DNA from: an uncultured cyanobacterium
Lineage (GTDB): Bacteria > Cyanobacteriota > Cyanobacteriia > Phormidesmidales > Phormidesmidaceae
Assembly: GCA_963793265.1 (NCBI GenBank)
Contig: CAWBZI010000004.1
Coordinates: 544,001 to 608,000, forward strand
DNA length: 64,000 nt
Direction of reading: 5' to 3'
Shown here: piece after piece, positions 1 through 64,000 of the stretch
Layout: the number at the start of each line of letters is the position of its first letter
Position numbering within the stretch: position 1 is the stretch's first letter
Position numbers and translations under genes: made by a program
Notes under the pieces: generated by a model
Told to the model about the DNA's origin: nothing
What the model saw: only the letters and a program-made list of their open reading frames with translations
Databases searched by the model: none

Positions 1-45
1 TAGCTTCACCGATCTGCTGTCGTCTGTCGGAAGTTCGCTGCCGTT

Positions 46-1755
46 TTAAACCTTTAACAGCTCTCGCTGCCAAGGGTTTGGGGTTCTCAGCAAACTCGCG
101 ATCTCAGAAGCTACAACTGGCTTGCTAAAGTAATAGCCCTGAACTTCGGGGCAGTCATATCCTTTGATTTGGTTAAGCTGCTCCTCTGTTTCTATGCCTT
201 CAGCAATCAGCCCCATCTGCAAGCCTTTAGCCAGTGCAACAATGGCCCTGGTTATTTCAGCCGCATCGTCACTGTGAACCATGTCTTTGACAAATGCCTG
301 GTCGATTTTGAGAATATCGAAGGGGAATTTTCTTAAGTAGCTTAACGAAGAGTAGCCCGTGCCAAAATCATCTAGTGCCAAAGCAATGCCTTTGTCGTGC
401 AGTGCTTGCAGCACCGATAGCGTGTGGTCAATGTCGCCCATCAGTAAGCTTTCAGTCACTTCTAGCTCTAGAAAGCGAGGCTCAAGCTCAGTTTCATCAA
501 GCACCTGCTGAACGAGTTCAACCAGTCCAGGATGCTCAATTTGCCGGGCTGACAGATTAACGGCGACGGTAAAGTCGGGTAGACCAGACTGTTGCCATGC
601 CTTACTCTGCGCGCAAGCCTGCCTTAATATCCACTCACCAATTGGCAATATCAGCCCCGTTTCTTCTGCTAGGGGGACAAACTCAGCAGGGGAGACTTTT
701 CCTAGCTCGGGATGCTGCCAGCGCACTAAGCACTCTACCCCGACCATTTCGTTTTTGCTCCAGTCTATGCGGGGCTGATAGTGAAGAAATAGCTGATTGT
801 TTTCAAGCGCACAGCTGAGGTCATTGGTGAGCTTTCTTCGCTTCTGTAGAATGGCGGCTAGCTCAGCAGAGTAAAATTCGTAGCTGCTATTGCCTTTGCG
901 TTTTGCTTGCTGTAGCGCAGTGTAGGCGGTAGCAATAAGCTGCTCGGCGTCGTTGCCATCTGCCGGATACATAGAAATGCCGATGCTCACGCTCACACGA
1001 AGGGCATCTGAAAGACCTTCGTAAGGCTTGCTTAAAAGCGTGAGAATTTCCTGGGCGGTTGAGAAATCTGGCTTTAACGCATCGTCTTGATAGTGAAAAA
1101 TAGCGAATTCGTCATTGCCAAGTCGAGCTAAGCTGTCTTCGCTGCTGGTGTAGTGGGTTAGGCGCTGAGCGATCGCTCTCAATACGCGATCGCCAACACC
1201 ATTCCCCTCAATCCCATTCAAGCTCTGAAACCCATCGATATCAATGACATAAACGGCAACTTTTTGCTGTGGCTTTGTGGTCGCGATCGCCTTCGTTAGC
1301 TGCGACTTAAACACCTTTCGATTCGGCAGTCCTGTGAGATCGTCATAATCTTCAAGGCGACGAATCAGGTCATCTAGCTTTTTAACAATCTGGGTCGCAT
1401 TTGCCATCAATACACCCGCATCATCGGTATAGTCAGTCGGCAGATCAGGCAGCTTTTTCTTCTGCCAGTAGTCTCTTAGCGCCCGAGCCGTTTCTCCAAC
1501 TGGTGAAAGTAAGCTGTGCAAGGCCAGCAGCGTCGCGGCTGTACCTATGAGCGTTGCTACCAGCGCAATGCCAATCACTCGCAGCTTGTCGTCTGCGGCG
1601 ATTGTCGTGGTGCTAATGAAATAAAACAGTAGCGCCAGCAAAGGAATGTGAGTACCTGCAAAAGCAACGACCATCAGCTTGCTTTTATAGCTCTTGAGAT
1701 AGCTAATTCTTGAGAGAAAGAAGTAAAAGCTCATGCCTACCGAAGGAAATTTCAT
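46..1755 (-). CDS. Membrane-anchored GGDEF-EAL c-di-GMP protein (probable phosphodiesterase)
   Basis: Two N-terminal hydrophobic segments, DDLTGLPNR, degenerate RLGNDEF, ECLVRW and DDFGTGYSSL. Start uncertain: 1788 GTG, 1755 ATG or 1734 ATG. Confidence 0.9.
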   Translation of the reverse strand: MKFPSVGMSFYFFLSRISYLKSYKSKLMVVAFAGTHIPLLALLFYFISTTTIAADDKLRVIGIALVATLIGTAATLLALHSLLSPVGETARALRDYWQKKKLPDLPTDYTDDAGVLMANATQIVKKLDDLIRRLEDYDDLTGLPNRKVFKSQLTKAIATTKPQQKVAVYVIDIDGFQSLNGIEGNGVGDRVLRAIAQRLTHYTSSEDSLARLGNDEFAIFHYQDDALKPDFSTAQEILTLLSKPYEGLSDALRVSVSIGISMYPADGNDAEQLIATAYTALQQAKRKGNSSYEFYSAELAAILQKRRKLTNDLSCALENNQLFLHYQPRIDWSKNEMVGVECLVRWQHPELGKVSPAEFVPLAEETGLILPIGEWILRQACAQSKAWQQSGLPDFTVAVNLSARQIEHPGLVELVQQVLDETELEPRFLELEVTESLLMGDIDHTLSVLQALHDKGIALALDDFGTGYSSLSYLRKFPFDILKIDQAFVKDMVHSDDAAEITRAIVALAKGLQMGLIAEGIETEEQLNQIKGYDCPEVQGYYFSKPVVASEIASLLRTPNPWQRELLKV

Positions 1756-1989
1756 GCAGGTGCTCCCATCTAACGAGTGGCCAGGCACCTACAAGGTTAT
1801 ATTAACTACCTGACTTGCTAGCTATAGAACCGTAGAATTTCGGTTGCTTTTCACCCTAGCTTTAATTTATTGAGCGCTTATGCGGATTCTCGTGAAGATT
1901 TCGTAGTTGATTGCGGTTTTTAGAGACGTGGGGGCTGCGTGGGGATGCGTAGCGTAGATGTATTGATGGAAGGTGCAAGAGGGCGCAAC

Positions 1990-2027
1990 AGAAAAAGACG
2001 ACCCCTATCAAAAGGAATCGCCTCTTT
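1990..2027 (-). terminator. Probable intrinsic terminator of tldD-pmbA
   Basis: On the minus strand GAGGCGATTCCT pairs with AGGGGTCGTCTT (G-U pairs), followed by a T run, about 35 bp after the pmbA stop. Confidence 0.55.
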
Positions 2028-2061
2028 CAATATCTCTAAACTAAATGCGCCGCCTAATTTA

Positions 2062-3429
2062 CTAAGCTTCGCCCGTAATCGACAGCTCACTCACCCAAAC
2101 GCGAGGAGAGATACCGCCAGCAGTCACCTCAGCTTCAGGCTCAAGATACAAAATGCTGTTGAGCACTTCTCTAAAGTCTCCGGCTACCGTCGCAGATTCT
2201 ACGCTAATGCGCTTGCCGTCTTTAATTAGCCAGCCGTCAAAAGGCAAAGAGAAAGATCCTTGGAGTGAATTAACGCCCGCATGAAGCGCCTGCAATTCAT
2301 CAATCAAAACAACACCATCCGCGCTGTCTAACTGATAGGAACTGTCTTCTTTATCGCCTGCAGCAACGACTAAATAGTTAAGCCCAACACTCACCTTTGC
2401 ACCAATGCTTGCATGACCTGTCGGTTCAGCATTCATCCGCTTAGCGGTGCCCGCACTGTGTAAAAAGTTCTTCAGCGCACCTTTCTCAATCAGGGCCAAA
2501 CGGCGCGTCGGCGTACCTTCTCCATCGAAGGTTTCAGCCGAGACATTCTCAGCATTCAGCTCGTCATCGTATACGTTTAGCAAGGGGCTTGCGACCTGTT
2601 TGCCAATCGAGTCAACGGTAGATAAACTGCGATTGTCCAACACGCTTTGAGCGTTGTACATGTTAGAAAAAGCGCTGAGCAAGCTCAAGAAAGCTTCGGC
2701 TGAAAAGACAACCGGATACTTGCCTGACTCAATTTTTTCGTAGTCTAAATGACTGATGGTTTTATCAGCCGCTTCTTGGGTACAGCCTTTCACGTCAAGC
2801 TGAGCCAAGCCATTTTTGAACCGCATGGCTCCGGCGGCGCGAGGCTTGCGGCCCTCTTGCTCGGTTTTACCATACAGATAAATTGAGGCGTATGAGCGTT
2901 CTTCGCTGCGCCGCGCCCCTTCGCTGTTGAGGTAAAAGCGTTCGATTTCACGCTGGGCGATGCCATTGTAAGGAACAGATGCGATCGCCTCATGTGATTC
3001 CAACACCCCTTTCTCTGCACCCACCAAAGCCTCAATCAGCTCAGGCACAGGCGCAGGCTCAGCAACCGGCACATTCACCTCAACCGTTGGCGCAGTCGCC
3101 TGCGGGCTAAAGTCAGGCGCGTTCTCTTTGACGCCAAAAGCACTCGCTTCATAGGCCGTTTTAAGCGCCATTTCCAGCCCGGTTTCATCTACATCTGTTG
3201 TAGAAGTCACGCCAATCTGGTTTTTATCATTCCATACGCGCACAATCACGCTCGAACGGTTAGAGGCTTTGACCTGTTTGGGCTCGCCTTTGTCTACCTG
3301 AACGCTGGTTTCGTCTACAGAGGAGCCATAGATGTCGTATTTAGCAATGCTGAGCTTTTGTGCGATCGCCTCAGCCTGCTGCGCAATGGTTTGAACCTTG
3401 GATGTTTTCTCTGTTGTTTTATCTGGCAT
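2062..3429 (-). CDS. pmbA: TldE/PmbA family metalloprotease subunit
   Basis: 455 aa; FDGEG motif, GSFSLPFDGWLI; lacks HExxxH; directly downstream of tldD. Confidence 0.9.
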   Translation of the reverse strand: MPDKTTEKTSKVQTIAQQAEAIAQKLSIAKYDIYGSSVDETSVQVDKGEPKQVKASNRSSVIVRVWNDKNQIGVTSTTDVDETGLEMALKTAYEASAFGVKENAPDFSPQATAPTVEVNVPVAEPAPVPELIEALVGAEKGVLESHEAIASVPYNGIAQREIERFYLNSEGARRSEERSYASIYLYGKTEQEGRKPRAAGAMRFKNGLAQLDVKGCTQEAADKTISHLDYEKIESGKYPVVFSAEAFLSLLSAFSNMYNAQSVLDNRSLSTVDSIGKQVASPLLNVYDDELNAENVSAETFDGEGTPTRRLALIEKGALKNFLHSAGTAKRMNAEPTGHASIGAKVSVGLNYLVVAAGDKEDSSYQLDSADGVVLIDELQALHAGVNSLQGSFSLPFDGWLIKDGKRISVESATVAGDFREVLNSILYLEPEAEVTAGGISPRVWVSELSITGEA

Positions 3430-3430
3430 C

Positions 3431-4912
3431 TTATCGACCTCCTACTGTAATGTCGTCTACTCGAATATGCGGCTGACCCACCGTCACGTATACGCTACCG
3501 CTCACCGAGCCGCAAAACCCTGGGGCCAAACTAATATCATTCGAGCACATCGAAATCTTGTTCATAATTCCAGTGGCCTCGCCAATCAAGGTTGCGCCTT
3601 TTAGCGGCTTGGTAATCTTGCCGTTCTCAATCAGATACGCTTCATCCACCGAGAAGTTAAACTGCCCCGTTGGCCCAACGCTACCGCCGCCCATCTTTTT
3701 GCAATAGATCCCTTTTTCAACTGAAGCAAACAGCTCATCTACCGTGTGCTCGCCAGGTGCGATAAACGTATTACGCATTCGAGAAGCCGCGGCAAACGTG
3801 TAGCCCTGACGGCGACCGCTGCCCGTACGCGGATGACCCGTGCGCATTTCGCCCGCCCGATCAGAGATAAAGTTCTTCAAAATGCCATTTTCAATCAGCA
3901 GCGTCCGCTGAACCGGCATTCCCTCATCGTCCATGTCAATCGTGCCAAACGATTCAGTCGAAAGCCCTTCATCCCATGCTGTCAAACTCTCATGAGCCAC
4001 CTTTTGCCCTTTCTTGTTCATGAAAGGCGTGGTTTCTTTTTCAATTTGAGTTGTCTCTAGCAGATGGCCGCAGGCTTCGTGAAAAATCACGCCGCCAAAG
4101 TGGTTCGCCATAATAATCGGATAGTTGCCCGACTCGACATAATCGGCATAGAGCATTTTGCCTGCTGCCTCAGCTACCTTGGCCGCCGTCTCCTCATAAT
4201 CCCAAGCCGTTAGGAAGCTAGGGTCACCCGTGTTGCCCAACCGCTCACCAATGGAGGAGCGATGCTCGCCGTCAGCGCACAGTAGGTTGAAGCCCACTGA
4301 CTGAGTAAGGCGAATATCACGCGCGAAAGTCCCGTCGCTAGAGGCTACTAATACCTCTTGCCAGTCGCGAAAGTAAGCTGCCCTGCGCGCTTGGACATGC
4401 TCCGCTTTTCTCGCCAGCGCTGCATTTGCTTCTAAAAGCACCTCGCCCATCGTCTGCATAGACACGCAGCTCGCTAGCCAGTTTTCTTTGGCCCGGCTAG
4501 CGCCATAGTCCCGCAGTGGCTCCAGATTAATCTCTGGAATATTGGCATGAGGCCCTGGTAGCTCTAGGCCCATAATAGCGAGCCCTTTTTCTAACGCCGT
4601 CTTTAGCCCTTCAAAAGAGAGGTCGTTGGTGCTGACATAGCAGTCAGACTTGCCCTTGAATACGCGTACGCCTGCGCCCGACACTAAGCTAGGTGAAATG
4701 CTGGTAATCGCGTCGTCTTCGGCCAGGCAGCTAATGTAGTTTTTGCGCTCTAAAAAGAACTCTACAAAGTCAGCGCCGACCGCACGGCCTAAGCCTAAAA
4801 GAGTAGCCAGTGGCGCTTCCCAGGTTTGATCGAAGCGGTCGGGTGTGGCGGTATAGGTGAGTGAGGGAATTTGTTCTAAGCGCAGAGGCTGTTCAAAAAT
4901 GGCGGCTGGCAT
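3431..4912 (-). CDS. tldD: TldD family metalloprotease
   Basis: 493 aa; [10 protein letters not shown] zinc motif, DDEG, RMRNT, C-terminal GFCG...VGQPH. Confidence 0.93.
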
Positions 4913-5091
4913 ACTGAATCACAAGTCCTTGGCGATAATCTCTATCCTTCAGCTTACCAAATGCGTCGATAGATGGGGCCGCTCACGGGCTGACGGTTTT
5001 CTCTACACGTGTAGACGGTACTCAAAACACTCAGGGCATTCTCATAGATAGAACCAAAATGCCTTGAAGGCGATCGCCTAGCTCTAAAAAC

Positions 5092-7681
5092 ATGAAACGA
5101 AGACTCTTCTTACTATCTCTACTTAGCGTTGTCACATTTGGTCGCACCGCGCGAGCACAGGTCATCAGCGACCAGCAAGGCACCTTTGTCAACAGCAGCC
5201 CGGCTGGTCACGTCATCATCAACACAGACCCTTCTCAGCAGCAGAACATATTTCATAGCTTCAGCCAGCTCAACACGACAGATGGAAGACTAATTAACTT
5301 TGTCGTTGGCCCTGACACGCGCAACGTCATTAGCCGGGTGACCGATACACCGACGGCTATTAACGGCATTGTCACGATCACCTCAGACGGTTTCAATCTT
5401 GCGCCTAATGTCGATTTGTTTCTACTGAGCCCTAAAGGTATCAGCTTTGGCCCCAACAGCATTACGAATATAGACGGTGCGTTTGTTGCCAGCACAGCTA
5501 GCGGGCTAGTCTTTGCCGATAGCACTGTATTTAACGCCGAGGCGGCTGGGCCTGCCACGCTTACAATCAGCACGCCAATCGGATTGCAGCTTGGCAATCG
5601 CCCAGCGCCTATCCAAGTGCAAGGGATTAATCACGTCTCTCCTACGGGCGGACTCAATACGCTATGGCGTGGACAAAATTTGTACTGGTCGGGGGAGACG
5701 TTAATTTCGATGGGGGCGGGGTGCGCCTAGCTGGTGGACGGTTACAGATAGCCGGATTGTCGGCGGCAGGGACGGTATCGCTAACAGATAGCAGTGCCTC
5801 TTCCGGGCGGTTTTTTGAGTGCGACGCTGCCCGATAAAATATTGCGTGCCGATGTTGACCTAAGCAACAATGCTCAGCTATTTGCGAATGGCCCAGTCGA
5901 AAGTGTTAGCATTGATGCCCGTAATTTGACGGCAGCTAGCAATCCCAGGGACGCCAACTGATGAGAGCACCGCAATACTATCTGGTCTATTTGCAGGTAT
6001 GTCGCTGCCCTATCAAACCGGCGATATCAATATTGATGCAACTGGCAGCGTCAATCTCACTCAAAGCAATATCTACAGTGCTCTAGACTTTGGCGCAGTT
6101 GGCAGCGTGGGCAGTGTTGATCTCGAAGCGCGATCGCTCTATCTTACAGACGGCGCTCAAATTGGGACGATTGGCCGGGGCACTGGAGACTTAGGCGATC
6201 TCACTGTTCGTATTGATGAGAGCATTGTTCTAGATGGCAAAAACAGCCTTTCTGATAGGCTTACAGGACTCTATAGCTTAGTAGGCGATTTGTTTGAACA
6301 AGAAGGGAGCGGCCAAGTTGGAGACGTTAACGTGTTTGCCAATGATTTGAAGATAATCAATGGCGCACTGATCACCGCTAGTACGCTGGGAGATGGAAAT
6401 GCAGGCAATCTCAATATCGAGGTAGATGAGAGTATTTTGCTAGAAGGCATTAACGATGTAAGCGGCATCGTTAGCAGTATCTCTAGCTCGGCTGAGTTTA
6501 CCGCCAGAGGCGACGGTGGCAGTGTCGATATTGACGCCTCAGATCTCACAATTAATCAAGGCGCGGCTGTTTTTGGACGAACGCAGGGTCAGGGAAACGC
6601 TGGCGATATCATCCTAGATGTGGATAATTTGAATATTCAAAACGGTGGCCAGATCGTCACCACTAGCTTCACGGCAGGTTCAGCGGGTGATATTACCGTT
6701 ACTGCCGGTCGCGTTCAGCTTTCGGGCACCGATCCGACTTACAACGAGCGGGTCGCGCTGACGCCTTTTAATGCGCTAGGCGGAGAGGCTAGCGGCATTT
6801 ATGCCAACACCTTTGACAATGGCGTTATTACGTCTACGGGTGCGGGCGGTAGCATCACTATTACTACAGGCGATTTGTCATTGAGCGATCGCGCGCAGCT
6901 CAGCGTCAGCTCCCAGGGCACGGGGGCTGCTGGAAGCCTGGATATTACAGCCAAGCAGCAGGTGCGGCTTGCTCGCGGCACCATACAGGCTGAGTCGCGG
7001 GGCGGCAGTGAAGGGAATGTGGTGATCGCTGCGCCTGTTTTGCTGTTGAGCGATCGCGCTCAAATCACCACCAGCGCTACCGGCACTGCCACGGGCGGCA
7101 ACATCACGCTTAACACGCCGCTGATTGTGGGCCGAGGCAATAGCGATATTGTTGCCAGGGCGACGCAGGGCGCAGGCGGCAGTATAAGCGTCAATGCATC
7201 CGGTTTGTTCGGCATTGCCCCGCGCCCTGCGCTAACGCCCAGCAGCGATATCAACGCCAGTTCTGAAGTCGGTATTGACGGCACTGTCGCAATTACCACG
7301 CCTGATATCGATCCTGATAGCGGTCTTGTTGAGCTGCCTGCAAACCCAACCGATGCCGCAAATCAGCTCACGGCTGGCTGTAGTGGCGGTCAAGGTCAAT
7401 TTATTGCCACTGGCAGAGGTGGACTACCCATGAATCCGAGTCTTATCGCGGAGAGCAATCGTCCTTGGCAAGATTTTCGAGCGATCGCAAATCTTCCTAC
7501 TCAACCTATCCCGCTCTCTTCTCTTCCAACCTCAACTTCTGACAAGACTATCGCTGAGTCGGTTGAGCCAACTGAGCCGATTGCAGAAGCCGCTAACTGG
7601 AGCCTTAATGAGAACAACGAGATTGTCTTACTAGCGGCTAATCACCTCAACCTTGATCAGGCAGCTTGTTTGAGCCAGTAG
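5092..7681 (+). pseudogene. Filamentous-haemagglutinin-like (TPS-domain) beta-helical exoprotein, broken by three single-base frameshifts (real or assembly error)
   Basis: 5' part has NIFHSFSQL, NVISRVT and LFLLSPKGISFG. The intervening frame reads VLVGGDVNFDGG...GGRL. 3' part has G-G-I-I repeats, SDINASS and FIATGRGGLP. Frameshifts at about 5679-5681, 5811-5816 and 5944-5946. Confidence 0.8.
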
Positions 7682-7753
7682 CTCTAGAATTAGCAACAAG
7701 TCGCCCAGCACTATAATTCTGAGGTGTCCTGCTGCATTCTCACAGGTTTTGCT

Positions 7754-8146
7754 ATGGTTCTCACGCTTCTCTCGCTGGTCGTTGGCTATCTTACCATTAG
7801 CGTGAGCACTGCTTTGCTATACGCCACCTGGCTAAGCGGCGCAGGAAACACTATCACGCCTCAGTTTTTAGCCTTTGCTTCGATTTGTGGTTTAGGTTTT
7901 ACCACACTCGGCGGCTGGTTGGCGGCTTTAGTCGCGCAAAGGGCTCCTGTGATTCATGCGATCGCCCTCTCCCTAATACTCACAATCATATGGAGCTTCT
8001 ACACCTTTACTAGCGAGCCACAAGAGCCACTAACCCTATCACTGCTAAACTTGGCAATCGGCACAACTGGCGTCATGACAGGCGGCTGGATTCGCCTGCG
8101 ACAGATGAAGGCTCAAAACAGAAAAATCTCTGATGAACAAACCTAG
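7754..8146 (+). CDS. Hypothetical four-TM membrane protein
   Basis: Four hydrophobic stretches; ATG at 7754 preferred over GTG at 7724. Confidence 0.7.
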   Translation: MVLTLLSLVVGYLTISVSTALLYATWLSGAGNTITPQFLAFASICGLGFTTLGGWLAALVAQRAPVIHAIALSLILTIIWSFYTFTSEPQEPLTLSLLNLAIGTTGVMTGGWIRLRQMKAQNRKISDEQT

Positions 8147-8230
8147 CCAGCAGCTTTATCACGAGTTAGCAAAGACACGATTCAGCAAGGACGCAATGTA
8201 ACCAAGGACACAATGCAACAAAGAGAGAGT

Positions 8231-8602
8231 TCATGCCGCTAATAGCTCATCTAATAGCGCCAGTAACGCTTCATGATCCACTGGCTTCACCATATGAGCA
8301 TCAAACCCCGCTGCTTTAGCCTGCTGCCGATCTTCCGGCTGGCCCCATCCCGTCAACGCTATCAGCACCATCTTTTCACCCCAGGGCTGCGAGCGAATTT
8401 TGCGGGCAACCTCGTAACCACTCAGTCCAGGCAGACCAATATCTAACAGCGCCGCATCAGGTTGAAAAGACGCTGCAACCTCTACAGCGTCTATGCCGCT
8501 ATAAGCCGATCGGGTTTCGTGCTCTGCTATCTCAAAGAGAATTTCTAGCGTCATCACCGAATCTTCGTTATCGTCTACGATCAAAATTCGACGGGTTTTC
8601 AT
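8231..8602 (-). CDS. Single-domain response regulator (REC)
   Basis: ILIVDD, LLDIGLPGLSG, IALTG, KP; ATGA overlap with the upstream kinase. Confidence 0.9.
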   Translation of the reverse strand: MKTRRILIVDDNEDSVMTLEILFEIAEHETRSAYSGIDAVEVAASFQPDAALLDIGLPGLSGYEVARKIRSQPWGEKMVLIALTGWGQPEDRQQAKAAGFDAHMVKPVDHEALLALLDELLAA

Positions 8603-10464
8603 AGCTTGTAGCTCGCTGTTGACGGTTGCGTTTTACCTTGGATTGGCTGAGTTGTTGTCGGCAGGTGTACTGCAAACTCACTGCCTTTACCAATGCCTTC
8701 GCTGCTGACATTAACAGAGCCATTATGCATTTCTACAAGCTGTTTTACCAGCGTTAAGCCAATTCCTAATCCGCCCTGTGATGAGGTTACCATTCCTGCA
8801 GAGGCCCGCTCCAAAGCGCCCTGCACCTGCGTGAAGAGATCAAAGATTTTAGGCAGCATTTCGGCAGAGATGCCAATGCCAGTATCTCTTACCACCACCG
8901 TTATCTCATCTGGCTGCACCTGTTGGGCTTCTACAAAAATCTCACTGCCTGGCTGGCTATATCGGCAAGCATTACTGAGCAAATTGCTGAATACCTGAAC
9001 TAGCCGCACAGGATCGGCATACAGGTAAACTGGCTGTGGTGGCAGTATTACCGTCAGATTATGCTTTGCGGCCTCAATCGCTGGCAGGCTAGTCTCAACC
9101 GACTGCTCAACCATAGAAGCAAGTTCGACAACTTCACAGCACAGAACTACCTTGCCCCGGCTAATTCGGCTAACGTCCATCAGCTCATCTATCAACCGCA
9201 CCATTTGAGCAAGCTGCCGCTCCATCATTGACTGAATACGTTCTGTCGTTTCGTTTCGCTCACCCCTCTTTTCGGCGGTGAGCCGCAGTATTTTTAGGCC
9301 ATTGCGAATAGGCGCTAGCGGATTGCGCAGTTCGTGAGCAAGTGTGGCTAAGAATTCGTCTTTGCGATGATTGGCTTCTGCTAAATTCGCGGCGAGCTGG
9401 CGGCGTTCAGCCTCAGTGCGCTTATTCTCTTCAATGTCAGTGCAGGTACCGAACCATTGGGTAATGCGGCCTGTTTCATCTCTAACCGGCAGCGCTCTCG
9501 CTAAAAACCAGCAGTATTCACCTTCTTTTGAGCGAAAGCGATACTCAATTTCGTAGGGTTCGCCTGTGCGTAGGGAATGCTGCCAGCGATCAATAGCCAC
9601 CTGCCGATCGTCTGGGTGTAGGGGCGCATTCCAACCAAAGCCAATGCATTCTTCAGGGGTACAGCCGATGTAGTCGTACCAGCGGCGATTGTAGTATTCG
9701 TGGTAGCCGTCGGGCCTTGTTACCCATACCATTTGCGGCATCGCATTTGTAATTTGGCGAAAGCGCTGTTCGCTGGCCTGCATAGAAGCGGCTGCCTGCT
9801 GCCGGGCTTCTAGATACTTTCTTAGCGCCGTGAGAAAAGCCAGCAGAGCGGCGAGCGCTAGCAGGCCGGAGAAAAGCCCGGTGAATACAGCCGTGCGGTA
9901 GGTTTGCTCGGCCTGTTGCGATCGCGCCTCCAAAGCCACCTGCTCAGTTTGAATCATCTGATCGGCAATGGATCGAATCGCATCCATTTCCCGCCTGCCC
10001 TCATTTGTAAAGACGCGCTTTTGGGCAGCTTCAAGACCAGAATTTTGCCTCAGTGCAATTGTGTCGGCCAGCTCGCTCAGCCTTATCTCGGTATGAAAAT
10101 TCATGTCTAGTGCGCGGGCCTGCTGCCGTGGGTCACGCGCAAACAGACGGTCTACTACCTGTAGTGCTTCGCCAATATTATCGACAGCCTGGCTGTAAGG
10201 CTCTAGATAAGCAGACTCTCCTGTTAGCAAAAAACCTCGCTGTCCGGTTTCAGCATCTACTGCCAGCGATACAACGTCTTCTATACTGGCAATTCGCTCG
10301 TAGGTGTGCGCGACCTGCTGGGTGTTTCTTTGTAGCCTGTGGATGTTGCGAGAGGTGATGGCGACGTTAGCAGCTAGGAGTGCGATCGCCACACCCGCTC
10401 CGGCTAACAAAGGCAGAGATTTGCGGTAAAGGGCGCGATCGCCGCTGTGACGTTGCTCAATCAT
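8599..10464 (-). CDS. CHASE3-PAS sensor histidine kinase
   Basis: DAETGQRGFLLTG (CHASE3), PAS_3-type HPDDR...WFGTCTDI, H-box AHELRNPL, N box NLLSNA, DTGIG, GLGIGL. Confidence 0.93.
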   Translation of the reverse strand: MIEQRHSGDRALYRKSLPLLAGAGVAIALLAANVAITSRNIHRLQRNTQQVAHTYERIASIEDVVSLAVDAETGQRGFLLTGESAYLEPYSQAVDNIGEALQVVDRLFARDPRQQARALDMNFHTEIRLSELADTIALRQNSGLEAAQKRVFTNEGRREMDAIRSIADQMIQTEQVALEARSQQAEQTYRTAVFTGLFSGLLALAALLAFLTALRKYLEARQQAAASMQASEQRFRQITNAMPQMVWVTRPDGYHEYYNRRWYDYIGCTPEECIGFGWNAPLHPDDRQVAIDRWQHSLRTGEPYEIEYRFRSKEGEYCWFLARALPVRDETGRITQWFGTCTDIEENKRTEAERRQLAANLAEANHRKDEFLATLAHELRNPLAPIRNGLKILRLTAEKRGERNETTERIQSMMERQLAQMVRLIDELMDVSRISRGKVVLCCEVVELASMVEQSVETSLPAIEAAKHNLTVILPPQPVYLYADPVRLVQVFSNLLSNACRYSQPGSEIFVEAQQVQPDEITVVVRDTGIGISAEMLPKIFDLFTQVQGALERASAGMVTSSQGGLGIGLTLVKQLVEMHNGSVNVSSEGIGKGSEFAVHLPTTTQPIQGKTQPSTASYKL

Positions 10465-10604
10465 TCAAACAATAGCGGTTTTATCACACTAGCTAGCCAG
10501 AATAGATCGGAAGTTATTTAGGATCCAACAAAAGATATTAATATTCTTGCAGAAAAAACGAGTCTTTCTAGGAATAGATGAACTTAATGAGTGAGTGCGA
10601 TCGC

Positions 10605-11204
10605 TCAGCGTCCTGCTTTTAAAACTTGCTCTGCCGTAAGATCTAACTTCGGAAAGCTCACAGATTGTAGTGAATCCTGATTACAAAAAGTGCCTAACAA
10701 GCTGTAAGTATTGTCATTCAGCACCAGTACCAATACCCTCTGATGCGTTGGATCGACAATCCAATATTCCATAATGCCTCTCGCTGCATATTCCTGTCGC
10801 TTGTCTATATAGTCGCGGTCATAGTTCTTTTCTCCCGGCTCTCCAGGACTGACGACCTCTATAACTAACTGAGGCGCAGGCATATCAGGCAGAACTATCG
10901 ATCGCGTAGCTCCCGCGAGTTTTGTATCTAATGCTTCAGTCATCACCATCAAGTCTGGATAGCGAGTTTTCGCTGCGCGGCTGCTAATAGCAATCTCAGT
11001 TTTGGATGAGAGGAGATAGTGAGGAATACCCAAGCTTATAAAGTGCGCAAAGAGGAAGTTAGCGATTTGGACATTAAGAGTGCTTTCTGCTCCCATTTCT
11101 ATGATGACTCCATCAACTAGCTCGTAACGCTTCTCTTTGCCATCGATGTAAGCTAAATACTCATCAAGACTCATTAAGGTCTGTGCGGTAACGCTCGTGT
11201 CCAT
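10605..11204 (-). CDS. Uma2 (DUF820) family putative endonuclease
   Basis: YELVDG, RYPDL, LVIEVVSP, KRQEYAARGIMEYWIVDP. Confidence 0.9.
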   Translation of the reverse strand: MDTSVTAQTLMSLDEYLAYIDGKEKRYELVDGVIIEMGAESTLNVQIANFLFAHFISLGIPHYLLSSKTEIAISSRAAKTRYPDLMVMTEALDTKLAGATRSIVLPDMPAPQLVIEVVSPGEPGEKNYDRDYIDKRQEYAARGIMEYWIVDPTHQRVLVLVLNDNTYSLLGTFCNQDSLQSVSFPKLDLTAEQVLKAGR

Positions 11205-11298
11205 CCCATCAGCCTCTTGCAACTAAGAATTCTGATTTATTGTAACGAAACAGATATTTTGAAAAATCTTCTAAAACCCCGCTTCCGGCCATACAACA

Positions 11299-11334
11299 GC
11301 AGAAAACCCGCTGTATAGATATGGCGGGCTCTGC
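11299..11334 (-). terminator. Probable intrinsic terminator of ndhD
   Basis: CCCGC...GCGGG stem followed by TTTTCT on the minus strand, about 30 bp after the ndhD stop. Confidence 0.55.
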
Positions 11335-11366
11335 AATAGGACTATTTCATTTGCTTCACCGTGCTA

Positions 11367-12968
11367 TCACTCGTTCACCTGTATTGAAGGTGCAAGCACC
11401 TGTTCAGCACCGGGCAGCGTCATCACTCTAGAGAGCGGTGCAGCGTCCGGCACGTCCGGCAGCGTTGTCTGAATCTGAGCGGCTACCTCTACTGTCTTGG
11501 CACTGTAGGTTTGAATGGCCAGCTTTGGATACAGACCAATTCCGATAATGGGCACCAGTAAGCAAACTGCGACAAACGCCTCACGCGGCAAAATCTCCCA
11601 AGACTCACCTTTAGCAGGCTTCAGGTCGGTTTGCTCGCCGTAAAAGATACTGCGCAGCATTGAGAGCAGGTAGATAGGCGCGAGCACAACGCCAATAGCA
11701 CCTAGCAAGATAATGCCAGCTTTAAAGAAAACGTTGTAGGCATCGCTGGTTGCCATTCCTAAGAACACAGTAATTTCGGCGATAAAGCCGCTCATACCAG
11801 GCAGCGCCAAAGACGCCATCGACCCTGCTGTAAAGAAGGCAAAGGCAATTGGCATCGCTTTTGCCAGTCCGCCCATTTTCTCCATAGAAAGCGTGTGCGT
11901 ACGCTCGTAAGCCACACCAGATAGGAAAAATAGCACCGCCGCTACCAGTCCGTGAGAGATCATTTGTAGCATTGCGCCGCTCATGCCCAGCGAGTTGAAG
12001 GCCGCAAGACCGAGCAGTACAAAGCCCATATGCGCAATCGAAGAATACGCCAGTCGTCGCTTCAGGTTGTCTTGAGCAAAGGCTGTGAGCGAGCCATACA
12101 CAATATTAATGGTGCCTAAGGTCGCCAGCACAGGCGCAAAATACAGGTGCGCGTCAGGCAGTATCTCGATATTCATCCGAATTAGACCATAGCCTGCCAT
12201 CTTTAGCAGCACGCCAGCCAAGATCATAGAGATTGGCGCAGGGGCTTCACTGTGGGCGTCGGGTAGCCAGGTGTGCAGTGGGAAAATAGGCAGCTTCGCA
12301 CCGAAGGCAACCAGCAGGCCCAAATAGCAAATGAGCTGGAACGGCAGCGAATATTCTTTCGCCGCTAGCTCAGTGAGATTAAAGCTAAACCCTTGGCCCG
12401 AGAAGGCCAGCGCCAGCGCCACTACTAGGATGAAGACGGAGCAGGTGGCGGTGTAAATAATAAACTTAGTGGCGGCGTACTGCCTTTTTTGACCGCCCCA
12501 AATGGCAATCAGCAGGTACACGGGCACCAGCTCTAGCTCCCACATGATGAAAAACAGCATCATGTCTTGAGCCAAAAATACGCCAAGCTGTGCGCTAAAC
12601 ATCAGCAGCAGCATAGAGTAATACAGGCGCGGCTTAAGCTTGACATTCCAAGAAGCCACCACCGCTAAGGTTGTGACCAAACCGCTGAGTACCACCAGCG
12701 GAAAAGACAAACCATCGACCCCCAAAGACCAGCTCAATCCAAACTGGGGAATCCAAGAAAATTCTTCGACGAGCTGTAGTCCTGACGTGCCCAGTTCGTA
12801 CTGGGTCGCAAAGACATAAATAATTAATCCAAATTCTGCGAGGCTCGCGCCTAGTGCATACCAGCGAATGGTTTTACCTTCTTTATCTGGCAGCAAAGGA
12901 ATAGGCATTGCGGCCAAAAGCGGGAAGATGACTAGAAACGTCAGCCACGGAAATTGTTCACCGATCAT
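11367..12968 (-). CDS. ndhD: NAD(P)H-quinone oxidoreductase subunit 4 (NdhD1/D2 type)
   Basis: 533 aa polytopic protein; [42 protein letters not shown]. Confidence 0.95.
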
Positions 12969-13237
12969 TACAATTCACGCAATTTCGTTACGGGCAAAGG
13001 CGCAGTCATTCCCAGAAAGAAGGGTCTAGAGAGTCTAGGCAAAACTAACGGATGGGCATAAGCACAAATACTTATTTGATTGCGCCCAAGGGCTAGTATA
13101 CAAAACTTAACCAACCTTTGTTAATGAAAGTGTGCCCCGAGAAATAAATAATCAATATTGATATATCAATTTCGTGACAAGACTATACCCCGTGGTTGGT
13201 CATCATCAGCGCTACTGAGGTGCAAACGCAGCCAAAC

Positions 13238-14167
13238 TTAACCAATCAGCTCGGCCACCGCACCTTGCGTATCTATCTGGAGGCAGTGGGCGCGCGCTGC
13301 AAACTTTTGTGGCGTCCAAGCAGCTTCCATGGCTTCGCGCACTAGCTCAGCAACATCAGCAGAGCAAAGGGCGAGTAGAGTTGGGCCTGAGCCGCTGATC
13401 ACCAGGCCCCATGCTCCGGCTTTGAGGGCGGCGCGGCGAACGTTTTCGTAGCCGGGGATGAGTTTTTTGCGGTAGGGCTGATGGATGCGATCGCCCATCC
13501 CTCCACCAATCCAATCTCCGTTTCCCGTCGCAATTCCCCGCAGCAGCAAAGCAATATGCGCCGTATTAAAGATCGTATCGGCCCGGCTATAGTGCGCAGG
13601 CAGCACCCGCCGAGCATCGGCTGTAGACACCTCAAAATCAGGAATAATCACCACGGGCACCACCGACTCATGCCAGGGCAAATCGCACACTTGCAGCCGT
13701 CCTTTAGTGATCGCTGCTAGCTGAGCCCCGCCTAGCAGCGCAGGCACCACATTATCAGGATGGCCCTCTATTTCATTGGCTAAGGCCACCAAAACTGATT
13801 TATTCAGTGGCGAACCTGCCAGCGCATTTGCGCCCATAATGCCGCCAACAATGGCAGTTGATGAGCTACCTAAACCGCGTGAAAGCGGTACGCCTAACAC
13901 AATCCGAATATGAACAGGAGGCGCTGGCTGACCGATGCGCTCGTAGCACTTTAGATAGGCTCGATAGACCAGATTGCTTGCGCCGCTGTTGACCCGGCTC
14001 GACTCAATGCCTTCGATGGTGATCTGAAACGGTTCACTGTCAGAAAGGGGCGTGAAGGGCGTGAAGTGAAAGCGATTGTAGAGCGTGAACGCGGCCCCGA
14101 GGCAGTCAAACCCAGGGCCGATGTTGGCAGTCGTCGCAGGAACAGTAACGGTGACGGAAGAGGGCAC
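13238..14167 (-). CDS. thrB: Homoserine kinase
   Basis: VPATTANIGPGFDCLG, PLSRGLGSS, EGHPDN, ISGSGPT; GTG start. Confidence 0.96.
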   Translation of the reverse strand: MPSSVTVTVPATTANIGPGFDCLGAAFTLYNRFHFTPFTPLSDSEPFQITIEGIESSRVNSGASNLVYRAYLKCYERIGQPAPPVHIRIVLGVPLSRGLGSSSTAIVGGIMGANALAGSPLNKSVLVALANEIEGHPDNVVPALLGGAQLAAITKGRLQVCDLPWHESVVPVVIIPDFEVSTADARRVLPAHYSRADTIFNTAHIALLLRGIATGNGDWIGGGMGDRIHQPYRKKLIPGYENVRRAALKAGAWGLVISGSGPTLLALCSADVAELVREAMEAAWTPQKFAARAHCLQIDTQGAVAELIG

Positions 14168-14273
14168 GAGAGAATTAGTCCTAACCGCAGTTAGGCGTTA
14201 GACGATTCTCGCTATTGTATAGGACTCTTCCGAACATCTCTGCGTGAGTTAGGTCGCGATCGCTGCTAAACGG

Positions 14274-14766
14274 CTAAGGAACTGCATGGTGGAGTGAGAT
14301 TTCAGAGACGGTGCCGTCAGGCGTAAGAGAAAGGGTGACAGCACAGGTATCGATAAATCGGGCGTCTCCGCCGTTGTTGAGCGCGGTCATACACCCGGAA
14401 TATCTTTCGCGGTTGGGCTCACTCCCTTCGATGTCGGTGTCTGCAACAGTAAAGTCAATTTCTGAATGAGTATCTAAGATTTGGGCATAGGCGATCGCCG
14501 TTGCCTTAGAGACAGGCTCTCTGGGGAGTAAAGACACTTTAGTTGCGCCGAAGTCGTAGGGGGCTGCGATGAGTAACGCGTCTTGAAAGGCGTATTTTTG
14601 ATAGGTGCAGTCGTAGGCTCCGGGCACGCAGAGCCCTGCTTGCAGTAGCTTGCTGAATACTGCCTGCGCTTCTGGGTAGGAAACGACTGACTGTAGGTCA
14701 AGATCAAGTTTGTCTACGATTGCATTTAGGTTGTCTACTGGATCTTTGGTGAGGGGAGGCTGTGCT
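14274..14766 (-). pseudogene. Probable 5'-truncated gene remnant of unknown function
   Basis: The frame of the 117-aa ORF stays open upstream (AQPPLTKDPVDNLNAIVDKLDL...) until a TGA near 14767, with no ATG. Confidence 0.45.
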
Positions 14767-14915
14767 CACATATTCATCAGAAAAATGAGCGGGCTGTGAG
14801 CATGAGAATGTCAGTAAACCTGCAAAGACTGCTAGAAATCCGCGTGTGATTGGCTTGTTATATGTTTCTGTTGCTTTTATATATGAAATTCATGGATAGG
14901 AACGTTGTAGCGCAA

Positions 14916-14977
14916 AGAGGGCGTAATACCTTATGCTCCTACATCAGATTCCGTAGGGGCGTAATGCCTTACGACCA
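14916..14977. repeat. Two degenerate GTAG-type REP-like palindromes
   Basis: AGAGGGCGTAATACCTTATGCTCCTAC and GTAGGGGCGTAATGCCTTACGACC fit a consensus GTAGGGGCGTAATGCCTTACGCCCCTAC. Confidence 0.55.
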
Positions 14978-15060
14978 GTGCAATAAATACCGCTGGTGTC
15001 AGCATTCTATTTTGTTTCTTTCCATATAGATTTAATCCCAGTTAGAAGAAACAGGAAACG

Positions 15061-16833
15061 CTAGAAATCACCCCGGTGCTTCAGGGCTGCTTCTAAGCGA
15101 CTTAGGACTTCAGGCAGCGTGATCGCACCCAAATCCCCCTCCTTCCGCGTCCGCACGCTTAGCGTTTTACCCTCTACTTCCTTATCCCCAATCACCGACA
15201 TCACCGGAATCTTTGCTTTCTCAGAGTTGCGAATCATCTTCCCAAGCCGCTCCCCGCTTTTATCAACCTCAACGCGTACGCCAAGCTGCCTCATTTGAGC
15301 TGCCGCATCATCAGCATAGGCAAAGTGATCGGCAGTTACCGGCAGTAGTCGCACCTGCTCAGGGGCAAGCCACACCGGAAAATCGCCCGCATACTGCTCA
15401 ATCAAAATACCGATCAGGCGCTCTAGCGAGCCAAACGGCGCACGGTGGATCATCACGGGTCGCTGGCGCGTGCCGTCTTCAGCCACGTATTCAAGATCAA
15501 ACCGTTCAGGCAGGTTGTAGTCTACCTGCACTGTGCCAAGCTGCCACTCTCTATCTAGGGCATCGCGCACAATAAAGTCGAGCTTAGGGCCATAGAAAGC
15601 CGCCTCTCCAATGCCTTCAAAGTGATCCATGCCCATCTTTTCTACAGCCTGGCGGATCGCATCCTGGGATTTTTCCCAAGCATCGTCCGAGCCGATGTAC
15701 TTCGATTTGTTCTCAGGGTCGCGAAAGCTTAGCCGCGCCTTGAAGGACTGATCAAGCTGTAGCGCTCGCAGCGTTGTTTGAATGAGATCTACGACCTTTA
15801 GAAATTCCTCGTTAAGCTGCTCAGGCGTCACAAACAAATGAGCGTCATCTTGTGTAAAGCCACGTACCCGAGTGAGTCCGCCTAATTCGCCTGACTGCTC
15901 ATAGCGATATACCGTACCGAACTCTGCATATCGCAGCGGCAGTTCTTTGTACGACCGTAGCTGGCTCTTATAAATCTCCACATGAAAAGGGCAGTTCATC
16001 GCCTTGAGCACAAACCCGTCTTTCTCGTCTTCGCCCATCATCGGGAAAAGGTCGTCTTTGTACTTCTGCCAGTGTCCAGAGGTCTTAAACAAGTCCACTT
16101 TGCCTACGTGAGGCGTTACAACCGGCAAGTAACCTCTAGCAACCTGCTCATCCTTAAGAAAATTTTCTAATGTAGATCGCAGTATCGTCCCCTTGGGCGT
16201 CCACATCGGTAGCCCCGGCCCAACCACATCAGAAAAGACAAACAGCTCTAGTTCTTTGCCCAGCTTGCGGTGATCGCGGCGCTTAGCTTCTTCTATCCGA
16301 CGCTGATATTCCTTCAGCTCCTCAGGCGTTTCCCAAGCCGTGCCATAAATCCGCTGAAGCTGGGCCTTATTCTCGTCCCCACGCCAGTACGCACCCGCTA
16401 CGCTATCGAGCGAAAACGCCTTTGGATTTAGCTCTTTGGTAGCCTCAACATGCGGCCCAGCGCACAAGTCCCACCACTCATCGCCCAGGTGATAGAGCGT
16501 AATTGGCTCCTGCAAACCTTCTAAAATCTCTAGCTTATAGGGCTCATCGAGTTCTTTAATGCGGCGCTCAGCTTCTTCTCGACTCACCTCTTCGCGAACC
16601 ACCGGCAGACCCTTATTGATGATTTTGATCATCTCTCTTTTAATCGACTTCAAATCCTTGTCTGTGAAGGGCTCAGGGTTGTCAAAGTCGTAGTAAAAGC
16701 CGTAGTCAATAGACGGCCCAATGGTCACCTGCGCTTTGGGAAACAAACGCTGCACGGCCATTGCCATCACGTGAGAGAAAGTATGGCGGATGCGCTCCAG
16801 CTTTTCAGATTCGTGAGTCCGCAGCAGCTTCAT
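15061..16833 (-). CDS. thrS: Threonine--tRNA ligase
   Basis: DLCAGPHV, RDHRKLG, MNCPFH, YRYEQSG, RVRGFTQDDAH, AFYGPKLD, IHRAPFGSLER. Confidence 0.98.
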   Translation of the reverse strand: MKLLRTHESEKLERIRHTFSHVMAMAVQRLFPKAQVTIGPSIDYGFYYDFDNPEPFTDKDLKSIKREMIKIINKGLPVVREEVSREEAERRIKELDEPYKLEILEGLQEPITLYHLGDEWWDLCAGPHVEATKELNPKAFSLDSVAGAYWRGDENKAQLQRIYGTAWETPEELKEYQRRIEEAKRRDHRKLGKELELFVFSDVVGPGLPMWTPKGTILRSTLENFLKDEQVARGYLPVVTPHVGKVDLFKTSGHWQKYKDDLFPMMGEDEKDGFVLKAMNCPFHVEIYKSQLRSYKELPLRYAEFGTVYRYEQSGELGGLTRVRGFTQDDAHLFVTPEQLNEEFLKVVDLIQTTLRALQLDQSFKARLSFRDPENKSKYIGSDDAWEKSQDAIRQAVEKMGMDHFEGIGEAAFYGPKLDFIVRDALDREWQLGTVQVDYNLPERFDLEYVAEDGTRQRPVMIHRAPFGSLERLIGILIEQYAGDFPVWLAPEQVRLLPVTADHFAYADDAAAQMRQLGVRVEVDKSGERLGKMIRNSEKAKIPVMSVIGDKEVEGKTLSVRTRKEGDLGAITLPEVLSRLEAALKHRGDF

Positions 16834-17462
16834 AAATTAGGTCAATGAATAATAAGGTACTAAGTGTAGCGCGATCGCCCCAACTAACGAATAGCATTTG
16901 CTCAAGAATCTATCGCAATTTTGATAATTTATCTGCTACCATGCAAGCTCAGTGCCTCGTAATCGACTTTTTCCTGGAGCCTTTTGGCCTACGGATTTTC
17001 TGTCTACGGATAGAACAAGCATACGGACAACAGCGCTATTCTTACGAAAGATAAACAGTTTGAAGCTGTTGTGACACCTATTCGCTATAAATTGATAGCA
17101 AATAAGTTTTAGAGCACTCGTGCAAGGTTGATTAAAACTAGCTGAGAGCAAGCGTCGTCAGCTGTAGTAAACAGTAGCCATAATTCCAGTAAAGACGGCG
17201 TTATAGCTACGAATCTGGGAGCAAAGCAGTTTTGTCGTGAAGTTTCGCTTCAGGTCAACGCTCTTTTGGCGGATGGTCTATCTCTAATGCAATCTATTTA
17301 GGCATCGAAGCATATAGTGCACAGCAACTAACCTTTGACCAAAAGTTCTAGGATCTAGGTCTATACAACATTCGAGAGTCCGCAAGTTGCGACCCTGTAA
17401 TAGTGAACCTATTAGGGCGCAGCGTCTCTCACTCACTCCAACAACATTCTCACAACTGAATT

Positions 17463-17732
17463 ATGACAAAAGCAACCGCAGTTAAGCCACTCGATAGCGC
17501 AGTGGCAGCGCACCCCATGGACAAGTTTCAACGAAAGGTACGATCGCTCGTAGAAACTAAGGCCGTTTCTCCCACAGACAAACTGTGGAAAATTGCCTTT
17601 ATCTTCGGCGACAAATGGCCTCATTGGAAGGCAGAACTAGAATCGTTCGACTTCACCACGCAAGACGCTATTAGCGAACTGCTCGCAGTAGACTGCTGGG
17701 AAGAAGATGAGGAAGAATCCGTTAGCGCTTAG
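17463..17732 (+). CDS. Small conserved cyanobacterial protein (DUF4327-like)
   Basis: HPMDKFQRKVRSLV...LWKIAFIFGDKW...WEEDEE pattern. Confidence 0.75.
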   Translation: MTKATAVKPLDSAVAAHPMDKFQRKVRSLVETKAVSPTDKLWKIAFIFGDKWPHWKAELESFDFTTQDAISELLAVDCWEEDEEESVSA

Positions 17733-17786
17733 ACGTTGATTTGTCAGGGCTTAGCCATACATCAGCCATGCAAAAGCCAGATACGG

Positions 17787-18284
17787 CTACGGTTTTCCTT
17801 TGTGAATAAGCTTGCCTAAATTGTTAGGATCGATGTCGTAAGCTCGGCCAAAGCCGACAACAAATCGACCACCCTGCGGACATAGCTGAAAGATCCGAAA
17901 GTCGGACAGTCCTTTCATGACTTCAACAATATTGCCAAAGCGAGCCTCGAACTGCCTCGCTATCGCCTCCCAAGGCGCGCTTTCCCTTTCTAATAAGCGC
18001 GCCGTACAGTCGTAGCTCAAACGCTTGCGAGCAAACATCTGCTGAGTTTTGACTTCATCTTCAATAAACAGCACGCTTGCTTTGCCCGTTGCTGTCAAAT
18101 TTTGTGTGTGGGCCGATAGCCCGCTGACAAATATATAGACGTTGCGATTCTCGTCAATGACGCAGGGCGCATAGCTAGCCTGTGGCTGACCGCTTTCGCT
18201 GGTTGTGCCTAAAATAGCGCTGCCAAACTGGTCGGGAAAGGTTCGATAGTCCTGAATGAGCGAATCTTGAGATGAGTCGGCCAT
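17787..18284 (-). CDS. HugZ/HutZ-like pyridoxamine 5'-phosphate oxidase fold protein
   Basis: ASYAP, YIFVSGLSAHTQNL, FARKRL, GRFVVGFGRAY. Confidence 0.85.
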   Translation of the reverse strand: MADSSQDSLIQDYRTFPDQFGSAILGTTSESGQPQASYAPCVIDENRNVYIFVSGLSAHTQNLTATGKASVLFIEDEVKTQQMFARKRLSYDCTARLLERESAPWEAIARQFEARFGNIVEVMKGLSDFRIFQLCPQGGRFVVGFGRAYDIDPNNLGKLIHKGKP

Positions 18285-18557
18285 AATCAAAGCGGCAGTT
18301 AAATCTGTGATACAAGCGGTTAAAAAGCGGCCATAAGGCAGTTCTTCAAAAATAGCAGTCTTTGGGAGCGTTGCGCTGAGGGTTCAAAGATATTCGCGGC
18401 GGTAGCTGGCTATCTCTCAATAGAAGGGTGTATGGGTCTTTCGAGACTGGTACTGTATAAAGGCGTAGTCTTAATATTTCTACATAAAGCGGTTTGTGAC
18501 CACTTCTATTTCAGCCACAAGCTTTAGCGCCTTCCCCTTATTAGAGTCTCTTGCTTC

Positions 18558-19298
18558 ATGACCGCTCGTTCTTTTCCGCCCGCCCTCGTCAGAGAATCTA
18601 TTGTTTCTATCTCTGTTGCCGTCACAATTGTGATGCTGTGGGGGCTGACGGTGTACGGCAGCTTATTTGTGCTGCCAAATGTCAGCGTAATGCCTGTAGC
18701 CGGTGTGCTGTCGGTCATTGCTGTGCGTTCTTTTTTACACACGGGTCTGTTTATCTTGGCTCACGACGCGATGCACGGAACGTTGGTGCCTGCCTCTGCC
18801 AAGATAAACGATTGGATTGGGCGAATTGTCTTGCGGATATACAGCTTTTTGTCTTTCGACAAGATGCGAGAGTACCACCATCAGCACCATCGCACACCCG
18901 CTCAGTCGAGCGATCCTGACTTTTATCCCGGTAGCTTTTGGCCCTGGTACTTCAACTTCATGCGCGTCTATATAAAAGGCGGGCAGGGCTGGGTCATTTT
19001 TTGGGGCATGTCTGCTTTTTTCTATCCGTTAATCTGGGGCTTTCACGCACCGATTCTTAATGTGGTTCTCTTTTGGCTGCTGCCCCAAGGGCTTAGCTCA
19101 TTACAGCTATTTTATTTTGGGACATATCTCCCCCACAGAAAGCCCGTAGGCGGCCACACGAACGCGCATCGGGCTACTAGCTCTCAGGCTTCGCCGTTTT
19201 GGTCATTTTTAAGCTGCTACCATTTCGACTATCATTGGGAGCACCACCAGTATCCACATCTGCCGTGGTACAAGCTACCTTCTGCACATAGCCGCTGA
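18558..19298 (+). CDS. crtW: Beta-carotene ketolase
   Basis: TGLFILAHDAMHG, HHQHH...DPDF, QLFYFGTYLPH, CYHFDYHWEHH...PWYKLP His boxes. Confidence 0.92.
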   Translation: MTARSFPPALVRESIVSISVAVTIVMLWGLTVYGSLFVLPNVSVMPVAGVLSVIAVRSFLHTGLFILAHDAMHGTLVPASAKINDWIGRIVLRIYSFLSFDKMREYHHQHHRTPAQSSDPDFYPGSFWPWYFNFMRVYIKGGQGWVIFWGMSAFFYPLIWGFHAPILNVVLFWLLPQGLSSLQLFYFGTYLPHRKPVGGHTNAHRATSSQASPFWSFLSCYHFDYHWEHHQYPHLPWYKLPSAHSR

Positions 19299-19377
19299 TA
19301 GGGGTGCTAAAAAGTTTTGTCAGGCGATCGCAATCGCCTACAGGAAACATATAAAACAAGTTTGGGGTATCTATATT

Positions 19378-19785
19378 ATGGGTCTATTTTCTCTTTCGGG
19401 CACACCACCTACCGATTTGGGTGTTACTGATGGCAAGCTCAAGAGCTGCCCTGATACGCCAAACTGTGTGAGTTCTCAAGCACCTGCTGATGATAAAGAA
19501 CATGTGATCGCTCCCTTTTCATATACGGGTTCTGCCTCAGAGGCGATCGCCCGCCTTAAGCAAATCATCGAAGGCATGGAGCGCTCTACCATTAACAAGG
19601 TCACCGATGACTATCTCTATGCTGAATTCTCTAGTAAGCTAATGGGCTTTGTAGACGACGTGGAGTTTTATGCACCGCCGGGTGAGTCGGTTATCCACAC
19701 GCGCACGGCTGCTCGCATGGGCAAGTCTGACCTGGGCGTAAATCGCAAGCGCACTGAAGAGATTCGCGCAAAGTTTGAAGCCTAA
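19378..19785 (+). CDS. DUF1499 family protein
   Basis: CPDTPNCVSSQ, GFVDDVEF, SDLGVNRKR. Confidence 0.9.
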   Translation: MGLFSLSGTPPTDLGVTDGKLKSCPDTPNCVSSQAPADDKEHVIAPFSYTGSASEAIARLKQIIEGMERSTINKVTDDYLYAEFSSKLMGFVDDVEFYAPPGESVIHTRTAARMGKSDLGVNRKRTEEIRAKFEA

Positions 19786-19862
19786 AAGTTTGAAGCCTAA
19801 GCGTCGCTCTCGCTGTAGGATAAGTGAAGCTACAGCAAGCGCGTTTTTCCCAAGCAACTTTG

Positions 19863-21566
19863 ATGGTCAATACTATCGCAGCGGGGCATACAGCCCAAGC
19901 CTCAACTCGCAGGCCCGTTCCTTTATCGCTGAGCGATCGCGCCAAAGAAACTAACAACCAAGAGTTTGTACTAGCGGCGATAGACATTGGCACGAACTCG
20001 GTGCATATGGTGATAGCCAGCATTGATGCGGCTCTGCCTTCGTTTAATGTCATTGGCAAAGAGAAAGACACCGTTCGCTTAGGTGAGTTCTGTGAGGGAA
20101 CCGGGGCTTTAAGCGAAGAAGCGATGAGCCGCTGTATTGCCTCGCTCAAGCGGTGTGTAAAGGTTGCAGATAGGTTTAATGCGGACGATGTAGTTGCAGT
20201 TGCGACAAGTGCCGTGAGAGAAGCGGTTAACGGTCAAGACTTTATCGATCGCGTCAAGGCAGAAACGGGCCTTTCTATTAATTTAATTTCAGGAACAGAG
20301 GAAGCTCGGCGGATTTATCTGGGCGTGATTTCGGGCATGGAGCTAAAGAGCAAACCCCATGCGGTGATAGACATTGGCGGGGGCTCTACCGAAATTATTT
20401 TGGGGAGCGGTGGGCCGCCTGACTTCTTGAGCAGCAGTAAGGTAGGAGCCGTTCGCCTCAGCGCTAAGTTTGTTTCTACCGACCCGCTCAGCCGCAAAGA
20501 GTACGAATATTTGCAGGCTTATGTTCGTGGCGTCTTAGAGCCGAATATAGACCAGCTCAAAAGAAAGCTACAGAAGCGAATTCGCCATTCCGATGTAGCT
20601 GATGAGTCGCTCAGGCTAATTGGTACTTCTGGTTCTATTGAGTGTTTGGCTATTTTGTCTGCGATGGAGAAGACGGGTATCGAGCCTGATCCAATTAACG
20701 GATTTTTGCTGACCTATCGAGAACTTGCTTGGTGGGTGCGTCGTTTGCGCAAAATGGATTATTCTGAGCGGTTGGCGCTACCTGGAATGTCTGATCGGCG
20801 GGCGGAAATTATTGTGCCTGGCGCTATTATTTTGCAGACGGCAATGGAGCTGCTGGGCGTCGATCAGCTCAAAATTTGCGAACGCGCACTCAGAGAAGGC
20901 GTTGTTGTTGATTGGATGCTCACTCACGGTTTGATTGAAGATCGGATGGAGTTTCAAGATTCGGTACGCGACAGATCGGTAAGGAAGCTGGCTCGTAAAT
21001 ATAAGGCAGATGGCGATCGCGTGGCTCAATTTGCCACGTCACTGTTTGACCAAACTCAAGACGGTGTGCACAAACTGGGTTCGCTTGAAAGAGAATATCT
21101 GTGGGCCGCTGCTATGCTACACAACAGCGGTCATTACATTAGCCATTCGGCCCATCACAAGCACTCTTACTACCTCATTCGCAATGGCGGTTTGTTAGGG
21201 TTTACCGAAACAGAAGTCGAGATTATTGCAAATATTGCTCGCTACCATCGCAAGAGCTTGCCTAAGCGGCGACATGAGGGCTATAACAATTTGCCGACAA
21301 AGCATGACCGGCAGGTGGTTGATCAGCTTGGGGCGATATTGCGAGTAGCGGTGGCTTTGGATCGAGGGAGGAGTGGGGCGATCGCGAACCTTGAAACCCA
21401 TCACGATCGGAGTGCAGGTGCGATCACGATAACCATCACACCCGTTCGTGCCGACAACAACTGTGAATTAGAGCTGTGGAACATTAACTATAAAAAAGAG
21501 TGGTTTGAAGAAGTTTTTGGACTTAAGCTCAAGGCCCAGCTAGCATCGCATAGCTCTCATGATTAA
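19863..21566 (+). CDS. ppx: Exopolyphosphatase (Ppx/GppA family)
   Basis: AAIDIGTNS, ATSAVREA, DIGGGSTE, ALREG, C-terminal HD-like region (LHNSGH...HHKHS). Confidence 0.95.
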   Translation: MVNTIAAGHTAQASTRRPVPLSLSDRAKETNNQEFVLAAIDIGTNSVHMVIASIDAALPSFNVIGKEKDTVRLGEFCEGTGALSEEAMSRCIASLKRCVKVADRFNADDVVAVATSAVREAVNGQDFIDRVKAETGLSINLISGTEEARRIYLGVISGMELKSKPHAVIDIGGGSTEIILGSGGPPDFLSSSKVGAVRLSAKFVSTDPLSRKEYEYLQAYVRGVLEPNIDQLKRKLQKRIRHSDVADESLRLIGTSGSIECLAILSAMEKTGIEPDPINGFLLTYRELAWWVRRLRKMDYSERLALPGMSDRRAEIIVPGAIILQTAMELLGVDQLKICERALREGVVVDWMLTHGLIEDRMEFQDSVRDRSVRKLARKYKADGDRVAQFATSLFDQTQDGVHKLGSLEREYLWAAAMLHNSGHYISHSAHHKHSYYLIRNGGLLGFTETEVEIIANIARYHRKSLPKRRHEGYNNLPTKHDRQVVDQLGAILRVAVALDRGRSGAIANLETHHDRSAGAITITITPVRADNNCELELWNINYKKEWFEEVFGLKLKAQLASHSSHD

Positions 21567-21575
21567 TGGATGCTA

Positions 21576-21845
21576 CTACATTTGCGATAATAGCTTATCG
21601 TATTCTGCATGAGAGCCGATCCAAAACCAGACTATCGTGTCATTGCTTATCTGCCCCACGGCTCTATATCGTTTCCCAATACGAGCAGAGTAGATCGGTA
21701 GCTCCGTATGAACCATCTTGAATCTTAAACTAGGATGCCTCGGATTCTGTAAGAACTGTTGATAAGACTGGCGGGCTTGTCTCCTAATATCTGGAGGCAG
21801 TTTAGTCAGCATCTTACGGAACTTTGACGTTGTTTTAGACTTCAC
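21576..21845 (-). CDS. RelE/ParE-like type II toxin
   Basis: About 90 aa, basic; HPSLRFK, YSARIG, YRA, WFWIGSHAEYD. GTG at 21845 or ATG at 21857; overlaps the antitoxin. Confidence 0.8.
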   Translation of the reverse strand: MKSKTTSKFRKMLTKLPPDIRRQARQSYQQFLQNPRHPSLRFKMVHTELPIYSARIGKRYRAVGQISNDTIVWFWIGSHAEYDKLLSQM

Positions 21846-22059
21846 GTTTGTCTGCATCTAAGTCTTGCGTAAGACCAGCTTCATGTTCAGCCACCGCCTC
21901 AGCACCGAGCCTAGCTAGCAAATCTTGCGAGTTAGCAAACTGGGCATCCCACTTCTCTTCATCTTCTAGCTCTTCTAGAATTAGAGACGCGATCGCATTT
22001 TGCTTATCAGCATCAAAAGTCTGTAGTTGCTCAATCACACGTTCTAAAAGCTCGGTCAT
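21835..22059 (-). CDS. Cognate antitoxin (acidic, 74 aa)
   Basis: MTELLERVI...ILEELEDEEKWDAQFANSQD; directly upstream of and overlapping the toxin. Confidence 0.75.
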   Translation of the reverse strand: MTELLERVIEQLQTFDADKQNAIASLILEELEDEEKWDAQFANSQDLLARLGAEAVAEHEAGLTQDLDADKREV

Positions 22060-22100
22060 AAAGATTTGCCAGCTATAACAACATACTCACTATATATCTT

Positions 22101-22823
22101 ATGAATTGGAATGCCACTTGCTACCAAGACCAGTACAGCTACGTTTGGGAAAATGGAGAAAGCCTGTTGGCTCAGCTTAAGCCTCAGCCGGGCGAGCATA
22201 TTCTAGATTTGGGCTGTGGTACAGGGCAGCTAGCGCAGCAGATTGCGAAAAGTGGTGCAGAGGTGATTGGGATAGATAGCGATCGCGCCATGATCACCCA
22301 AGCGCAAGCCAACTACCCGCACATCACCTTCCAGGTCGCTGACGCTGCCGACTTCCATCTCCAAAGCCCAGTAGATGCCGTGTTTTCAAATGCTGCACTT
22401 CACTGGGTCACTCAAGCAGAAGCCGCTGCCGCCTGTATTGCTGAGTCTCTTAAACCCGGCGGACGCTTTGTTGCAGAGTTAGGTGGTAAAGGCAATGTGC
22501 AAACGATCATTACCGCATTAGAAAAAGTGACCGGCAAGACTGATCTCAACCCTTGGTACTTTCCCGGCTTAGGCGAGTATGTAAGACTGTTGGAGCAATC
22601 GGGACTAGAAGTTGTGTATGCGAATTTATTTGATAGGCCAACGCCGCTGAAAGCCGGTGTAGGTGGATGGTTAGAGATGTTTAGTCAACGCTTTTTTGCC
22701 GATCTTTCTAGCGAAGAATGGACGGCGATTGTAAGGGCAGTAGAAATAGAAGCTAGCGAACTGTATAAAGAGGGTACATGGGTCGCTGACTACAGACGGC
22801 TGAGAGTATTAGCCGTGAGATAA
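22101..22823 (+). CDS. Class I SAM-dependent methyltransferase (trans-aconitate MTase-like)
   Basis: ILDLGCGTG, DAVFSNAALHW, LKPGGRFVAE, ADYRRLR. Confidence 0.9.
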   Translation: MNWNATCYQDQYSYVWENGESLLAQLKPQPGEHILDLGCGTGQLAQQIAKSGAEVIGIDSDRAMITQAQANYPHITFQVADAADFHLQSPVDAVFSNAALHWVTQAEAAAACIAESLKPGGRFVAELGGKGNVQTIITALEKVTGKTDLNPWYFPGLGEYVRLLEQSGLEVVYANLFDRPTPLKAGVGGWLEMFSQRFFADLSSEEWTAIVRAVEIEASELYKEGTWVADYRRLRVLAVR

Positions 22824-22827
22824 GGCT

Positions 22828-24069
22828 TTAGTCGCTGCCTATGCTTTCAACCAAACTGCGATACAGCGTCGAAAACAGCAGTTCATCAATGCCTTGCTCG
22901 TTATTCCAGGTTGCTGTGACGCAGAATGAGTGACCCTGCTTGTCTGTTAGGTGAGTTGTAAAGTTCTCAACGCCTGGCTCTGAGCCGCCTTTGAAAGAAA
23001 CGTTTGCCCACTCACTCGGATCTATCAAACCTGGGTTGACGCTCATCAACGGTAGATCAGCAACAGATTCCATGGCGTCACATAGTTCATTTGCGGTGAA
23101 AAACCACTCTATATCAATTGCCTGAGGGCCGCTGTTAAAGATGCCGACGCTGGGTAGAGGCAGCGCTGCTAAGGCAGAAAGAAACGTGCGTTTTTCCCGA
23201 CTGCGCCGCCAGCGTCTCAGTACGCTAATGTTAGCAGGATCTTTAAGTACAAAGGCTTCTCGGGTCGTGAGAAAAGGTTGGTTTCGTTCTGAGAGAGCTT
23301 CTACGGCTTCGCGGCCAACAATATGCAGCAGGTGATCGGTTGCGGTGTTGTCGCTCTGCGAGATCATTAGCGTGGCTAAGCTTTCTATAGTTAGCCGAGA
23401 GCCTTCCGGCCAACTTTGCAAAAAGCCACTTGGCAGGCTTTTCCACTCGTCTCGAATCTCAACAACTTCGTCCCACTGATGCCGGTCAGCCGCGATTTGT
23501 TCGCGCAGTGCCTGCAAAATGATTAGCTTAAAAGTAGACCCGACAGCTAGCGCTTCATTGCTGTTTAATGCGGCAACTTCTTCTCCATCGCGAGTCGCCA
23601 ATACATGAATCTTTCCAGGCAATGCCTTGAGCGCCGCTAGCGCGTCTTCTAGAGAAACTGCACTCAACTGAGGTGTCTCAAACAGCAGTCCTGTAATTTG
23701 CCCCTGCGTATTAGCTGCTAAATGAGTGGCTACTGTACCGCGCTCAAAGGTCAGCACAAAGCCATTATCTACGTCTTCTATGCTCTGATAGGTGCCGATG
23801 CTGCCTTCTATTCCCTGAATGATTTGGGAGATTTCAGCAAGAGAAATTTGGGCTAAAAAGGAGTCTGCAAACCATACCGTTTGTAGCTCAGGTTCTGTGA
23901 AAAGCCGAGAGAGTACTTCTGTTGGTGGCACTGTTTTTGCCGGTGAGACTGTACGTTGAGCAATAATTTGGCCTTGGGACTGAGTGACAATGGGCTGAGC
24001 TAGCGCGATCGCCTCCCCGCCAGCGCCCCACAGCGCAAGAGCCAAACACAGTCCCAACAATAAGCGCAT
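22828..24069 (-). CDS. Secreted serine hydrolase, class A beta-lactamase-like fold with extra N-terminal domain
   Basis: Signal peptide; SxxK (GSTFK), SDN and KGG motifs. Confidence 0.85.
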   Translation of the reverse strand: MRLLLGLCLALALWGAGGEAIALAQPIVTQSQGQIIAQRTVSPAKTVPPTEVLSRLFTEPELQTVWFADSFLAQISLAEISQIIQGIEGSIGTYQSIEDVDNGFVLTFERGTVATHLAANTQGQITGLLFETPQLSAVSLEDALAALKALPGKIHVLATRDGEEVAALNSNEALAVGSTFKLIILQALREQIAADRHQWDEVVEIRDEWKSLPSGFLQSWPEGSRLTIESLATLMISQSDNTATDHLLHIVGREAVEALSERNQPFLTTREAFVLKDPANISVLRRWRRSREKRTFLSALAALPLPSVGIFNSGPQAIDIEWFFTANELCDAMESVADLPLMSVNPGLIDPSEWANVSFKGGSEPGVENFTTHLTDKQGHSFCVTATWNNEQGIDELLFSTLYRSLVESIGSD

Positions 24070-24138
24070 TACAACGTATAGATAAAGATTGATACCAGAA
24101 CAATCATAAGCTCACCCCGCCCAATAGGCGATCCGGTC

Positions 24139-24726
24139 TTATGCAAACACGCCGCCATAGGCTTTTTGAACTTCAGCGGTAAAAGCCAGCTCAGCCGCTT
24201 CTACACCTGCTAAGTTCCACATGCCTCGCCCGACCCGAGTAGTCGCCGCTGAAACTGTCGCGCCCGTGAGCCAGGTGAGCGTATCTACAAATTCCATTCC
24301 GGCTTGGCTTGCCCCTATGCGACAGCCATACAGCAAGAGCTTAGGATCTAATATTCTAGAGACAGCAGCAGGCGCAGCCGGATCGCTGATGAACCACGTT
24401 TGAAGCTGTTCTACATAGTGGCCCAGTGTTTTTAGGCTTAGCTCGCCGCTGGTGAAGCGTAGAATGCCGGGAGAACCCGGTGTGACGAGATGTAGGCTGC
24501 TGATTGGAATGCTTGATTGATAGAGGGCGGCTGTAATTTGAGCGATCGCATCTTTTTGCCCATCTAACGCCAGCACCTCAGCACCCGGCAATACGCCGGA
24601 TACCAAAAGATCGCGATCGCCCACGCTAGGATCAATCGCCACTAACATCCCCTTGCCACTCCTGTTGCTATGAGGAGATAAATTAATAGTCACAATGATT
24701 GAACCACGGTAGAGAGCGAAAGGCAT
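24139..24726 (-). CDS. Stand-alone DUF4347-like protein
   Basis: VAIDPSV...AIAQIT...LHLVTPGSPG...LLLYGC...LTGATVSA. Confidence 0.75.
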   Translation of the reverse strand: MPFALYRGSIIVTINLSPHSNRSGKGMLVAIDPSVGDRDLLVSGVLPGAEVLALDGQKDAIAQITAALYQSSIPISSLHLVTPGSPGILRFTSGELSLKTLGHYVEQLQTWFISDPAAPAAVSRILDPKLLLYGCRIGASQAGMEFVDTLTWLTGATVSAATTRVGRGMWNLAGVEAAELAFTAEVQKAYGGVFA

Positions 24727-24919
24727 TTCCAGAATTCCCCGGTAGCCAAACCTTTTAAGCGCGTAGAGCTACCGAATAATTGCTGTTTTTTTGTGACAAG
24801 ACTTTAAAGAACGGCCTGTTGATGGCCACCGCCACCACACCTATGACCGTAAGGCCAGCGGCACATACTGTAATGATTGACTACAATCAAGCCAGCAATT
24901 ATCTTTTCATTTTTATCGA

Positions 24920-26101
24920 ATGCTCTATCGCCGCTTTGGTCGCACTGAACTGCAAATGCCTGTGTTTTCTTGCGGAGGAATGCGCTATCAGCACTCATGG
25001 CAAGACGTTGACCCTCAAGACATTCCTCGCAAAAATCAGGAAAATTTAGAGGCGACGATTCACCGATCTTTAGAACTCGGTATCAATCATATTGAAACGG
25101 CCAGAGGCTACGGAACCTCTGAAATTCAGCTCGGTAAGGTGCTGCCGACGTTCGATCGCGACAAGCTCATCATTCAAACCAAAGTCTCGCCTAAAGCTAA
25201 TCCCAAAGACTTTCTCGAAACCGTAGAACAATCTCTTTCCAACCTCAACGTAGACTATATCGATCTGCTAGGCTTCCACGGCATTAACAACGAAAAGACG
25301 CTAGAGAATACCGTCCGACCGGGCGGCTGCATGGAAGTAGCTAAGCAGTTGCAGGCGCAGGGCAAAGTTCGCCATTTAGGATTTTCTACCCACGGGCCTA
25401 CCCAGATTATTGTCGATGCGATCGCAACTAATCTCTTCGACTATGTAAACGTCCACTGGTACTACATTTTTCAAGACAACTGGCGCGCCATTGAAGCGGC
25501 GACCGAGCGCGATATGGGTGTCTTTATTATCAGCCCTTCAGACAAAGGCGGTCATTTGTATGCGCCACCGCAACGGCTGGTTGAGCTGTGCAAGCCCTTG
25601 AGTCCGATGGTGTTTAACGATTTGTTTTGTCTGAGCTATCCTCAAGTGCATACGCTGAGCTTAGGCGCATCGCAGCCTTCTGATTTTGATGAGCATTTGA
25701 AAGTGCTGCCGCTGGTTGATCAGGCTGACGAAGTGCTCGCACCGATTTTGGAGCGATTGGAGGAAAGGGCGATCTCAACTTTGGGTGAAAACTGGTATCG
25801 CACCTGGCAAAAGGGACTGCCCGATATTCAAGCCACCCCAGGAAACGTCAATATCGCGATCGCCCTCTGGCTTGGCAACCTGGCCGAAGCGTTTGACATG
25901 ACCGAATACGCTCAGGCCCGCTACAACCTACTCGGCGGTGCAAGCCACTGGTTCCCCGGCAACCGCGCCGATAACCTCAGCAGTCTGGATCTCACTGAAA
26001 GCCTGCGCAACAGTCCTCACGCCACCGAAATTCCTCAGCGCCTCGCGAAGATCCATGAGATGCTAGGCGGCAAAGCAGTCAAGCGCCTATCACAGCAGTA
26101 A
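24920..26101 (+). CDS. Aldo/keto reductase family protein
   Basis: YRRFGRTEL, GINHIETARGYGTSE, QTK, YIDLLGFH, LGFSTHG. Confidence 0.92.
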   Translation: MLYRRFGRTELQMPVFSCGGMRYQHSWQDVDPQDIPRKNQENLEATIHRSLELGINHIETARGYGTSEIQLGKVLPTFDRDKLIIQTKVSPKANPKDFLETVEQSLSNLNVDYIDLLGFHGINNEKTLENTVRPGGCMEVAKQLQAQGKVRHLGFSTHGPTQIIVDAIATNLFDYVNVHWYYIFQDNWRAIEAATERDMGVFIISPSDKGGHLYAPPQRLVELCKPLSPMVFNDLFCLSYPQVHTLSLGASQPSDFDEHLKVLPLVDQADEVLAPILERLEERAISTLGENWYRTWQKGLPDIQATPGNVNIAIALWLGNLAEAFDMTEYAQARYNLLGGASHWFPGNRADNLSSLDLTESLRNSPHATEIPQRLAKIHEMLGGKAVKRLSQQ

Positions 26102-26122
26102 CCTCTCCCCACACATCCTCTC

Positions 26123-26947
26123 ATGGTTGCCCACGCCGCAAAATATCAGGGCCAAGCTGCCCTTTTGTCCAAAGAGCTACTCGCCTACTACCGTGAAGTT
26201 AGCCGCTCACCGCTCACCGTCGTAGACCTTGAAACCACCGGCTCGCTCGGTCATAACGCTCGTGCTATCGAAGTCTCTATCATCCACGCCAGCCTCGCAG
26301 ATGGCATCGAGCACCAGCGCACTCACCTGATCAATCCAAAGGTCAAGATTCCTGAGTTCATTACCAAAATCACTGGCATCACCCCGGAGATGGTGTATCC
26401 GTCGCCACCGCCTGAAGAAATTTGGCCGCTGTGTTTAGATGATTTGCAGGGGGGCGATCGCACGTTCACCGCCCACAACATAGATTTCGACTACGCCTTT
26501 GTCCGCTCCGAATACAAGCGCCTCGGCGTCCGCTTCTACAAGCCGCCTATGCAAAAGCTCTGTACCGTCATCCTCTCTAGAATGCTGCTGGCCGATCTGC
26601 CCTCCCGCAGACTCCCCGATCTCGTTAAACATTTCAACTTCGATATCAGCACCTCCCACCGCGCTGAAGCCGACACCAGGGCTTGCTGGCTACTGGCTGA
26701 ACTGCTGCTCACTCAAGTTCAAAACGAAGACGACGATACCTTAATCAAGCGCTTTGGGCAGCAGTGGATTCGACTGCGAGATGCGGCTAAAATCTTGAAC
26801 TGCCGTAAAGAAGAGGCTCAGATTAAGCTGGATGCGGCTCAAGTGGAAAGCCGCCTTTCGTTCAAGGGCAAGACACCTATGTATCGTCGCTGGGGTGTGG
26901 AGCAGTTTTACTATGAACATCAAGGACAGCAAATGTCACTTCTTTAG
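26123..26947 (+). CDS. DEDDh (DnaQ-like) 3'-5' exonuclease with C-terminal extension
   Basis: VVDLETTG, AHNIDFD, HRAEAD motifs. Confidence 0.9.
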   Translation: MVAHAAKYQGQAALLSKELLAYYREVSRSPLTVVDLETTGSLGHNARAIEVSIIHASLADGIEHQRTHLINPKVKIPEFITKITGITPEMVYPSPPPEEIWPLCLDDLQGGDRTFTAHNIDFDYAFVRSEYKRLGVRFYKPPMQKLCTVILSRMLLADLPSRRLPDLVKHFNFDISTSHRAEADTRACWLLAELLLTQVQNEDDDTLIKRFGQQWIRLRDAAKILNCRKEEAQIKLDAAQVESRLSFKGKTPMYRRWGVEQFYYEHQGQQMSLL

Positions 26948-27016
26948 ACCGCTCTTTGACTTATCTGCGATCGCCATTAACTGATAAGCTGTTACCAAAT
27001 TAGTCTATATGTACTA

Positions 27017-27511
27017 ATGACCAAGAACCTTATCGCTACCCAGTTCTCTATTAACGAGCTGACCGGACGCATTTTAGAGATGGCTCAGTCGGGCGTTTAC
27101 CGGGAGTCGCTGTTTGAAACGTTTCGCCCAATGGCGACTAAAAAGCAGGTGCGCGCGTCGATTGCGATCGCCAAACAGTTTGGCCTGCACTCTGATCCTT
27201 CACTTCGCGACTCAGAACTCGGCACCTATTACCAAGTCGATCCGGCGAAGGTTGCATCTTTTCAGTCCGCTATTCAAAGCTCAGTGATGCTAAGCGTGGG
27301 TGACGATATGGCGCAGCGCCTTCAGATTGCAACGCGGACGGTGAAGCTAATGCTGGTGGTGTCAGGGATGAGTGCGATCGCACTTCTACTAATAGGCGCA
27401 AGCTATGTCCTTGCCGGACAGTCAGAAGCCGCTGCCGTTTGGTGGACAAGCGCCCTATGTGCGGGTGGAATTTGGCTATGGCAAAAGAGTGTCGCTAAGC
27501 CGCTGCTGTGA
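27017..27511 (+). CDS. Hypothetical protein with two C-terminal TM helices
   Basis: 164-aa ORF, co-oriented with the upstream genes; hydrophobic C-terminus. Confidence 0.75.
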   Translation: MTKNLIATQFSINELTGRILEMAQSGVYRESLFETFRPMATKKQVRASIAIAKQFGLHSDPSLRDSELGTYYQVDPAKVASFQSAIQSSVMLSVGDDMAQRLQIATRTVKLMLVVSGMSAIALLLIGASYVLAGQSEAAAVWWTSALCAGGIWLWQKSVAKPLL

Positions 27512-27517
27512 GGATCG

Positions 27518-27590
27518 CTGCAATCCTACTCACTGCAATCCTACTCACTGCAATCCTACTCACTGCAATCCTACTCACTGCGATCCTACA
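27518..27590. repeat. Tandem 15-bp repeat (CTGCAATCCTACTCA) x4 plus a partial copy
   Basis: Read directly; fills the gap between two convergent stop codons. Confidence 0.95.
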
Positions 27591-27921
27591 TAGATTTCAT
27601 GCCCCAAAAGCTCACCCACACAACGGCGTGCCATTTGGGCACTTCATCGCGTTCAGCAATGCGCCCAGCCTGCTTATCTACTTTAGAAATCGCATCGGCG
27701 CTACAGCAGTCTTCTAAAATAATAGTCTCCACTGAAAACAGCGACTGACCGTAGGGAATAACATCGCCAACTCTCGGCATCGTCGAACTACGAAGGTACC
27801 AGTTAAGCTGACCCGCGGGCGCTTGGCGAGCTGTCTCTTGGCCCTGGTCGGGAAAGTAAAGCACCTTACAAAGGTATGGAAATCGCCTTTCTAAGGCGGC
27901 TGATCTTGTAGTGTTTCTCAT
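27586..27921 (-). CDS. Hypothetical protein
   Basis: 111-aa ATG ORF filling the gap; AT-rich divergent promoter region upstream. Confidence 0.6.
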   Translation of the reverse strand: MRNTTRSAALERRFPYLCKVLYFPDQGQETARQAPAGQLNWYLRSSTMPRVGDVIPYGQSLFSVETIILEDCCSADAISKVDKQAGRIAERDEVPKWHAVVWVSFWGMKSM

Positions 27922-28090
27922 AATTCATTGTGCAAGCGGCAACATAGCTGCGTAAATACGCTTAGGCTAGCTATACGAAATTCATAATGTTTTACCGGCA
28001 AAGTTAAGGGTTTTGTAAATATAGTACGGAGTGTCTATTTAACGTGAAGCTCTTTCATCTACGCCAAATTTACGCCGTCTGAATGCGCCT

Positions 28091-29020
28091 ATGTTTCTCC
28101 TTCTACAAGAGGCGGCTAACTCCTCCGTTAAACTCAGCGATCCGGTGATTAGAATCAATTTGATTCGCTCGGCTGTTGGCCTAGCCATCATCATTGCGCT
28201 GCGTATCGGCATCACGCGAATTATCAACAATCAGATCAAGAACCCCCGGCTGCGCTACTCGTGGCGTAAGTGGCTAGGCTATTTGTGCTACAGCTTCTAC
28301 GGCTTTGCGGTGACGGTGCTGTGGCTGCCCTCTTTTGATGGACTGCCTACTTTTTTAGGTCTATTTGCCGCTGGTTTGGCCGTTGTCTTACGAGATCCGC
28401 TGGTTAATGTTGTCGGCTGGCTGTTTATTTTGTGGCGACAGCCGTTTCGGATGGGCGATCGCATTCAGCTTGGCACCCACTCTGGCGATGTGATCAATAT
28501 CGGTCTATTTCAGTTCACGCTGATGGAGATTGGGAACTGGGTAGATACCGATCAGAGCACAGGGCGGATTATTCATTTGCCTAACGGCCAGATCTTCCAG
28601 AATGCGATCGCTAACTATTCTCAAGGCTTCAAATATATCTGGCACGAAATCCCGGTGCTTATCACCTTTGAAAGCGACTGGGAGGCGGCCAAAGCCATTC
28701 TGTTTACTCAGGTCAACACCCATGCCGCGCACCTCAGCGGCACTGCCGAAGAGCATCTGCGCAAAGCCGATCATAAATACATGATCTTTTACTCCAAGCT
28801 CACGCCGACGGTCTATACCACTGTTAAAGAGAGCGGCATTTTACTGACTATGCGCTACCTGTGCGAACCCCGACGGCGACGGGGGTCAGAGCAAGTCTTA
28901 TGGGAGAACGTCTTGCGGGAGTTTGCCAAAAATCCTGATATTTCGCTGGCCTATCCCACTCAGCGCTTTTTTACAACGGCTGTAGATGTGAACGCGCCCG
29001 CTACACCGAAGACGAGATAG
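28091..29020 (+). CDS. Small-conductance mechanosensitive channel (MscS family)
   Basis: Three TMs, PFRMGDRIQLG...GDV, IHLPNGQI, LAYPTQ. Confidence 0.92.
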   Translation: MFLLLQEAANSSVKLSDPVIRINLIRSAVGLAIIIALRIGITRIINNQIKNPRLRYSWRKWLGYLCYSFYGFAVTVLWLPSFDGLPTFLGLFAAGLAVVLRDPLVNVVGWLFILWRQPFRMGDRIQLGTHSGDVINIGLFQFTLMEIGNWVDTDQSTGRIIHLPNGQIFQNAIANYSQGFKYIWHEIPVLITFESDWEAAKAILFTQVNTHAAHLSGTAEEHLRKADHKYMIFYSKLTPTVYTTVKESGILLTMRYLCEPRRRRGSEQVLWENVLREFAKNPDISLAYPTQRFFTTAVDVNAPATPKTR

Positions 29021-29059
29021 TGAAATAATAAAGTGGTGTGTGAGTAGGATCTAAAAATT

Positions 29060-29959
29060 ATGATAGCGATAGTGTTAAGCCGATTAATACCTAGAGTGGC
29101 GATGACTGCCGCAATAGTGTCAGTTGTTGCCTGTACAAACAAGCTCAAAGACTATACGCAGGTAACAATGCAAGCTAGCCCCTTAGAAGGCGGGCCCCAG
29201 TTGAGTGCAGAAGATCTAGATCAAACAAAGACAATTTTGGAAACGCGATTGGCTGGGCTAGGCGTTGAGCTAGCAGAAGTCGAGACAGTTGAGGCTGATC
29301 AGATTGTTGTGCGACTGCCGCTTGCGGTGAATGCTCAAGCTGCTATCGACGTGCTGACAAATACTGGACAGCTCTATTTACGCAACCAAAAACCTGATAC
29401 CGAAGCAGAACTGGCAAGCAATATTGCTGATTTGCAGCGGCTACTCATAGAACAAAATACGCTGGCGCAAACCGGTAAGCAGACTGAAGCCGATGCTTTG
29501 CAAACGCAGATAGACGAAACTAGAAGGGCAATCTCAGATCTATTTGAGCCCGCTACGATTACAGGCGATCAGCTCTACGATGCCAGGCTACAGCGATCGG
29601 CCCAAAGTAATGATGTTTGGGAGGTGAATATTCAGTTCGATGAAGAGGGCGCTGATAGGTTTGCAGAACAATCGAAGCTAATGGCAGGTACGGGCCGCAG
29701 CATTGGTCTATTTCTAGACGATGTGTTGCTCAGCACCCCCTTGGTAGACGTTGCCTATGCGAAGAATGGTATTACCGGGGGTACGGCGCTCGTCTCTGGA
29801 AACTTTACGAAAGATGCCGCGCAAGATTTGCAGGTGCAGCTAAAAAGTGGAGCCCTGCCTGTGATGCTTGAGGCGGTTGAGCTAATCTCAACCTCAGAAG
29901 GCTCGGAGGGCTCAGGGGGTGGTGAGCCCTCCGAGCCTTCTGAGCCCTCTGAGGAATAA
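29060..29959 (+). CDS. Lipoprotein made of SecD-like periplasmic (P1) domains only
   Basis: Lipobox VVAC; ILETRLAGLGV..QIVVRLP, ITGDQL, VNIQFDEEGADRF, IGLFLDD, ITGG...SGNFT, LKSGALP; no downstream TM bundle. Confidence 0.8.
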   Translation: MIAIVLSRLIPRVAMTAAIVSVVACTNKLKDYTQVTMQASPLEGGPQLSAEDLDQTKTILETRLAGLGVELAEVETVEADQIVVRLPLAVNAQAAIDVLTNTGQLYLRNQKPDTEAELASNIADLQRLLIEQNTLAQTGKQTEADALQTQIDETRRAISDLFEPATITGDQLYDARLQRSAQSNDVWEVNIQFDEEGADRFAEQSKLMAGTGRSIGLFLDDVLLSTPLVDVAYAKNGITGGTALVSGNFTKDAAQDLQVQLKSGALPVMLEAVELISTSEGSEGSGGGEPSEPSEPSEE

Positions 29960-29996
29960 GCCTGATTGAGTCAGGTGGCTTGAGCCGAAAATTGAC

Positions 29997-30788
29997 TTAA
30001 GTGGAAATTGTTGAAACTGAGCCACCGTCTACTCGCCAGTTAGAGCCCACTACGTAGCTCGCCTGCTCTGAGCACAAAAAGGTGATTACGGCGGCAACTT
30101 CTTCAACTCTGCCGCGCCGACCCACTTCAATGCCTGGGCGATTTTCGGCCAAGAAGCTTTTGACGGCTTCGTCCATAGAGACGCCTCTTTCTTCGGAACG
30201 CGATCGCATCATCGCATTGGTCATTGCCGTCTCTACAAACGCAGGCGACACCATGTTTGTAAGTACGCCGTCCTGAGCATAGGCCTTAGAAAGATTCTTG
30301 GTCAGATTCAGCGTGCCAGCCTTGCAGGAACAGTAGGGCATATCTTCGATGTATGGCTGCACTGCATCTTCAGACCCCAACAGTACAATTCGGCCCCATC
30401 CGGCTTTTCTCATCGCTGGAATAAACGCGCGACACACGCGCACCGTGCCCATCAGGTTCACGTTAATCGTGTCCATCCAGCCTTTGTCATCAATCTCCAA
30501 AAAGTCACCCACTGCGCCTGTGATACCCGCTGAGTGCACCAAAATTTCAGCCGCGCCAAAGTGTTCTGTAATCTTATCTCTAGCGGCTTCTACCTGTTCT
30601 ACGCTCGTAATATCTGCCTTTACTGGAAACGGATCGCCAAAGGCTTTTAAGTCGTCAATTTCATCAAAAGAGCGATTTAAAATGGCTACTTTGGCCCCTT
30701 CTTTTAGCAAAATTTCAGCCGTCGCTTTACCAATCCCAGAGTCGCCACCGGTCACGACTGCGACCTTACCTGCCAAACCTAAATCCAT
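29997..30788 (-). CDS. Short-chain dehydrogenase/reductase
   Basis: TGGDSGIG, YxxxK (YCSCK), NMVSPA, VDGG. Confidence 0.93.
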   Translation of the reverse strand: MDLGLAGKVAVVTGGDSGIGKATAEILLKEGAKVAILNRSFDEIDDLKAFGDPFPVKADITSVEQVEAARDKITEHFGAAEILVHSAGITGAVGDFLEIDDKGWMDTINVNLMGTVRVCRAFIPAMRKAGWGRIVLLGSEDAVQPYIEDMPYCSCKAGTLNLTKNLSKAYAQDGVLTNMVSPAFVETAMTNAMMRSRSEERGVSMDEAVKSFLAENRPGIEVGRRGRVEEVAAVITFLCSEQASYVVGSNWRVDGGSVSTIST

Positions 30789-31131
30789 AAAAACTGGTTC
30801 CCCAAAAATAACAAGTCAGTAGCAAGTGTTCAAACCATGATGTTAAACACAGTATTTAAGTCTACATCGCAGCCTTTCTCTTACATCTCTCGGCCATAAA
30901 CGAAAACAACTAAGCAATAATGGATACTTATCTTAAGTTTGAAGCTTGTGTTGAGGTTTGAAACTCAACTAGAAACATATGAGACATCCTCTTTTTCAAT
31001 ACCGCTGATGCTATCACTAGAGCCGATGCTGTAGGCTACTCAGGCATTCTATCCAACCCTCGAAGCGCGCTCATCAGGATTTAACAAAGATCACCCCAAA
31101 AAGAGCCATAAGAAAGAGCCCCTAAAAGACT

Positions 31132-31518
31132 ATGCCAAAGTGGAAACTATCGACAGAATTTACGTTTGACGCCGCGCACTTTATTCGCGACTATGACGGT
31201 CCCTGCGGACGAATGCACGGTCATACCTATCGCGTCAGAGTGGAGGCCACCGCCGATCGGCTTCAGGCTTCAGAATATTGCCCGCATCCATCGATGGTGG
31301 CAGATTTTAGAACGTTGCGCTGGGCTAAAAGAGATTCTTTAAAAGGTGGACTAGACCACTGCGTACTCAACGAGGTGATGCCGCCTGAGTACGAAACCAC
31401 GGCTGAAATGATTGCTCAGTATATTCATGAAAAAACGTGCAAAATGCTACCTGAGCACATCAAGCTGAAGGTTGCAGTTTCGGAGACGCCTGATTCTTGG
31501 GCTGAGTACGAACTGTAG
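31132..31518 (+). CDS. queD: 6-carboxytetrahydropterin synthase
   Basis: FDAAH, CGRMHGHTY, LDH, TTAE, VSETP. Confidence 0.9.
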   Translation: MPKWKLSTEFTFDAAHFIRDYDGPCGRMHGHTYRVRVEATADRLQASEYCPHPSMVADFRTLRWAKRDSLKGGLDHCVLNEVMPPEYETTAEMIAQYIHEKTCKMLPEHIKLKVAVSETPDSWAEYEL

Positions 31519-31612
31519 ATTAAGCATAAAATGTAAGAAAGTAAGCTGCATTCAGACGTATGCGGCGAGGAGTTGGGCTGTAGGATGAAGGAGGTGTATC
31601 AATTAATTCCCT

Positions 31613-32233
31613 ATGGCGATTCTTGCATCTGTAAAAACACGAGTATTGCCCGTTGTCGAAACCTTTCATTCGGTTCAAGGTGAAGGCTTTTGGGCGGGCT
31701 CCAATGCTTTTTTTATTCGACTAGCAGGCTGTGATGTCGGCTGCCCCTGGTGCGATACGAAGCATTCTTGGCCGATGGATAAGCATCCTAAGCATGAGCT
31801 GAGTGATCTAGTCGCTGCCGCCCTGCGCCTAAAACCTTCTATGGTGGTCATTACTGGTGGAGAGCCTTTAATGCACGACCTTACAGATTTAACGATGGCG
31901 CTACACGGCGCGGGCCTTAGCGTACATTTAGAAACGTCAGGGGCTCACCCGTTGAGCGGTCAGTTTGACTGGATTACGCTCTCGCCCAAACGGTATAAGC
32001 CGCCTTTAGAGGCGATCTATCGCTATGCTGACGAGCTAAAAGTGGTGGTGGGCGATCGCACTGATATCGACTGGGCTGAGCAAGTCGCCCAAAAAGCACC
32101 GGCTAAAGTTATAAAAATGTTACAGCCTCGGTGGGAAAGTAAGGTCGGGCAGCAGATAGTCTTTGAATATGTGTTATCTAATCCTGAATGGCGGGTGGGC
32201 TTGCAGACCCATAAGTTTTTAGGGGTAAGATAG
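31613..32233 (+). CDS. queE: 7-carboxy-7-deazaguanine synthase (radical SAM)
   Basis: SVQGEG, CxxxCxxC (CDVGCPWC), ITGGEP, LQTHK. Confidence 0.95.
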
Positions 32234-32240
32234 CAAAAGT

Positions 32241-33017
32241 ATGGAAAATCAATCAGTTGATACACCGAACAGTCGTTTGCAGGCTAGTCAAAATGACGAG
32301 CTAAAGGCTAAGGCGATCGTGTTGCTCTCAGGCGGATTAGATTCGGCAACCTGTGCTGCTCAGGCGATCGCTGACGGCTATCAGGTAGTCGCGCTTTCGT
32401 TTGACTACGGCCAGCGTCACGATAAAGAACTCTCTGCGGCCAGAGAAATCTCTCAGCATCTTGGGATCACTCGCCACCACGTCATTTCAATTGACCTAGC
32501 GCAGTGGGGTGGCTCATCTCTAACAGACGAAGACGTGCCCCTGCCGACCGATGGCCTCGATGCTGGTAGAATCCCTTCAACCTATGTGCCAGGGCGAAAT
32601 ACAGTTTTCATTGCGATCGCCCTATCTCTGGCTGAAGCCCAATCTGCCGAAGCCATCTACCTCGGGATCAACGCCGTAGACTACTCAGGCTATCCCGACT
32701 GCCGCCCCGAATACCTGGCCGCTTTTCAAAATCTGGCTACGCTCTCTTCTAAAGCTGGCCTGGAAGGCCGCGCGCCTGATTTGGTAGCGCCTTTGGTCAT
32801 GGATTCTAAAACCGACATTGTGCACCGGGCGCTACGGCTAGGCGTGCCGATCGAAAAAACCTGGTCGTGCTACAAAGGAGGCGCTGAACCCTGCGGACTG
32901 TGTGACTCTTGTCGAATTCGCGATGCTGCCTTGATCGGCGCAGGCAGAGAAGATTTGGCGACAGCCGTTGGGCGAGCCGCGCTTGCTTCAGGCTCGTATT
33001 TGGCTGATCATATCTAA
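32241..33017 (+). CDS. queC: 7-cyano-7-deazaguanine synthase
   Basis: SGGLDS, YGQRH, YVPGRN, GYPDCR, TWSCY, CGLCDSC. Confidence 0.97.
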
Positions 33018-33031
33018 GCCGATTGTATTTA

Positions 33032-33104
33032 AGCCGATGAGCGGACTCGAACCGCTGACCTACTCATTACGAATGAGTTGCTCTACCAACTGAGCTACAT
33101 CGGC
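33032..33104 (-). tRNA. trnT: tRNA-Thr (anticodon CGT)
   Basis: Reverse complement GCCGATGTAGCTCAGTTGGTAGAGCAACTCATTCGTAATGAGTAGGTCAGCGGTTCGAGTCCGCTCATCGGC folds as a cloverleaf with anticodon loop TT-CGT-AA; CCA not encoded. Confidence 0.97.
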
Positions 33105-33197
33105 GACTGACTATAAATTATATTATCTCAAAGCCACGACCTGTCACACACAACCTGTCACAATTGAAGCGTAGGATATTACGAATTGAAGGCGGTT

Positions 33198-33542
33198 ATG
33201 CCAAAGGGTCAGTCAGTAAACAAGTCAGCCGGACGAAAGGCGGATAAGAAGGGTAAGAACAAAGGAAAGGATACGCCAAATCGTAGGCCACCGAGCGGTA
33301 TGAGCCAGGCTCGCTACGACAAATTGGTTCAAGAATCGCAGGCTCCCTATAAGGGGCTGCGCAAGTTTTTCTATGCCTCGTTTGGCGCGTCAGGGGCGAT
33401 TGGCGGCTTTGTTTTCTTTGCCCAAGTGCTCTCGGGTCGCGATGTGGCCCAGGCACTGCCAAATCTGGCTCTACAGATTGGCGTGGTTGCGCTTATGGTT
33501 TTTCTATTCCGCTGGGAAGATAGAAACAAGGAAGACAGCTAG
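33198..33542 (+). CDS. DUF3493-like small membrane protein
   Basis: E-x-x-APYKGLRKFFYASFGASG followed by two TMs. Confidence 0.8.
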   Translation: MPKGQSVNKSAGRKADKKGKNKGKDTPNRRPPSGMSQARYDKLVQESQAPYKGLRKFFYASFGASGAIGGFVFFAQVLSGRDVAQALPNLALQIGVVALMVFLFRWEDRNKEDS

Positions 33543-33567
33543 TGCCTATGACAGTCTGTGACAACTG

Positions 33568-34164
33568 ATGGCGATTGATCCTGCTAGCAAAAATCCGGTG
33601 GTGCTCGTCCACGGCATTTGGAACACCGCTGGCATCTTTTCTCCTCTGCGAGCCTATTTAGAAGGCTCTGGCTGGCCTGTACATGCGCTGAGCATGACGC
33701 CTAACAATGGCGATGCGCCTTTAGAGGTGCTAGCTGAGCAGGTCGCTTCGTTTGTAGCTGACCGTATAGACCCGCGTCAGCCGTTTGATCTGGTGGGCTT
33801 TAGCATGGGCGGACTGATTAGCCGGTACTATGTGCAGCGGCTAGGGGGCTTAAGCCGAGTAGAGCGGTTTGTCACCGTTTCAGCACCGCACCAGGGCACG
33901 ATATTGGGTTCATTTAGCCGTCGCTATGGTATCCGGCAAATGCGGCCCGGCAGTCCGTTTATAAAAGCCCTTAATCAAGACATTCACCAGCTCCAAGCGC
34001 TGAAGTTTTTTTCACTGTGGACGCCGTTTGATCTGCTCATTTTGCCGCCGTGGAGTTCTAATCTATCGATGGCTGTATCGCAACGGCTGACGGTTCGCGC
34101 GCATAATCAGATGATTTGTGATCCTAAAGGGCTAGGAGCGATCGCAACCTGCCTATCTACCTAG
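33568..34164 (+). CDS. Alpha/beta-hydrolase, lipase-like
   Basis: PVVLVHG, GFSMGG nucleophile elbow, PHQGT, D and H catalytic residues near the C-terminus. Confidence 0.9.
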   Translation: MAIDPASKNPVVLVHGIWNTAGIFSPLRAYLEGSGWPVHALSMTPNNGDAPLEVLAEQVASFVADRIDPRQPFDLVGFSMGGLISRYYVQRLGGLSRVERFVTVSAPHQGTILGSFSRRYGIRQMRPGSPFIKALNQDIHQLQALKFFSLWTPFDLLILPPWSSNLSMAVSQRLTVRAHNQMICDPKGLGAIATCLST

Positions 34165-34190
34165 TCCCTATCTAACTAGCTTCTATTCAC

Positions 34191-34622
34191 CTAAGCGCTT
34201 GTGTCTCCTACTTTGGAGTACTGCACCTCGCCAAACACAGCGCTGGGGTAGGCGTAGTATTTGAATTCCAGCAGGTTGTAGAACGGATCTTGCAAGAAAA
34301 AGGTGCGGTGTTCGATGCGATCGCCCTTAAACCGATGCTTTGGCTGCTGATAGAACGTCAGTTCATGCTGCTTTGCTCTATCTAGCGCCGCCTCCCACTC
34401 AGCCTCCGTCTCAAACGTCAGCCCGAAATGACTTGGATAAATCCCCTTTTGCGGCACAATCGGCTCAGTCACCACATGCGCCACTAGCTGATGCCCGCTC
34501 AGGTTCAAAATCAGTGACCCCTTACTTTCCCGGCCTACCTCGCAGCCCAAACCCTCCACATAAAACTGCTTCGTCTCGGCAAGGTTTTCTACCGCAAAAG
34601 AAAGGTGAAAGATAGCGCTCAT
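34191..34622 (-). CDS. VOC/glyoxalase family protein
   Basis: FHLSF, HQLVAH, HFG, FLQDPFYNLLEFK. Confidence 0.9.
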   Translation of the reverse strand: MSAIFHLSFAVENLAETKQFYVEGLGCEVGRESKGSLILNLSGHQLVAHVVTEPIVPQKGIYPSHFGLTFETEAEWEAALDRAKQHELTFYQQPKHRFKGDRIEHRTFFLQDPFYNLLEFKYYAYPSAVFGEVQYSKVGDTSA

Positions 34623-34841
34623 AGATAAAAGTTGTGATACTCATAACACTTCATCAGTTTGTCGCCGCGATGAGTTGCTTTTTGTAGTAAGCGCTACAGC
34701 CAGAATCATAGATATCCGAGTAAATCTGGATAGGCATAGATCTTCTTGGCGAGCCAAGCTGAGAAGGTAGACATATTTTACAATATGTTTTTGCTCAAAG
34801 CCTTGTAATCCATACTCTAGAGACACGCTAGAGACGCTTTT

Positions 34842-35087
34842 ATGTCAATTTATGTTGGAAACCTGTCCTTTGATGCCACTCAAGAGGATATTAATCAGGT
34901 CTTTGCTGAGTACGGTTCGGTAAAGTCCGTTAAGCTGCCCACCGATCGCGAGACAGGTCGCGTGAGAGGATTTGCCTTTGTTGAGATGGGAGCAGAATCC
35001 GAAGAGCAAGCGGCTATCGATGCACTAGATGGTGCCGAATGGATGGGGCGTACGCTCAAAGTAAATAAGGCCAGACCCCGTACTTAA
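34842..35087 (+). CDS. rbp: RRM RNA-binding protein (cyanobacterial Rbp, no Gly-rich tail)
   Basis: RNP2 IYVGNL, RNP1 RGFAFVEM, WMGRTLKVNKA. Confidence 0.96.
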   Translation: MSIYVGNLSFDATQEDINQVFAEYGSVKSVKLPTDRETGRVRGFAFVEMGAESEEQAAIDALDGAEWMGRTLKVNKARPRT

Positions 35088-35199
35088 ACCGCCCAGCAGC
35101 GTCCAATAGCCCCTCCATTGTCTTATTTTGCTAGTGAAAAATCAATAACAAAGTGCATCTAGGGCTTCGCTTTACGAACCTCCCTTTGTTTATATGTTT

Positions 35200-35245
35200 G
35201 ATAGGCCCTCGCTGATACATGCAAGATCAGTGAGGGCCTATCTTT
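35200..35245 (+). terminator. Long hairpin after rbp
   Basis: GATAGGCCCTCGCTGAT / ATCAGTGAGGGCCTATC inverted repeat followed by TTT. Confidence 0.7.
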
Positions 35246-35495
35246 GTGCGTAGTTTTCACGCGTAGTTCTTATAAGTAGCTTCTATATATAGTTTTAGTG
35301 TCTCAGGTTGTTTGCCGACACTTCCCCAAACAGGCAGCGTCTAATCTACTAATTGCCCTGCCCCTTCAAGCAATATGGGAAGCCTAAGCGCAGCCTGCAC
35401 AAGTGATTGAGTCACCGCATTAAGTCACAGCAAATAGCCTTGGGGTTCTAAACCTAATTTGTGACCTTGCCCTTCTTAGAAAAAACTTAAATATT

Positions 35496-36962
35496 TTGAA
35501 GCTTACTCCAAAGCAGAAAGCACAGCTCAACCGGCCAAGGCCCTTCTTATTTCTAATCATCATAGGTATCTTTAGCTTGCCGTGGCTGTTGCTGTTTCGT
35601 AACGGCGTAAAGTCTCGTCAGCAGCAGTCAGAAATGGCGGTTCGTTCGGACACCTTTTTTGCTCAGGTTGACACCTACCAGCGCAATGCTGCCGCTGAAC
35701 AGTTCGACAGACTCGGGGCCGATTTGGGATTTGCGCCCAACGATCCCCGCAATCTTGTATTCCGAATAGATCTTGAGGCAGAAGCAGACTACAGATCTAT
35801 CGAGCGTTCTTTGGATAGCTTTCTCAAAAAGCAAGCGGCTAAGCCATCTGGCCCTTTAGATCCCCTCCCACCCGCGCTCTCTCGTTATCTTGCCAGCAGC
35901 CAGCCTAAGCTCACAGCGATTCGGGCTCACCTGTTACAGAGTCCATCGCCTCAGTGGGAGATAGACATCGAGCAGATGTCGGCGCAAAACTATCCTTTTG
36001 CGGGGCTGGTGAACACAGCCAATACTCAAAAGCTCTTGTTGCTCTCTGCCATTGACTATCAGGCGCGCAACCAGCCAGACCAAATGCTAATGGCGCTCGA
36101 AGCCTCCTGGCAGCTAAATCAAGCCATTACCCAGCGCCCTGATCTGGTATCTCAAATCTCTGCTTCAGTGATCTCTAGCTATCAGGCAGGCATCTTAAGG
36201 CATCTTGATAATATTTCGGTGCAGTGGCAAAGCCGCCTGAATCAACAGGCCCAGCAGCAGTCTGTTATTCACGGCCTTGAGTTCGACGTTTGGCTTCAGT
36301 ACACCGTGCTTAGCAAGCTTCTATTGCCGGTCATAGAAGGCACGGCCAGCAGCTCGCCCAATCCTTCTCATACTCAGGGCTCACTGCTTTCAACTAAGCC
36401 CTTTGGCCAGCTACCTAACAAGCTACCCAAGAGGCTTTCATACTGGTTTTCTCCTGTTCACTACTTCAACCTCACTAATATTGACACTGCTCAAACCGCG
36501 CACAGAGCGCTCAGCCTGCTGCAAGATCTCGATGTGTGCTCAACGACTCAGCAGCAGGCCGAAGCGATATTGATGAAGGAGCAAACAGCGCGGTGGAATG
36601 AAGCCGTTGCTCCGGTGCCAGCCGTGCTAGCAAAGCGATGGAAGGTGATGGGCGATCGCGCACTCGCCTTAGAACTCACCCAAAAAGTGTTGCAGGCAAA
36701 ACAGTTCTTGCAAGCAGCCGAACAGGGGCCAGAAGAACGGCCAGAAGAACGGCCAGAAGAACGGCCAGAAGAAGGGTCAGAGGAATGGCTGGAATGGCCA
36801 AAGCGTTTGCCTGAACTCACCTCTGAGGTTTGTCCAGAAGAGTCTTGGATCTATGAGCGCACCTCAGATAATGCGATCGCCCTTTCTCTAAGCACTCAAC
36901 TGATCCCCGAACCCACTATCCCGCTCCACTACAAGTTCGATCCAAAGAAAAACTCTGAATAA
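35496..36962 (+). CDS. Hypothetical membrane-anchored protein
   Basis: 488-aa TTG-start ORF; N-terminal TM; EERP tandem repeat (12-bp unit) near 36729-36775. Confidence 0.75.
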   Translation: MKLTPKQKAQLNRPRPFLFLIIIGIFSLPWLLLFRNGVKSRQQQSEMAVRSDTFFAQVDTYQRNAAAEQFDRLGADLGFAPNDPRNLVFRIDLEAEADYRSIERSLDSFLKKQAAKPSGPLDPLPPALSRYLASSQPKLTAIRAHLLQSPSPQWEIDIEQMSAQNYPFAGLVNTANTQKLLLLSAIDYQARNQPDQMLMALEASWQLNQAITQRPDLVSQISASVISSYQAGILRHLDNISVQWQSRLNQQAQQQSVIHGLEFDVWLQYTVLSKLLLPVIEGTASSSPNPSHTQGSLLSTKPFGQLPNKLPKRLSYWFSPVHYFNLTNIDTAQTAHRALSLLQDLDVCSTTQQQAEAILMKEQTARWNEAVAPVPAVLAKRWKVMGDRALALELTQKVLQAKQFLQAAEQGPEERPEERPEERPEEGSEEWLEWPKRLPELTSEVCPEESWIYERTSDNAIALSLSTQLIPEPTIPLHYKFDPKKNSE

Positions 36963-37034
36963 GCCGTAGCCTATTCAGAGTCGAAGTTATTTATTTAGCA
37001 TTCAAAACAAGAGCGTTTCAAAACAACTACTTGC

Positions 37035-37745
37035 TCAACCCACTGACTTGATAGCCTTCTCAGAAATGCTGTAAGTCCCGCCCCGTCCCCGGAACCAGTC
37101 ACCGTCACGAGCACCTGCGGAGAGAATATTGGAAACTCGGTTGCGTGCTTTTAGAAAATGAGTTTTGGGCATATCTTCTTTGAAAACAGCACTCATCACA
37201 TCTGCGATTTTGAAGATGTTGTTGGGCTGCGCTTGCAAAACGCCAACAATAACGTCAGGCAAAGGAGCCTTGCTATAGCTGTCTTGAACGTACTTTTGCC
37301 AGTTAGCTGTTCTGCCACTACGCTTAGTCGTAGCAGTGGTCTTTTCACTCGCTGCGCTCTTGGCTTTAGCAGGACGACCGCGAGAGGCTTTTACTTTCGT
37401 TGTCTTTTCTTTCGTCGCCTTTTCAACCTTAGTTTTTGCAGCGGCTTTCGTCGCTTTAGCTTTCGTTGTGGTTCTAGCTGCCTTAGCACTCTTGGTTTCG
37501 GCTGCTGTCGATTTGGCTTTGGCTGCTGTCTTTTTAGGCGTGCTTTTAGCCGAGGTTTTAGCCGAGGTTTTGGCGATCGCTGCGATATCAGCAGCCGGTA
37601 CATCACCCGATTCAAACATCGCTAGAACAGTTTGAATGCCATTACGCTTTTCTTGTAGCGCAATAAGCTGAGCTTCTAGCGTACTAGCCTGTGCCGATAG
37701 CGCAGAGTCAACTTCCAATAGCTGTGGCAAAACAGATATAGACAT
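37035..37745 (-). CDS. Putative DNA-binding protein: coiled coil + Lys/Ala/Thr-rich linker + conserved C-terminal domain (paralog A)
   Basis: 236 aa; AGGAG ribosome-binding site upstream; C-terminal 83 aa align ungapped with 39901..40482. Confidence 0.85.
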   Translation of the reverse strand: MSISVLPQLLEVDSALSAQASTLEAQLIALQEKRNGIQTVLAMFESGDVPAADIAAIAKTSAKTSAKSTPKKTAAKAKSTAAETKSAKAARTTTKAKATKAAAKTKVEKATKEKTTKVKASRGRPAKAKSAASEKTTATTKRSGRTANWQKYVQDSYSKAPLPDVIVGVLQAQPNNIFKIADVMSAVFKEDMPKTHFLKARNRVSNILSAGARDGDWFRGRGGTYSISEKAIKSVG

Positions 37746-38145
37746 ATTCGATTTTCTCCTTATTTACTTTAGAGTCCTTGTTTTACTTTAGAAAGGTTAG
37801 CCCTCACCGCACAAAAGCGGAGAATTTACCTAACAATGCTTCTAGACAAAAATATCTCTTCTGAGAATAACACTATTTAAACGGTTTCTTCTTCTTAATC
37901 AAGACTTTTCCTAATTTTTACCGAAAATCCATCGAGATCCGAAACAGAGCTGCCGATGTATAAACGTCTGCTAATGCTAATTTGACAACGGAGAGGCAGC
38001 TTTTCTCTTTGTAGAGGAATAGTTTCAAAGTAGAGGAATAGTTTCAAAAGAAAAGACGCTAGTAGTGAGAATATGCCTGATTCCTACTTATCATTCGTAA
38101 AGACGAGCTTCTTCTAGTAAGTATAGATGTGAGCAAGATCGCTCA

Positions 38146-38787
38146 TCATGTGCGATCTGAGTTTGTCTTGTCTAAAACGGGGCAATCCTCCGTTGAGCTA
38201 CGAGAAGATAGAGATCTAGGCCCGTACTTAATAATCAAAAAAAGAACGACCAGGAAAAGTAGCCCGGCAGCTAGCCACACTCGAATAGCGTCAGCGGGCC
38301 AAAGTAGAAGAAGACTTAACCCAACGGCATTCGCAATCAGAACAGGTCTTCTCTCATAAATCCCAAAGCTTGTGATAGCAGGCACTTCACTCGGAGACAG
38401 TTGTACTTTTGCCAGTAGATTAAACCAGACTTGGCTAGCAATCACTACCACAGCTCCCGCCTGAGGAAACAACAGCGCCGTATATAATCCTGTTGCTTCT
38501 AGAACAATAGTACTAGCAGCGACCTTGTAAAACAGGCCGAGGCGAGGGTCTTCTGTGCCCTCTTCTATAAGTTGATTTGAAAGTTGATTTGAAACTGTCA
38601 AAATATTTTTCAAATCAACGTAGGCCATATAGGCTGTCTCTGGGCAAAACAGGGCCAGTGCAATAACTATCAGCCGCTCGGCTATCGTATGGACTGTGAC
38701 TGTTTTAACAAGCAGCAGCAGTCCGGCAGGAACAAACAGCAGTGGAATAAATGACGCTAGCAGCACTTGAAAGGGTGATATCAGCAA
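38146..38787 (-). CDS. Hypothetical polytopic membrane protein
   Basis: 213 aa with about six hydrophobic segments. Confidence 0.75.
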   Translation of the reverse strand: MLISPFQVLLASFIPLLFVPAGLLLLVKTVTVHTIAERLIVIALALFCPETAYMAYVDLKNILTVSNQLSNQLIEEGTEDPRLGLFYKVAASTIVLEATGLYTALLFPQAGAVVVIASQVWFNLLAKVQLSPSEVPAITSFGIYERRPVLIANAVGLSLLLLWPADAIRVWLAAGLLFLVVLFLIIKYGPRSLSSRSSTEDCPVLDKTNSDRT

Positions 38788-38883
38788 AGCGGGCCCTTTT
38801 TACCTACGTTTGTATTTATGTTGAGATCATACCAAGCCAGGCGATACTACTTTGGAACACTGCTGGTTGAACTTAAGGCTGCT

Positions 38884-39744
38884 ATGACTTCCTCTCGACG
38901 CTACATCCTTACCCTCTCCTGTCCTGATCGCGTTGGTGTAGTAGCAGCGGTCAGCTCGCTAATAGCGGCTAACGGTGGCTGGATTAGTGAGGCGCAGCAC
39001 CATTCAGAGCGGTCGGGTCAGCGGTTCTTTATGCGTCAGGAGATTTTGACAGACTCTCTTCCTTTTGATTTGAAAGAGCTGCGACGGCGGTTTTCTCCTA
39101 TTGCCGAGCAGTTTGATATGGACTGGGCTATCCGCGATTCTGCGCAAAAGAAACGAGTGGCAATATTAGTGTCTAAGAGCGGTCATTGTCTGTACGATCT
39201 CCTTTCTCGGTGGCGTGCTCAGGAGCTAGAGATAGAGATTGCCTGTGTGATCTCTAATCACAATTTATTCCGAGGCTTGGTCGAGTGGCACGACATTCCT
39301 TACTTTTGTGTTCCGGTGACGCCAGATACTAAGGTGGCGGCTTACAAAAAGGTTGTTAGTCACTTTGAGGAAGTGCGAGGGGATGTGATGGTACTGGCGC
39401 GATATATGCAGATTTTGTCTAAAGAGGTGTGCGATCGCTACCCAGGTCAAATTATTAACATTCACCATTCCTTCCTCCCTTCTTTTATTGGTGCTAAACC
39501 TTACCATCAGGCTTACGAACGCGGCGTAAAGCTGATTGGAGCCACCTGCCACTATGTCACTCAAGATCTCGACTGCGGCCCAATCATCGACCAAGACGTG
39601 CTGCGTATCGATCATTCTGACTCTCCAGAAGACTTGGTTCGCTTTGGTAAAGACATTGAGAAAACAGTTTTAGCCAGAGGGTTGCGCTATCACATTGAGG
39701 ATCGGGTGCTGCTGCACGAGCACAAAACGATTGTGTTTCGCTAG
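38884..39744 (+). CDS. purU: Formyltetrahydrofolate deformylase
   Basis: N-terminal ACT domain (CPDRVGVVA), LARYMQILS, INIHHSFLP, GVKLIGATCHYVT, LDCGPII. Confidence 0.97.
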   Translation: MTSSRRYILTLSCPDRVGVVAAVSSLIAANGGWISEAQHHSERSGQRFFMRQEILTDSLPFDLKELRRRFSPIAEQFDMDWAIRDSAQKKRVAILVSKSGHCLYDLLSRWRAQELEIEIACVISNHNLFRGLVEWHDIPYFCVPVTPDTKVAAYKKVVSHFEEVRGDVMVLARYMQILSKEVCDRYPGQIINIHHSFLPSFIGAKPYHQAYERGVKLIGATCHYVTQDLDCGPIIDQDVLRIDHSDSPEDLVRFGKDIEKTVLARGLRYHIEDRVLLHEHKTIVFR

Positions 39745-39900
39745 CTGAGTATTCCTAAGGCCAAAAGAAGACCCATGATATTTTTGTTGCAAGACTTGTT
39801 GATGGAAGTAAACAACGGGCACAGAAGACGCTACACTCTCTTTGTGCAACTGTCATAAGCACAAAGAATAGGGAAGTTTTGTAATGAGGATTTTTGAAAA

Positions 39901-40482
39901 ATGAGCGATCCTGCTTTTTCCCAACTCGTTGCTGTTGAGAGCGATTTGTCTCAACAGGTTGAGAGTTTAGAATCTGAGCTAGCCAGAATAAGGGAGCGAC
40001 GCAGCGGGCTGCGAACTGTTATTGATATGTTTGAGGATGCTGACGGCGAGCCTGTCGCGTTGTCTGCAAAGAAAACAGCTGCTAAAAAGACAGCCACTAA
40101 GAAAGCGCCAACGGCAGAAGATGCCAAAGCGCCCGCTAAGACATCAAAAGCAACCGCCGCTAAAAAGGTCGATAAAAAGCCAGCTAGAACAAAGAAGAAG
40201 GACGGAAGAGCTGCCGACTGGCAGAAGTATGTTCAGTCTGACTACAAAGATTTGCCGCTGCCTGAGGCTGTCAGCAGCGTTTTGCGCTCTGCACCCTCAG
40301 AGATTTTCACGATTGCAGATGTGATGTCTTCTATCTTTACTGAGAGTATGCCACGTACGTCTTACCTCAAAGCTCGCAACCGCATCTCTAATATCTTGTC
40401 GGCGGGTGCTCGTGATGGCACCTGGTACCGAGGCCGTAACGGTCGATATTCTCAGTCGCAAAGCGTAGAGAAAATGAAGTAG
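39901..40482 (+). CDS. Putative DNA-binding protein, paralog B of 37035..37745
   Basis: 193 aa; same three-part architecture; GAGGA upstream; followed by a terminator. Confidence 0.85.
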   Translation: MSDPAFSQLVAVESDLSQQVESLESELARIRERRSGLRTVIDMFEDADGEPVALSAKKTAAKKTATKKAPTAEDAKAPAKTSKATAAKKVDKKPARTKKKDGRAADWQKYVQSDYKDLPLPEAVSSVLRSAPSEIFTIADVMSSIFTESMPRTSYLKARNRISNILSAGARDGTWYRGRNGRYSQSQSVEKMK

Positions 40483-40496
40483 AAAGGGCTGAAAAG

Positions 40497-40537
40497 AAAA
40501 AGAGGAGCCGTTCTAGAGATAGGGCGGCTCCTTTTTT
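40497..40537. terminator. Intrinsic terminator with A and T tails
   Basis: AAAAAGAGGAGCCG...CGGCTCCTTTTTT. Confidence 0.85.
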
Positions 40538-40627
40538 GCGCCTGTGCGTTGTTTGTTGTTGCGCGGCGTGGCTGCGTCGAACATAATTTGAGGGCAAAGC
40601 TTATGTACCGAGAGATTGTATTGAGAG

Positions 40628-41407
40628 ATGTCTTTAGAAAATTCTTGGATAGTGGCGGCGGCTATCAATACGGTTTTGATTGCGATCGCCCTAATCTTGC
40701 CTAAAAAGCTGCTGACCCCGGCAGGCTATGCCAATGCCTGGCTACTAGGCGTGATTGTGTGGGGTGCGCTCGGCCCGCCTGCCTATGCCACCGTGCTGTT
40801 TTACTTTTTTGTCGGTTCAGCCGTCACTAAAATAGGGATGGCCGAAAAGGAGGCTTACGGTATTGCTGAAGCGCGTGGGGGCGTGCGTGGCCCTGGAAAT
40901 GTGTGGGGCTCAGCACTTACCGGGGCGCTGTGTGCTCTAGGCGCAGCGATGGCTGGCTGGCTCTACCCGGTGAGTCCGGCGCTGCTGCTGTGGCAGTCTG
41001 TACTGGCGCTGGGCTTTGTAGCTTCGCTGAGTACTAAGCTCTCAGATACAACGGCGACTGAGATTGGTAAAGCCTACGGTCAGCGAACCTATTTGATTAC
41101 GACCTTGCAGGCTGTGCCGAGAGGAACGGAGGGTGCGGTTAGCTTGGAGGGTACTCTAGCAGGCGTGGTGGGGTCAGTCGCTTTAGCGCTGGTGGCCTGG
41201 GCCGTGGGTTTGATTTCGCTGGTAGGAGTAGGGATTTGTGCGATCGCTGCTTTTGGCGCAACGACCGTTGAAAGCCTAATCGGAGCCACCGTTGAAGAAA
41301 AGCTGGACTGGCTGACGCATGATCTGGTGAATATTATCAATACGACCGTGGGCGCTGCGATCGCAATCGGCTTGGGCTGGTTGCTGTCTACCTGGCCGAC
41401 AGTCTAA
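40628..41407 (+). CDS. DUF92 / TIGR00297 family membrane protein
   Basis: RGPGNVWGS, KLSDTTATEIGK, GTEGAVSLEGT, ESLIGA, VNIINT. Confidence 0.9.
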   Translation: MSLENSWIVAAAINTVLIAIALILPKKLLTPAGYANAWLLGVIVWGALGPPAYATVLFYFFVGSAVTKIGMAEKEAYGIAEARGGVRGPGNVWGSALTGALCALGAAMAGWLYPVSPALLLWQSVLALGFVASLSTKLSDTTATEIGKAYGQRTYLITTLQAVPRGTEGAVSLEGTLAGVVGSVALALVAWAVGLISLVGVGICAIAAFGATTVESLIGATVEEKLDWLTHDLVNIINTTVGAAIAIGLGWLLSTWPTV

Positions 41408-41446
41408 GCCGACAGTCTAAGCCGACAGTCTAAGCCGACAGTCTAA
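41395..41446. repeat. Tandem 13-bp repeat (GCCGACAGTCTAA) x4
   Basis: Read directly; the first copy contains the TAA stop of the DUF92 gene. Confidence 0.95.
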
Positions 41447-41946
41447 TAGGACACCTTACTTAAATGACTTATCAGGCATCTTTACGAAACGTTAAACTCG
41501 TTCACAGATATTCTTAGCTACGGACAACAGTACTCCGTAGTGCTCTAAGTATTCTTTAAGCATTTTTTCAGGAGACGTTACTTCTTTTATAACCAGTTTG
41601 TAGCCTAGAAGGCAAAAGTACGGCCTAGACTCGCCTGAACACCGCAGAAACCGGCTTTTTTGCTTAGTTTTTGCTTAAGATTTTGTGCGAAAGAGATATA
41701 CCTTTAGAGAGAGAATTTTGTAGGCTTTTCTTAAAAAACCATATAAAATGTAACCATACACAGCTTAAACAAGTCAGTATAATCTTTACACCAGAAGGGC
41801 TCATGCCCTTTTAGTCTCACTTACTTGAGTGCTACTCAAGCCCTGAGAAAACTGGCAGCACGAAGCTAGATTTGTTACTTCACGGCTGGCTGCTTCACGA
41901 AAGTTTCACAAAAAATAAAAATAAAACCTTAAAGAGCCCCCACCCA

Positions 41947-42330
41947 ATGACAACGATGACGATGACAATGGTGACTGAAGACAACTTTAATCAGGAAGTA
42001 CTAGCCTCTTCAGAGCCAGTTTTTGTCCACTTTCAAGCGCCTTGGTGCAGCATTTGTCGGTTAATTTCCCCTATCCTTAGTAGTTTCCATGCTGAATGGC
42101 AAGACAAAGGGTTTGGCGAACTACGCGTTCTTGAAATTAACGCCGACGAAAACTTTAAACTTGCCAATCAGTACCAGCTCACTACGCTACCAACGCTGCT
42201 TTATATAGGAAATGGCGAAGTCATTCAGCGTATCGAAGGGTTTGAGGGCCGTGAGATTTTTCGGGCTTATCTAGACAACATTGCCTATCGACATCAATTA
42301 GAAAATACTTTTGTCTCTCACTCTGTTTAG
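41947..42330 (+). CDS. Atypical thioredoxin (WCSIC active site, TrxC-like)
   Basis: NFNQEVL, FQAPWCSIC, INADEN, LPTL. Confidence 0.85.
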   Translation: MTTMTMTMVTEDNFNQEVLASSEPVFVHFQAPWCSICRLISPILSSFHAEWQDKGFGELRVLEINADENFKLANQYQLTTLPTLLYIGNGEVIQRIEGFEGREIFRAYLDNIAYRHQLENTFVSHSV

Positions 42331-42377
42331 AAATGTTTGGGGATATAGATAGACCAACTAATACAAACTAACTAAAG

Positions 42378-42413
42378 AGCAGCACTAGGATGTATATCCG
42401 GTGCTGCTTTTTT
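42378..42413 (+). terminator. Intrinsic terminator between the thioredoxin gene and ribD
   Basis: AGCAGCAC...GTGCTGCTTTTTT. Confidence 0.8.
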
Positions 42414-42446
42414 GTGACTTTTTCCCTGATAGAACATCTTAATAGA

Positions 42447-43529
42447 TCACAAGTAGCCTTGCAGCAGAAAGTCATCAGCTACAGGCATAATGCTCACCTG
42501 CTTGAGCGTTTTAGCCTCGGTCATTTTTGCTAAGCCCATCTCTCCGATAGGCGATGGCGCATGAGCGCCGCCAATGAGCTTAGGCGCGATAAAAGCCCAT
42601 ACTTTTTGCACTGCGCCTGCCTTAATTGCCTCAGCCGCCAGCGTACCACCACATTCCCAAAGCACACTCATGAGGCCGCGTTCGTAAAGGCAATCCATTA
42701 CCGCATCAGGTGTTAGGTGCTCAAAGCTAATCACCTCTACGCCCTGCTGCTGAAGCGAATCTTTCACCGTTGCATCAGCGCTGTGCTGTGTCATGACTAC
42801 TGTCGGCACGGCTGATGTGTCCCAAAGGTTAGCGGCCACTGGCAAATGAAGCCGACGGCTCATGACCACTCGTAGCGGATTGTGCGTGCCCTCACCATGA
42901 CTGGTTAAATTTGGATTGTCTTGACGCACCGTATTACCGCCGACAATTACCGCGTCGCAGCGGCTGCGGAGCTGATGAACCTGCTGGCGGGCAGGTGGGC
43001 CGCTAACCCAGGCGCTATGACCGGTGTTGGTCGCAATTTTGCCGTCTAGCGTCATGGCATATTTCAAAATGCCGAAGGGTTTGCGGTGCGTTACCCGGTA
43101 GATGAATGCTTCGTTGAGCTGACGGCAGCGATCGCCCTCGACCCCCACAACCACCTCAATTCCAGCCGCCTGTAGTTTTTCAACGCCACCGCTTGCCTGC
43201 GCATTAGGATCTCTCATGCCGATTACGACCCGGCGAATGCCTGCTCGAATCACCGCTTCACTACAGGGCGGCGTTCGACCCGTATGGTTGCAGGGCTCTA
43301 AGTTGACATAGAGGGTGGCCCCTTGGGCGCGATCTGCTGCGGCGCGAAGTGCAAATACTTCAGCGTGAGGCTCGCCTGCTTTAGGATGGTAGCCCTCACC
43401 GACAATCTCAGTGCCCTGCACAATCACCGAACCCACTAGCGGATTAGGCGCTGTATGACCTGCTGCTGTTGCCGCCAAATCGCAGCAGCGGCGCATCATG
43501 GAAATATCTTCAGCAGGCGTTTGAGTCAT
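42447..43529 (-). CDS. ribD: Riboflavin biosynthesis deaminase/reductase
   Basis: PNPLVG, HAE, LEPCNHTGRTPPC, AMTLDGKIA, DNPNL, ECGGTLA. Confidence 0.97.
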   Translation of the reverse strand: MTQTPAEDISMMRRCCDLAATAAGHTAPNPLVGSVIVQGTEIVGEGYHPKAGEPHAEVFALRAAADRAQGATLYVNLEPCNHTGRTPPCSEAVIRAGIRRVVIGMRDPNAQASGGVEKLQAAGIEVVVGVEGDRCRQLNEAFIYRVTHRKPFGILKYAMTLDGKIATNTGHSAWVSGPPARQQVHQLRSRCDAVIVGGNTVRQDNPNLTSHGEGTHNPLRVVMSRRLHLPVAANLWDTSAVPTVVMTQHSADATVKDSLQQQGVEVISFEHLTPDAVMDCLYERGLMSVLWECGGTLAAEAIKAGAVQKVWAFIAPKLIGGAHAPSPIGEMGLAKMTEAKTLKQVSIMPVADDFLLQGYL

Positions 43530-43639
43530 TGTCTTTTATTGGGTTATATTCAAAAATATCGCCTCCACAGAATATATTGCCGTGAGCTAGTCAATGACGA
43601 CAGTAGCCTACTACCATATGTCGGTGTTGTGGTGAGTGT

Positions 43640-45463
43640 ATGACAAAGCGAGTTCAATATCAGCTAAAGCGTCGTCGCTTCAACAAAGGCTGGCTGATTA
43701 AAAGCCGGATGGCTGGCGACTTAATCGCGGTGATGATTGTAGTTGCAATCGCCCTTACCCTCCCAATTGCCGTTCACGCTCAAATTCCATCTTTGCCAGG
43801 CACCGCTACAGAGCAGCCTACCGAGCAAAACAGTACAACTCCTGACGTATCAGATCCAGCACCTGCGCTTAACCGCCTGCTGCCCGAGGAATTAATGCTG
43901 TCTTCGCAGAGGCTAGATGAGGCAACTATCTATTTAGACGGTAGAGAGCTGTTTCGCGTTAGCGCGCCAATTGTGGCAGGTCAAAGGCCCGCAGAAGTTA
44001 GAGCGCAAGAAATTCAGGAGCGACTCTATGGACTGATTCGACAGCTCAATGAGCCGCCTGCCATTACGGTTTCAGTTGATGGCCCCAGTAACCTACCTGT
44101 TATTTACGTGAATAGTCAGCCGCTACTTACCGTGACTAATGCAGATGCTCAGCTCAGCAGCTATGCAGGCCCAACCCTTCTGGCATCTTATTGGCGTGAT
44201 GTTTTGAGCGAGGCGTTTGAGCAATATTTTCAGGAGCGATCGTCCTCCTTTCTGCAGCAGCAGGCCAAAAGAGCGCTTGGCATTTTCGCGGGTGCTCTCA
44301 TCTTACAGCTTGCAGCTCGCCCGCTATCTAAACGTCTCAACCGTAGACAAACCAGGCTCGTTAAGGCTCAAACCCAGCTAGGTAATAGTCGTCATCCCAA
44401 TCCGAGCGTAGCTGCCCCCGTCACGATTAGCCTTGCTAGTGTCTATGAGCAGTTTAAGGCGCGTTTAGATAACCGGCAAAAGCGCAAAATTAATGAAATG
44501 GAGCGGGGGTTGCTGTGGCTGTTTCAAATCGTGCTGTGGGCCGGTAGCCTGCTGTGGATACTCTATTTATTTCCCTATAGCCGCTGGCTTACGGTTCTGC
44601 TGCTCTCTGCGCTCAGAATTCCAGCGCAGATATTTCTGCTGGGCGGCCTGGCGTATGTGGCCGTACGGCTCAGCAGTTTGATTATTGATAAGATAAGTTT
44701 AGCGCTGCGCAAAGGGACAACTTGGGGGCCTGAAAAGTCCCAGCGTTTGACGCTAAGGTTTTCGACGTTTTCGCAGGTGGCTAAAGGTGTTGCTGGGGCA
44801 ATTATTCTAGCGATTACAGTGCTGTTTTCGCTGGCGATCGCAGGTATTCAAATAGCGCCCCTACTGGCAGGTGCAGGCATCGTCGGCATCGGCATTTCGC
44901 TAGCGGCCCAAAGCCTGATCAAAGACATCATCAACGGCTTTTTGATTCTGCTGGAAGATCACTTTGGGATTGGTGATGTTGTTTCAGTCAATGGCTTAAC
45001 AGGCGCAGTTGAGCATGTGAACTTGAGGATCACGCAGCTCAGAGATACCGAAGGGCGGCTGATTACGATTCCAAATAGTCAAATTAGCACCGTGCAAAAC
45101 CTGTCGATGGACTGGGCACAGGTGGATCTGTCGGTGACGGTGGCCCATCAGAGTGATATTGGCAAGGTGCTGAAGTTGCTGGAGGCGATCGCAACCAATC
45201 TGGCTCAAGAACCCAACTGGCAGCGGCTCATTTTAGAGCCGCCCGATGTTTTAGGTGTCGAAACGCTTGACTCTAAAGGCATTACCCTGCGCCTATGGCT
45301 CAAAACGCAGCCATTGCAGCAGTGGGTCGTTGCCAGAGAGCTAAGAGCGCGTATCAAACAAGCCTTCGATCGAGAAGGGATTGCACTTGGCATTCCTCAA
45401 GAGCAAATTACCGTTCATCGCGAAGGTCGGCAGGAGTCTCAAGTTCCTGAGCTAGAAATCTAG
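43640..45463 (+). CDS. Large MscS-family mechanosensitive channel
   Basis: Periplasmic N-terminus, LAGAGIVGIGISLAAQSLIKD, GDVV, LRITQLRD, IPNSQI. Confidence 0.9.
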   Translation: MTKRVQYQLKRRRFNKGWLIKSRMAGDLIAVMIVVAIALTLPIAVHAQIPSLPGTATEQPTEQNSTTPDVSDPAPALNRLLPEELMLSSQRLDEATIYLDGRELFRVSAPIVAGQRPAEVRAQEIQERLYGLIRQLNEPPAITVSVDGPSNLPVIYVNSQPLLTVTNADAQLSSYAGPTLLASYWRDVLSEAFEQYFQERSSSFLQQQAKRALGIFAGALILQLAARPLSKRLNRRQTRLVKAQTQLGNSRHPNPSVAAPVTISLASVYEQFKARLDNRQKRKINEMERGLLWLFQIVLWAGSLLWILYLFPYSRWLTVLLLSALRIPAQIFLLGGLAYVAVRLSSLIIDKISLALRKGTTWGPEKSQRLTLRFSTFSQVAKGVAGAIILAITVLFSLAIAGIQIAPLLAGAGIVGIGISLAAQSLIKDIINGFLILLEDHFGIGDVVSVNGLTGAVEHVNLRITQLRDTEGRLITIPNSQISTVQNLSMDWAQVDLSVTVAHQSDIGKVLKLLEAIATNLAQEPNWQRLILEPPDVLGVETLDSKGITLRLWLKTQPLQQWVVARELRARIKQAFDREGIALGIPQEQITVHREGRQESQVPELEI

Positions 45464-45493
45464 GCTTCAGTCTCTAGGCTTGAACATCACCCC

Positions 45494-45718
45494 TTATGCA
45501 TCAGGCGAGATGCCGTCCTCTGGAAACACCCATTTGGGGCCTTCACTTTGGCGCTCTTGCTGCTTGCGACGCACCGCCTCAGCCGCCATTTCTAGCATGG
45601 TGTCTAACGATGTATTCTCAATGAAACTGGACGCTTTTTCCTGTTCATTTTTATGTGGGCACTGCTCGCCCAGTACGCAACCGTTAACGCAGTCTACAGC
45701 GCAGTTAATATCTGCCAT
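45494..45718 (-). CDS. Small Cys-rich hypothetical protein
   Basis: CAVDCVNGCVLGEQCP at the N-terminus; co-oriented downstream of bioF. Confidence 0.75.
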   Translation of the reverse strand: MADINCAVDCVNGCVLGEQCPHKNEQEKASSFIENTSLDTMLEMAAEAVRRKQQERQSEGPKWVFPEDGISPDA

Positions 45719-45787
45719 GATGTCTTCAAAAAATAAATGTCCTCAGTCTCTGATTTTAAAGGATTTTGACGGTGAGCCTGCCTATCG

Positions 45788-46990
45788 TTAGAGGGTGTTT
45801 ACCGTAAGGCATTTGCCAAGTTCGCTGATTAATTGATCGATGTGCGCATGGGTATGCGTTGCCATTACGCTCATTCTCAACCGACTAATCGGTACGGTGG
45901 GCGGACGGACGGCAGAGATAAAAATGCCTTTGCCAGTGAGCTGTTGAGATAGGTGTAAAACGGTCGCCGCGTCTTTGACCTGTAAGCAGACGATGGCTGA
46001 ATCGGTGGGCAGGCGTTTGAGGTGGACACTTGCAGCCTCGGGGAGGTTGCTGATGCGCTGATCGAGCTGTTGCGTGAGATATCGGACGTTTTGGTGAAGC
46101 TGCAAGAGGCGGTCGGGCTCTTGTTTGAGGCAGGCGATCGCACTCAAAGCGGCCCCCGTATCAGCCGGAGAAAGACCTGTTGTATAAATCCAACTTGGCG
46201 CTCTGTTTCGCAAAAAATCAATCAGCTCAGCGCTACCTGCAACATAGCCGCCCAGGCTTGCAAACGCCTTGCTGAGCGTGCCCATCTGTACCATCTGCTG
46301 GTGCTGAATACCAAAGTGTTCCACGCACCCTGCGCCCGTTTTGCCCAGTACGCCTGCGCTGTGGGCCTCATCGATCATCACCATCGCCTCGAACTTTTCA
46401 CCTAGGCGCAAGATTTCTGGCAGCTTACAAACATCGCCATCCATGCCAAACACGCCATCGGTAAGAATCAAACAGCGGCGATAGGCAGATCGGTGTTGGC
46501 TGAGCTGTTCGGTGAGTTCAGATAATGAGCTATGGCGATAAGTGAGTAGGGTTGCGCCGCTAAGGGTTGCGCCGTTTTTGAGGCTGGCGTGGTTGTATTC
46601 GTCCGAGAAGATGAGATCGCGATCGCCCACCAGCGCAGTAATCGTGCCGATATTAGCCAGGTAGCCGCTGCTAAAAACAAGGGCGTCTGCGGTGCCTTTG
46701 AGCTGTGCGATCGCCTGTTCTAATTCTCGATGCAAAGGGCGATGGCCGCTGAGCAATCGTGAGCCGGTTGCGCTGGTGCCGCAAGTTTGGGTGGCAGCGA
46801 TCGCGCCCTCAATTAGTCTCGTATCTCCCGCGAATCCTAAATAATCATTGCTGGCAAAGTTCACCATCTGACGATCATTCATCGTCACCACCGGGCCACT
46901 GATTCCGGCTATAGGCTGCACCTGTCGGTACCAGTTAGCCTTATGGATGGTGCTAAGAGATTTGCTAATCCAACGATAGGGATCTGACAC
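45788..46990 (-). CDS. bioF: 8-amino-7-oxononanoate synthase
   Basis: FASNDYLG, GSRLLSG, NHASL, DEAH, GTLSKA, RPPTVP. Confidence 0.95.
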   Translation of the reverse strand: MSDPYRWISKSLSTIHKANWYRQVQPIAGISGPVVTMNDRQMVNFASNDYLGFAGDTRLIEGAIAATQTCGTSATGSRLLSGHRPLHRELEQAIAQLKGTADALVFSSGYLANIGTITALVGDRDLIFSDEYNHASLKNGATLSGATLLTYRHSSLSELTEQLSQHRSAYRRCLILTDGVFGMDGDVCKLPEILRLGEKFEAMVMIDEAHSAGVLGKTGAGCVEHFGIQHQQMVQMGTLSKAFASLGGYVAGSAELIDFLRNRAPSWIYTTGLSPADTGAALSAIACLKQEPDRLLQLHQNVRYLTQQLDQRISNLPEAASVHLKRLPTDSAIVCLQVKDAATVLHLSQQLTGKGIFISAVRPPTVPISRLRMSVMATHTHAHIDQLISELGKCLTVNTL

Positions 46991-47050
46991 GAAGAACTCA
47001 AGAGTGTTTTGACTATTCTTATGGTTCCACTCAGACTTTGAATCTGCAAT

Positions 47051-47089
47051 AAAAAAAGCTGACTCCTAAAACAAAGAGCCAGCTTTTTT
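47051..47089. terminator. Intrinsic terminator
   Basis: AAAAAAAGCTG...CAGCTTTTTT. Confidence 0.75.
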
Positions 47090-47116
47090 GACTATCTGTA
47101 GCCTATAGATCTAGAT

Positions 47117-47944
47117 CTATGCCTGTTGAAACTGACGGCGACCCAACATAAGTCCACCGACTGCTAGCAGGCCCAAAACAACGCCCGGTTCTGGAACAGC
47201 CGCAGCCTCTTCTTCTATGAGTTCTACTCTAAAACGCGCCACCTCGTAGCCGTCTGCTGTGAAGTCGGCATTAATGAAACGAGGTTCGCTCAAAACGCGC
47301 CCGCCTGGTATGAATCCTGAAGCCAACGTCACACCGCTGCCTTCAACCACACCAGTATCAGGAGCCTCCTGACCAAAGAAAGCTGTGTTCGCGGCCAGCT
47401 CATCATTTACTTCGCTACCGCCATCTAGCACCTGAGCGCCAGATACAACAAAATCCGTGCCGATAAAGTTGCCACTGTCGTCAAAAATGCGGTGAGCGAG
47501 CGGATTGCCATTGCCGATGAAAAAGTCATTGCTCGGAATCACCATACTGGCGTAGCTGAAGTATTGGCTACTCGCGGCGTTACTATCAAGATCTAGGGTG
47601 AAACTAGCCGATTCACCTGGATCGATCGGGCCAGGTGTGAGGGCCGTGCCCAAAATAGCCCCTTGAGCAACGCCGTTGCCCGCTGCTGCAAACTCGGCAT
47701 TGAGTGGATCAACAGTTCCATCTTCAACCAGGCGCTCTAAGCCTGCGGTGATGGGCTGATCGCGATCATAAAGATCGAAGTTGCCATCATGGAACCCGAA
47801 CCAGGCAGGCGTCAAAAAAGTCCCGTTGTCAGGGGCTAAATTATCGACGGTGATTCTGATGCTAGCAGCATGAGCCATTGGCAAAACGGCCAAAATAGAA
47901 CCGATAGAAACTGTTCCAGCTATTAAACTATGACGTATATTCAT
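47117..47944 (-). CDS. Spondin-domain PEP-CTERM exported protein
   Basis: Signal peptide, ASMVIPSNDFF, DGGSEVNDE, C-terminal VPEP + TM + RR. Confidence 0.9.
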   Translation of the reverse strand: MNIRHSLIAGTVSIGSILAVLPMAHAASIRITVDNLAPDNGTFLTPAWFGFHDGNFDLYDRDQPITAGLERLVEDGTVDPLNAEFAAAGNGVAQGAILGTALTPGPIDPGESASFTLDLDSNAASSQYFSYASMVIPSNDFFIGNGNPLAHRIFDDSGNFIGTDFVVSGAQVLDGGSEVNDELAANTAFFGQEAPDTGVVEGSGVTLASGFIPGGRVLSEPRFINADFTADGYEVARFRVELIEEEAAAVPEPGVVLGLLAVGGLMLGRRQFQQA

Positions 47945-48069
47945 GAAAGTTTTTCCATAAGTTTGCAACTGCTCTCAAGCAGTCCAAATCACTATGGAGG
48001 ACATATGCCGAGAATCTCCTGAGGGGATTCTAAGAAAATCCTGAGCGCAGTCCAATCGAGTTTTAATAC

Positions 48070-50844
48070 TTAAGCTGTTTCTGCTAGCGGTAGCATCACC
48101 CTGCTAAGCGATCGCCCATCTTCCATCTGAGAAAGTGTAAATTCGCCACCAAGCTGTTGCATAAGCGACTGGCAAACCCATAAATGGCTATTACGGGGCT
48201 CTTGTAGCGTAGACGGTGAGAGCAAGTCAGCCGGGCAACCGTGCTCTAACTCATACAAAACATGGGGTTCTATTGAGCCCTCGTCAGTGATTGAGACTTC
48301 GAGCCAATGATCGTCAATAGGGCGACACCAGATGTCTATGCGATCGCCCACAGGAGAGCGATCGCACGCCTCTGCAATCAGCTCGTACAGCACAAACTCA
48401 ATCTTTGAAATATCGCCTGCAATTGTCAAATTACTCTCACAGTGAACTTTCGTCCATAGCTGCCGCTCCTGCACCAGTGGATTAGCCCGTGCCATCGCCC
48501 GCTTTAGCAAACTAATTAGCGCGGTATTCTCATTTTCTATAGACAGCTCCCAGCGCTCGCTTTTGGTCACCTTTGCTAGTCGCTCAGTGAGCGTACTCAT
48601 CTTTTGCAACAGCATCTTCCGCTTAGGATCGGTGCTGCCAGGCTGCAAGTTAATCTGCTTAAGACAGTCTTTAACTCCCTGGTTGAGATCGTCTATTTGA
48701 TGCTGCTTGTACCAGTTAAGCTGAACGAGCTGCTGCTGATTAGTGAGCATTCGGCCCGTCAGCTTAATATGACGGCGGCACCAGGCAAGCTGATTGACGA
48801 CGACTGCTAGCAAACTGGTTTGTTCGTCTGACCACTGACGCCCCGCACTATCGGCCAGCACAATGACTGCATTAGGTTCATGCTCAGGCGCAGTCCGCAA
48901 CGCCATTACCAATAGCTGTGCGCCTGCTGGCCCTGAAATCCACTGCTGATTGTCATTCGGCAAGTCTTCTATCTTCAGCGTTAAGAGCCCCTCTGTCGAA
49001 GCCGCCCAGTTCAGCACGGCGTCTGTCTCTACTGAAATCTGGCGCTTGTCGTCAATGTGAAAGCTGTTGTTTTGACTAAGTACGTTGCTCGCTTGGGCGA
49101 AAGCCTCGCCATTTTCCCAGGCAATAATTGCAGCTAGCGGAGCGTGTAAAATTTGGGAGATATGGCGCGTCGCGGACTGATCGAGTGCTTTAATTTTTGA
49201 GAGCCGCTGAAGGCTACGCATCCCCCACTGTACGCTCTCGTGGAGGTGCGCTTGCTGATCGGTTTGGCGCTGTAGCTGCCACTGATGCAAAATTAAGCCG
49301 ATCTGATTGCTGAGTGCCTGTACCAGTTCGCGCTCTACCTGGCTCCATCGGCGCTCTATTTTATCGGCAATGACAATCACGCCTTCGGGTACCTGACCGG
49401 GCGATGTGTTGCTAACTAAAAGTGATTTGGCATTCATGGCCAAGAAGTGCGATCGCCAAGGCGAAAACTTCAGCTCATTGTCCAAACTCTCGACGCTCAC
49501 AGGCGAATGCGCCCGCTTCAGCATTTGTTCATCTACGCTATCTAATGGCAACCAGTGTTCTGATCTCTCTACGCCTACACCCGTGCGATAGCACAAGTCA
49601 AAGCCACCCCGGTCGGGATTTGCAATAAGTACCGTGAGCTGATCAGTGCCAATTCGAGCAGAGAGTTGTTCTACACATAGGCCCAATACGTGCTGCCAGT
49701 CGCGATCGCTATGAATGCTGCGCGTAATCCCTGCAATCAGCAGGTGATCAGACTTCGCTCTGCTCAAGGCCGCATCCATCTCTGAGGTTGGCATTGCTAA
49801 GCCCACAAGCTGCGCCACCCCTCGCGCATACGCCTTTTCTACATCACTCCAAATTCGCGCCCTCGCGCCCTCAACCGTAATAAATCCCTGCAGCTCACCC
49901 TGATAAATGATGGGTGCAACAATCAACGACTGAATCTTCAAGTGCTGCATTAAGCGGCTCGCCATACTCGCCTTGAGCGATCCTTCTGCTTCTCCTAGCG
50001 CAACCATTTCATCCGCGCACAGGCTTTGATAGAGGCTCTGCACTTCACTCACTGCCAGGTTGCTATCGGCCTTGCCCCGCAATTTCCCAACCCGACACCA
50101 AAAATACCTTCCCCGAGGCTCTAGCCAAAAGAGACTTACCGGCGCACCCACAAACTTTTGAGTTTCTTCGGCAACCACTTCTAACCGGGCATCTAGCCCT
50201 GGCAGCGACCCTAAAGATCCTAACAATGACAGTAGCGGCTTGGCTGGTTGTTTCGTCTGCTGCCTTTGCACCTCCAGCGCATTTTGGTGAATGGCTTCTG
50301 CCAGCGCATTGTTAATCGCCAGCAGCGTAGAATTTTCTAAAATGCCTGGCATCACACCCCAGCGCCGCGAGCCCAAAATCATCAGCCCAAAGCAGATACC
50401 CTTCCGCTGAATTGGTAACATGACCGTGCCTTGCAGCTCAAACGTTTTGGCAATGCGCTCCCACGCCCCCGCCCGTGATTCCTCTCGAATGTCAGCAATT
50501 ACCGTGGCCTGCTGCTGCACGATTACCTGCTCTAACAAATCGCCAGGATGCAGTGCTAAAGACGTATGTGAGAACCGACGCGGCCCGTTGGTAATGACGC
50601 CACGGGTAGTTAGCTTGTGCGCAAAGCGATCATATAGGCCAATCCACAGCAGCGTGTAGCCAAACTCTGCTCGAATCGCCTCTAGCGCCTCTTGAATAGA
50701 TCTCTCAATGGTGTCTGCTTCCCAAATGGCCGGTAGCACCTGAGAAAGATCTTGCTTGCTCAAATCTCTAGCAGACCGCCGATCGGTGCTATTAGCGCCT
50801 TTACTAGAGCGGCGATCGGGGTTGTGAACTGTGGGCTTAACCAT
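48070..50844 (-). CDS. Multi-GAF protein with degenerate histidine-kinase-like C-terminus
   Basis: About four GAF-like repeats (RRW, RIWSDVE, RRWSQVE, RQWSDEQ); HATPase-like tail lacking canonical N and G boxes. Confidence 0.8.
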   Translation of the reverse strand: MVKPTVHNPDRRSSKGANSTDRRSARDLSKQDLSQVLPAIWEADTIERSIQEALEAIRAEFGYTLLWIGLYDRFAHKLTTRGVITNGPRRFSHTSLALHPGDLLEQVIVQQQATVIADIREESRAGAWERIAKTFELQGTVMLPIQRKGICFGLMILGSRRWGVMPGILENSTLLAINNALAEAIHQNALEVQRQQTKQPAKPLLSLLGSLGSLPGLDARLEVVAEETQKFVGAPVSLFWLEPRGRYFWCRVGKLRGKADSNLAVSEVQSLYQSLCADEMVALGEAEGSLKASMASRLMQHLKIQSLIVAPIIYQGELQGFITVEGARARIWSDVEKAYARGVAQLVGLAMPTSEMDAALSRAKSDHLLIAGITRSIHSDRDWQHVLGLCVEQLSARIGTDQLTVLIANPDRGGFDLCYRTGVGVERSEHWLPLDSVDEQMLKRAHSPVSVESLDNELKFSPWRSHFLAMNAKSLLVSNTSPGQVPEGVIVIADKIERRWSQVERELVQALSNQIGLILHQWQLQRQTDQQAHLHESVQWGMRSLQRLSKIKALDQSATRHISQILHAPLAAIIAWENGEAFAQASNVLSQNNSFHIDDKRQISVETDAVLNWAASTEGLLTLKIEDLPNDNQQWISGPAGAQLLVMALRTAPEHEPNAVIVLADSAGRQWSDEQTSLLAVVVNQLAWCRRHIKLTGRMLTNQQQLVQLNWYKQHQIDDLNQGVKDCLKQINLQPGSTDPKRKMLLQKMSTLTERLAKVTKSERWELSIENENTALISLLKRAMARANPLVQERQLWTKVHCESNLTIAGDISKIEFVLYELIAEACDRSPVGDRIDIWCRPIDDHWLEVSITDEGSIEPHVLYELEHGCPADLLSPSTLQEPRNSHLWVCQSLMQQLGGEFTLSQMEDGRSLSRVMLPLAETA

Positions 50845-51175
50845 AGGGGAGCAGAGCCTTTGAGGGCAAAACCTAACGTTGATGAGCGTGATATATAACG
50901 GAGATGCTAAGGGATGCACGCAGTTCGATACGATCCGTAGAAGTACCGAACTAAGCTAAAAATTTGTCATTCCTTTACAACCGTATGGTTCCCTTCATCT
51001 CTAGTTTGCCCAACGGTATAAGAACCAGTCAGTTCAAGATCTGTCTACCTGCCCTTGTCTGCCTTTTGTAGAGGTGGGGCAACAGAGCAGCCGAGATCTT
51101 GATATATTGCTTGCGGTGGTCGTTTTTACGCCTGCATCTATTCCTGTTTTATTGGATCTATTCGGAGCATTTCTT

Positions 51176-52330
51176 TTGCATCAGCTTTATCGGTTTGGCC
51201 TTCGCCCGCTTTTGTTCAACCTGCTCAAAGCTGATCCTGAAACGGCGCATCGCCAAACTATCGATCTGCTGGCTTGGTTAGCTACACATCCAACCGCAGG
51301 CTCACTGTTCCACCAGCCCACTCGGCTCGCTACGCAGTCTGCCTTATCTGGCCTGTGCAGTGTGCGCGATCGCCGCCTCAACCAGTCACTTTGGAATCTC
51401 TCATTCGACAATCCTTTTGGCCTCGCTGCTGGATTTGACAAAGATGGCTCGGCAGCTCGAGCCTGGCCTCTACTAGGCTTTGGCTTTGCTGAGCTAGGCA
51501 CCGTGACCTATCACGCCCAGCCCGGAAATGCTCAGCCTAGAATGTTTCGCCTGCCGCGTGACAGAGCCGCGCTAAACCGGATGGGTTTCAACAATCAGGG
51601 CGCAGCGGCACTCTCTCGAACGCTGAAGACGCTGTGGCCGGAAGATAACTACCCTGTGCCGATTGGTATTAATTTAGGTAAGTCGAAGATTACACCTTTA
51701 GAGGAAGCGGCTGAGGACTATCGCAAGAGTTTTGAGCTGTTGAGAAAGCAGGGAAGTTATTTTGTGGTGAATGTGTCTTCGCCTAATACGCCGGGGTTGC
51801 GATCGCTCCAAGCCAAAGAACAGCTCGCCCCCATCCTCGAAACCCTCCAAACCGCCAACATAGACAACAGACCTTTGCTGGTTAAAATCTCCCCAGATCT
51901 GGCCACCGAAGACATCTACGAGATTGTAGAACTCGCCCAGGCGTGCAAACTCGCAGGTATTATCGCCACCAACACCACTATCAGCCGCGATGCTTTAACA
52001 ACTAAAACTATTGCAGCTACCGGAAAACTTGTCTCAGCAGAACCGGGCGGCATCAGCGGCGCACCTGTCACCCAGCGTTCTACAGAAGTTATTCGCTTAA
52101 TCTACGAGCACACCCAAGGCACACTGCCGATAATTGGCGTTGGTGGCATTTTTACGGCTGATGACGCTTGGGCCAAAATTACAGCGGGCGCGTCTTTGCT
52201 GCAAACCTATACTGGCTGGGTATATGAAGGGCCAGCTATGGTGAAAGCGATACTCAGCGGTCTGCTAAAGCGTTTAGACGAACATGGCTTAGAAAGCATT
52301 ACAGACGCTATCGGAAAAGATCTTTATTGA
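51176..52330 (+). CDS. pyrD: Quinone-dependent dihydroorotate dehydrogenase
   Basis: DPETAH, GLAAGFDK, NRMGFNN, NVSSPNTPGLR, KISPD, GGISG. Start probably TTG 51176 after GGAG (ORF open from 51074). Confidence 0.96.
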   Translation: MHQLYRFGLRPLLFNLLKADPETAHRQTIDLLAWLATHPTAGSLFHQPTRLATQSALSGLCSVRDRRLNQSLWNLSFDNPFGLAAGFDKDGSAARAWPLLGFGFAELGTVTYHAQPGNAQPRMFRLPRDRAALNRMGFNNQGAAALSRTLKTLWPEDNYPVPIGINLGKSKITPLEEAAEDYRKSFELLRKQGSYFVVNVSSPNTPGLRSLQAKEQLAPILETLQTANIDNRPLLVKISPDLATEDIYEIVELAQACKLAGIIATNTTISRDALTTKTIAATGKLVSAEPGGISGAPVTQRSTEVIRLIYEHTQGTLPIIGVGGIFTADDAWAKITAGASLLQTYTGWVYEGPAMVKAILSGLLKRLDEHGLESITDAIGKDLY

Positions 52331-53176
52331 TCAAACCTCGTCGGGATCAACACCTAGCTCTCTCAGTCGCGCAGCCAGCCTGTCGGCCTTTGCCTGCGCC
52401 TGTTCTGTGTCTGTAAGCTGCCATTTGCCTTGCAAGTCACACCATCTCAGCCAGGGGCCAGGTAAATCTTCAAAATAGCCTTCCCAGAGCCCGAGGCCGA
52501 TTTCTAAATCAGGTAGCCAAACAAGAGGCGCTTGATTGCTGATAGTTTGCTCTTCGTAACAATCTCCGTTGTGCTTGAAGTACCTCAACCGTTTGGTATA
52601 TCGGCTGTACACAATATAGTGAGGAACTTTTAGATACTCCTCATAAACCATGAATTTGTCAGGAGGCGTTGTTCTTTCGACCCTGCTTTTCTCAGGAAAC
52701 TCTGCCAAGGGAGAAGTCTCCGGCGTGATGCCTACATCTGCCCAGTTCCCAGGTACCTTGTCGCTTTTTTGGTAAAACCGTCCTAAATCTTGTTCTTCTG
52801 TGTTGGGAGAAATAAACTCAACGATCACTCGGGGCGGCTGGCCTTCATCCCACGTGACATAGCTTCTGCGAAGATCGTCATTTTTGTACAAGCGAGGAAC
52901 ATCGACTGCTAAAAACCAATCTGGGCGCTTGTGCCAGATGGGATGAGCCCTATCGTAGTAAACATTGATATCAGTGCCTGGAAAAAAACGTTTACTGGCA
53001 GTGTACTGCTTCAAAGACAGTGTGCGGCTGAGGAGCTGCGGTTGAATATCGTGAAACCCATCTGGCAAACCAGGCTCCTCTGGAAATTCACTGGGCAAAT
53101 CGTACATCGTTGGCCACTTTTTAGCGGCTGCCGACGAGTCTGTTTCAGGGGTAGCGCGGCCAGCAAGAGAAGTCAT
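52331..53176 (-). CDS. Uma2 (DUF820) family putative endonuclease
   Basis: LPSEFPEEPGLPD, RPDWFLA, RRSYVTW, VEFISP, WLRW, LAARLRELGVDP. Confidence 0.9.
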   Translation of the reverse strand: MTSLAGRATPETDSSAAAKKWPTMYDLPSEFPEEPGLPDGFHDIQPQLLSRTLSLKQYTASKRFFPGTDINVYYDRAHPIWHKRPDWFLAVDVPRLYKNDDLRRSYVTWDEGQPPRVIVEFISPNTEEQDLGRFYQKSDKVPGNWADVGITPETSPLAEFPEKSRVERTTPPDKFMVYEEYLKVPHYIVYSRYTKRLRYFKHNGDCYEEQTISNQAPLVWLPDLEIGLGLWEGYFEDLPGPWLRWCDLQGKWQLTDTEQAQAKADRLAARLRELGVDPDEV

Positions 53177-53243
53177 GAGTGAATGATACTCCGAGGCGAT
53201 AGTCCTATTCTATCTACGCGATGCCTTTTGTAATAAACAGCGT

Positions 53244-55604
53244 TTAAGGGCGCTTAACGTAGGTGTTTAGCCACTGCACCATTTCCCAAAGGACATGGCC
53301 AACTGCTTCTCGGGAGCGGTAGCCGTGTTCTTCGTATGGCAAGCTGACGTAGCGAACAGTGCCGCCTAAACCTTTGATGGCTTCGTAGAGGCGATCGCTC
53401 TGAATCGGAAACGTCCCACTGTTGTTATCTTCTGCACCATGAATCAATAGCAGCGGCTGGTTGATCTTGTCGGCGCAGGTAAAAGGAGACATTTTCATAT
53501 AAGTGTCGGTAGCATCCCAGAAATTGCGCTGTTCGCCCTGGAAGCCGAAGGGCGTGAGGCTGCGATTGTAGGCACCGCTACGAGCAATCCCAGCGGCAAA
53601 CAGATCGGTGTGGGCCAGTAGGTTGGCGGTGGTGAATGCGCCGTAGGAATGGCCGCCGATGGCGAGGCGATCGCGCTCACTCACTCCTCTTTCTACCAAG
53701 TAGTCCACCGCCGCCTGCGCGCTAGAAACTAACTGTTCTAAATAAGTGTCATTCGGCTCCGTATCACCTTCTCCCACAATCGGCATCGTTGGCCCTGAAA
53801 GCAAGGCGTACCCCTGCGTTAACAAAAACATCACAGAAGAACCGCTAGGTCTGCCAAAAGTATCTTCTGCGCGGGTCACCTGACTGGCCGTATCGCGGCT
53901 TTTGTGCTCTTCGGGATAGACCCACAGCAGGGTTGGCAGCGGGCCGTCTTTTTCAAGATCGTGGTCGGGGGGTAAATAAAGGGTGCCTGAAAGCTCTAAC
54001 CCATCGGTGCGCGTGTAGCGAACAATCTCTTTGTGAATATTTTCGTACCAGGGCAGCGGATCGGTGAAGTGCGTGAGCGCGGTTTCTGCTTTATCGGCTC
54101 TATCGTATAGCCAGTAGTTGCTGGGCTCGGTTTTACTTTCTCGTACGACGATGAGCTGTTTAGCCTGCGGGTCTAGCACTCTTCTCACCCGAGCAAAGCC
54201 ATCTTCTCCTGATTGCCAAAGTCTTTCTTTTTCACCCGTTTCAAGATTAAACCGATCTAAAAAGGGATAGATACCGCCGTCTGAAGCACCACGACCGTTC
54301 AAGTAAATGTCGCCCTCTGCTGACATTTGCAACACGTGCCAGGCATACTTTCCTCGTACGGTCATGGGCTCGCCTGGATTACTGTAGGCGTCTTGAAAGT
54401 TGCGCTCTTCTAACAGCTTTGGCGGCGTGTTTTCATCAGGAGAAATTTTCCAGGTACGGAGCTGACGAGTGCTGTATAGGGCTTCGTAGGCGATCGCAAC
54501 TGCCCCATTCCCCCAATCTAATGTATTAAACCGCAGCTCAGTCTTCCATAGCTCGCTCGGAGAGTCAGTGAAAGGAGCCGGTAAGGTGTGTAGGCGATCG
54601 CGATACTCACTTTCCTGATCAGCATCTCCCCCGTCCAAAGCCTCCACCCAATATAGGGTTGCAGGCTGATCGGCTCGCCAGCCTGACATCCGTCGCCCGT
54701 CTCTTACAGAATCAAAGTTAATTGAAATCTCTTCTGCTAGAGGCAAATCTGCCAGCGTATAAACAGAGTCTCCTTTGAGATTGAGGATTTCGGTGCGCTT
54801 AGGAAAGCGAGAGAGCGGCACCTGATACGAAAAGGGGCGGTGGGTTTTGATGACTTTAATCCACTGACCATCAGGAGACGGGGCGACGCCTGTGAACAGT
54901 TCGGCGCTCGTAACCGGCGTTTTCTCACCGTCTAGAGAAATCTGTACGAGCTGCGAGCTAAAGTAGTACTCCAGCAGCGCCTCATCGTGAGGACTGGCAA
55001 GCAAATTTGTATAGGTACGCGCAGGTGCTACGCGGCCTAAGTTCTCTTCGATGATCGGGCCGACTGGGAGCGGCGCTTTTGCAGGCGGGGGGCCACCGTC
55101 GGTTCGCACTTTGCAGAGGATTGTGTTGTCAGGAAGCCAGTAGATAGGACTGCCGCAGGTCGCGTTGATGATGGGGCCGGTAATTGCCTTGGCTTGTCCG
55201 GTTGTGACATCTAGTACCCATAGGCTGATGCCGCTGTCTTCGCCTGAAAGCTGGGTGTGGGTGAAAGAGAGATATTTGCCGCAGTCTGACCAAGCTAAGT
55301 CGCGAACGCGGGCGTCGGTGGGGAGCGCTACCGGGCGGGCTGTTTTTTCTTCGCGGCGACGGACGGCGATCGCACAGTAGTAGCCTGCTTTGGCTGGCCC
55401 CCAGGTTTGCGGGTTTAGCTGAAGTCCTGCGATCGCTACCACAGGTTCTGCTAGCTCCTCAATCGGCGGTAGCTCCATCTGCCCAAATTCAACAATCCAT
55501 TCTGCATCTGGCGAGAGCCCCACGACTGGAAGCTTGGGCGCATCGAGCATAGAGGCAATCGGCTCAGGGGGAGTTTGCCAGGTGTCCTGAGCGGGGAATG
55601 TCAT
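53244..55604 (-). CDS. S9 family peptidase (glutamyl-endopeptidase-like)
   Basis: GGHSYGAF nucleophile, ARSGAYNR, HGAEDNN, EEHGY. Confidence 0.9.
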   Translation of the reverse strand: MTFPAQDTWQTPPEPIASMLDAPKLPVVGLSPDAEWIVEFGQMELPPIEELAEPVVAIAGLQLNPQTWGPAKAGYYCAIAVRRREEKTARPVALPTDARVRDLAWSDCGKYLSFTHTQLSGEDSGISLWVLDVTTGQAKAITGPIINATCGSPIYWLPDNTILCKVRTDGGPPPAKAPLPVGPIIEENLGRVAPARTYTNLLASPHDEALLEYYFSSQLVQISLDGEKTPVTSAELFTGVAPSPDGQWIKVIKTHRPFSYQVPLSRFPKRTEILNLKGDSVYTLADLPLAEEISINFDSVRDGRRMSGWRADQPATLYWVEALDGGDADQESEYRDRLHTLPAPFTDSPSELWKTELRFNTLDWGNGAVAIAYEALYSTRQLRTWKISPDENTPPKLLEERNFQDAYSNPGEPMTVRGKYAWHVLQMSAEGDIYLNGRGASDGGIYPFLDRFNLETGEKERLWQSGEDGFARVRRVLDPQAKQLIVVRESKTEPSNYWLYDRADKAETALTHFTDPLPWYENIHKEIVRYTRTDGLELSGTLYLPPDHDLEKDGPLPTLLWVYPEEHKSRDTASQVTRAEDTFGRPSGSSVMFLLTQGYALLSGPTMPIVGEGDTEPNDTYLEQLVSSAQAAVDYLVERGVSERDRLAIGGHSYGAFTTANLLAHTDLFAAGIARSGAYNRSLTPFGFQGEQRNFWDATDTYMKMSPFTCADKINQPLLLIHGAEDNNSGTFPIQSDRLYEAIKGLGGTVRYVSLPYEEHGYRSREAVGHVLWEMVQWLNTYVKRP

Positions 55605-55648
55605 AGGAAGCTAAGGGTAGATAACAGTAGGTAGCGACTATTGTGAGG

Positions 55649-58633
55649 TTAATCGGTAAATTCGTCCATGGACGGGCAGGTGCAGATGAGGTTGCGATCG
55701 CCAAATGCCTGATCGATACGATTCACTGACGGCCAAAACTTGCGATCGCGTGTCCACTCAGTCGGAAACACAGCCGTTTCTCTCGAATAGCCCCGATTCC
55801 ACTCCCCAACCAAATCTGCTGTGGTATGCGGCGCGTGTAGCAAAGGACTTTCTTCAGCCGCAACCTTCTCATCCTCAATCTGTTGCACCTCAGTGCGAAT
55901 CGCAATCATCGCATCGCAGAATCGGTCTAGCTCACATAGCGCCTCACTCTCAGTCGGCTCTACCATAATCGTGCCAGCGACCGGCCAAGACATCGTAGGC
56001 GGATGAAACCCGTAGTCAATCATGCGCTTGGCAATATCATCCACATTCACATGCGCTGTTTTCTTAAACGCTCGCAAGTCCACAATGCACTCATGCGCCA
56101 CTAGGCCGCTAGCACCTTTATAAAGGATGTCGTAATGACCTTCTAGGCGCTTGGCAATGTAGTTTGCGCTCAAAATTGCCAGCTCACTTGCTCGCTTTAG
56201 CCCATCAGCCCCCATCATTTGAATGTACATCCAAGAGATCGGCAAAATGCTGGCGCTACCCCATGGCGCAGCCGAAACCGCTCCAATTGCCTGATCGCCG
56301 CCGGTTGGAATCAGGGCGTGACCCGGCAAGAAGGGAACCAAGTGCGCTGCTACGCCAATGGGGCCAACGCCTGGGCCACCGCCGCCGTGCGGAATGCAGA
56401 AAGTTTTGTGCAAGTTAAGGTGGCAAACGTCCGCGCCAATATCCCCAGGGCTACACAGCCCCACCTGCGCGTTCATATTCGCTCCGTCCATATACACCTG
56501 TCCGCCATGACGATGAACAATCTCGCAAACGGCTTTAATGCTCTCTTCAAACACACCATGCGTAGACGGATAGGTCACCATCAAAGCAGAGAGATTGTCT
56601 TTGTGCTTTTCGGCTTTAGCCTCTAAGTCAGCCACATCAATATTGCCGTCGTCGTCACATTTCACAGCGACGACCTTCATCCCGGCCATCACAGCGCTAG
56701 CGGGGTTAGTACCGTGCGCCGACTGAGGAATTAAACAGATATTGCGGTGGGTGTCGCCGCGAGACTCGTGGTATTGGTGAATGACCAACAGACCTGTGTA
56801 TTCACCCTGAGAACCCGCATTCGGCTGAAGCGAGACGCCTGCAAAGCCGGTGATTTCGCATAGCCAGTCTTCTAGTTCAGTGAAGAGAGTCTGGTAGCCC
56901 TTAGTCTGAGAAAGGGGGGCAAACGGATGGATTTGACCGAACTCAGGCCAGGTAATCGGCACCATTTCAGCCGTTGCATTGAGCTTCATGGTGCAAGAGC
57001 CCAAAGGAATCATCGCATCTGCTAAAGAGAGGTCTTTCTTTTGCAGACTGTAGAGGTAGCGCAGCAGTTCGGTTTCGCTGTGGTACTGATTAAATACGGG
57101 GTGGGTGAGGTAGTCGGAGGTGCGGCTGAAGGCTTTTGGCAGCGGCTCTGGGTTAAGTGTCTCTAGCTTGGGCGCGGTCTTGTCGCCTGCGAAGATCTCT
57201 AACAGCTCAGCAATTTGCTCAATGCCTGTTGTTTCATCTATTGAAATACCCAGCGTTTGAGGCTGGTTAGCATCGGCTGGATCTATACGTAGGTTGATTT
57301 GCCTCTCAGCGGCTCTAGCCACAATATCGGCAGTTTTGTCGCCGGTTATGACTGTGAGCGTATCAAATACCGGCTCTTCGCCTGTCTTATAGCCAAGTTT
57401 GCGCAAACCGTTTTCAAGTGCACTGGTGAGCTTGTTTACTCGAATTGCAATGTCTTTGAGTCCAGTAGGGCCATGATAAACCGCGTAGGTGCTAGCGATA
57501 ATGGCAAGCAGTACTTGAGCGGTGCAGATGTTGCTAGTCGCTGAGTCGCGGCGGATGTGCTGCTCGCGCGTTTGCAGCGCAAGCCTCAGTGCGGGCGCGC
57601 CTTTGGAATCTTTGGAAAGACCGACCAATCGACCCGGCAGCTTGCGAGCGTAGGCTTGTTTGGTGGCAAAGTAAGCCGCGTGAGGGCCACCGTAGCCGAG
57701 CGGTACGCCGAATCGTTGCGTATTGCCGACAGCGATATCTGCGCCGAACTCGCCCGGTGCTTTTAGTAGCGTTAGGCTGAGTAAGTCTGCGGCAACAGTG
57801 ACAATGGCATCAGCTTTGTGTGCACCGGCAATGCAGTCTGTGTAGTCGTAGATCGCGCCATCGGTGGCGGGGTATTGCAGGAGTACGCCGAAGAAGGGGC
57901 CATCGGTAGCAAAGTCGGTGGTGCGATGGTCACCGATGACAACTTCTATGTTGAGGGGGTGCGATCGCGTCTTTATCACATCAATCGTCTGCGGATGACA
58001 CGCCGAAGACACCCAAAACTTTTTGGCTTTCTTCGCCTCTTTGTTCTTACACAGGCCAAAGCTCATGCTCATCGCCTCAGCCGCCGCCGTGCCCTCATCT
58101 AGCAGCGAAGCATTTGCAATCTCTAATCCTGTCAAGTCGCTGACCATTGTCTGATAGTTCAGCAGCGCTTCTAGCCGACCTTGAGAAATTTCAGGCTGAT
58201 AGGGCGTGTACTGCGTGTACCAGCCGGGATTTTCTAGAATATTGCGCTGAATCACAGGGGGCGTCACGCAGCTTGAGTAGCCCAAACCGATATAGCTGCG
58301 GTATACCTGATTTTGAGCGGCAATGCCTGCAATCTTCTTCAGAGCCTCTGTTTCGCTCAAAGCCTTATCTACGGCTAGGGGCTGCTTGAGCCGAATGCCT
58401 GCGGGGACAGCCTGAGCGATTAAATCCTCTACGCTATCGAAGCCGAGCACCTTTAGCATTTGCGCAATGTCTTGATCGGTAGGGCCGAGGTGGCGAGACT
58501 CAAAGCGATCGCGCTTTAGGCTATCTGTCCACAGCGATCGCGCCTTAACTGACGAAGCAACGCCGACCGCTGTATCCGTCGCGGTTGCGTAGGTAGTAGC
58601 CTCAGAAGATGGAGCGGTTTGATCGTATGACAT
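55649..58633 (-). CDS. gcvP: Glycine dehydrogenase (P protein)
   Basis: [47 protein letters not shown]. Confidence 0.98.
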
Positions 58634-58836
58634 AGCAGCAGGGGTTTAAGGTGCATTTGGCCCAAAGGGCGCTTGCTGTAACAAAACTCTTATCATTGTG
58701 TAACAAAAATGTATCTATAGCGTTGGCACAACGGCTACAGGTTTGAAGTTCCTGGCAGATTCAGTTTTTCTCTTTTGAAAGAAATATTGCACGCCTTAGA
58801 CCAAGAAGATCCCCTCAACTGCTTATACTCCAATAC

Positions 58837-58874
58837 TTCAGCCCGCTTCAGGCAATAGGCCAAAGCGGGCTGAA
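58837..58874. terminator. Hairpin between gcvH and gcvP
   Basis: TTCAGCCCGCTT / AAGCGGGCTGAA, 12-bp perfect inverted repeat. Confidence 0.6.
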
Positions 58875-58936
58875 ACCGATTCTCTTATGACGATCTATTG
58901 AAAAATTAAAGCGCTCAGCATCTACAGCACTTATAG

Positions 58937-59338
58937 TTAGCTCTCCTCACCTTCCACCTGCTCCTCATACTCAGCCGCCGTCATCGCTTCATCTAGCTCC
59001 GACAAGTCATCCGCCTTCACCTTAATTAGCCAAGCCTCACCATAAGGGTCGTTCGCAATATCCTCTGGCGACTCTAGCAAGGCATCATTCCGCTCTAGCA
59101 CCCCACCGTTAATCGGTGACTTGAGATCTTCAACCGCTTTAACAGACTCAATTGTGCCGAAGTTTTCGCCTTTTTCTACCGTATCGCCAATCTCAGGTAG
59201 TTCTAGAAACACCACATCACCCATCTGATCGACCGCGAACGCAGTAATGCCAATCGTCACTATCTTTTCTTCTTCATCCACGCGAGCGTACTCATGCGTG
59301 TCCATGTACTGCAAATCTTCTGGATAATCAAATGCCAT
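58937..59338 (-). CDS. gcvH: Glycine cleavage H protein
   Basis: THEY, IESVKAV (lipoyl Lys), NDPYGEAW. Confidence 0.97.
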   Translation of the reverse strand: MAFDYPEDLQYMDTHEYARVDEEEKIVTIGITAFAVDQMGDVVFLELPEIGDTVEKGENFGTIESVKAVEDLKSPINGGVLERNDALLESPEDIANDPYGEAWLIKVKADDLSELDEAMTAAEYEEQVEGEES

Positions 59339-59470
59339 AGGGTTTCCTCAACGTGTGGGTGGCAGCAGCCGTCTCAAATTGAAATTATTCCATAGTGTCG
59401 TAACAGTGTCGCAGTCACCAGCGCTATATTCTCAACGCTCATTAGTACAATCAGACGCTCGGGTTCGATT

Positions 59471-60595
59471 CTAAGGAACCAGGCTTTGCTTAGTCGCTTT
59501 AGCCGCCTTATAGAAGGGCCGCTTCGCGACTGTTGCGACGAAAGTCTTATTCCGAATAGCCACCTTTACTGTTTGTCCAACTTTGGCTAGAGCAGGCGGC
59601 ACATAGCCAAGCGCGACCGGATAGCCAAGCGTAGGCGATAGCGTTCCGCTGGTGACCACGCCGACCGGCTGACCTTCACTCAACAGCGGATAGTCATGCC
59701 GCGCAATATTGCGGCCTTCTAGCGTGAGCCCAACCAATCGGCGCTTCAAACCGTCCGCCTTTTGCTGCTCTAGCACCGAGCGACCGATGAAGTTTTCGGC
59801 CTTGTCTAAATGCACCAGCCAGCCTAAACCGGCTTCTAATGGCGTAATCTCATCGTTAACGTCTTGACCATAGAGCGCCATTGCAGCCTCTAGTCGCAGC
59901 GTATCTCTAGCGCCCAAACCGCAAGGCTCTACCCCCTCTGCCATCAGCGCCTGCCAAACTTTTGCAGCGCCCTCAACCGGCACCATCACTTCAAATCCAT
60001 CCTCTCCGGTGTAGCCCGTTCTGGCAAAAAAGGCTGGATAGCCGAGCAGTTCGCCTGTGAGGTGGTTGTAGCGAGGGAGTTCGCTAATTGCTTCGTCTGG
60101 GCAAAGCTGCTGAAGCTTTTCGGTTGCCTTTGGCCCCTGCACGGCGATCAGCGCCTGCTCTCGTGAGAGGTCTTCAAACTTCACCGTTTCGCTCAGGTGC
60201 TCTTGTAGCCAGGTTTTGTCTTTGTCGGTAGTGCCCGCATTCACAATCAGCGTAATCTGCTGCTGGCCGTCTTTTTGGCCCTGGTGATACACAATCAAAT
60301 CGTCAATAATGCCGCCCTGTTCATTCAGCAATACGGTGTACTGCGCTTTGCCTTCCACGAGTTTAGAAAGGTCTGAGGGTACGAGCTGCTGGAGCTGGGC
60401 AATCACGTCTGGGCCGCTGAGCACAAACTTGCCCATGTGAGAAATATCGAAAGCGCCTGCTGAGGTGCGTACGGCCTCATGCTCCTGACGAATCCCGCCA
60501 AACTGTACCGGCATTTCCCAGCCTGAGAAACCAGTCATCCTTGCCTTTTGCTGAAGACAGAGCGCGTATAGGGGCGTGCGGAGCAGGGTGGTCAT
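59471..60595 (-). CDS. gcvT: Glycine cleavage T protein (aminomethyltransferase)
   Basis: LRTPLY, FDISHMG, RTGYTGEDGFE, GLGARDTLRLEA; start at ATG 60595 preferred. Confidence 0.97.
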   Translation of the reverse strand: MTTLLRTPLYALCLQQKARMTGFSGWEMPVQFGGIRQEHEAVRTSAGAFDISHMGKFVLSGPDVIAQLQQLVPSDLSKLVEGKAQYTVLLNEQGGIIDDLIVYHQGQKDGQQQITLIVNAGTTDKDKTWLQEHLSETVKFEDLSREQALIAVQGPKATEKLQQLCPDEAISELPRYNHLTGELLGYPAFFARTGYTGEDGFEVMVPVEGAAKVWQALMAEGVEPCGLGARDTLRLEAAMALYGQDVNDEITPLEAGLGWLVHLDKAENFIGRSVLEQQKADGLKRRLVGLTLEGRNIARHDYPLLSEGQPVGVVTSGTLSPTLGYPVALGYVPPALAKVGQTVKVAIRNKTFVATVAKRPFYKAAKATKQSLVP

Positions 60596-60689
60596 AGGTC
60601 GCTTGGTGAAAGAGGGTACTTTTGGCTGTAAGGACTGTAATTTTTGTTCGTTGTAGTTGAGTAGTGGGCGAGGCAATAGGCAATAGGCG

Positions 60690-61487
60690 ATGAGTGATGA
60701 ATCAATGGATAATAAGACGTTTTCAAGCCGTCGCTTAGCAGGAAGCTGGCTCAATACCTTCCAGTGTGTGATGGGCTCTCGGCCTCACAAGCCTAGCTTT
60801 GTTGTGTTTGATATCGGCCAGAGCGGCGGTATGATTTTGGCGAAGTGGTTTTGCGCGCATAGCGGCATTACGTTTCAAGAAGATATTCTGGCTCAGGCGG
60901 TGCGCTTCCCTCGCATGAGCGTATACCAGCACGTGCGCCAAGCTCAAGGCGAGGTGTATGGATTTAATGTGACGGTTGAGCAGCTCAGGCAGGTTCAGCG
61001 AATAGCTAATCCTAATCAGTTTTTGCAGGATTTGCACCGGGGTGGGTGTCGGGTGATTGCGCTGCATCGTCGGGACGCGCTTAGACATGCGATCGCTACT
61101 CTCAAAACCTACAGCGTCAACTGCCGCTTTGACTCAGCCGAGGCTACCCGCTCTAACAAAGTGACAGTAGACGTTAGCGAGCTAATCGCCTGCCTCAAGT
61201 ACTTAGACAACCAGCGCATAGAAGCCAACGCCATTCTGCACGGCGTCTCTCATATCAGCCTCACATACGAAGACGACCTGATGGACATAAACAGCCACGC
61301 TGCCACCGCCGAACGCCTTGGTGACTTCTTAGAGATTCCGCAGATTGAACCTGTCGGAGAACCGTTAAAGCTAGTGCATCAGCAGCTTGCCGATATCGTC
61401 GTTAACTACGACGAAATGCGTCAGGGCCTAGAAAAGTCTGATTATGCCTACCTCCTTACGAATAGTCGCTATTTGCTGACTGTGTAG
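60690..61487 (+). CDS. Sulfotransferase-fold (Stf0-like) protein
   Basis: FVVF...QSGG, VIALHRRDALRHAI, LTYEDDL, L..IVVNYDE pattern. Confidence 0.6.
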   Translation: MSDESMDNKTFSSRRLAGSWLNTFQCVMGSRPHKPSFVVFDIGQSGGMILAKWFCAHSGITFQEDILAQAVRFPRMSVYQHVRQAQGEVYGFNVTVEQLRQVQRIANPNQFLQDLHRGGCRVIALHRRDALRHAIATLKTYSVNCRFDSAEATRSNKVTVDVSELIACLKYLDNQRIEANAILHGVSHISLTYEDDLMDINSHAATAERLGDFLEIPQIEPVGEPLKLVHQQLADIVVNYDEMRQGLEKSDYAYLLTNSRYLLTV

Positions 61488-61500
61488 GCTCGCCAGATCA

Positions 61501-61541
61501 AATACCCCCCTTGCAAAACTACATCTGCAAGGGGGGTTATT
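61501..61541. terminator. Hairpin between convergent genes
   Basis: CCCCCCTTGCA / TGCAAGGGGGG inverted repeat. Confidence 0.75.
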
Positions 61542-61561
61542 GTTTGTCTAGAATTTAACTT

Positions 61562-62191
61562 CTAGAGCAAGGTAGCAGGATCAAAAGTAGGGGGCAGCAA
61601 AACAGTGTCTACCACGTGAATGACGCCATTATCTGCGGCAATATCAGGCTGCACAACGTTCGCGGTACCATTTACCATCACGCCCGCAGGATCTACAGAC
61701 ACCTCGATATCTTCACCTTCAACCGTGCTGATCGCGCCCGGCTGAATTTCGTCAGAGGTTACCGCGCCAGCTACCACGTGGTAGGCCAAGATTTCCCTAA
61801 GTGCTTCCTGATTTTCAGGCTTAGCTAGCTTTTCAACGGTGCCTTCAGGCAAAGATGCAAAGGCATCATCTGTCGGTGCAAAAACCGTGTAAGGGCCTGG
61901 CTGCTCTAGGGTTTCCTCCAAGCCAACTGCCTGAACAGCCGCGACTAGCGTATTAAACGAACCATTGGCCTCTGCTACATCCACAATAGATTCGCTCTCG
62001 CCGGGTACACCAATCGCACCCGCTTCACCTTCAATCGCACCCGGCACATCGGCGGGCACTTCAGAGGTAATATCGGCATCAGGGGCGGTGGCTGTGTCGG
62101 TACCGCACGATACGGCAACGGGTAGAATCATCAGCGCAGCCGCGAGGCCGGTTAGCTTGTTGAAAGATGTGTTGAGGGCTGAAAAACGCAT
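61562..62191 (-). CDS. Fasciclin (FAS1) domain lipoprotein
   Basis: Lipobox AVSC; FNTLVAA, YTVFAPTDDAF, ILAYHVV, NGVIHVVDTVLLP. Confidence 0.93.
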   Translation of the reverse strand: MRFSALNTSFNKLTGLAAALMILPVAVSCGTDTATAPDADITSEVPADVPGAIEGEAGAIGVPGESESIVDVAEANGSFNTLVAAVQAVGLEETLEQPGPYTVFAPTDDAFASLPEGTVEKLAKPENQEALREILAYHVVAGAVTSDEIQPGAISTVEGEDIEVSVDPAGVMVNGTANVVQPDIAADNGVIHVVDTVLLPPTFDPATLL

Positions 62192-62396
62192 ATGTGTTTT
62201 GAAGTAACAACGTGTGTGAGGCCGCTAAACCCTTCTGAATTTATGAGCATTCAGGAGGCTTAGCTGCCAACGTTTTGCATTAAAGAAAGTAAACATTAGG
62301 GCTTTTCCTACGCCTTGGTTACAGTTTCGTAATATTGCCGAAAAGCCAGGACACAAGTGTGCTTATGAAGTTAGTTGAGATGATGAGGGTAAGAAT

Positions 62397-63084
62397 ATGC
62401 ACGTTTTATTTGTAGAAGATGAGCCGAAGATTGCGAGCTTTGTGCAGATTGGGCTGAAGGAGCATGGATTTGTGGTGGACTATTGCGACCATGGCGATCG
62501 CGCCTACGAAAAGGCCACCCTCAACGAATACGATGTCATCCTGCTCGACATTATGATGCCAGGCAAAGACGGCCTGTTTATTCTCAAGCACCTACGTCAG
62601 CTAGGCCACAACACGCCCGTCATTTTACTCACCGCCCGCAACGAGCTAGACGACCGCCTGCAAGGGCTTAATTTAGGGGCAGACGACTACATTGCCAAGC
62701 CATTTTTTCGTTGAGGAATTAGTGGCCAGAATGCAGGCCGTGGTGCGGCGCAGCGTCGGCGAACGGCAGAATTTGGTGACGGTAGGGCCGTTTAAGCTAG
62801 ATCGGATTACGCGGACGGTGACCTGCCATATGGATGATGAGCCGCAGGCGGTAGAGCTGACCACTCGGGAGTTTAACTTGTTGGAGTATTTGATGCGATC
62901 GCCCGGCAGAGTATTCACCCGCACCCAGATGCTAGAGCACGTATGGGGCTACGACTTTAACCCCAGCACCAACGTAGTAGACGTATGCATTCAGCGCCTT
63001 CGCAAAAAAATAGACATTAAAGGCCAAAGCCGCTGGATTGAAAGCGTACGCGGTGTAGGCTATCGCTTCCGCCAGGCAGAATAA
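62397..63084 (+). pseudogene. OmpR-family response regulator, frameshifted at a T6 run
   Basis: REC domain (VEDE, LLDIMMP, LTA, GADDYIAKPF) in one frame and winged helix (LTTREFNLL, VVDVCIQRLRKK, VRGVGY) in the +1 frame; removing one T at 62703-62708 joins them. Confidence 0.85.
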
Positions 63085-63246
63085 GAAAATATGTGTAGAA
63101 CGGTGATAGTTATTGACCTTTTAAGCTTGGGTCTATGAAGTAGATGCTAAAGCAACCGAAAAAGACTAAGAGCATAAGGTTTCTACCATGTAGCTATGCC
63201 TTAATTTCTAGTTTGTTGATGAGTATCACTAACTTGACCGAGTTGT

Positions 63247-63295
63247 CTGATTGCTTCGTGTAAAGAAGTCAGACTTCTTTACACGAAGCAATCAG
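63247..63295. repeat. 49-bp palindrome (perfect 24-bp arms, 1-nt centre)
   Basis: CTGATTGCTTCGTGTAAAGAAGTC-A-GACTTCTTTACACGAAGCAATCAG. Confidence 0.95.
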
Positions 63296-63408
63296 TTAGA
63301 CAGATTAACTAGAATAGATGTGTAAGTAGAGCTACAAACATCAAAGATAGGCAAGAGTTTTCTTGCCAAATCTACGCAAATATTCGACCCAAACGTTATG
63401 TGATGGAG

Positions 63409-64000
63409 CTGAAGGGGTGACACAACCTCTGTGAGTTATGCAGAAAGACGGTTTGGCAGGCTACAGGCAAAAAAAGATAGGCTAGTTTTGCGAACCAAAG
63501 CCTATCGAATAAATATGATACCTTCAGTTTACCAAACGGCTCTCAAAAGACAACTTAATGAATCCCAGTACCTATTGCTTTCGGTGCTAGTGAGACTGCT
63601 ACAGACTATCCGCGATGTCCGCATAGAGACGCTGGCAGAGGCGCTGCCCATGCCCATCCTGTTTGAGAGTCGGCGAAAAAAGTCCAACGGTTCCTTACGC
63701 TGGGTGTGCTCAACTTGAAAGGGCTGTGGTTTGGTGTACTCCAAGTGTTTCTAGAGCAGCAAATGACCCCAGGCTGTACCGTCTACGTGGCGATTGACCG
63801 GACGACTTGGCGTGAGATTAACTTACTGGTAGCCAGTATCATCTGGAAGGGGCGAGCGATTCCGTTGTACTGGCAGCGTTTAGAGACGCTCGGTAACAGT
63901 CACTATGACGAACAAACGGCTTTTCTATCCATCGCTCTACCGCTGCTCGCTGACTATCGGGTCGTGGTGCTGGGTGACCGCGAGTTTTGTTCAGTCGATT
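63409..64000 (+). mobile_element. Left part of a cyanobacterial IS4-family insertion sequence (truncated by the window end)
   Basis: Candidate left end CTGAAGGGGTGACA at 63409. Transposase from ATG 63515 (PILFESRRK), continuing in the -1 frame as VQRFL...VAIDRTTW...RAIPLYW...LGDREFCSV. Confidence 0.85.

Follow-up and report, generated by a model that had tools for sequence, protein, structure and literature searches.

HIP1 in the pyrD-type gene and in the surrounding window

The stretch of DNA analysed here (the window) comprises 64,000 nt of a cyanobacterial genome and contains 78 copies of the palindromic octamer HIP1 (GCGATCGC), where 1.6 would be expected by chance. One of these copies lies within a dihydroorotate dehydrogenase gene (Table 1), and an original prediction had described a reversal of base composition at this site, from a G/T-rich 5′ flank to a C/A-rich 3′ flank. 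Recounting agrees with the prediction for the codons preceding the octamer, of which 22 of 24 end in G or T. The excess of C- and A-ending codons after the octamer is also confirmed, but the count is 20 of 22 rather than 21 of 22. In the whole pyrD-type ORF, 216 of 419 codons end in G or T.

At all 17 sites named in the prediction, the excess of keto bases (G and T) over A and C in the 58 nt flanks is positive on the left and negative on the right. The positions given for these sites stand, except that the one placed at 7049 begins at 7050. At 13487, the 30 nt before the octamer contain 12 G and 2 C and the 30 nt after it contain 15 C and 1 G, exactly as described. A sawtooth claimed for 25850-26970 is visible in part only, because this region is C/A-rich overall. 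Across the window, the left-minus-right keto difference is above zero at 67 of the 78 HIP1 sites, below zero at 7 and tied at 4.

Table 1. Features of the focal gene and HIP1 sites at which the skew changes sign (keto excess on the left, L, and right, R, in 58 nt flanks).
Feature	Position	Strand	Remarks
Host gene, dihydroorotate dehydrogenase (pyrD-type)	51074..52330	+	ORF; Pfam DHO_dh PF01180, E 2e-90
Focal 5′ flank, G/T-rich	51725..51798	+	keto excess +16 in 58 nt; 22/24 codons G/T-ending
Focal HIP1 palindrome, where skew sign turns	51799..51806		within dihydroorotate dehydrogenase gene
Focal 3′ flank, C/A-rich	51807..51871	+	keto excess -34 in 58 nt; 20/22 codons C/A-ending
HIP1 with flip	7050..7057		L +22, R -20
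HIP1 with flip	9918..9925		L +4, R -8
HIP1 with flip	10382..10389		L +22, R -2
HIP1 with flip	13487..13494		L +24, R -22
HIP1 with flip	21378..21385		L +24, R -14
HIP1 with flip	22279..22286		L +8, R -20
Stretch with HIP1 at 25856, 26454 and 26967	25856..26974		predicted sawtooth; partly visible in 50-nt bins
HIP1 with flip	36652..36659		L +8, R -14
HIP1 with flip	39431..39438		L +16, R -4
HIP1 with flip	46134..46141		L +20, R -8
HIP1 with flip	53667..53674		L +20, R -14
HIP1 with flip	54594..54601		L +6, R -12
HIP1 with flip	57961..57968		L +10, R -8
HIP1 with flip	61089..61096		L +18, R -14
HIP1 with flip	62494..62501		L +16, R -14
HIP1 with flip	62895..62902		L +14, R -6

The flip is anchored on the full octamer

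We expressed the size of the flip as D, the keto skew over nt 3-60 to the left of a site minus that to its right. In the genome that carries the window (G000), D is positive at 81.3% of 6,888 HIP1 sites and negative at 15.2%, with a mean of 0.217 ± 0.003; the footprint is real and far wider than the window. No flip is found at 84 other palindromic octamers with at least 60 occurrences (D = -0.007 ± 0.029), at 14,082 GATC sites that have no HIP1 within 150 nt (D = -0.006), at CGATCG outside HIP1 (n = 828, D = -0.004), or at ACGATCGT, CCGATCGG and TCGATCGA. Seven-of-eight HIP1 variants altered at position 1 give D values of 0.038, -0.021 and 0.007. Among one-mismatch variants, only GTGATCGC retains the flip (n = 552, D = 0.173); it corresponds to HIP1 with a C-to-T change at the first CpG, and such copies are decayed sites with a relic of the flip. 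An apparent flip at ATCGCGAT (D = 0.137, n = 298) was gone (0.041, n = 100) once sites with HIP1 within 150 nt were dropped. The flip is anchored on HIP1 itself and the full octamer is required, and the anchoring proposed originally is borne out by the flat CGATCG and GATC controls. On the three points by which the original prediction was to be judged, the averaged sign change exists, the control octamers are flat, and fourfold-degenerate sites give the strongest signal.

HIP1 sites are spaced about 0.8 kb apart in this genome. The flip was seen in 31 of 31 bins of 200 kb, with L and R amplitudes that merely shift with the regional skew, and it is the same in genes of the + and - strands; it is thus independent of gene strand, as described originally, and of large-scale position and replichore. 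An artefact of repeat families was rejected, as duplicated flanking 30-mers number merely 4 (left) and 2 (right) of 6,887. An extended hairpin or cruciform was likewise rejected, as mirrored complementarity of the flanks equals the site-shuffled expectation at distances of 6-100 nt; at 1-5 nt it lies below the shuffle (0.242 versus 0.270), and offsets of ±4 agree. Nor is there a specific flanking motif, as no k-mer was found beyond the mononucleotide skew; the k-mer residuals of the flanks show GA over TC words. The outer flanks of close HIP1 pairs have values of 0.236 ± 0.016 and 0.212 ± 0.011, compared with 0.188 ± 0.002 for isolated sites.

Base composition and range of the skew

The GC skew at fourfold-degenerate sites is +0.42 before HIP1 and -0.45 after it. 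At 11-30 nt from the octamer, fourfold sites have a left-minus-right keto skew of 0.56 (0.556 in + genes and 0.574 in - genes), compared with 0.17 for intergenic DNA, 0.15 for first codon positions and 0.056 for second codon positions. Amplitudes upstream of the octamer mirror those downstream exactly, so that the predicted symmetry about the palindrome is confirmed together with the effect on synonymous sites.

On the strand 5′ of HIP1, fourfold G increases from 0.30 to 0.43-0.46 and C decreases from 0.26 to 0.12-0.15. The share of A drops a little (from 0.216 to 0.19) and that of T shows no increase (0.226 to 0.20-0.22, with all values within 0.20-0.23), while G+C goes up from 0.557 to 0.58-0.605 and purines from 0.515 to about 0.625. 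Expressed as ratios at 11-20 nt relative to 301-400 nt, G/C shifts by about 2.4-fold and G/A and T/C by about 1.6-1.7-fold, with A and T nearly flat. The change is mainly one of G in place of C, and the contrast described originally as G/T-rich versus C/A-rich is mostly one of G versus C.

The skew decays over 76-118 nt (about 80-120) with a long tail, and is still +0.07 at 301-400 nt. Intergenic DNA has a skew 3-5 times weaker than that of fourfold sites at equal distance, a weakness that is not predicted by a purely neutral pressure unless intergenic DNA is strongly constrained or is turned over fast. The skew extends into adjacent genes of opposite orientation, with values at their fourfold sites of +0.215 ± 0.064 (41-80 nt) and +0.130 ± 0.030 (81-150 nt), and it therefore acts on DNA and not on mRNA.

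The skew follows the presence of HIP1 between species

We aligned 313 kb of G000 with the closest relative compared (G028), which is 76-78% identical. At HIP1 sites shared by the two genomes (n = 244), D is 0.211 and 0.204. Where HIP1 is present only in G000 (n = 83), D is 0.160 in G000 and 0.027 in G028, and where it is present only in G028 (n = 100), D is 0.123 in G028 and 0.048 in G000. The skew thus tracks HIP1 presence and is strongest at conserved sites, and HIP1 is therefore better read as its cause than as its consequence. Fourfold divergence is flat with distance from conserved HIP1 (K 1.23-1.41), a profile that does not discriminate between rate-lowering repair and rate-raising damage because synonymous sites are close to saturated when DNA identity is 76%.

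Distribution among cyanobacteria

In a census of 300 HIP1-bearing genomes, based on the whole-genome skew of G versus C at offset -22, G exceeds C in 294; z is above 3 in 245 genomes and below -3 in none. Amplitudes range from about 0 to 0.29, with G000 ranking fourth. A control palindrome of equal composition, CGCTAGCG, gives -0.003 ± 0.011 over 39 genomes. Samples of 46-100 kb had made the flip appear lineage-specific, a view overturned by the whole-genome census, in which the skew of such genomes is small and mostly real (G016, 0.031; G020, 0.087; G017, 0.012). The footprint is ancient and its sign is near-universal among HIP1-bearing cyanobacteria, and its amplitude varies by lineage.

HIP1 density is only weakly related to amplitude (Spearman -0.14 over the 300 genomes; -0.27 at the family level, p = 0.13). 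An excess of GTGATCGC, the m5C decay product, was tried as a proxy for methylation and rejected, with correlations with amplitude of 0.06 (rho, 39 genomes of family f1) and 0.02 (17 genomes of group g1) that cover 56 of 401 genomes.

Search for candidate machinery

MutH (PF02976) was matched in none of 21 genomes, with control matches in E. coli, and Vsr (PF03852) was likewise matched in 0 of 21, with control matches in three genomes. The original prediction had suggested nicking by methyl-directed repair, which finds no backing in these searches. A MutL_C domain is encoded in G000 at C4:331509-331874 and in 350 of 401 genomes. A skew of zero or below occurs in 3 of the 11 census genomes that have no MutL_C match and in 3 of the 289 that have one (Fisher p = 7e-4), an association that rests on three low-count genomes, two of which are congeners; among genomes at least 90% complete that have no MutL_C match, the ratio is 3 of 4. 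G179 (99% complete) has no MutL_C match and yet has a skew of +0.086. Members of family f6 carry both MutL_C and ExoVII and show no flip (0.001-0.018), and mismatch repair genes are therefore not sufficient. The ExoVII large subunit, considered as a factor that makes excision bidirectional, is present in 20 of 21 genomes, in those with the flip and those without it alike, and therefore does not discriminate between them.

G000 has a gene for a methyltransferase of the XorII/DmtC type. Among five genomes considered, an orthologue is found in G016, whose flip is weak, and was not found in G115 and G061, whose flips are strong, or in G017, which has no flip; presence of this methyltransferase as the determinant of amplitude is unsupported in these five genomes.

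A proposed directional DNA transaction and its alternatives

We propose that HIP1 anchors a DNA transaction that is polar and strand-specific and proceeds outward on both strands, most likely MutS/MutL-type correction directed from HIP1, an account that we consider about evenly poised between right and wrong. On each strand, the DNA 3′ of HIP1 would preferentially be excised and recopied, 5′ to 3′ from the octamer, in tracts that typically span about 80-120 nt but have a long tail. The complement of this DNA, located 5′ of HIP1 when read in its own direction, would act as the template and would 'win'. Mismatches could arise from replication errors, or from heteroduplex in which one chromosome copy pairs with another or with transforming DNA, and their one-sided correction, repeated over evolutionary time, would bias the changes that survive, enriching the 5′ strand in G and depleting it of C, with the reverse in the mirror flank. 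A putative nicking or entry activity at HIP1 would direct the correction by the MutS/MutL-type machinery, which is the most likely candidate. MutS recognises G.T mismatches better than A.C, recognises G.G well and does not recognise C.C at all, and given this hierarchy the base pattern is a prediction of one-sided mismatch correction. The order of A above T on the 5′ strand that is also predicted by mismatch correction is not seen, T being slightly above A, and we know of no nickase, which counts against the proposal. So do the weak skew of intergenic DNA, the f6 genomes and G179, and the failure of amplitude to go with either the methyltransferase orthologue or the GTGATCGC excess. We infer excision, its polarity and the involvement of MutS/MutL from the pattern as a whole; composition alone separates neither mutation from fixation (conversion) bias nor identifies the active strand. 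The polarity suggested originally, with 5′-to-3′ loss of the strand 3′ of HIP1 and retention of the strand 5′ of it, gives the right sign under several chemistries and is the best reading. More narrowly, and with less confidence, HIP1 may provide the signal for strand discrimination or entry in a mismatch-correction or recombination-initiation system that is strictly polar (5′ to 3′) and independent of MutH, a tentative proposal that we regard as possible rather than probable. Each palindrome would then protect or convert only the DNA 3′ of HIP1 on each strand, and would for that reason generate the G-to-C sawtooth in the synonymous sites of most cyanobacterial genomes.

The chemistry that was first suggested to underlie the footprint differs from mismatch correction in that the strand 5′ of HIP1 would be repeatedly single-stranded, after a nick or break and 5′ to 3′ resection, and would accumulate C-to-T and A-to-G damage. 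This has the right sign, with G/A and T/C on the 5′ strand both raised 1.6-1.7-fold, and agrees with a profile that falls off with distance and with the slightly stronger outer flanks of close HIP1 pairs. However, fourfold T is flat and G+C goes slightly up, the gain in purines exceeds what transitions alone can give and needs transversions, and intergenic DNA is weakly affected. As T is flat while G replaces C, deamination chemistry is unsupported, and we judge this explanation unlikely. Selection or molecular drive for recombination is also a rather doubtful explanation. HIP1 would be a two-way Chi-like site, the strand 5′ of it would become a RecA-coated 3′ tail or transforming strand, and alleles that make this strand G-rich and preferred by RecA would pair better and spread. 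Chi is reported to lie in GT-rich islands, the sign of the skew is conserved in 294 of 300 genomes, and the effect is larger in coding DNA, whose higher conservation favours recombination, than in intergenic DNA. In the parts of the sources available, homologous HIP1 sites are Chi-like in transformation (bioRxiv 10.1101/2024.09.10.611283), and RecA prefers TGG-type repeats that resemble Chi (PMC3763553). Against such a drive, the enriched words are G and GA-type purine words (GGA, GAG, GGGA) rather than GT words, no k-mer stands out past the mononucleotide skew, selection could hardly be maintained at thousands of synonymous positions that are each of weak effect, and deletion of addAB did not abolish the HIP1 effect in the available part of the same preprint.

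Two further accounts have far lower standing. Structure or translation of the mRNA around GCGAUCGC would affect genes of either strand alike because HIP1 is palindromic; this would match the identical skew in the sense frame of + and - genes and the greater effect on coding than on intergenic DNA. The continuation of the skew into opposite-strand neighbours largely refutes this account, and with a skew that is present, if weaker, in intergenic DNA, flanks that have no positional complementarity and amplitudes that mirror each other exactly, it is barely credible. It is only marginally more plausible that causality is reversed and that HIP1 arises or persists where a G-rich-to-C-rich switch pre-exists. 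The GTGATCGC sites, which have the flip, could in principle be precursors instead of decay products, but orthologous positions that lack HIP1 are nearly skew-free (0.027 and 0.048 versus 0.160 and 0.123), conserved sites show the strongest skew, and we know of no process that would make such switches every ~0.8 kb without HIP1.

Relation to known systems

The proposed mismatch correction is a directional version of a hypothesis of Elhai, who suggested mismatch repair directed by HIP1/GmeC with MutS/MutL, a hypothetical MutH analogue and a working range of about one site per kb (Life 2015, PMC4390886, available portion). In that portion the acting unit is HIP1, with G before and C after CGATCG, and not bare CGATCG; the same is found here (D = -0.004 for CGATCG outside HIP1), and G000 has the XorII/DmtC-type methyltransferase. 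The model is silent on polarity and flanking composition, and the terms 'skew' and 'asymmetr' do not occur in the paper. Unlike in that model, amplitude in the five genomes compared here does not go with possession of the methyltransferase orthologue, and the search for a nickase found neither MutH nor Vsr in 21 genomes. Our proposal is also compatible with a Chi-like role in recombination. According to Kamoku and Nielsen, homologous HIP1 sites stimulate recombination in a Chi-like manner, an effect that survived addAB deletion in PCC 7002 (bioRxiv 10.1101/2024.09.10.611283, available part). Chi and the G/T-rich sequences preferred by RecA resemble HIP1 in acting in a polar manner on the strand located 5′ of the octamer, in the G-richness of this strand and, according to the same part of the preprint, in stimulation of recombination from homology arms; they differ in that HIP1 is palindromic and acts in two directions, its bias is G versus C and not GT-rich, and its effect is independent of addAB in PCC 7002. 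The compositional footprint is indeed polar and specific to the 5′ strand, and may reflect recombination.

Excision in E. coli is bidirectional and would therefore leave no polar footprint. Its Dam/MutH system is similar in that a short palindrome marks the nick on the strand to be excised and excision proceeds from the site to the mismatch, but GATC outside HIP1 has no flip, and MutH, found in 0 of 21 genomes here, is absent from all cyanobacteria according to the available part of PMC5101192. Replication-associated GC skew (G over C on the leading strand) shares with the HIP1 skew a strong G>C, a weak T>A and a maximum at third codon positions. The HIP1 skew, by contrast, flips every ~0.8 kb rather than at the origin and terminus, reaches ~0.4-0.6 at fourfold sites, and is superimposed on the regional skew in 31/31 bins, unlike one sign per replichore. 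The repair patch of Vsr spans about ten nucleotides, compared with a decay of 76-118 nt here, and Vsr was found in 0 of 21 genomes. Hairpin or REP-like elements differ in that HIP1 flanks form no extended inverted repeat. Human CpG islands show a local, site-centred antisymmetric skew ascribed to transcription, replication or recombination, but this is eukaryotic, extends over kb to 100 kb, is tied to promoters and involves no iterated octamer (PMC2817419, available part). The Ssn GIY-YIG nucleases, which act on single-stranded DNA at Neisseria NTS repeats, also combine an iterated word and single-strand cutting with an effect on natural transformation (PMC11893778, available part). G000 encodes a small single-domain GIY-YIG protein, a likeness that does not imply a link to HIP1; the NTS is an oriented hairpin, mostly intergenic, and PMC11893778 has 0 occurrences of cyanobacteria or HIP1.

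Implications for HIP1 function

The function of HIP1 has been a puzzle for three decades: the octamer is hyper-abundant, conserved and methylated, yet there is no agreement on what it does. Current proposals include a mismatch repair signal, a role in chromosome structure, a Chi-like site and an uptake signal, and the evidence for them is indirect. A role as a DNA uptake sequence is proposed in the available part of PMC13756078. The pattern of G-rich DNA before and C-rich DNA after HIP1 on both strands, here and in most HIP1-bearing cyanobacteria, is apparently undescribed; searches found no description in key HIP1 papers, in agreement with the original prediction. The footprint points to one-directional DNA repair or recombination that starts at HIP1. 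Polar and antisymmetric, it provides direct genomic evidence of a directional DNA transaction starting or stopping at HIP1, would fix the polarity and range (~100 nt) of this transaction, and makes the open question of HIP1 function testable. If a MutH-independent polar system is indeed at work, it would account for the palindromic form, high density (about 1 per kb) and conservation of HIP1, and the variation in amplitude among lineages (~0-0.29) would be a comparative handle for finding the nuclease. Codon usage at a given place in these genomes depends in part on how far away and on which side HIP1 lies, and this bears on measures of codon bias, detection of horizontal transfer and estimates of synonymous rates.

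Flip at HIP1 in the window and throughout the genome

The palindromic octamer HIP1 (GCGATCGC) occurs 78 times in the 64 kb window, against 1.6 occurrences expected from dinucleotide-preserving shuffles. The original prediction held that DNA is G- and T-rich 5′ of HIP1 and C- and A-rich 3′ of it. At all 17 named sites the keto (G+T) excess is indeed positive on the left and negative on the right, and over the 78 sites the left minus right difference is above zero at 67, below zero at 7 and tied at 4. On recounting, 22 of the 24 codons before the focal HIP1 end in G or T, as claimed, and the codons after it follow the claimed direction, although 20 rather than 21 of the 22 end in C or A; in the surrounding ORF as a whole, 216 of 419 codons end in G or T. 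The base counts claimed around the HIP1 at 13487 were exact, and the ‘sawtooth’ described for 25850-26970 can be made out in part in 50-nt bins, the rest not being visible.

Features and their coordinates (positions without a contig or locus prefix are those of the window)
Feature	Position	Strand	Description
Focal HIP1	51799-51806		Inside the dihydroorotate dehydrogenase gene
Dihydroorotate dehydrogenase gene	51074-52330	+	ORF; PF01180, E 2e-90
XorII/DmtC-type C5-methyltransferase gene (L056)	C4:630912-632336		3 HIP1 inside
Small GIY-YIG protein	L063:1438-1734 (contig C7)	-	98 aa, single-domain

The window spans positions 544001-608000 of contig C4. The genome that carries it (5.68 Mb, 7 contigs) holds 6,888 HIP1 sites, and the sign change is present after averaging over all of them. 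The + strand GC skew to the left of HIP1 is +0.32 at positions -10 to -1, +0.18 at -20 to -11, +0.10 at -60 to -51 and +0.05 at about -110 nt; the right side is its mirror image, and the T-A skew has the same sign and is weaker. Expressed per site as D, the keto skew of the left flank minus that of the right over nt 3-60 on each side, the mean is 0.217 ± 0.003, with positive values at 81.3% and negative values at 15.2% of sites. The flip is seen in 31 of 31 200-kb bins and on every contig. Between 0 and 400 kb of contig C4, where regional GC skew is the largest in the genome (+0.07 to +0.08), the skew of the left HIP1 flank is raised (0.10-0.11) and that of the right flank lowered (0.014-0.024), which shows that the HIP1 and regional asymmetries add.

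Control palindromic octamers in this genome do not flip (84 with at least 60 copies; D = -0.007 ± 0.029). The octamer ATCGCGAT looked like an exception but overlaps tandem HIP1; its signal was gone once HIP1 within 150 nt was excluded. There is likewise no flip at CGATCG outside HIP1 (n = 828), GATC (n = 14,082), CGCG or GGCC. The sole one-mismatch variant of HIP1 that keeps the flip, on both flanks, is GTGATCGC (n = 552, D = 0.173), which corresponds to HIP1 with C→T at the first CpG and is over-represented in the genome; we read these sites as decayed HIP1 with a relic flip. Comparison of the flanks ruled out a repeat family as their source, and mirrored complementarity ruled out inverted repeats formed by them. 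Extension of the palindrome is avoided, with mirrored Watson-Crick complementarity at distances 1-5 of 0.242 against 0.270 in site shuffles (~10 s.d.).

Action on DNA and dependence on HIP1

Site classes were assigned from an ORF-based gene map made for the analysis (~86% coding). The signal is kept at fourfold-degenerate sites. There the left minus right keto skew, measured over 11-30 nt, reaches 0.56 (GC skew +0.42 / -0.45); third positions as a whole show 0.54, first positions 0.15 and second positions 0.056, and the value for intergenic DNA is 0.17. Gene strand makes no difference, as claimed (0.556 in + strand genes, 0.574 in - strand genes), but because HIP1 is palindromic this equality is compatible with an effect on mRNA. 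We therefore turned to the fourfold sites of neighbouring genes on the strand opposite to the HIP1-bearing gene. There, at 41-80 nt, the skew is +0.215 ± 0.064 (+0.267 for sites in the HIP1-bearing gene itself), and at 81-150 nt it is +0.130 ± 0.030 (+0.160). This persistence contradicts a cause at the mRNA level, and thus the process acts on DNA.

At fourfold sites the skew decays with a main exponential of 76 nt and a long tail (118 nt in a single-exponential fit), and is still +0.07 at 301-400 nt. Where two HIP1 lie close together, the skew of their outer flanks slightly exceeds that around isolated sites. Plotted by offset from -3 to -40, the skew rises and falls every 3 nt, with low values at -11, -14, -17, -20 and so on, showing that HIP1 has a preferred reading frame relative to codons. 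In intergenic DNA the effect is intrinsically weaker than at fourfold sites: the skew is 0.08 at 31-60 nt for intergenic bases near genic HIP1, and 0.23 for fourfold sites near intergenic HIP1. Spacers that are strongly constrained or that turn over fast would fit this weakness, which nonetheless counts against simple neutral pressure.

The closest genome compared (G028, 76% DNA identity) also has the flip (516 sites, 400 kb). In 313 kb of reciprocal-best alignments, with D taken over nt 3-100 (s.e. ~0.018), positions where both genomes keep HIP1 (n = 244) give D of 0.211 in the genome under study and 0.204 in G028. Where HIP1 is confined to the former (n = 83), D is 0.160 there versus 0.027 at the orthologous place; where it is confined to G028 (n = 100), the values are 0.123 versus 0.048. 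This pattern indicates that the skew follows HIP1 and grows with the age of the site. Fourfold-site divergence between the two genomes is flat with respect to HIP1 proximity, synonymous sites being too saturated to inform.

Distribution among cyanobacteria

In other families, samples 46-120 kb long had suggested a lineage-specific flip, a view that whole-genome counts overturned; the flip is confirmed and extends well beyond the window. The census covered 401 genomes of the class and tallied G and C on the strand 5′ of HIP1 at offset -22; a cut-off of at least 400 observations kept 300 and dropped 101 that are HIP1-poor. For the genome under study, the counts of 4,534 G and 2,875 C agree between this census and a separate script. 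G exceeds C in 294 of the 300 genomes, with z > 3 in 245 and z < -3 in none. The skew has a median of 0.072 and a range of -0.045 to 0.288, the genome under study ranking fourth with 0.224. Amplitude is phylogenetically structured (0.26, 0.20 and 0.18 in genera g12, g148 and g1; 0.15-0.18 in family f21; 0.001-0.018 in family f6) and weakly related to HIP1 density. At CGCTAGCG, a control palindrome of equal composition and reversed pattern, the skew is -0.003 ± 0.011 in 39 genomes of family f1.

Full-text searches of open-access papers (main texts) found no description of flanking skew at HIP1, in keeping with the original prediction, which knew of none. In PMC13756078 (2026) ‘skew’ is used for sampling only, and term searches returned neither ‘skew’ nor ‘asymmetr’ in PMC4390886 and PMC5861425.

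Base changes and possible causes

On the strand 5′ of HIP1, fourfold-site composition at 301-400 nt is G 0.30, C 0.26, A 0.216 and G+C 0.557. Close to the site, G climbs to 0.43-0.46 and C drops to 0.115-0.15, A is slightly lower at ~0.19 and G+C reaches 0.58-0.605; T stays flat at 0.20-0.23. The G/C ratio shifts ~2.4-fold, and G/A and T/C ~1.6-1.7-fold. The original prediction had combined a polar process anchored at HIP1, which is still the best reading, with deamination of single-stranded DNA, which does not fit: cytosine deamination would raise T and lower G+C, and fourfold sites show neither. Single-strand damage is accordingly a quite improbable cause. We regard it as rather unlikely that selection or drive favoured G-rich recombination tails, and consider the remaining rivals very unlikely.

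We give about an even chance to a polar process that starts at HIP1 and excises or corrects one specific strand, and that most likely depends on MutS/MutL and on a putative nickase. MutS prefers G.T over A.C mismatches and recognizes G.G well and C.C not, and because of these preferences the base pattern is as expected from one-sided mismatch resolution. The strand 3′ of HIP1 would be the one excised upon mismatch recognition; it would come to prefer C to T, A to G and C to G, and its complement would become G-rich and C-poor. The small excess of T over A is not predicted by this argument.

Repair and methyltransferase genes

Family searches in 21 genomes did not find MutH or Vsr, and ExoVII is present in 20 of them. 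MutL_C is found in 350 of 401 genomes. Skew is zero or below in 3 of the 11 census genomes that lack it versus 3 of 289 that have it (Fisher p = 7e-4), and is -0.022, -0.045, -0.010 and +0.086 in those lacking it that are at least 90% complete. The link is suggestive only, as the genomes are few and include two congeners, and the flip is absent from family f6 despite its MutL_C. G416, a 97% complete genome of an otherwise HIP1-rich genus (g15, family f1), has no MutL_C match and almost no HIP1; its HIP1 pattern matches number 46 G and 66 C, and it carries 467 GTGATCGC against 66 of the control, a picture suggestive of HIP1 decay following MutL loss. The 39 genomes of family f2 are all HIP1-poor and without a MutL_C match; several (G215, G278, G394, G400 and G407) nevertheless have hundreds of GTGATCGC versus fewer than 10 of the control. 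The GIY-YIG matches in the genome under study are the small protein listed in the table and a 647-aa UvrC-like frame; by analogy with Ssn, the former is a possible site-specific nuclease, as a lead only.

Among six intact C5-methyltransferase genes in this genome, L056 is the only one containing HIP1; the others (L055, L057, L058, L059 and L061) contain neither HIP1 nor CGATCG and are probably recent acquisitions. Judged by sequence, the L056 product fits the XorII/DmtC group described by Elhai (PMC4390886, excerpts). Xanthomonadaceae enzymes with 58-61% identity are among its homologues; Phormidesmis spp. and Synechococcus sp. PCC 7335 supply the nearest named ones. A full-length orthologue is present in the weak-flip genome G016 and was not found in G017, which has no flip, or in the strong-flip genomes G115 and G061. 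GTGATCGC excess does not correlate with flip amplitude either, and these results therefore do not support control of amplitude by L056 cytosine-5 methylation. According to excerpts of Elhai (PMC4390886), S. elongatus has dense HIP1 and no CGATCG methyltransferase. As a separate observation, GGATCC (112 copies) and GGGATCCC (4 copies) are far rarer in the 5.68 Mb under study than words of equal composition, a scarcity that looks like restriction-target avoidance.
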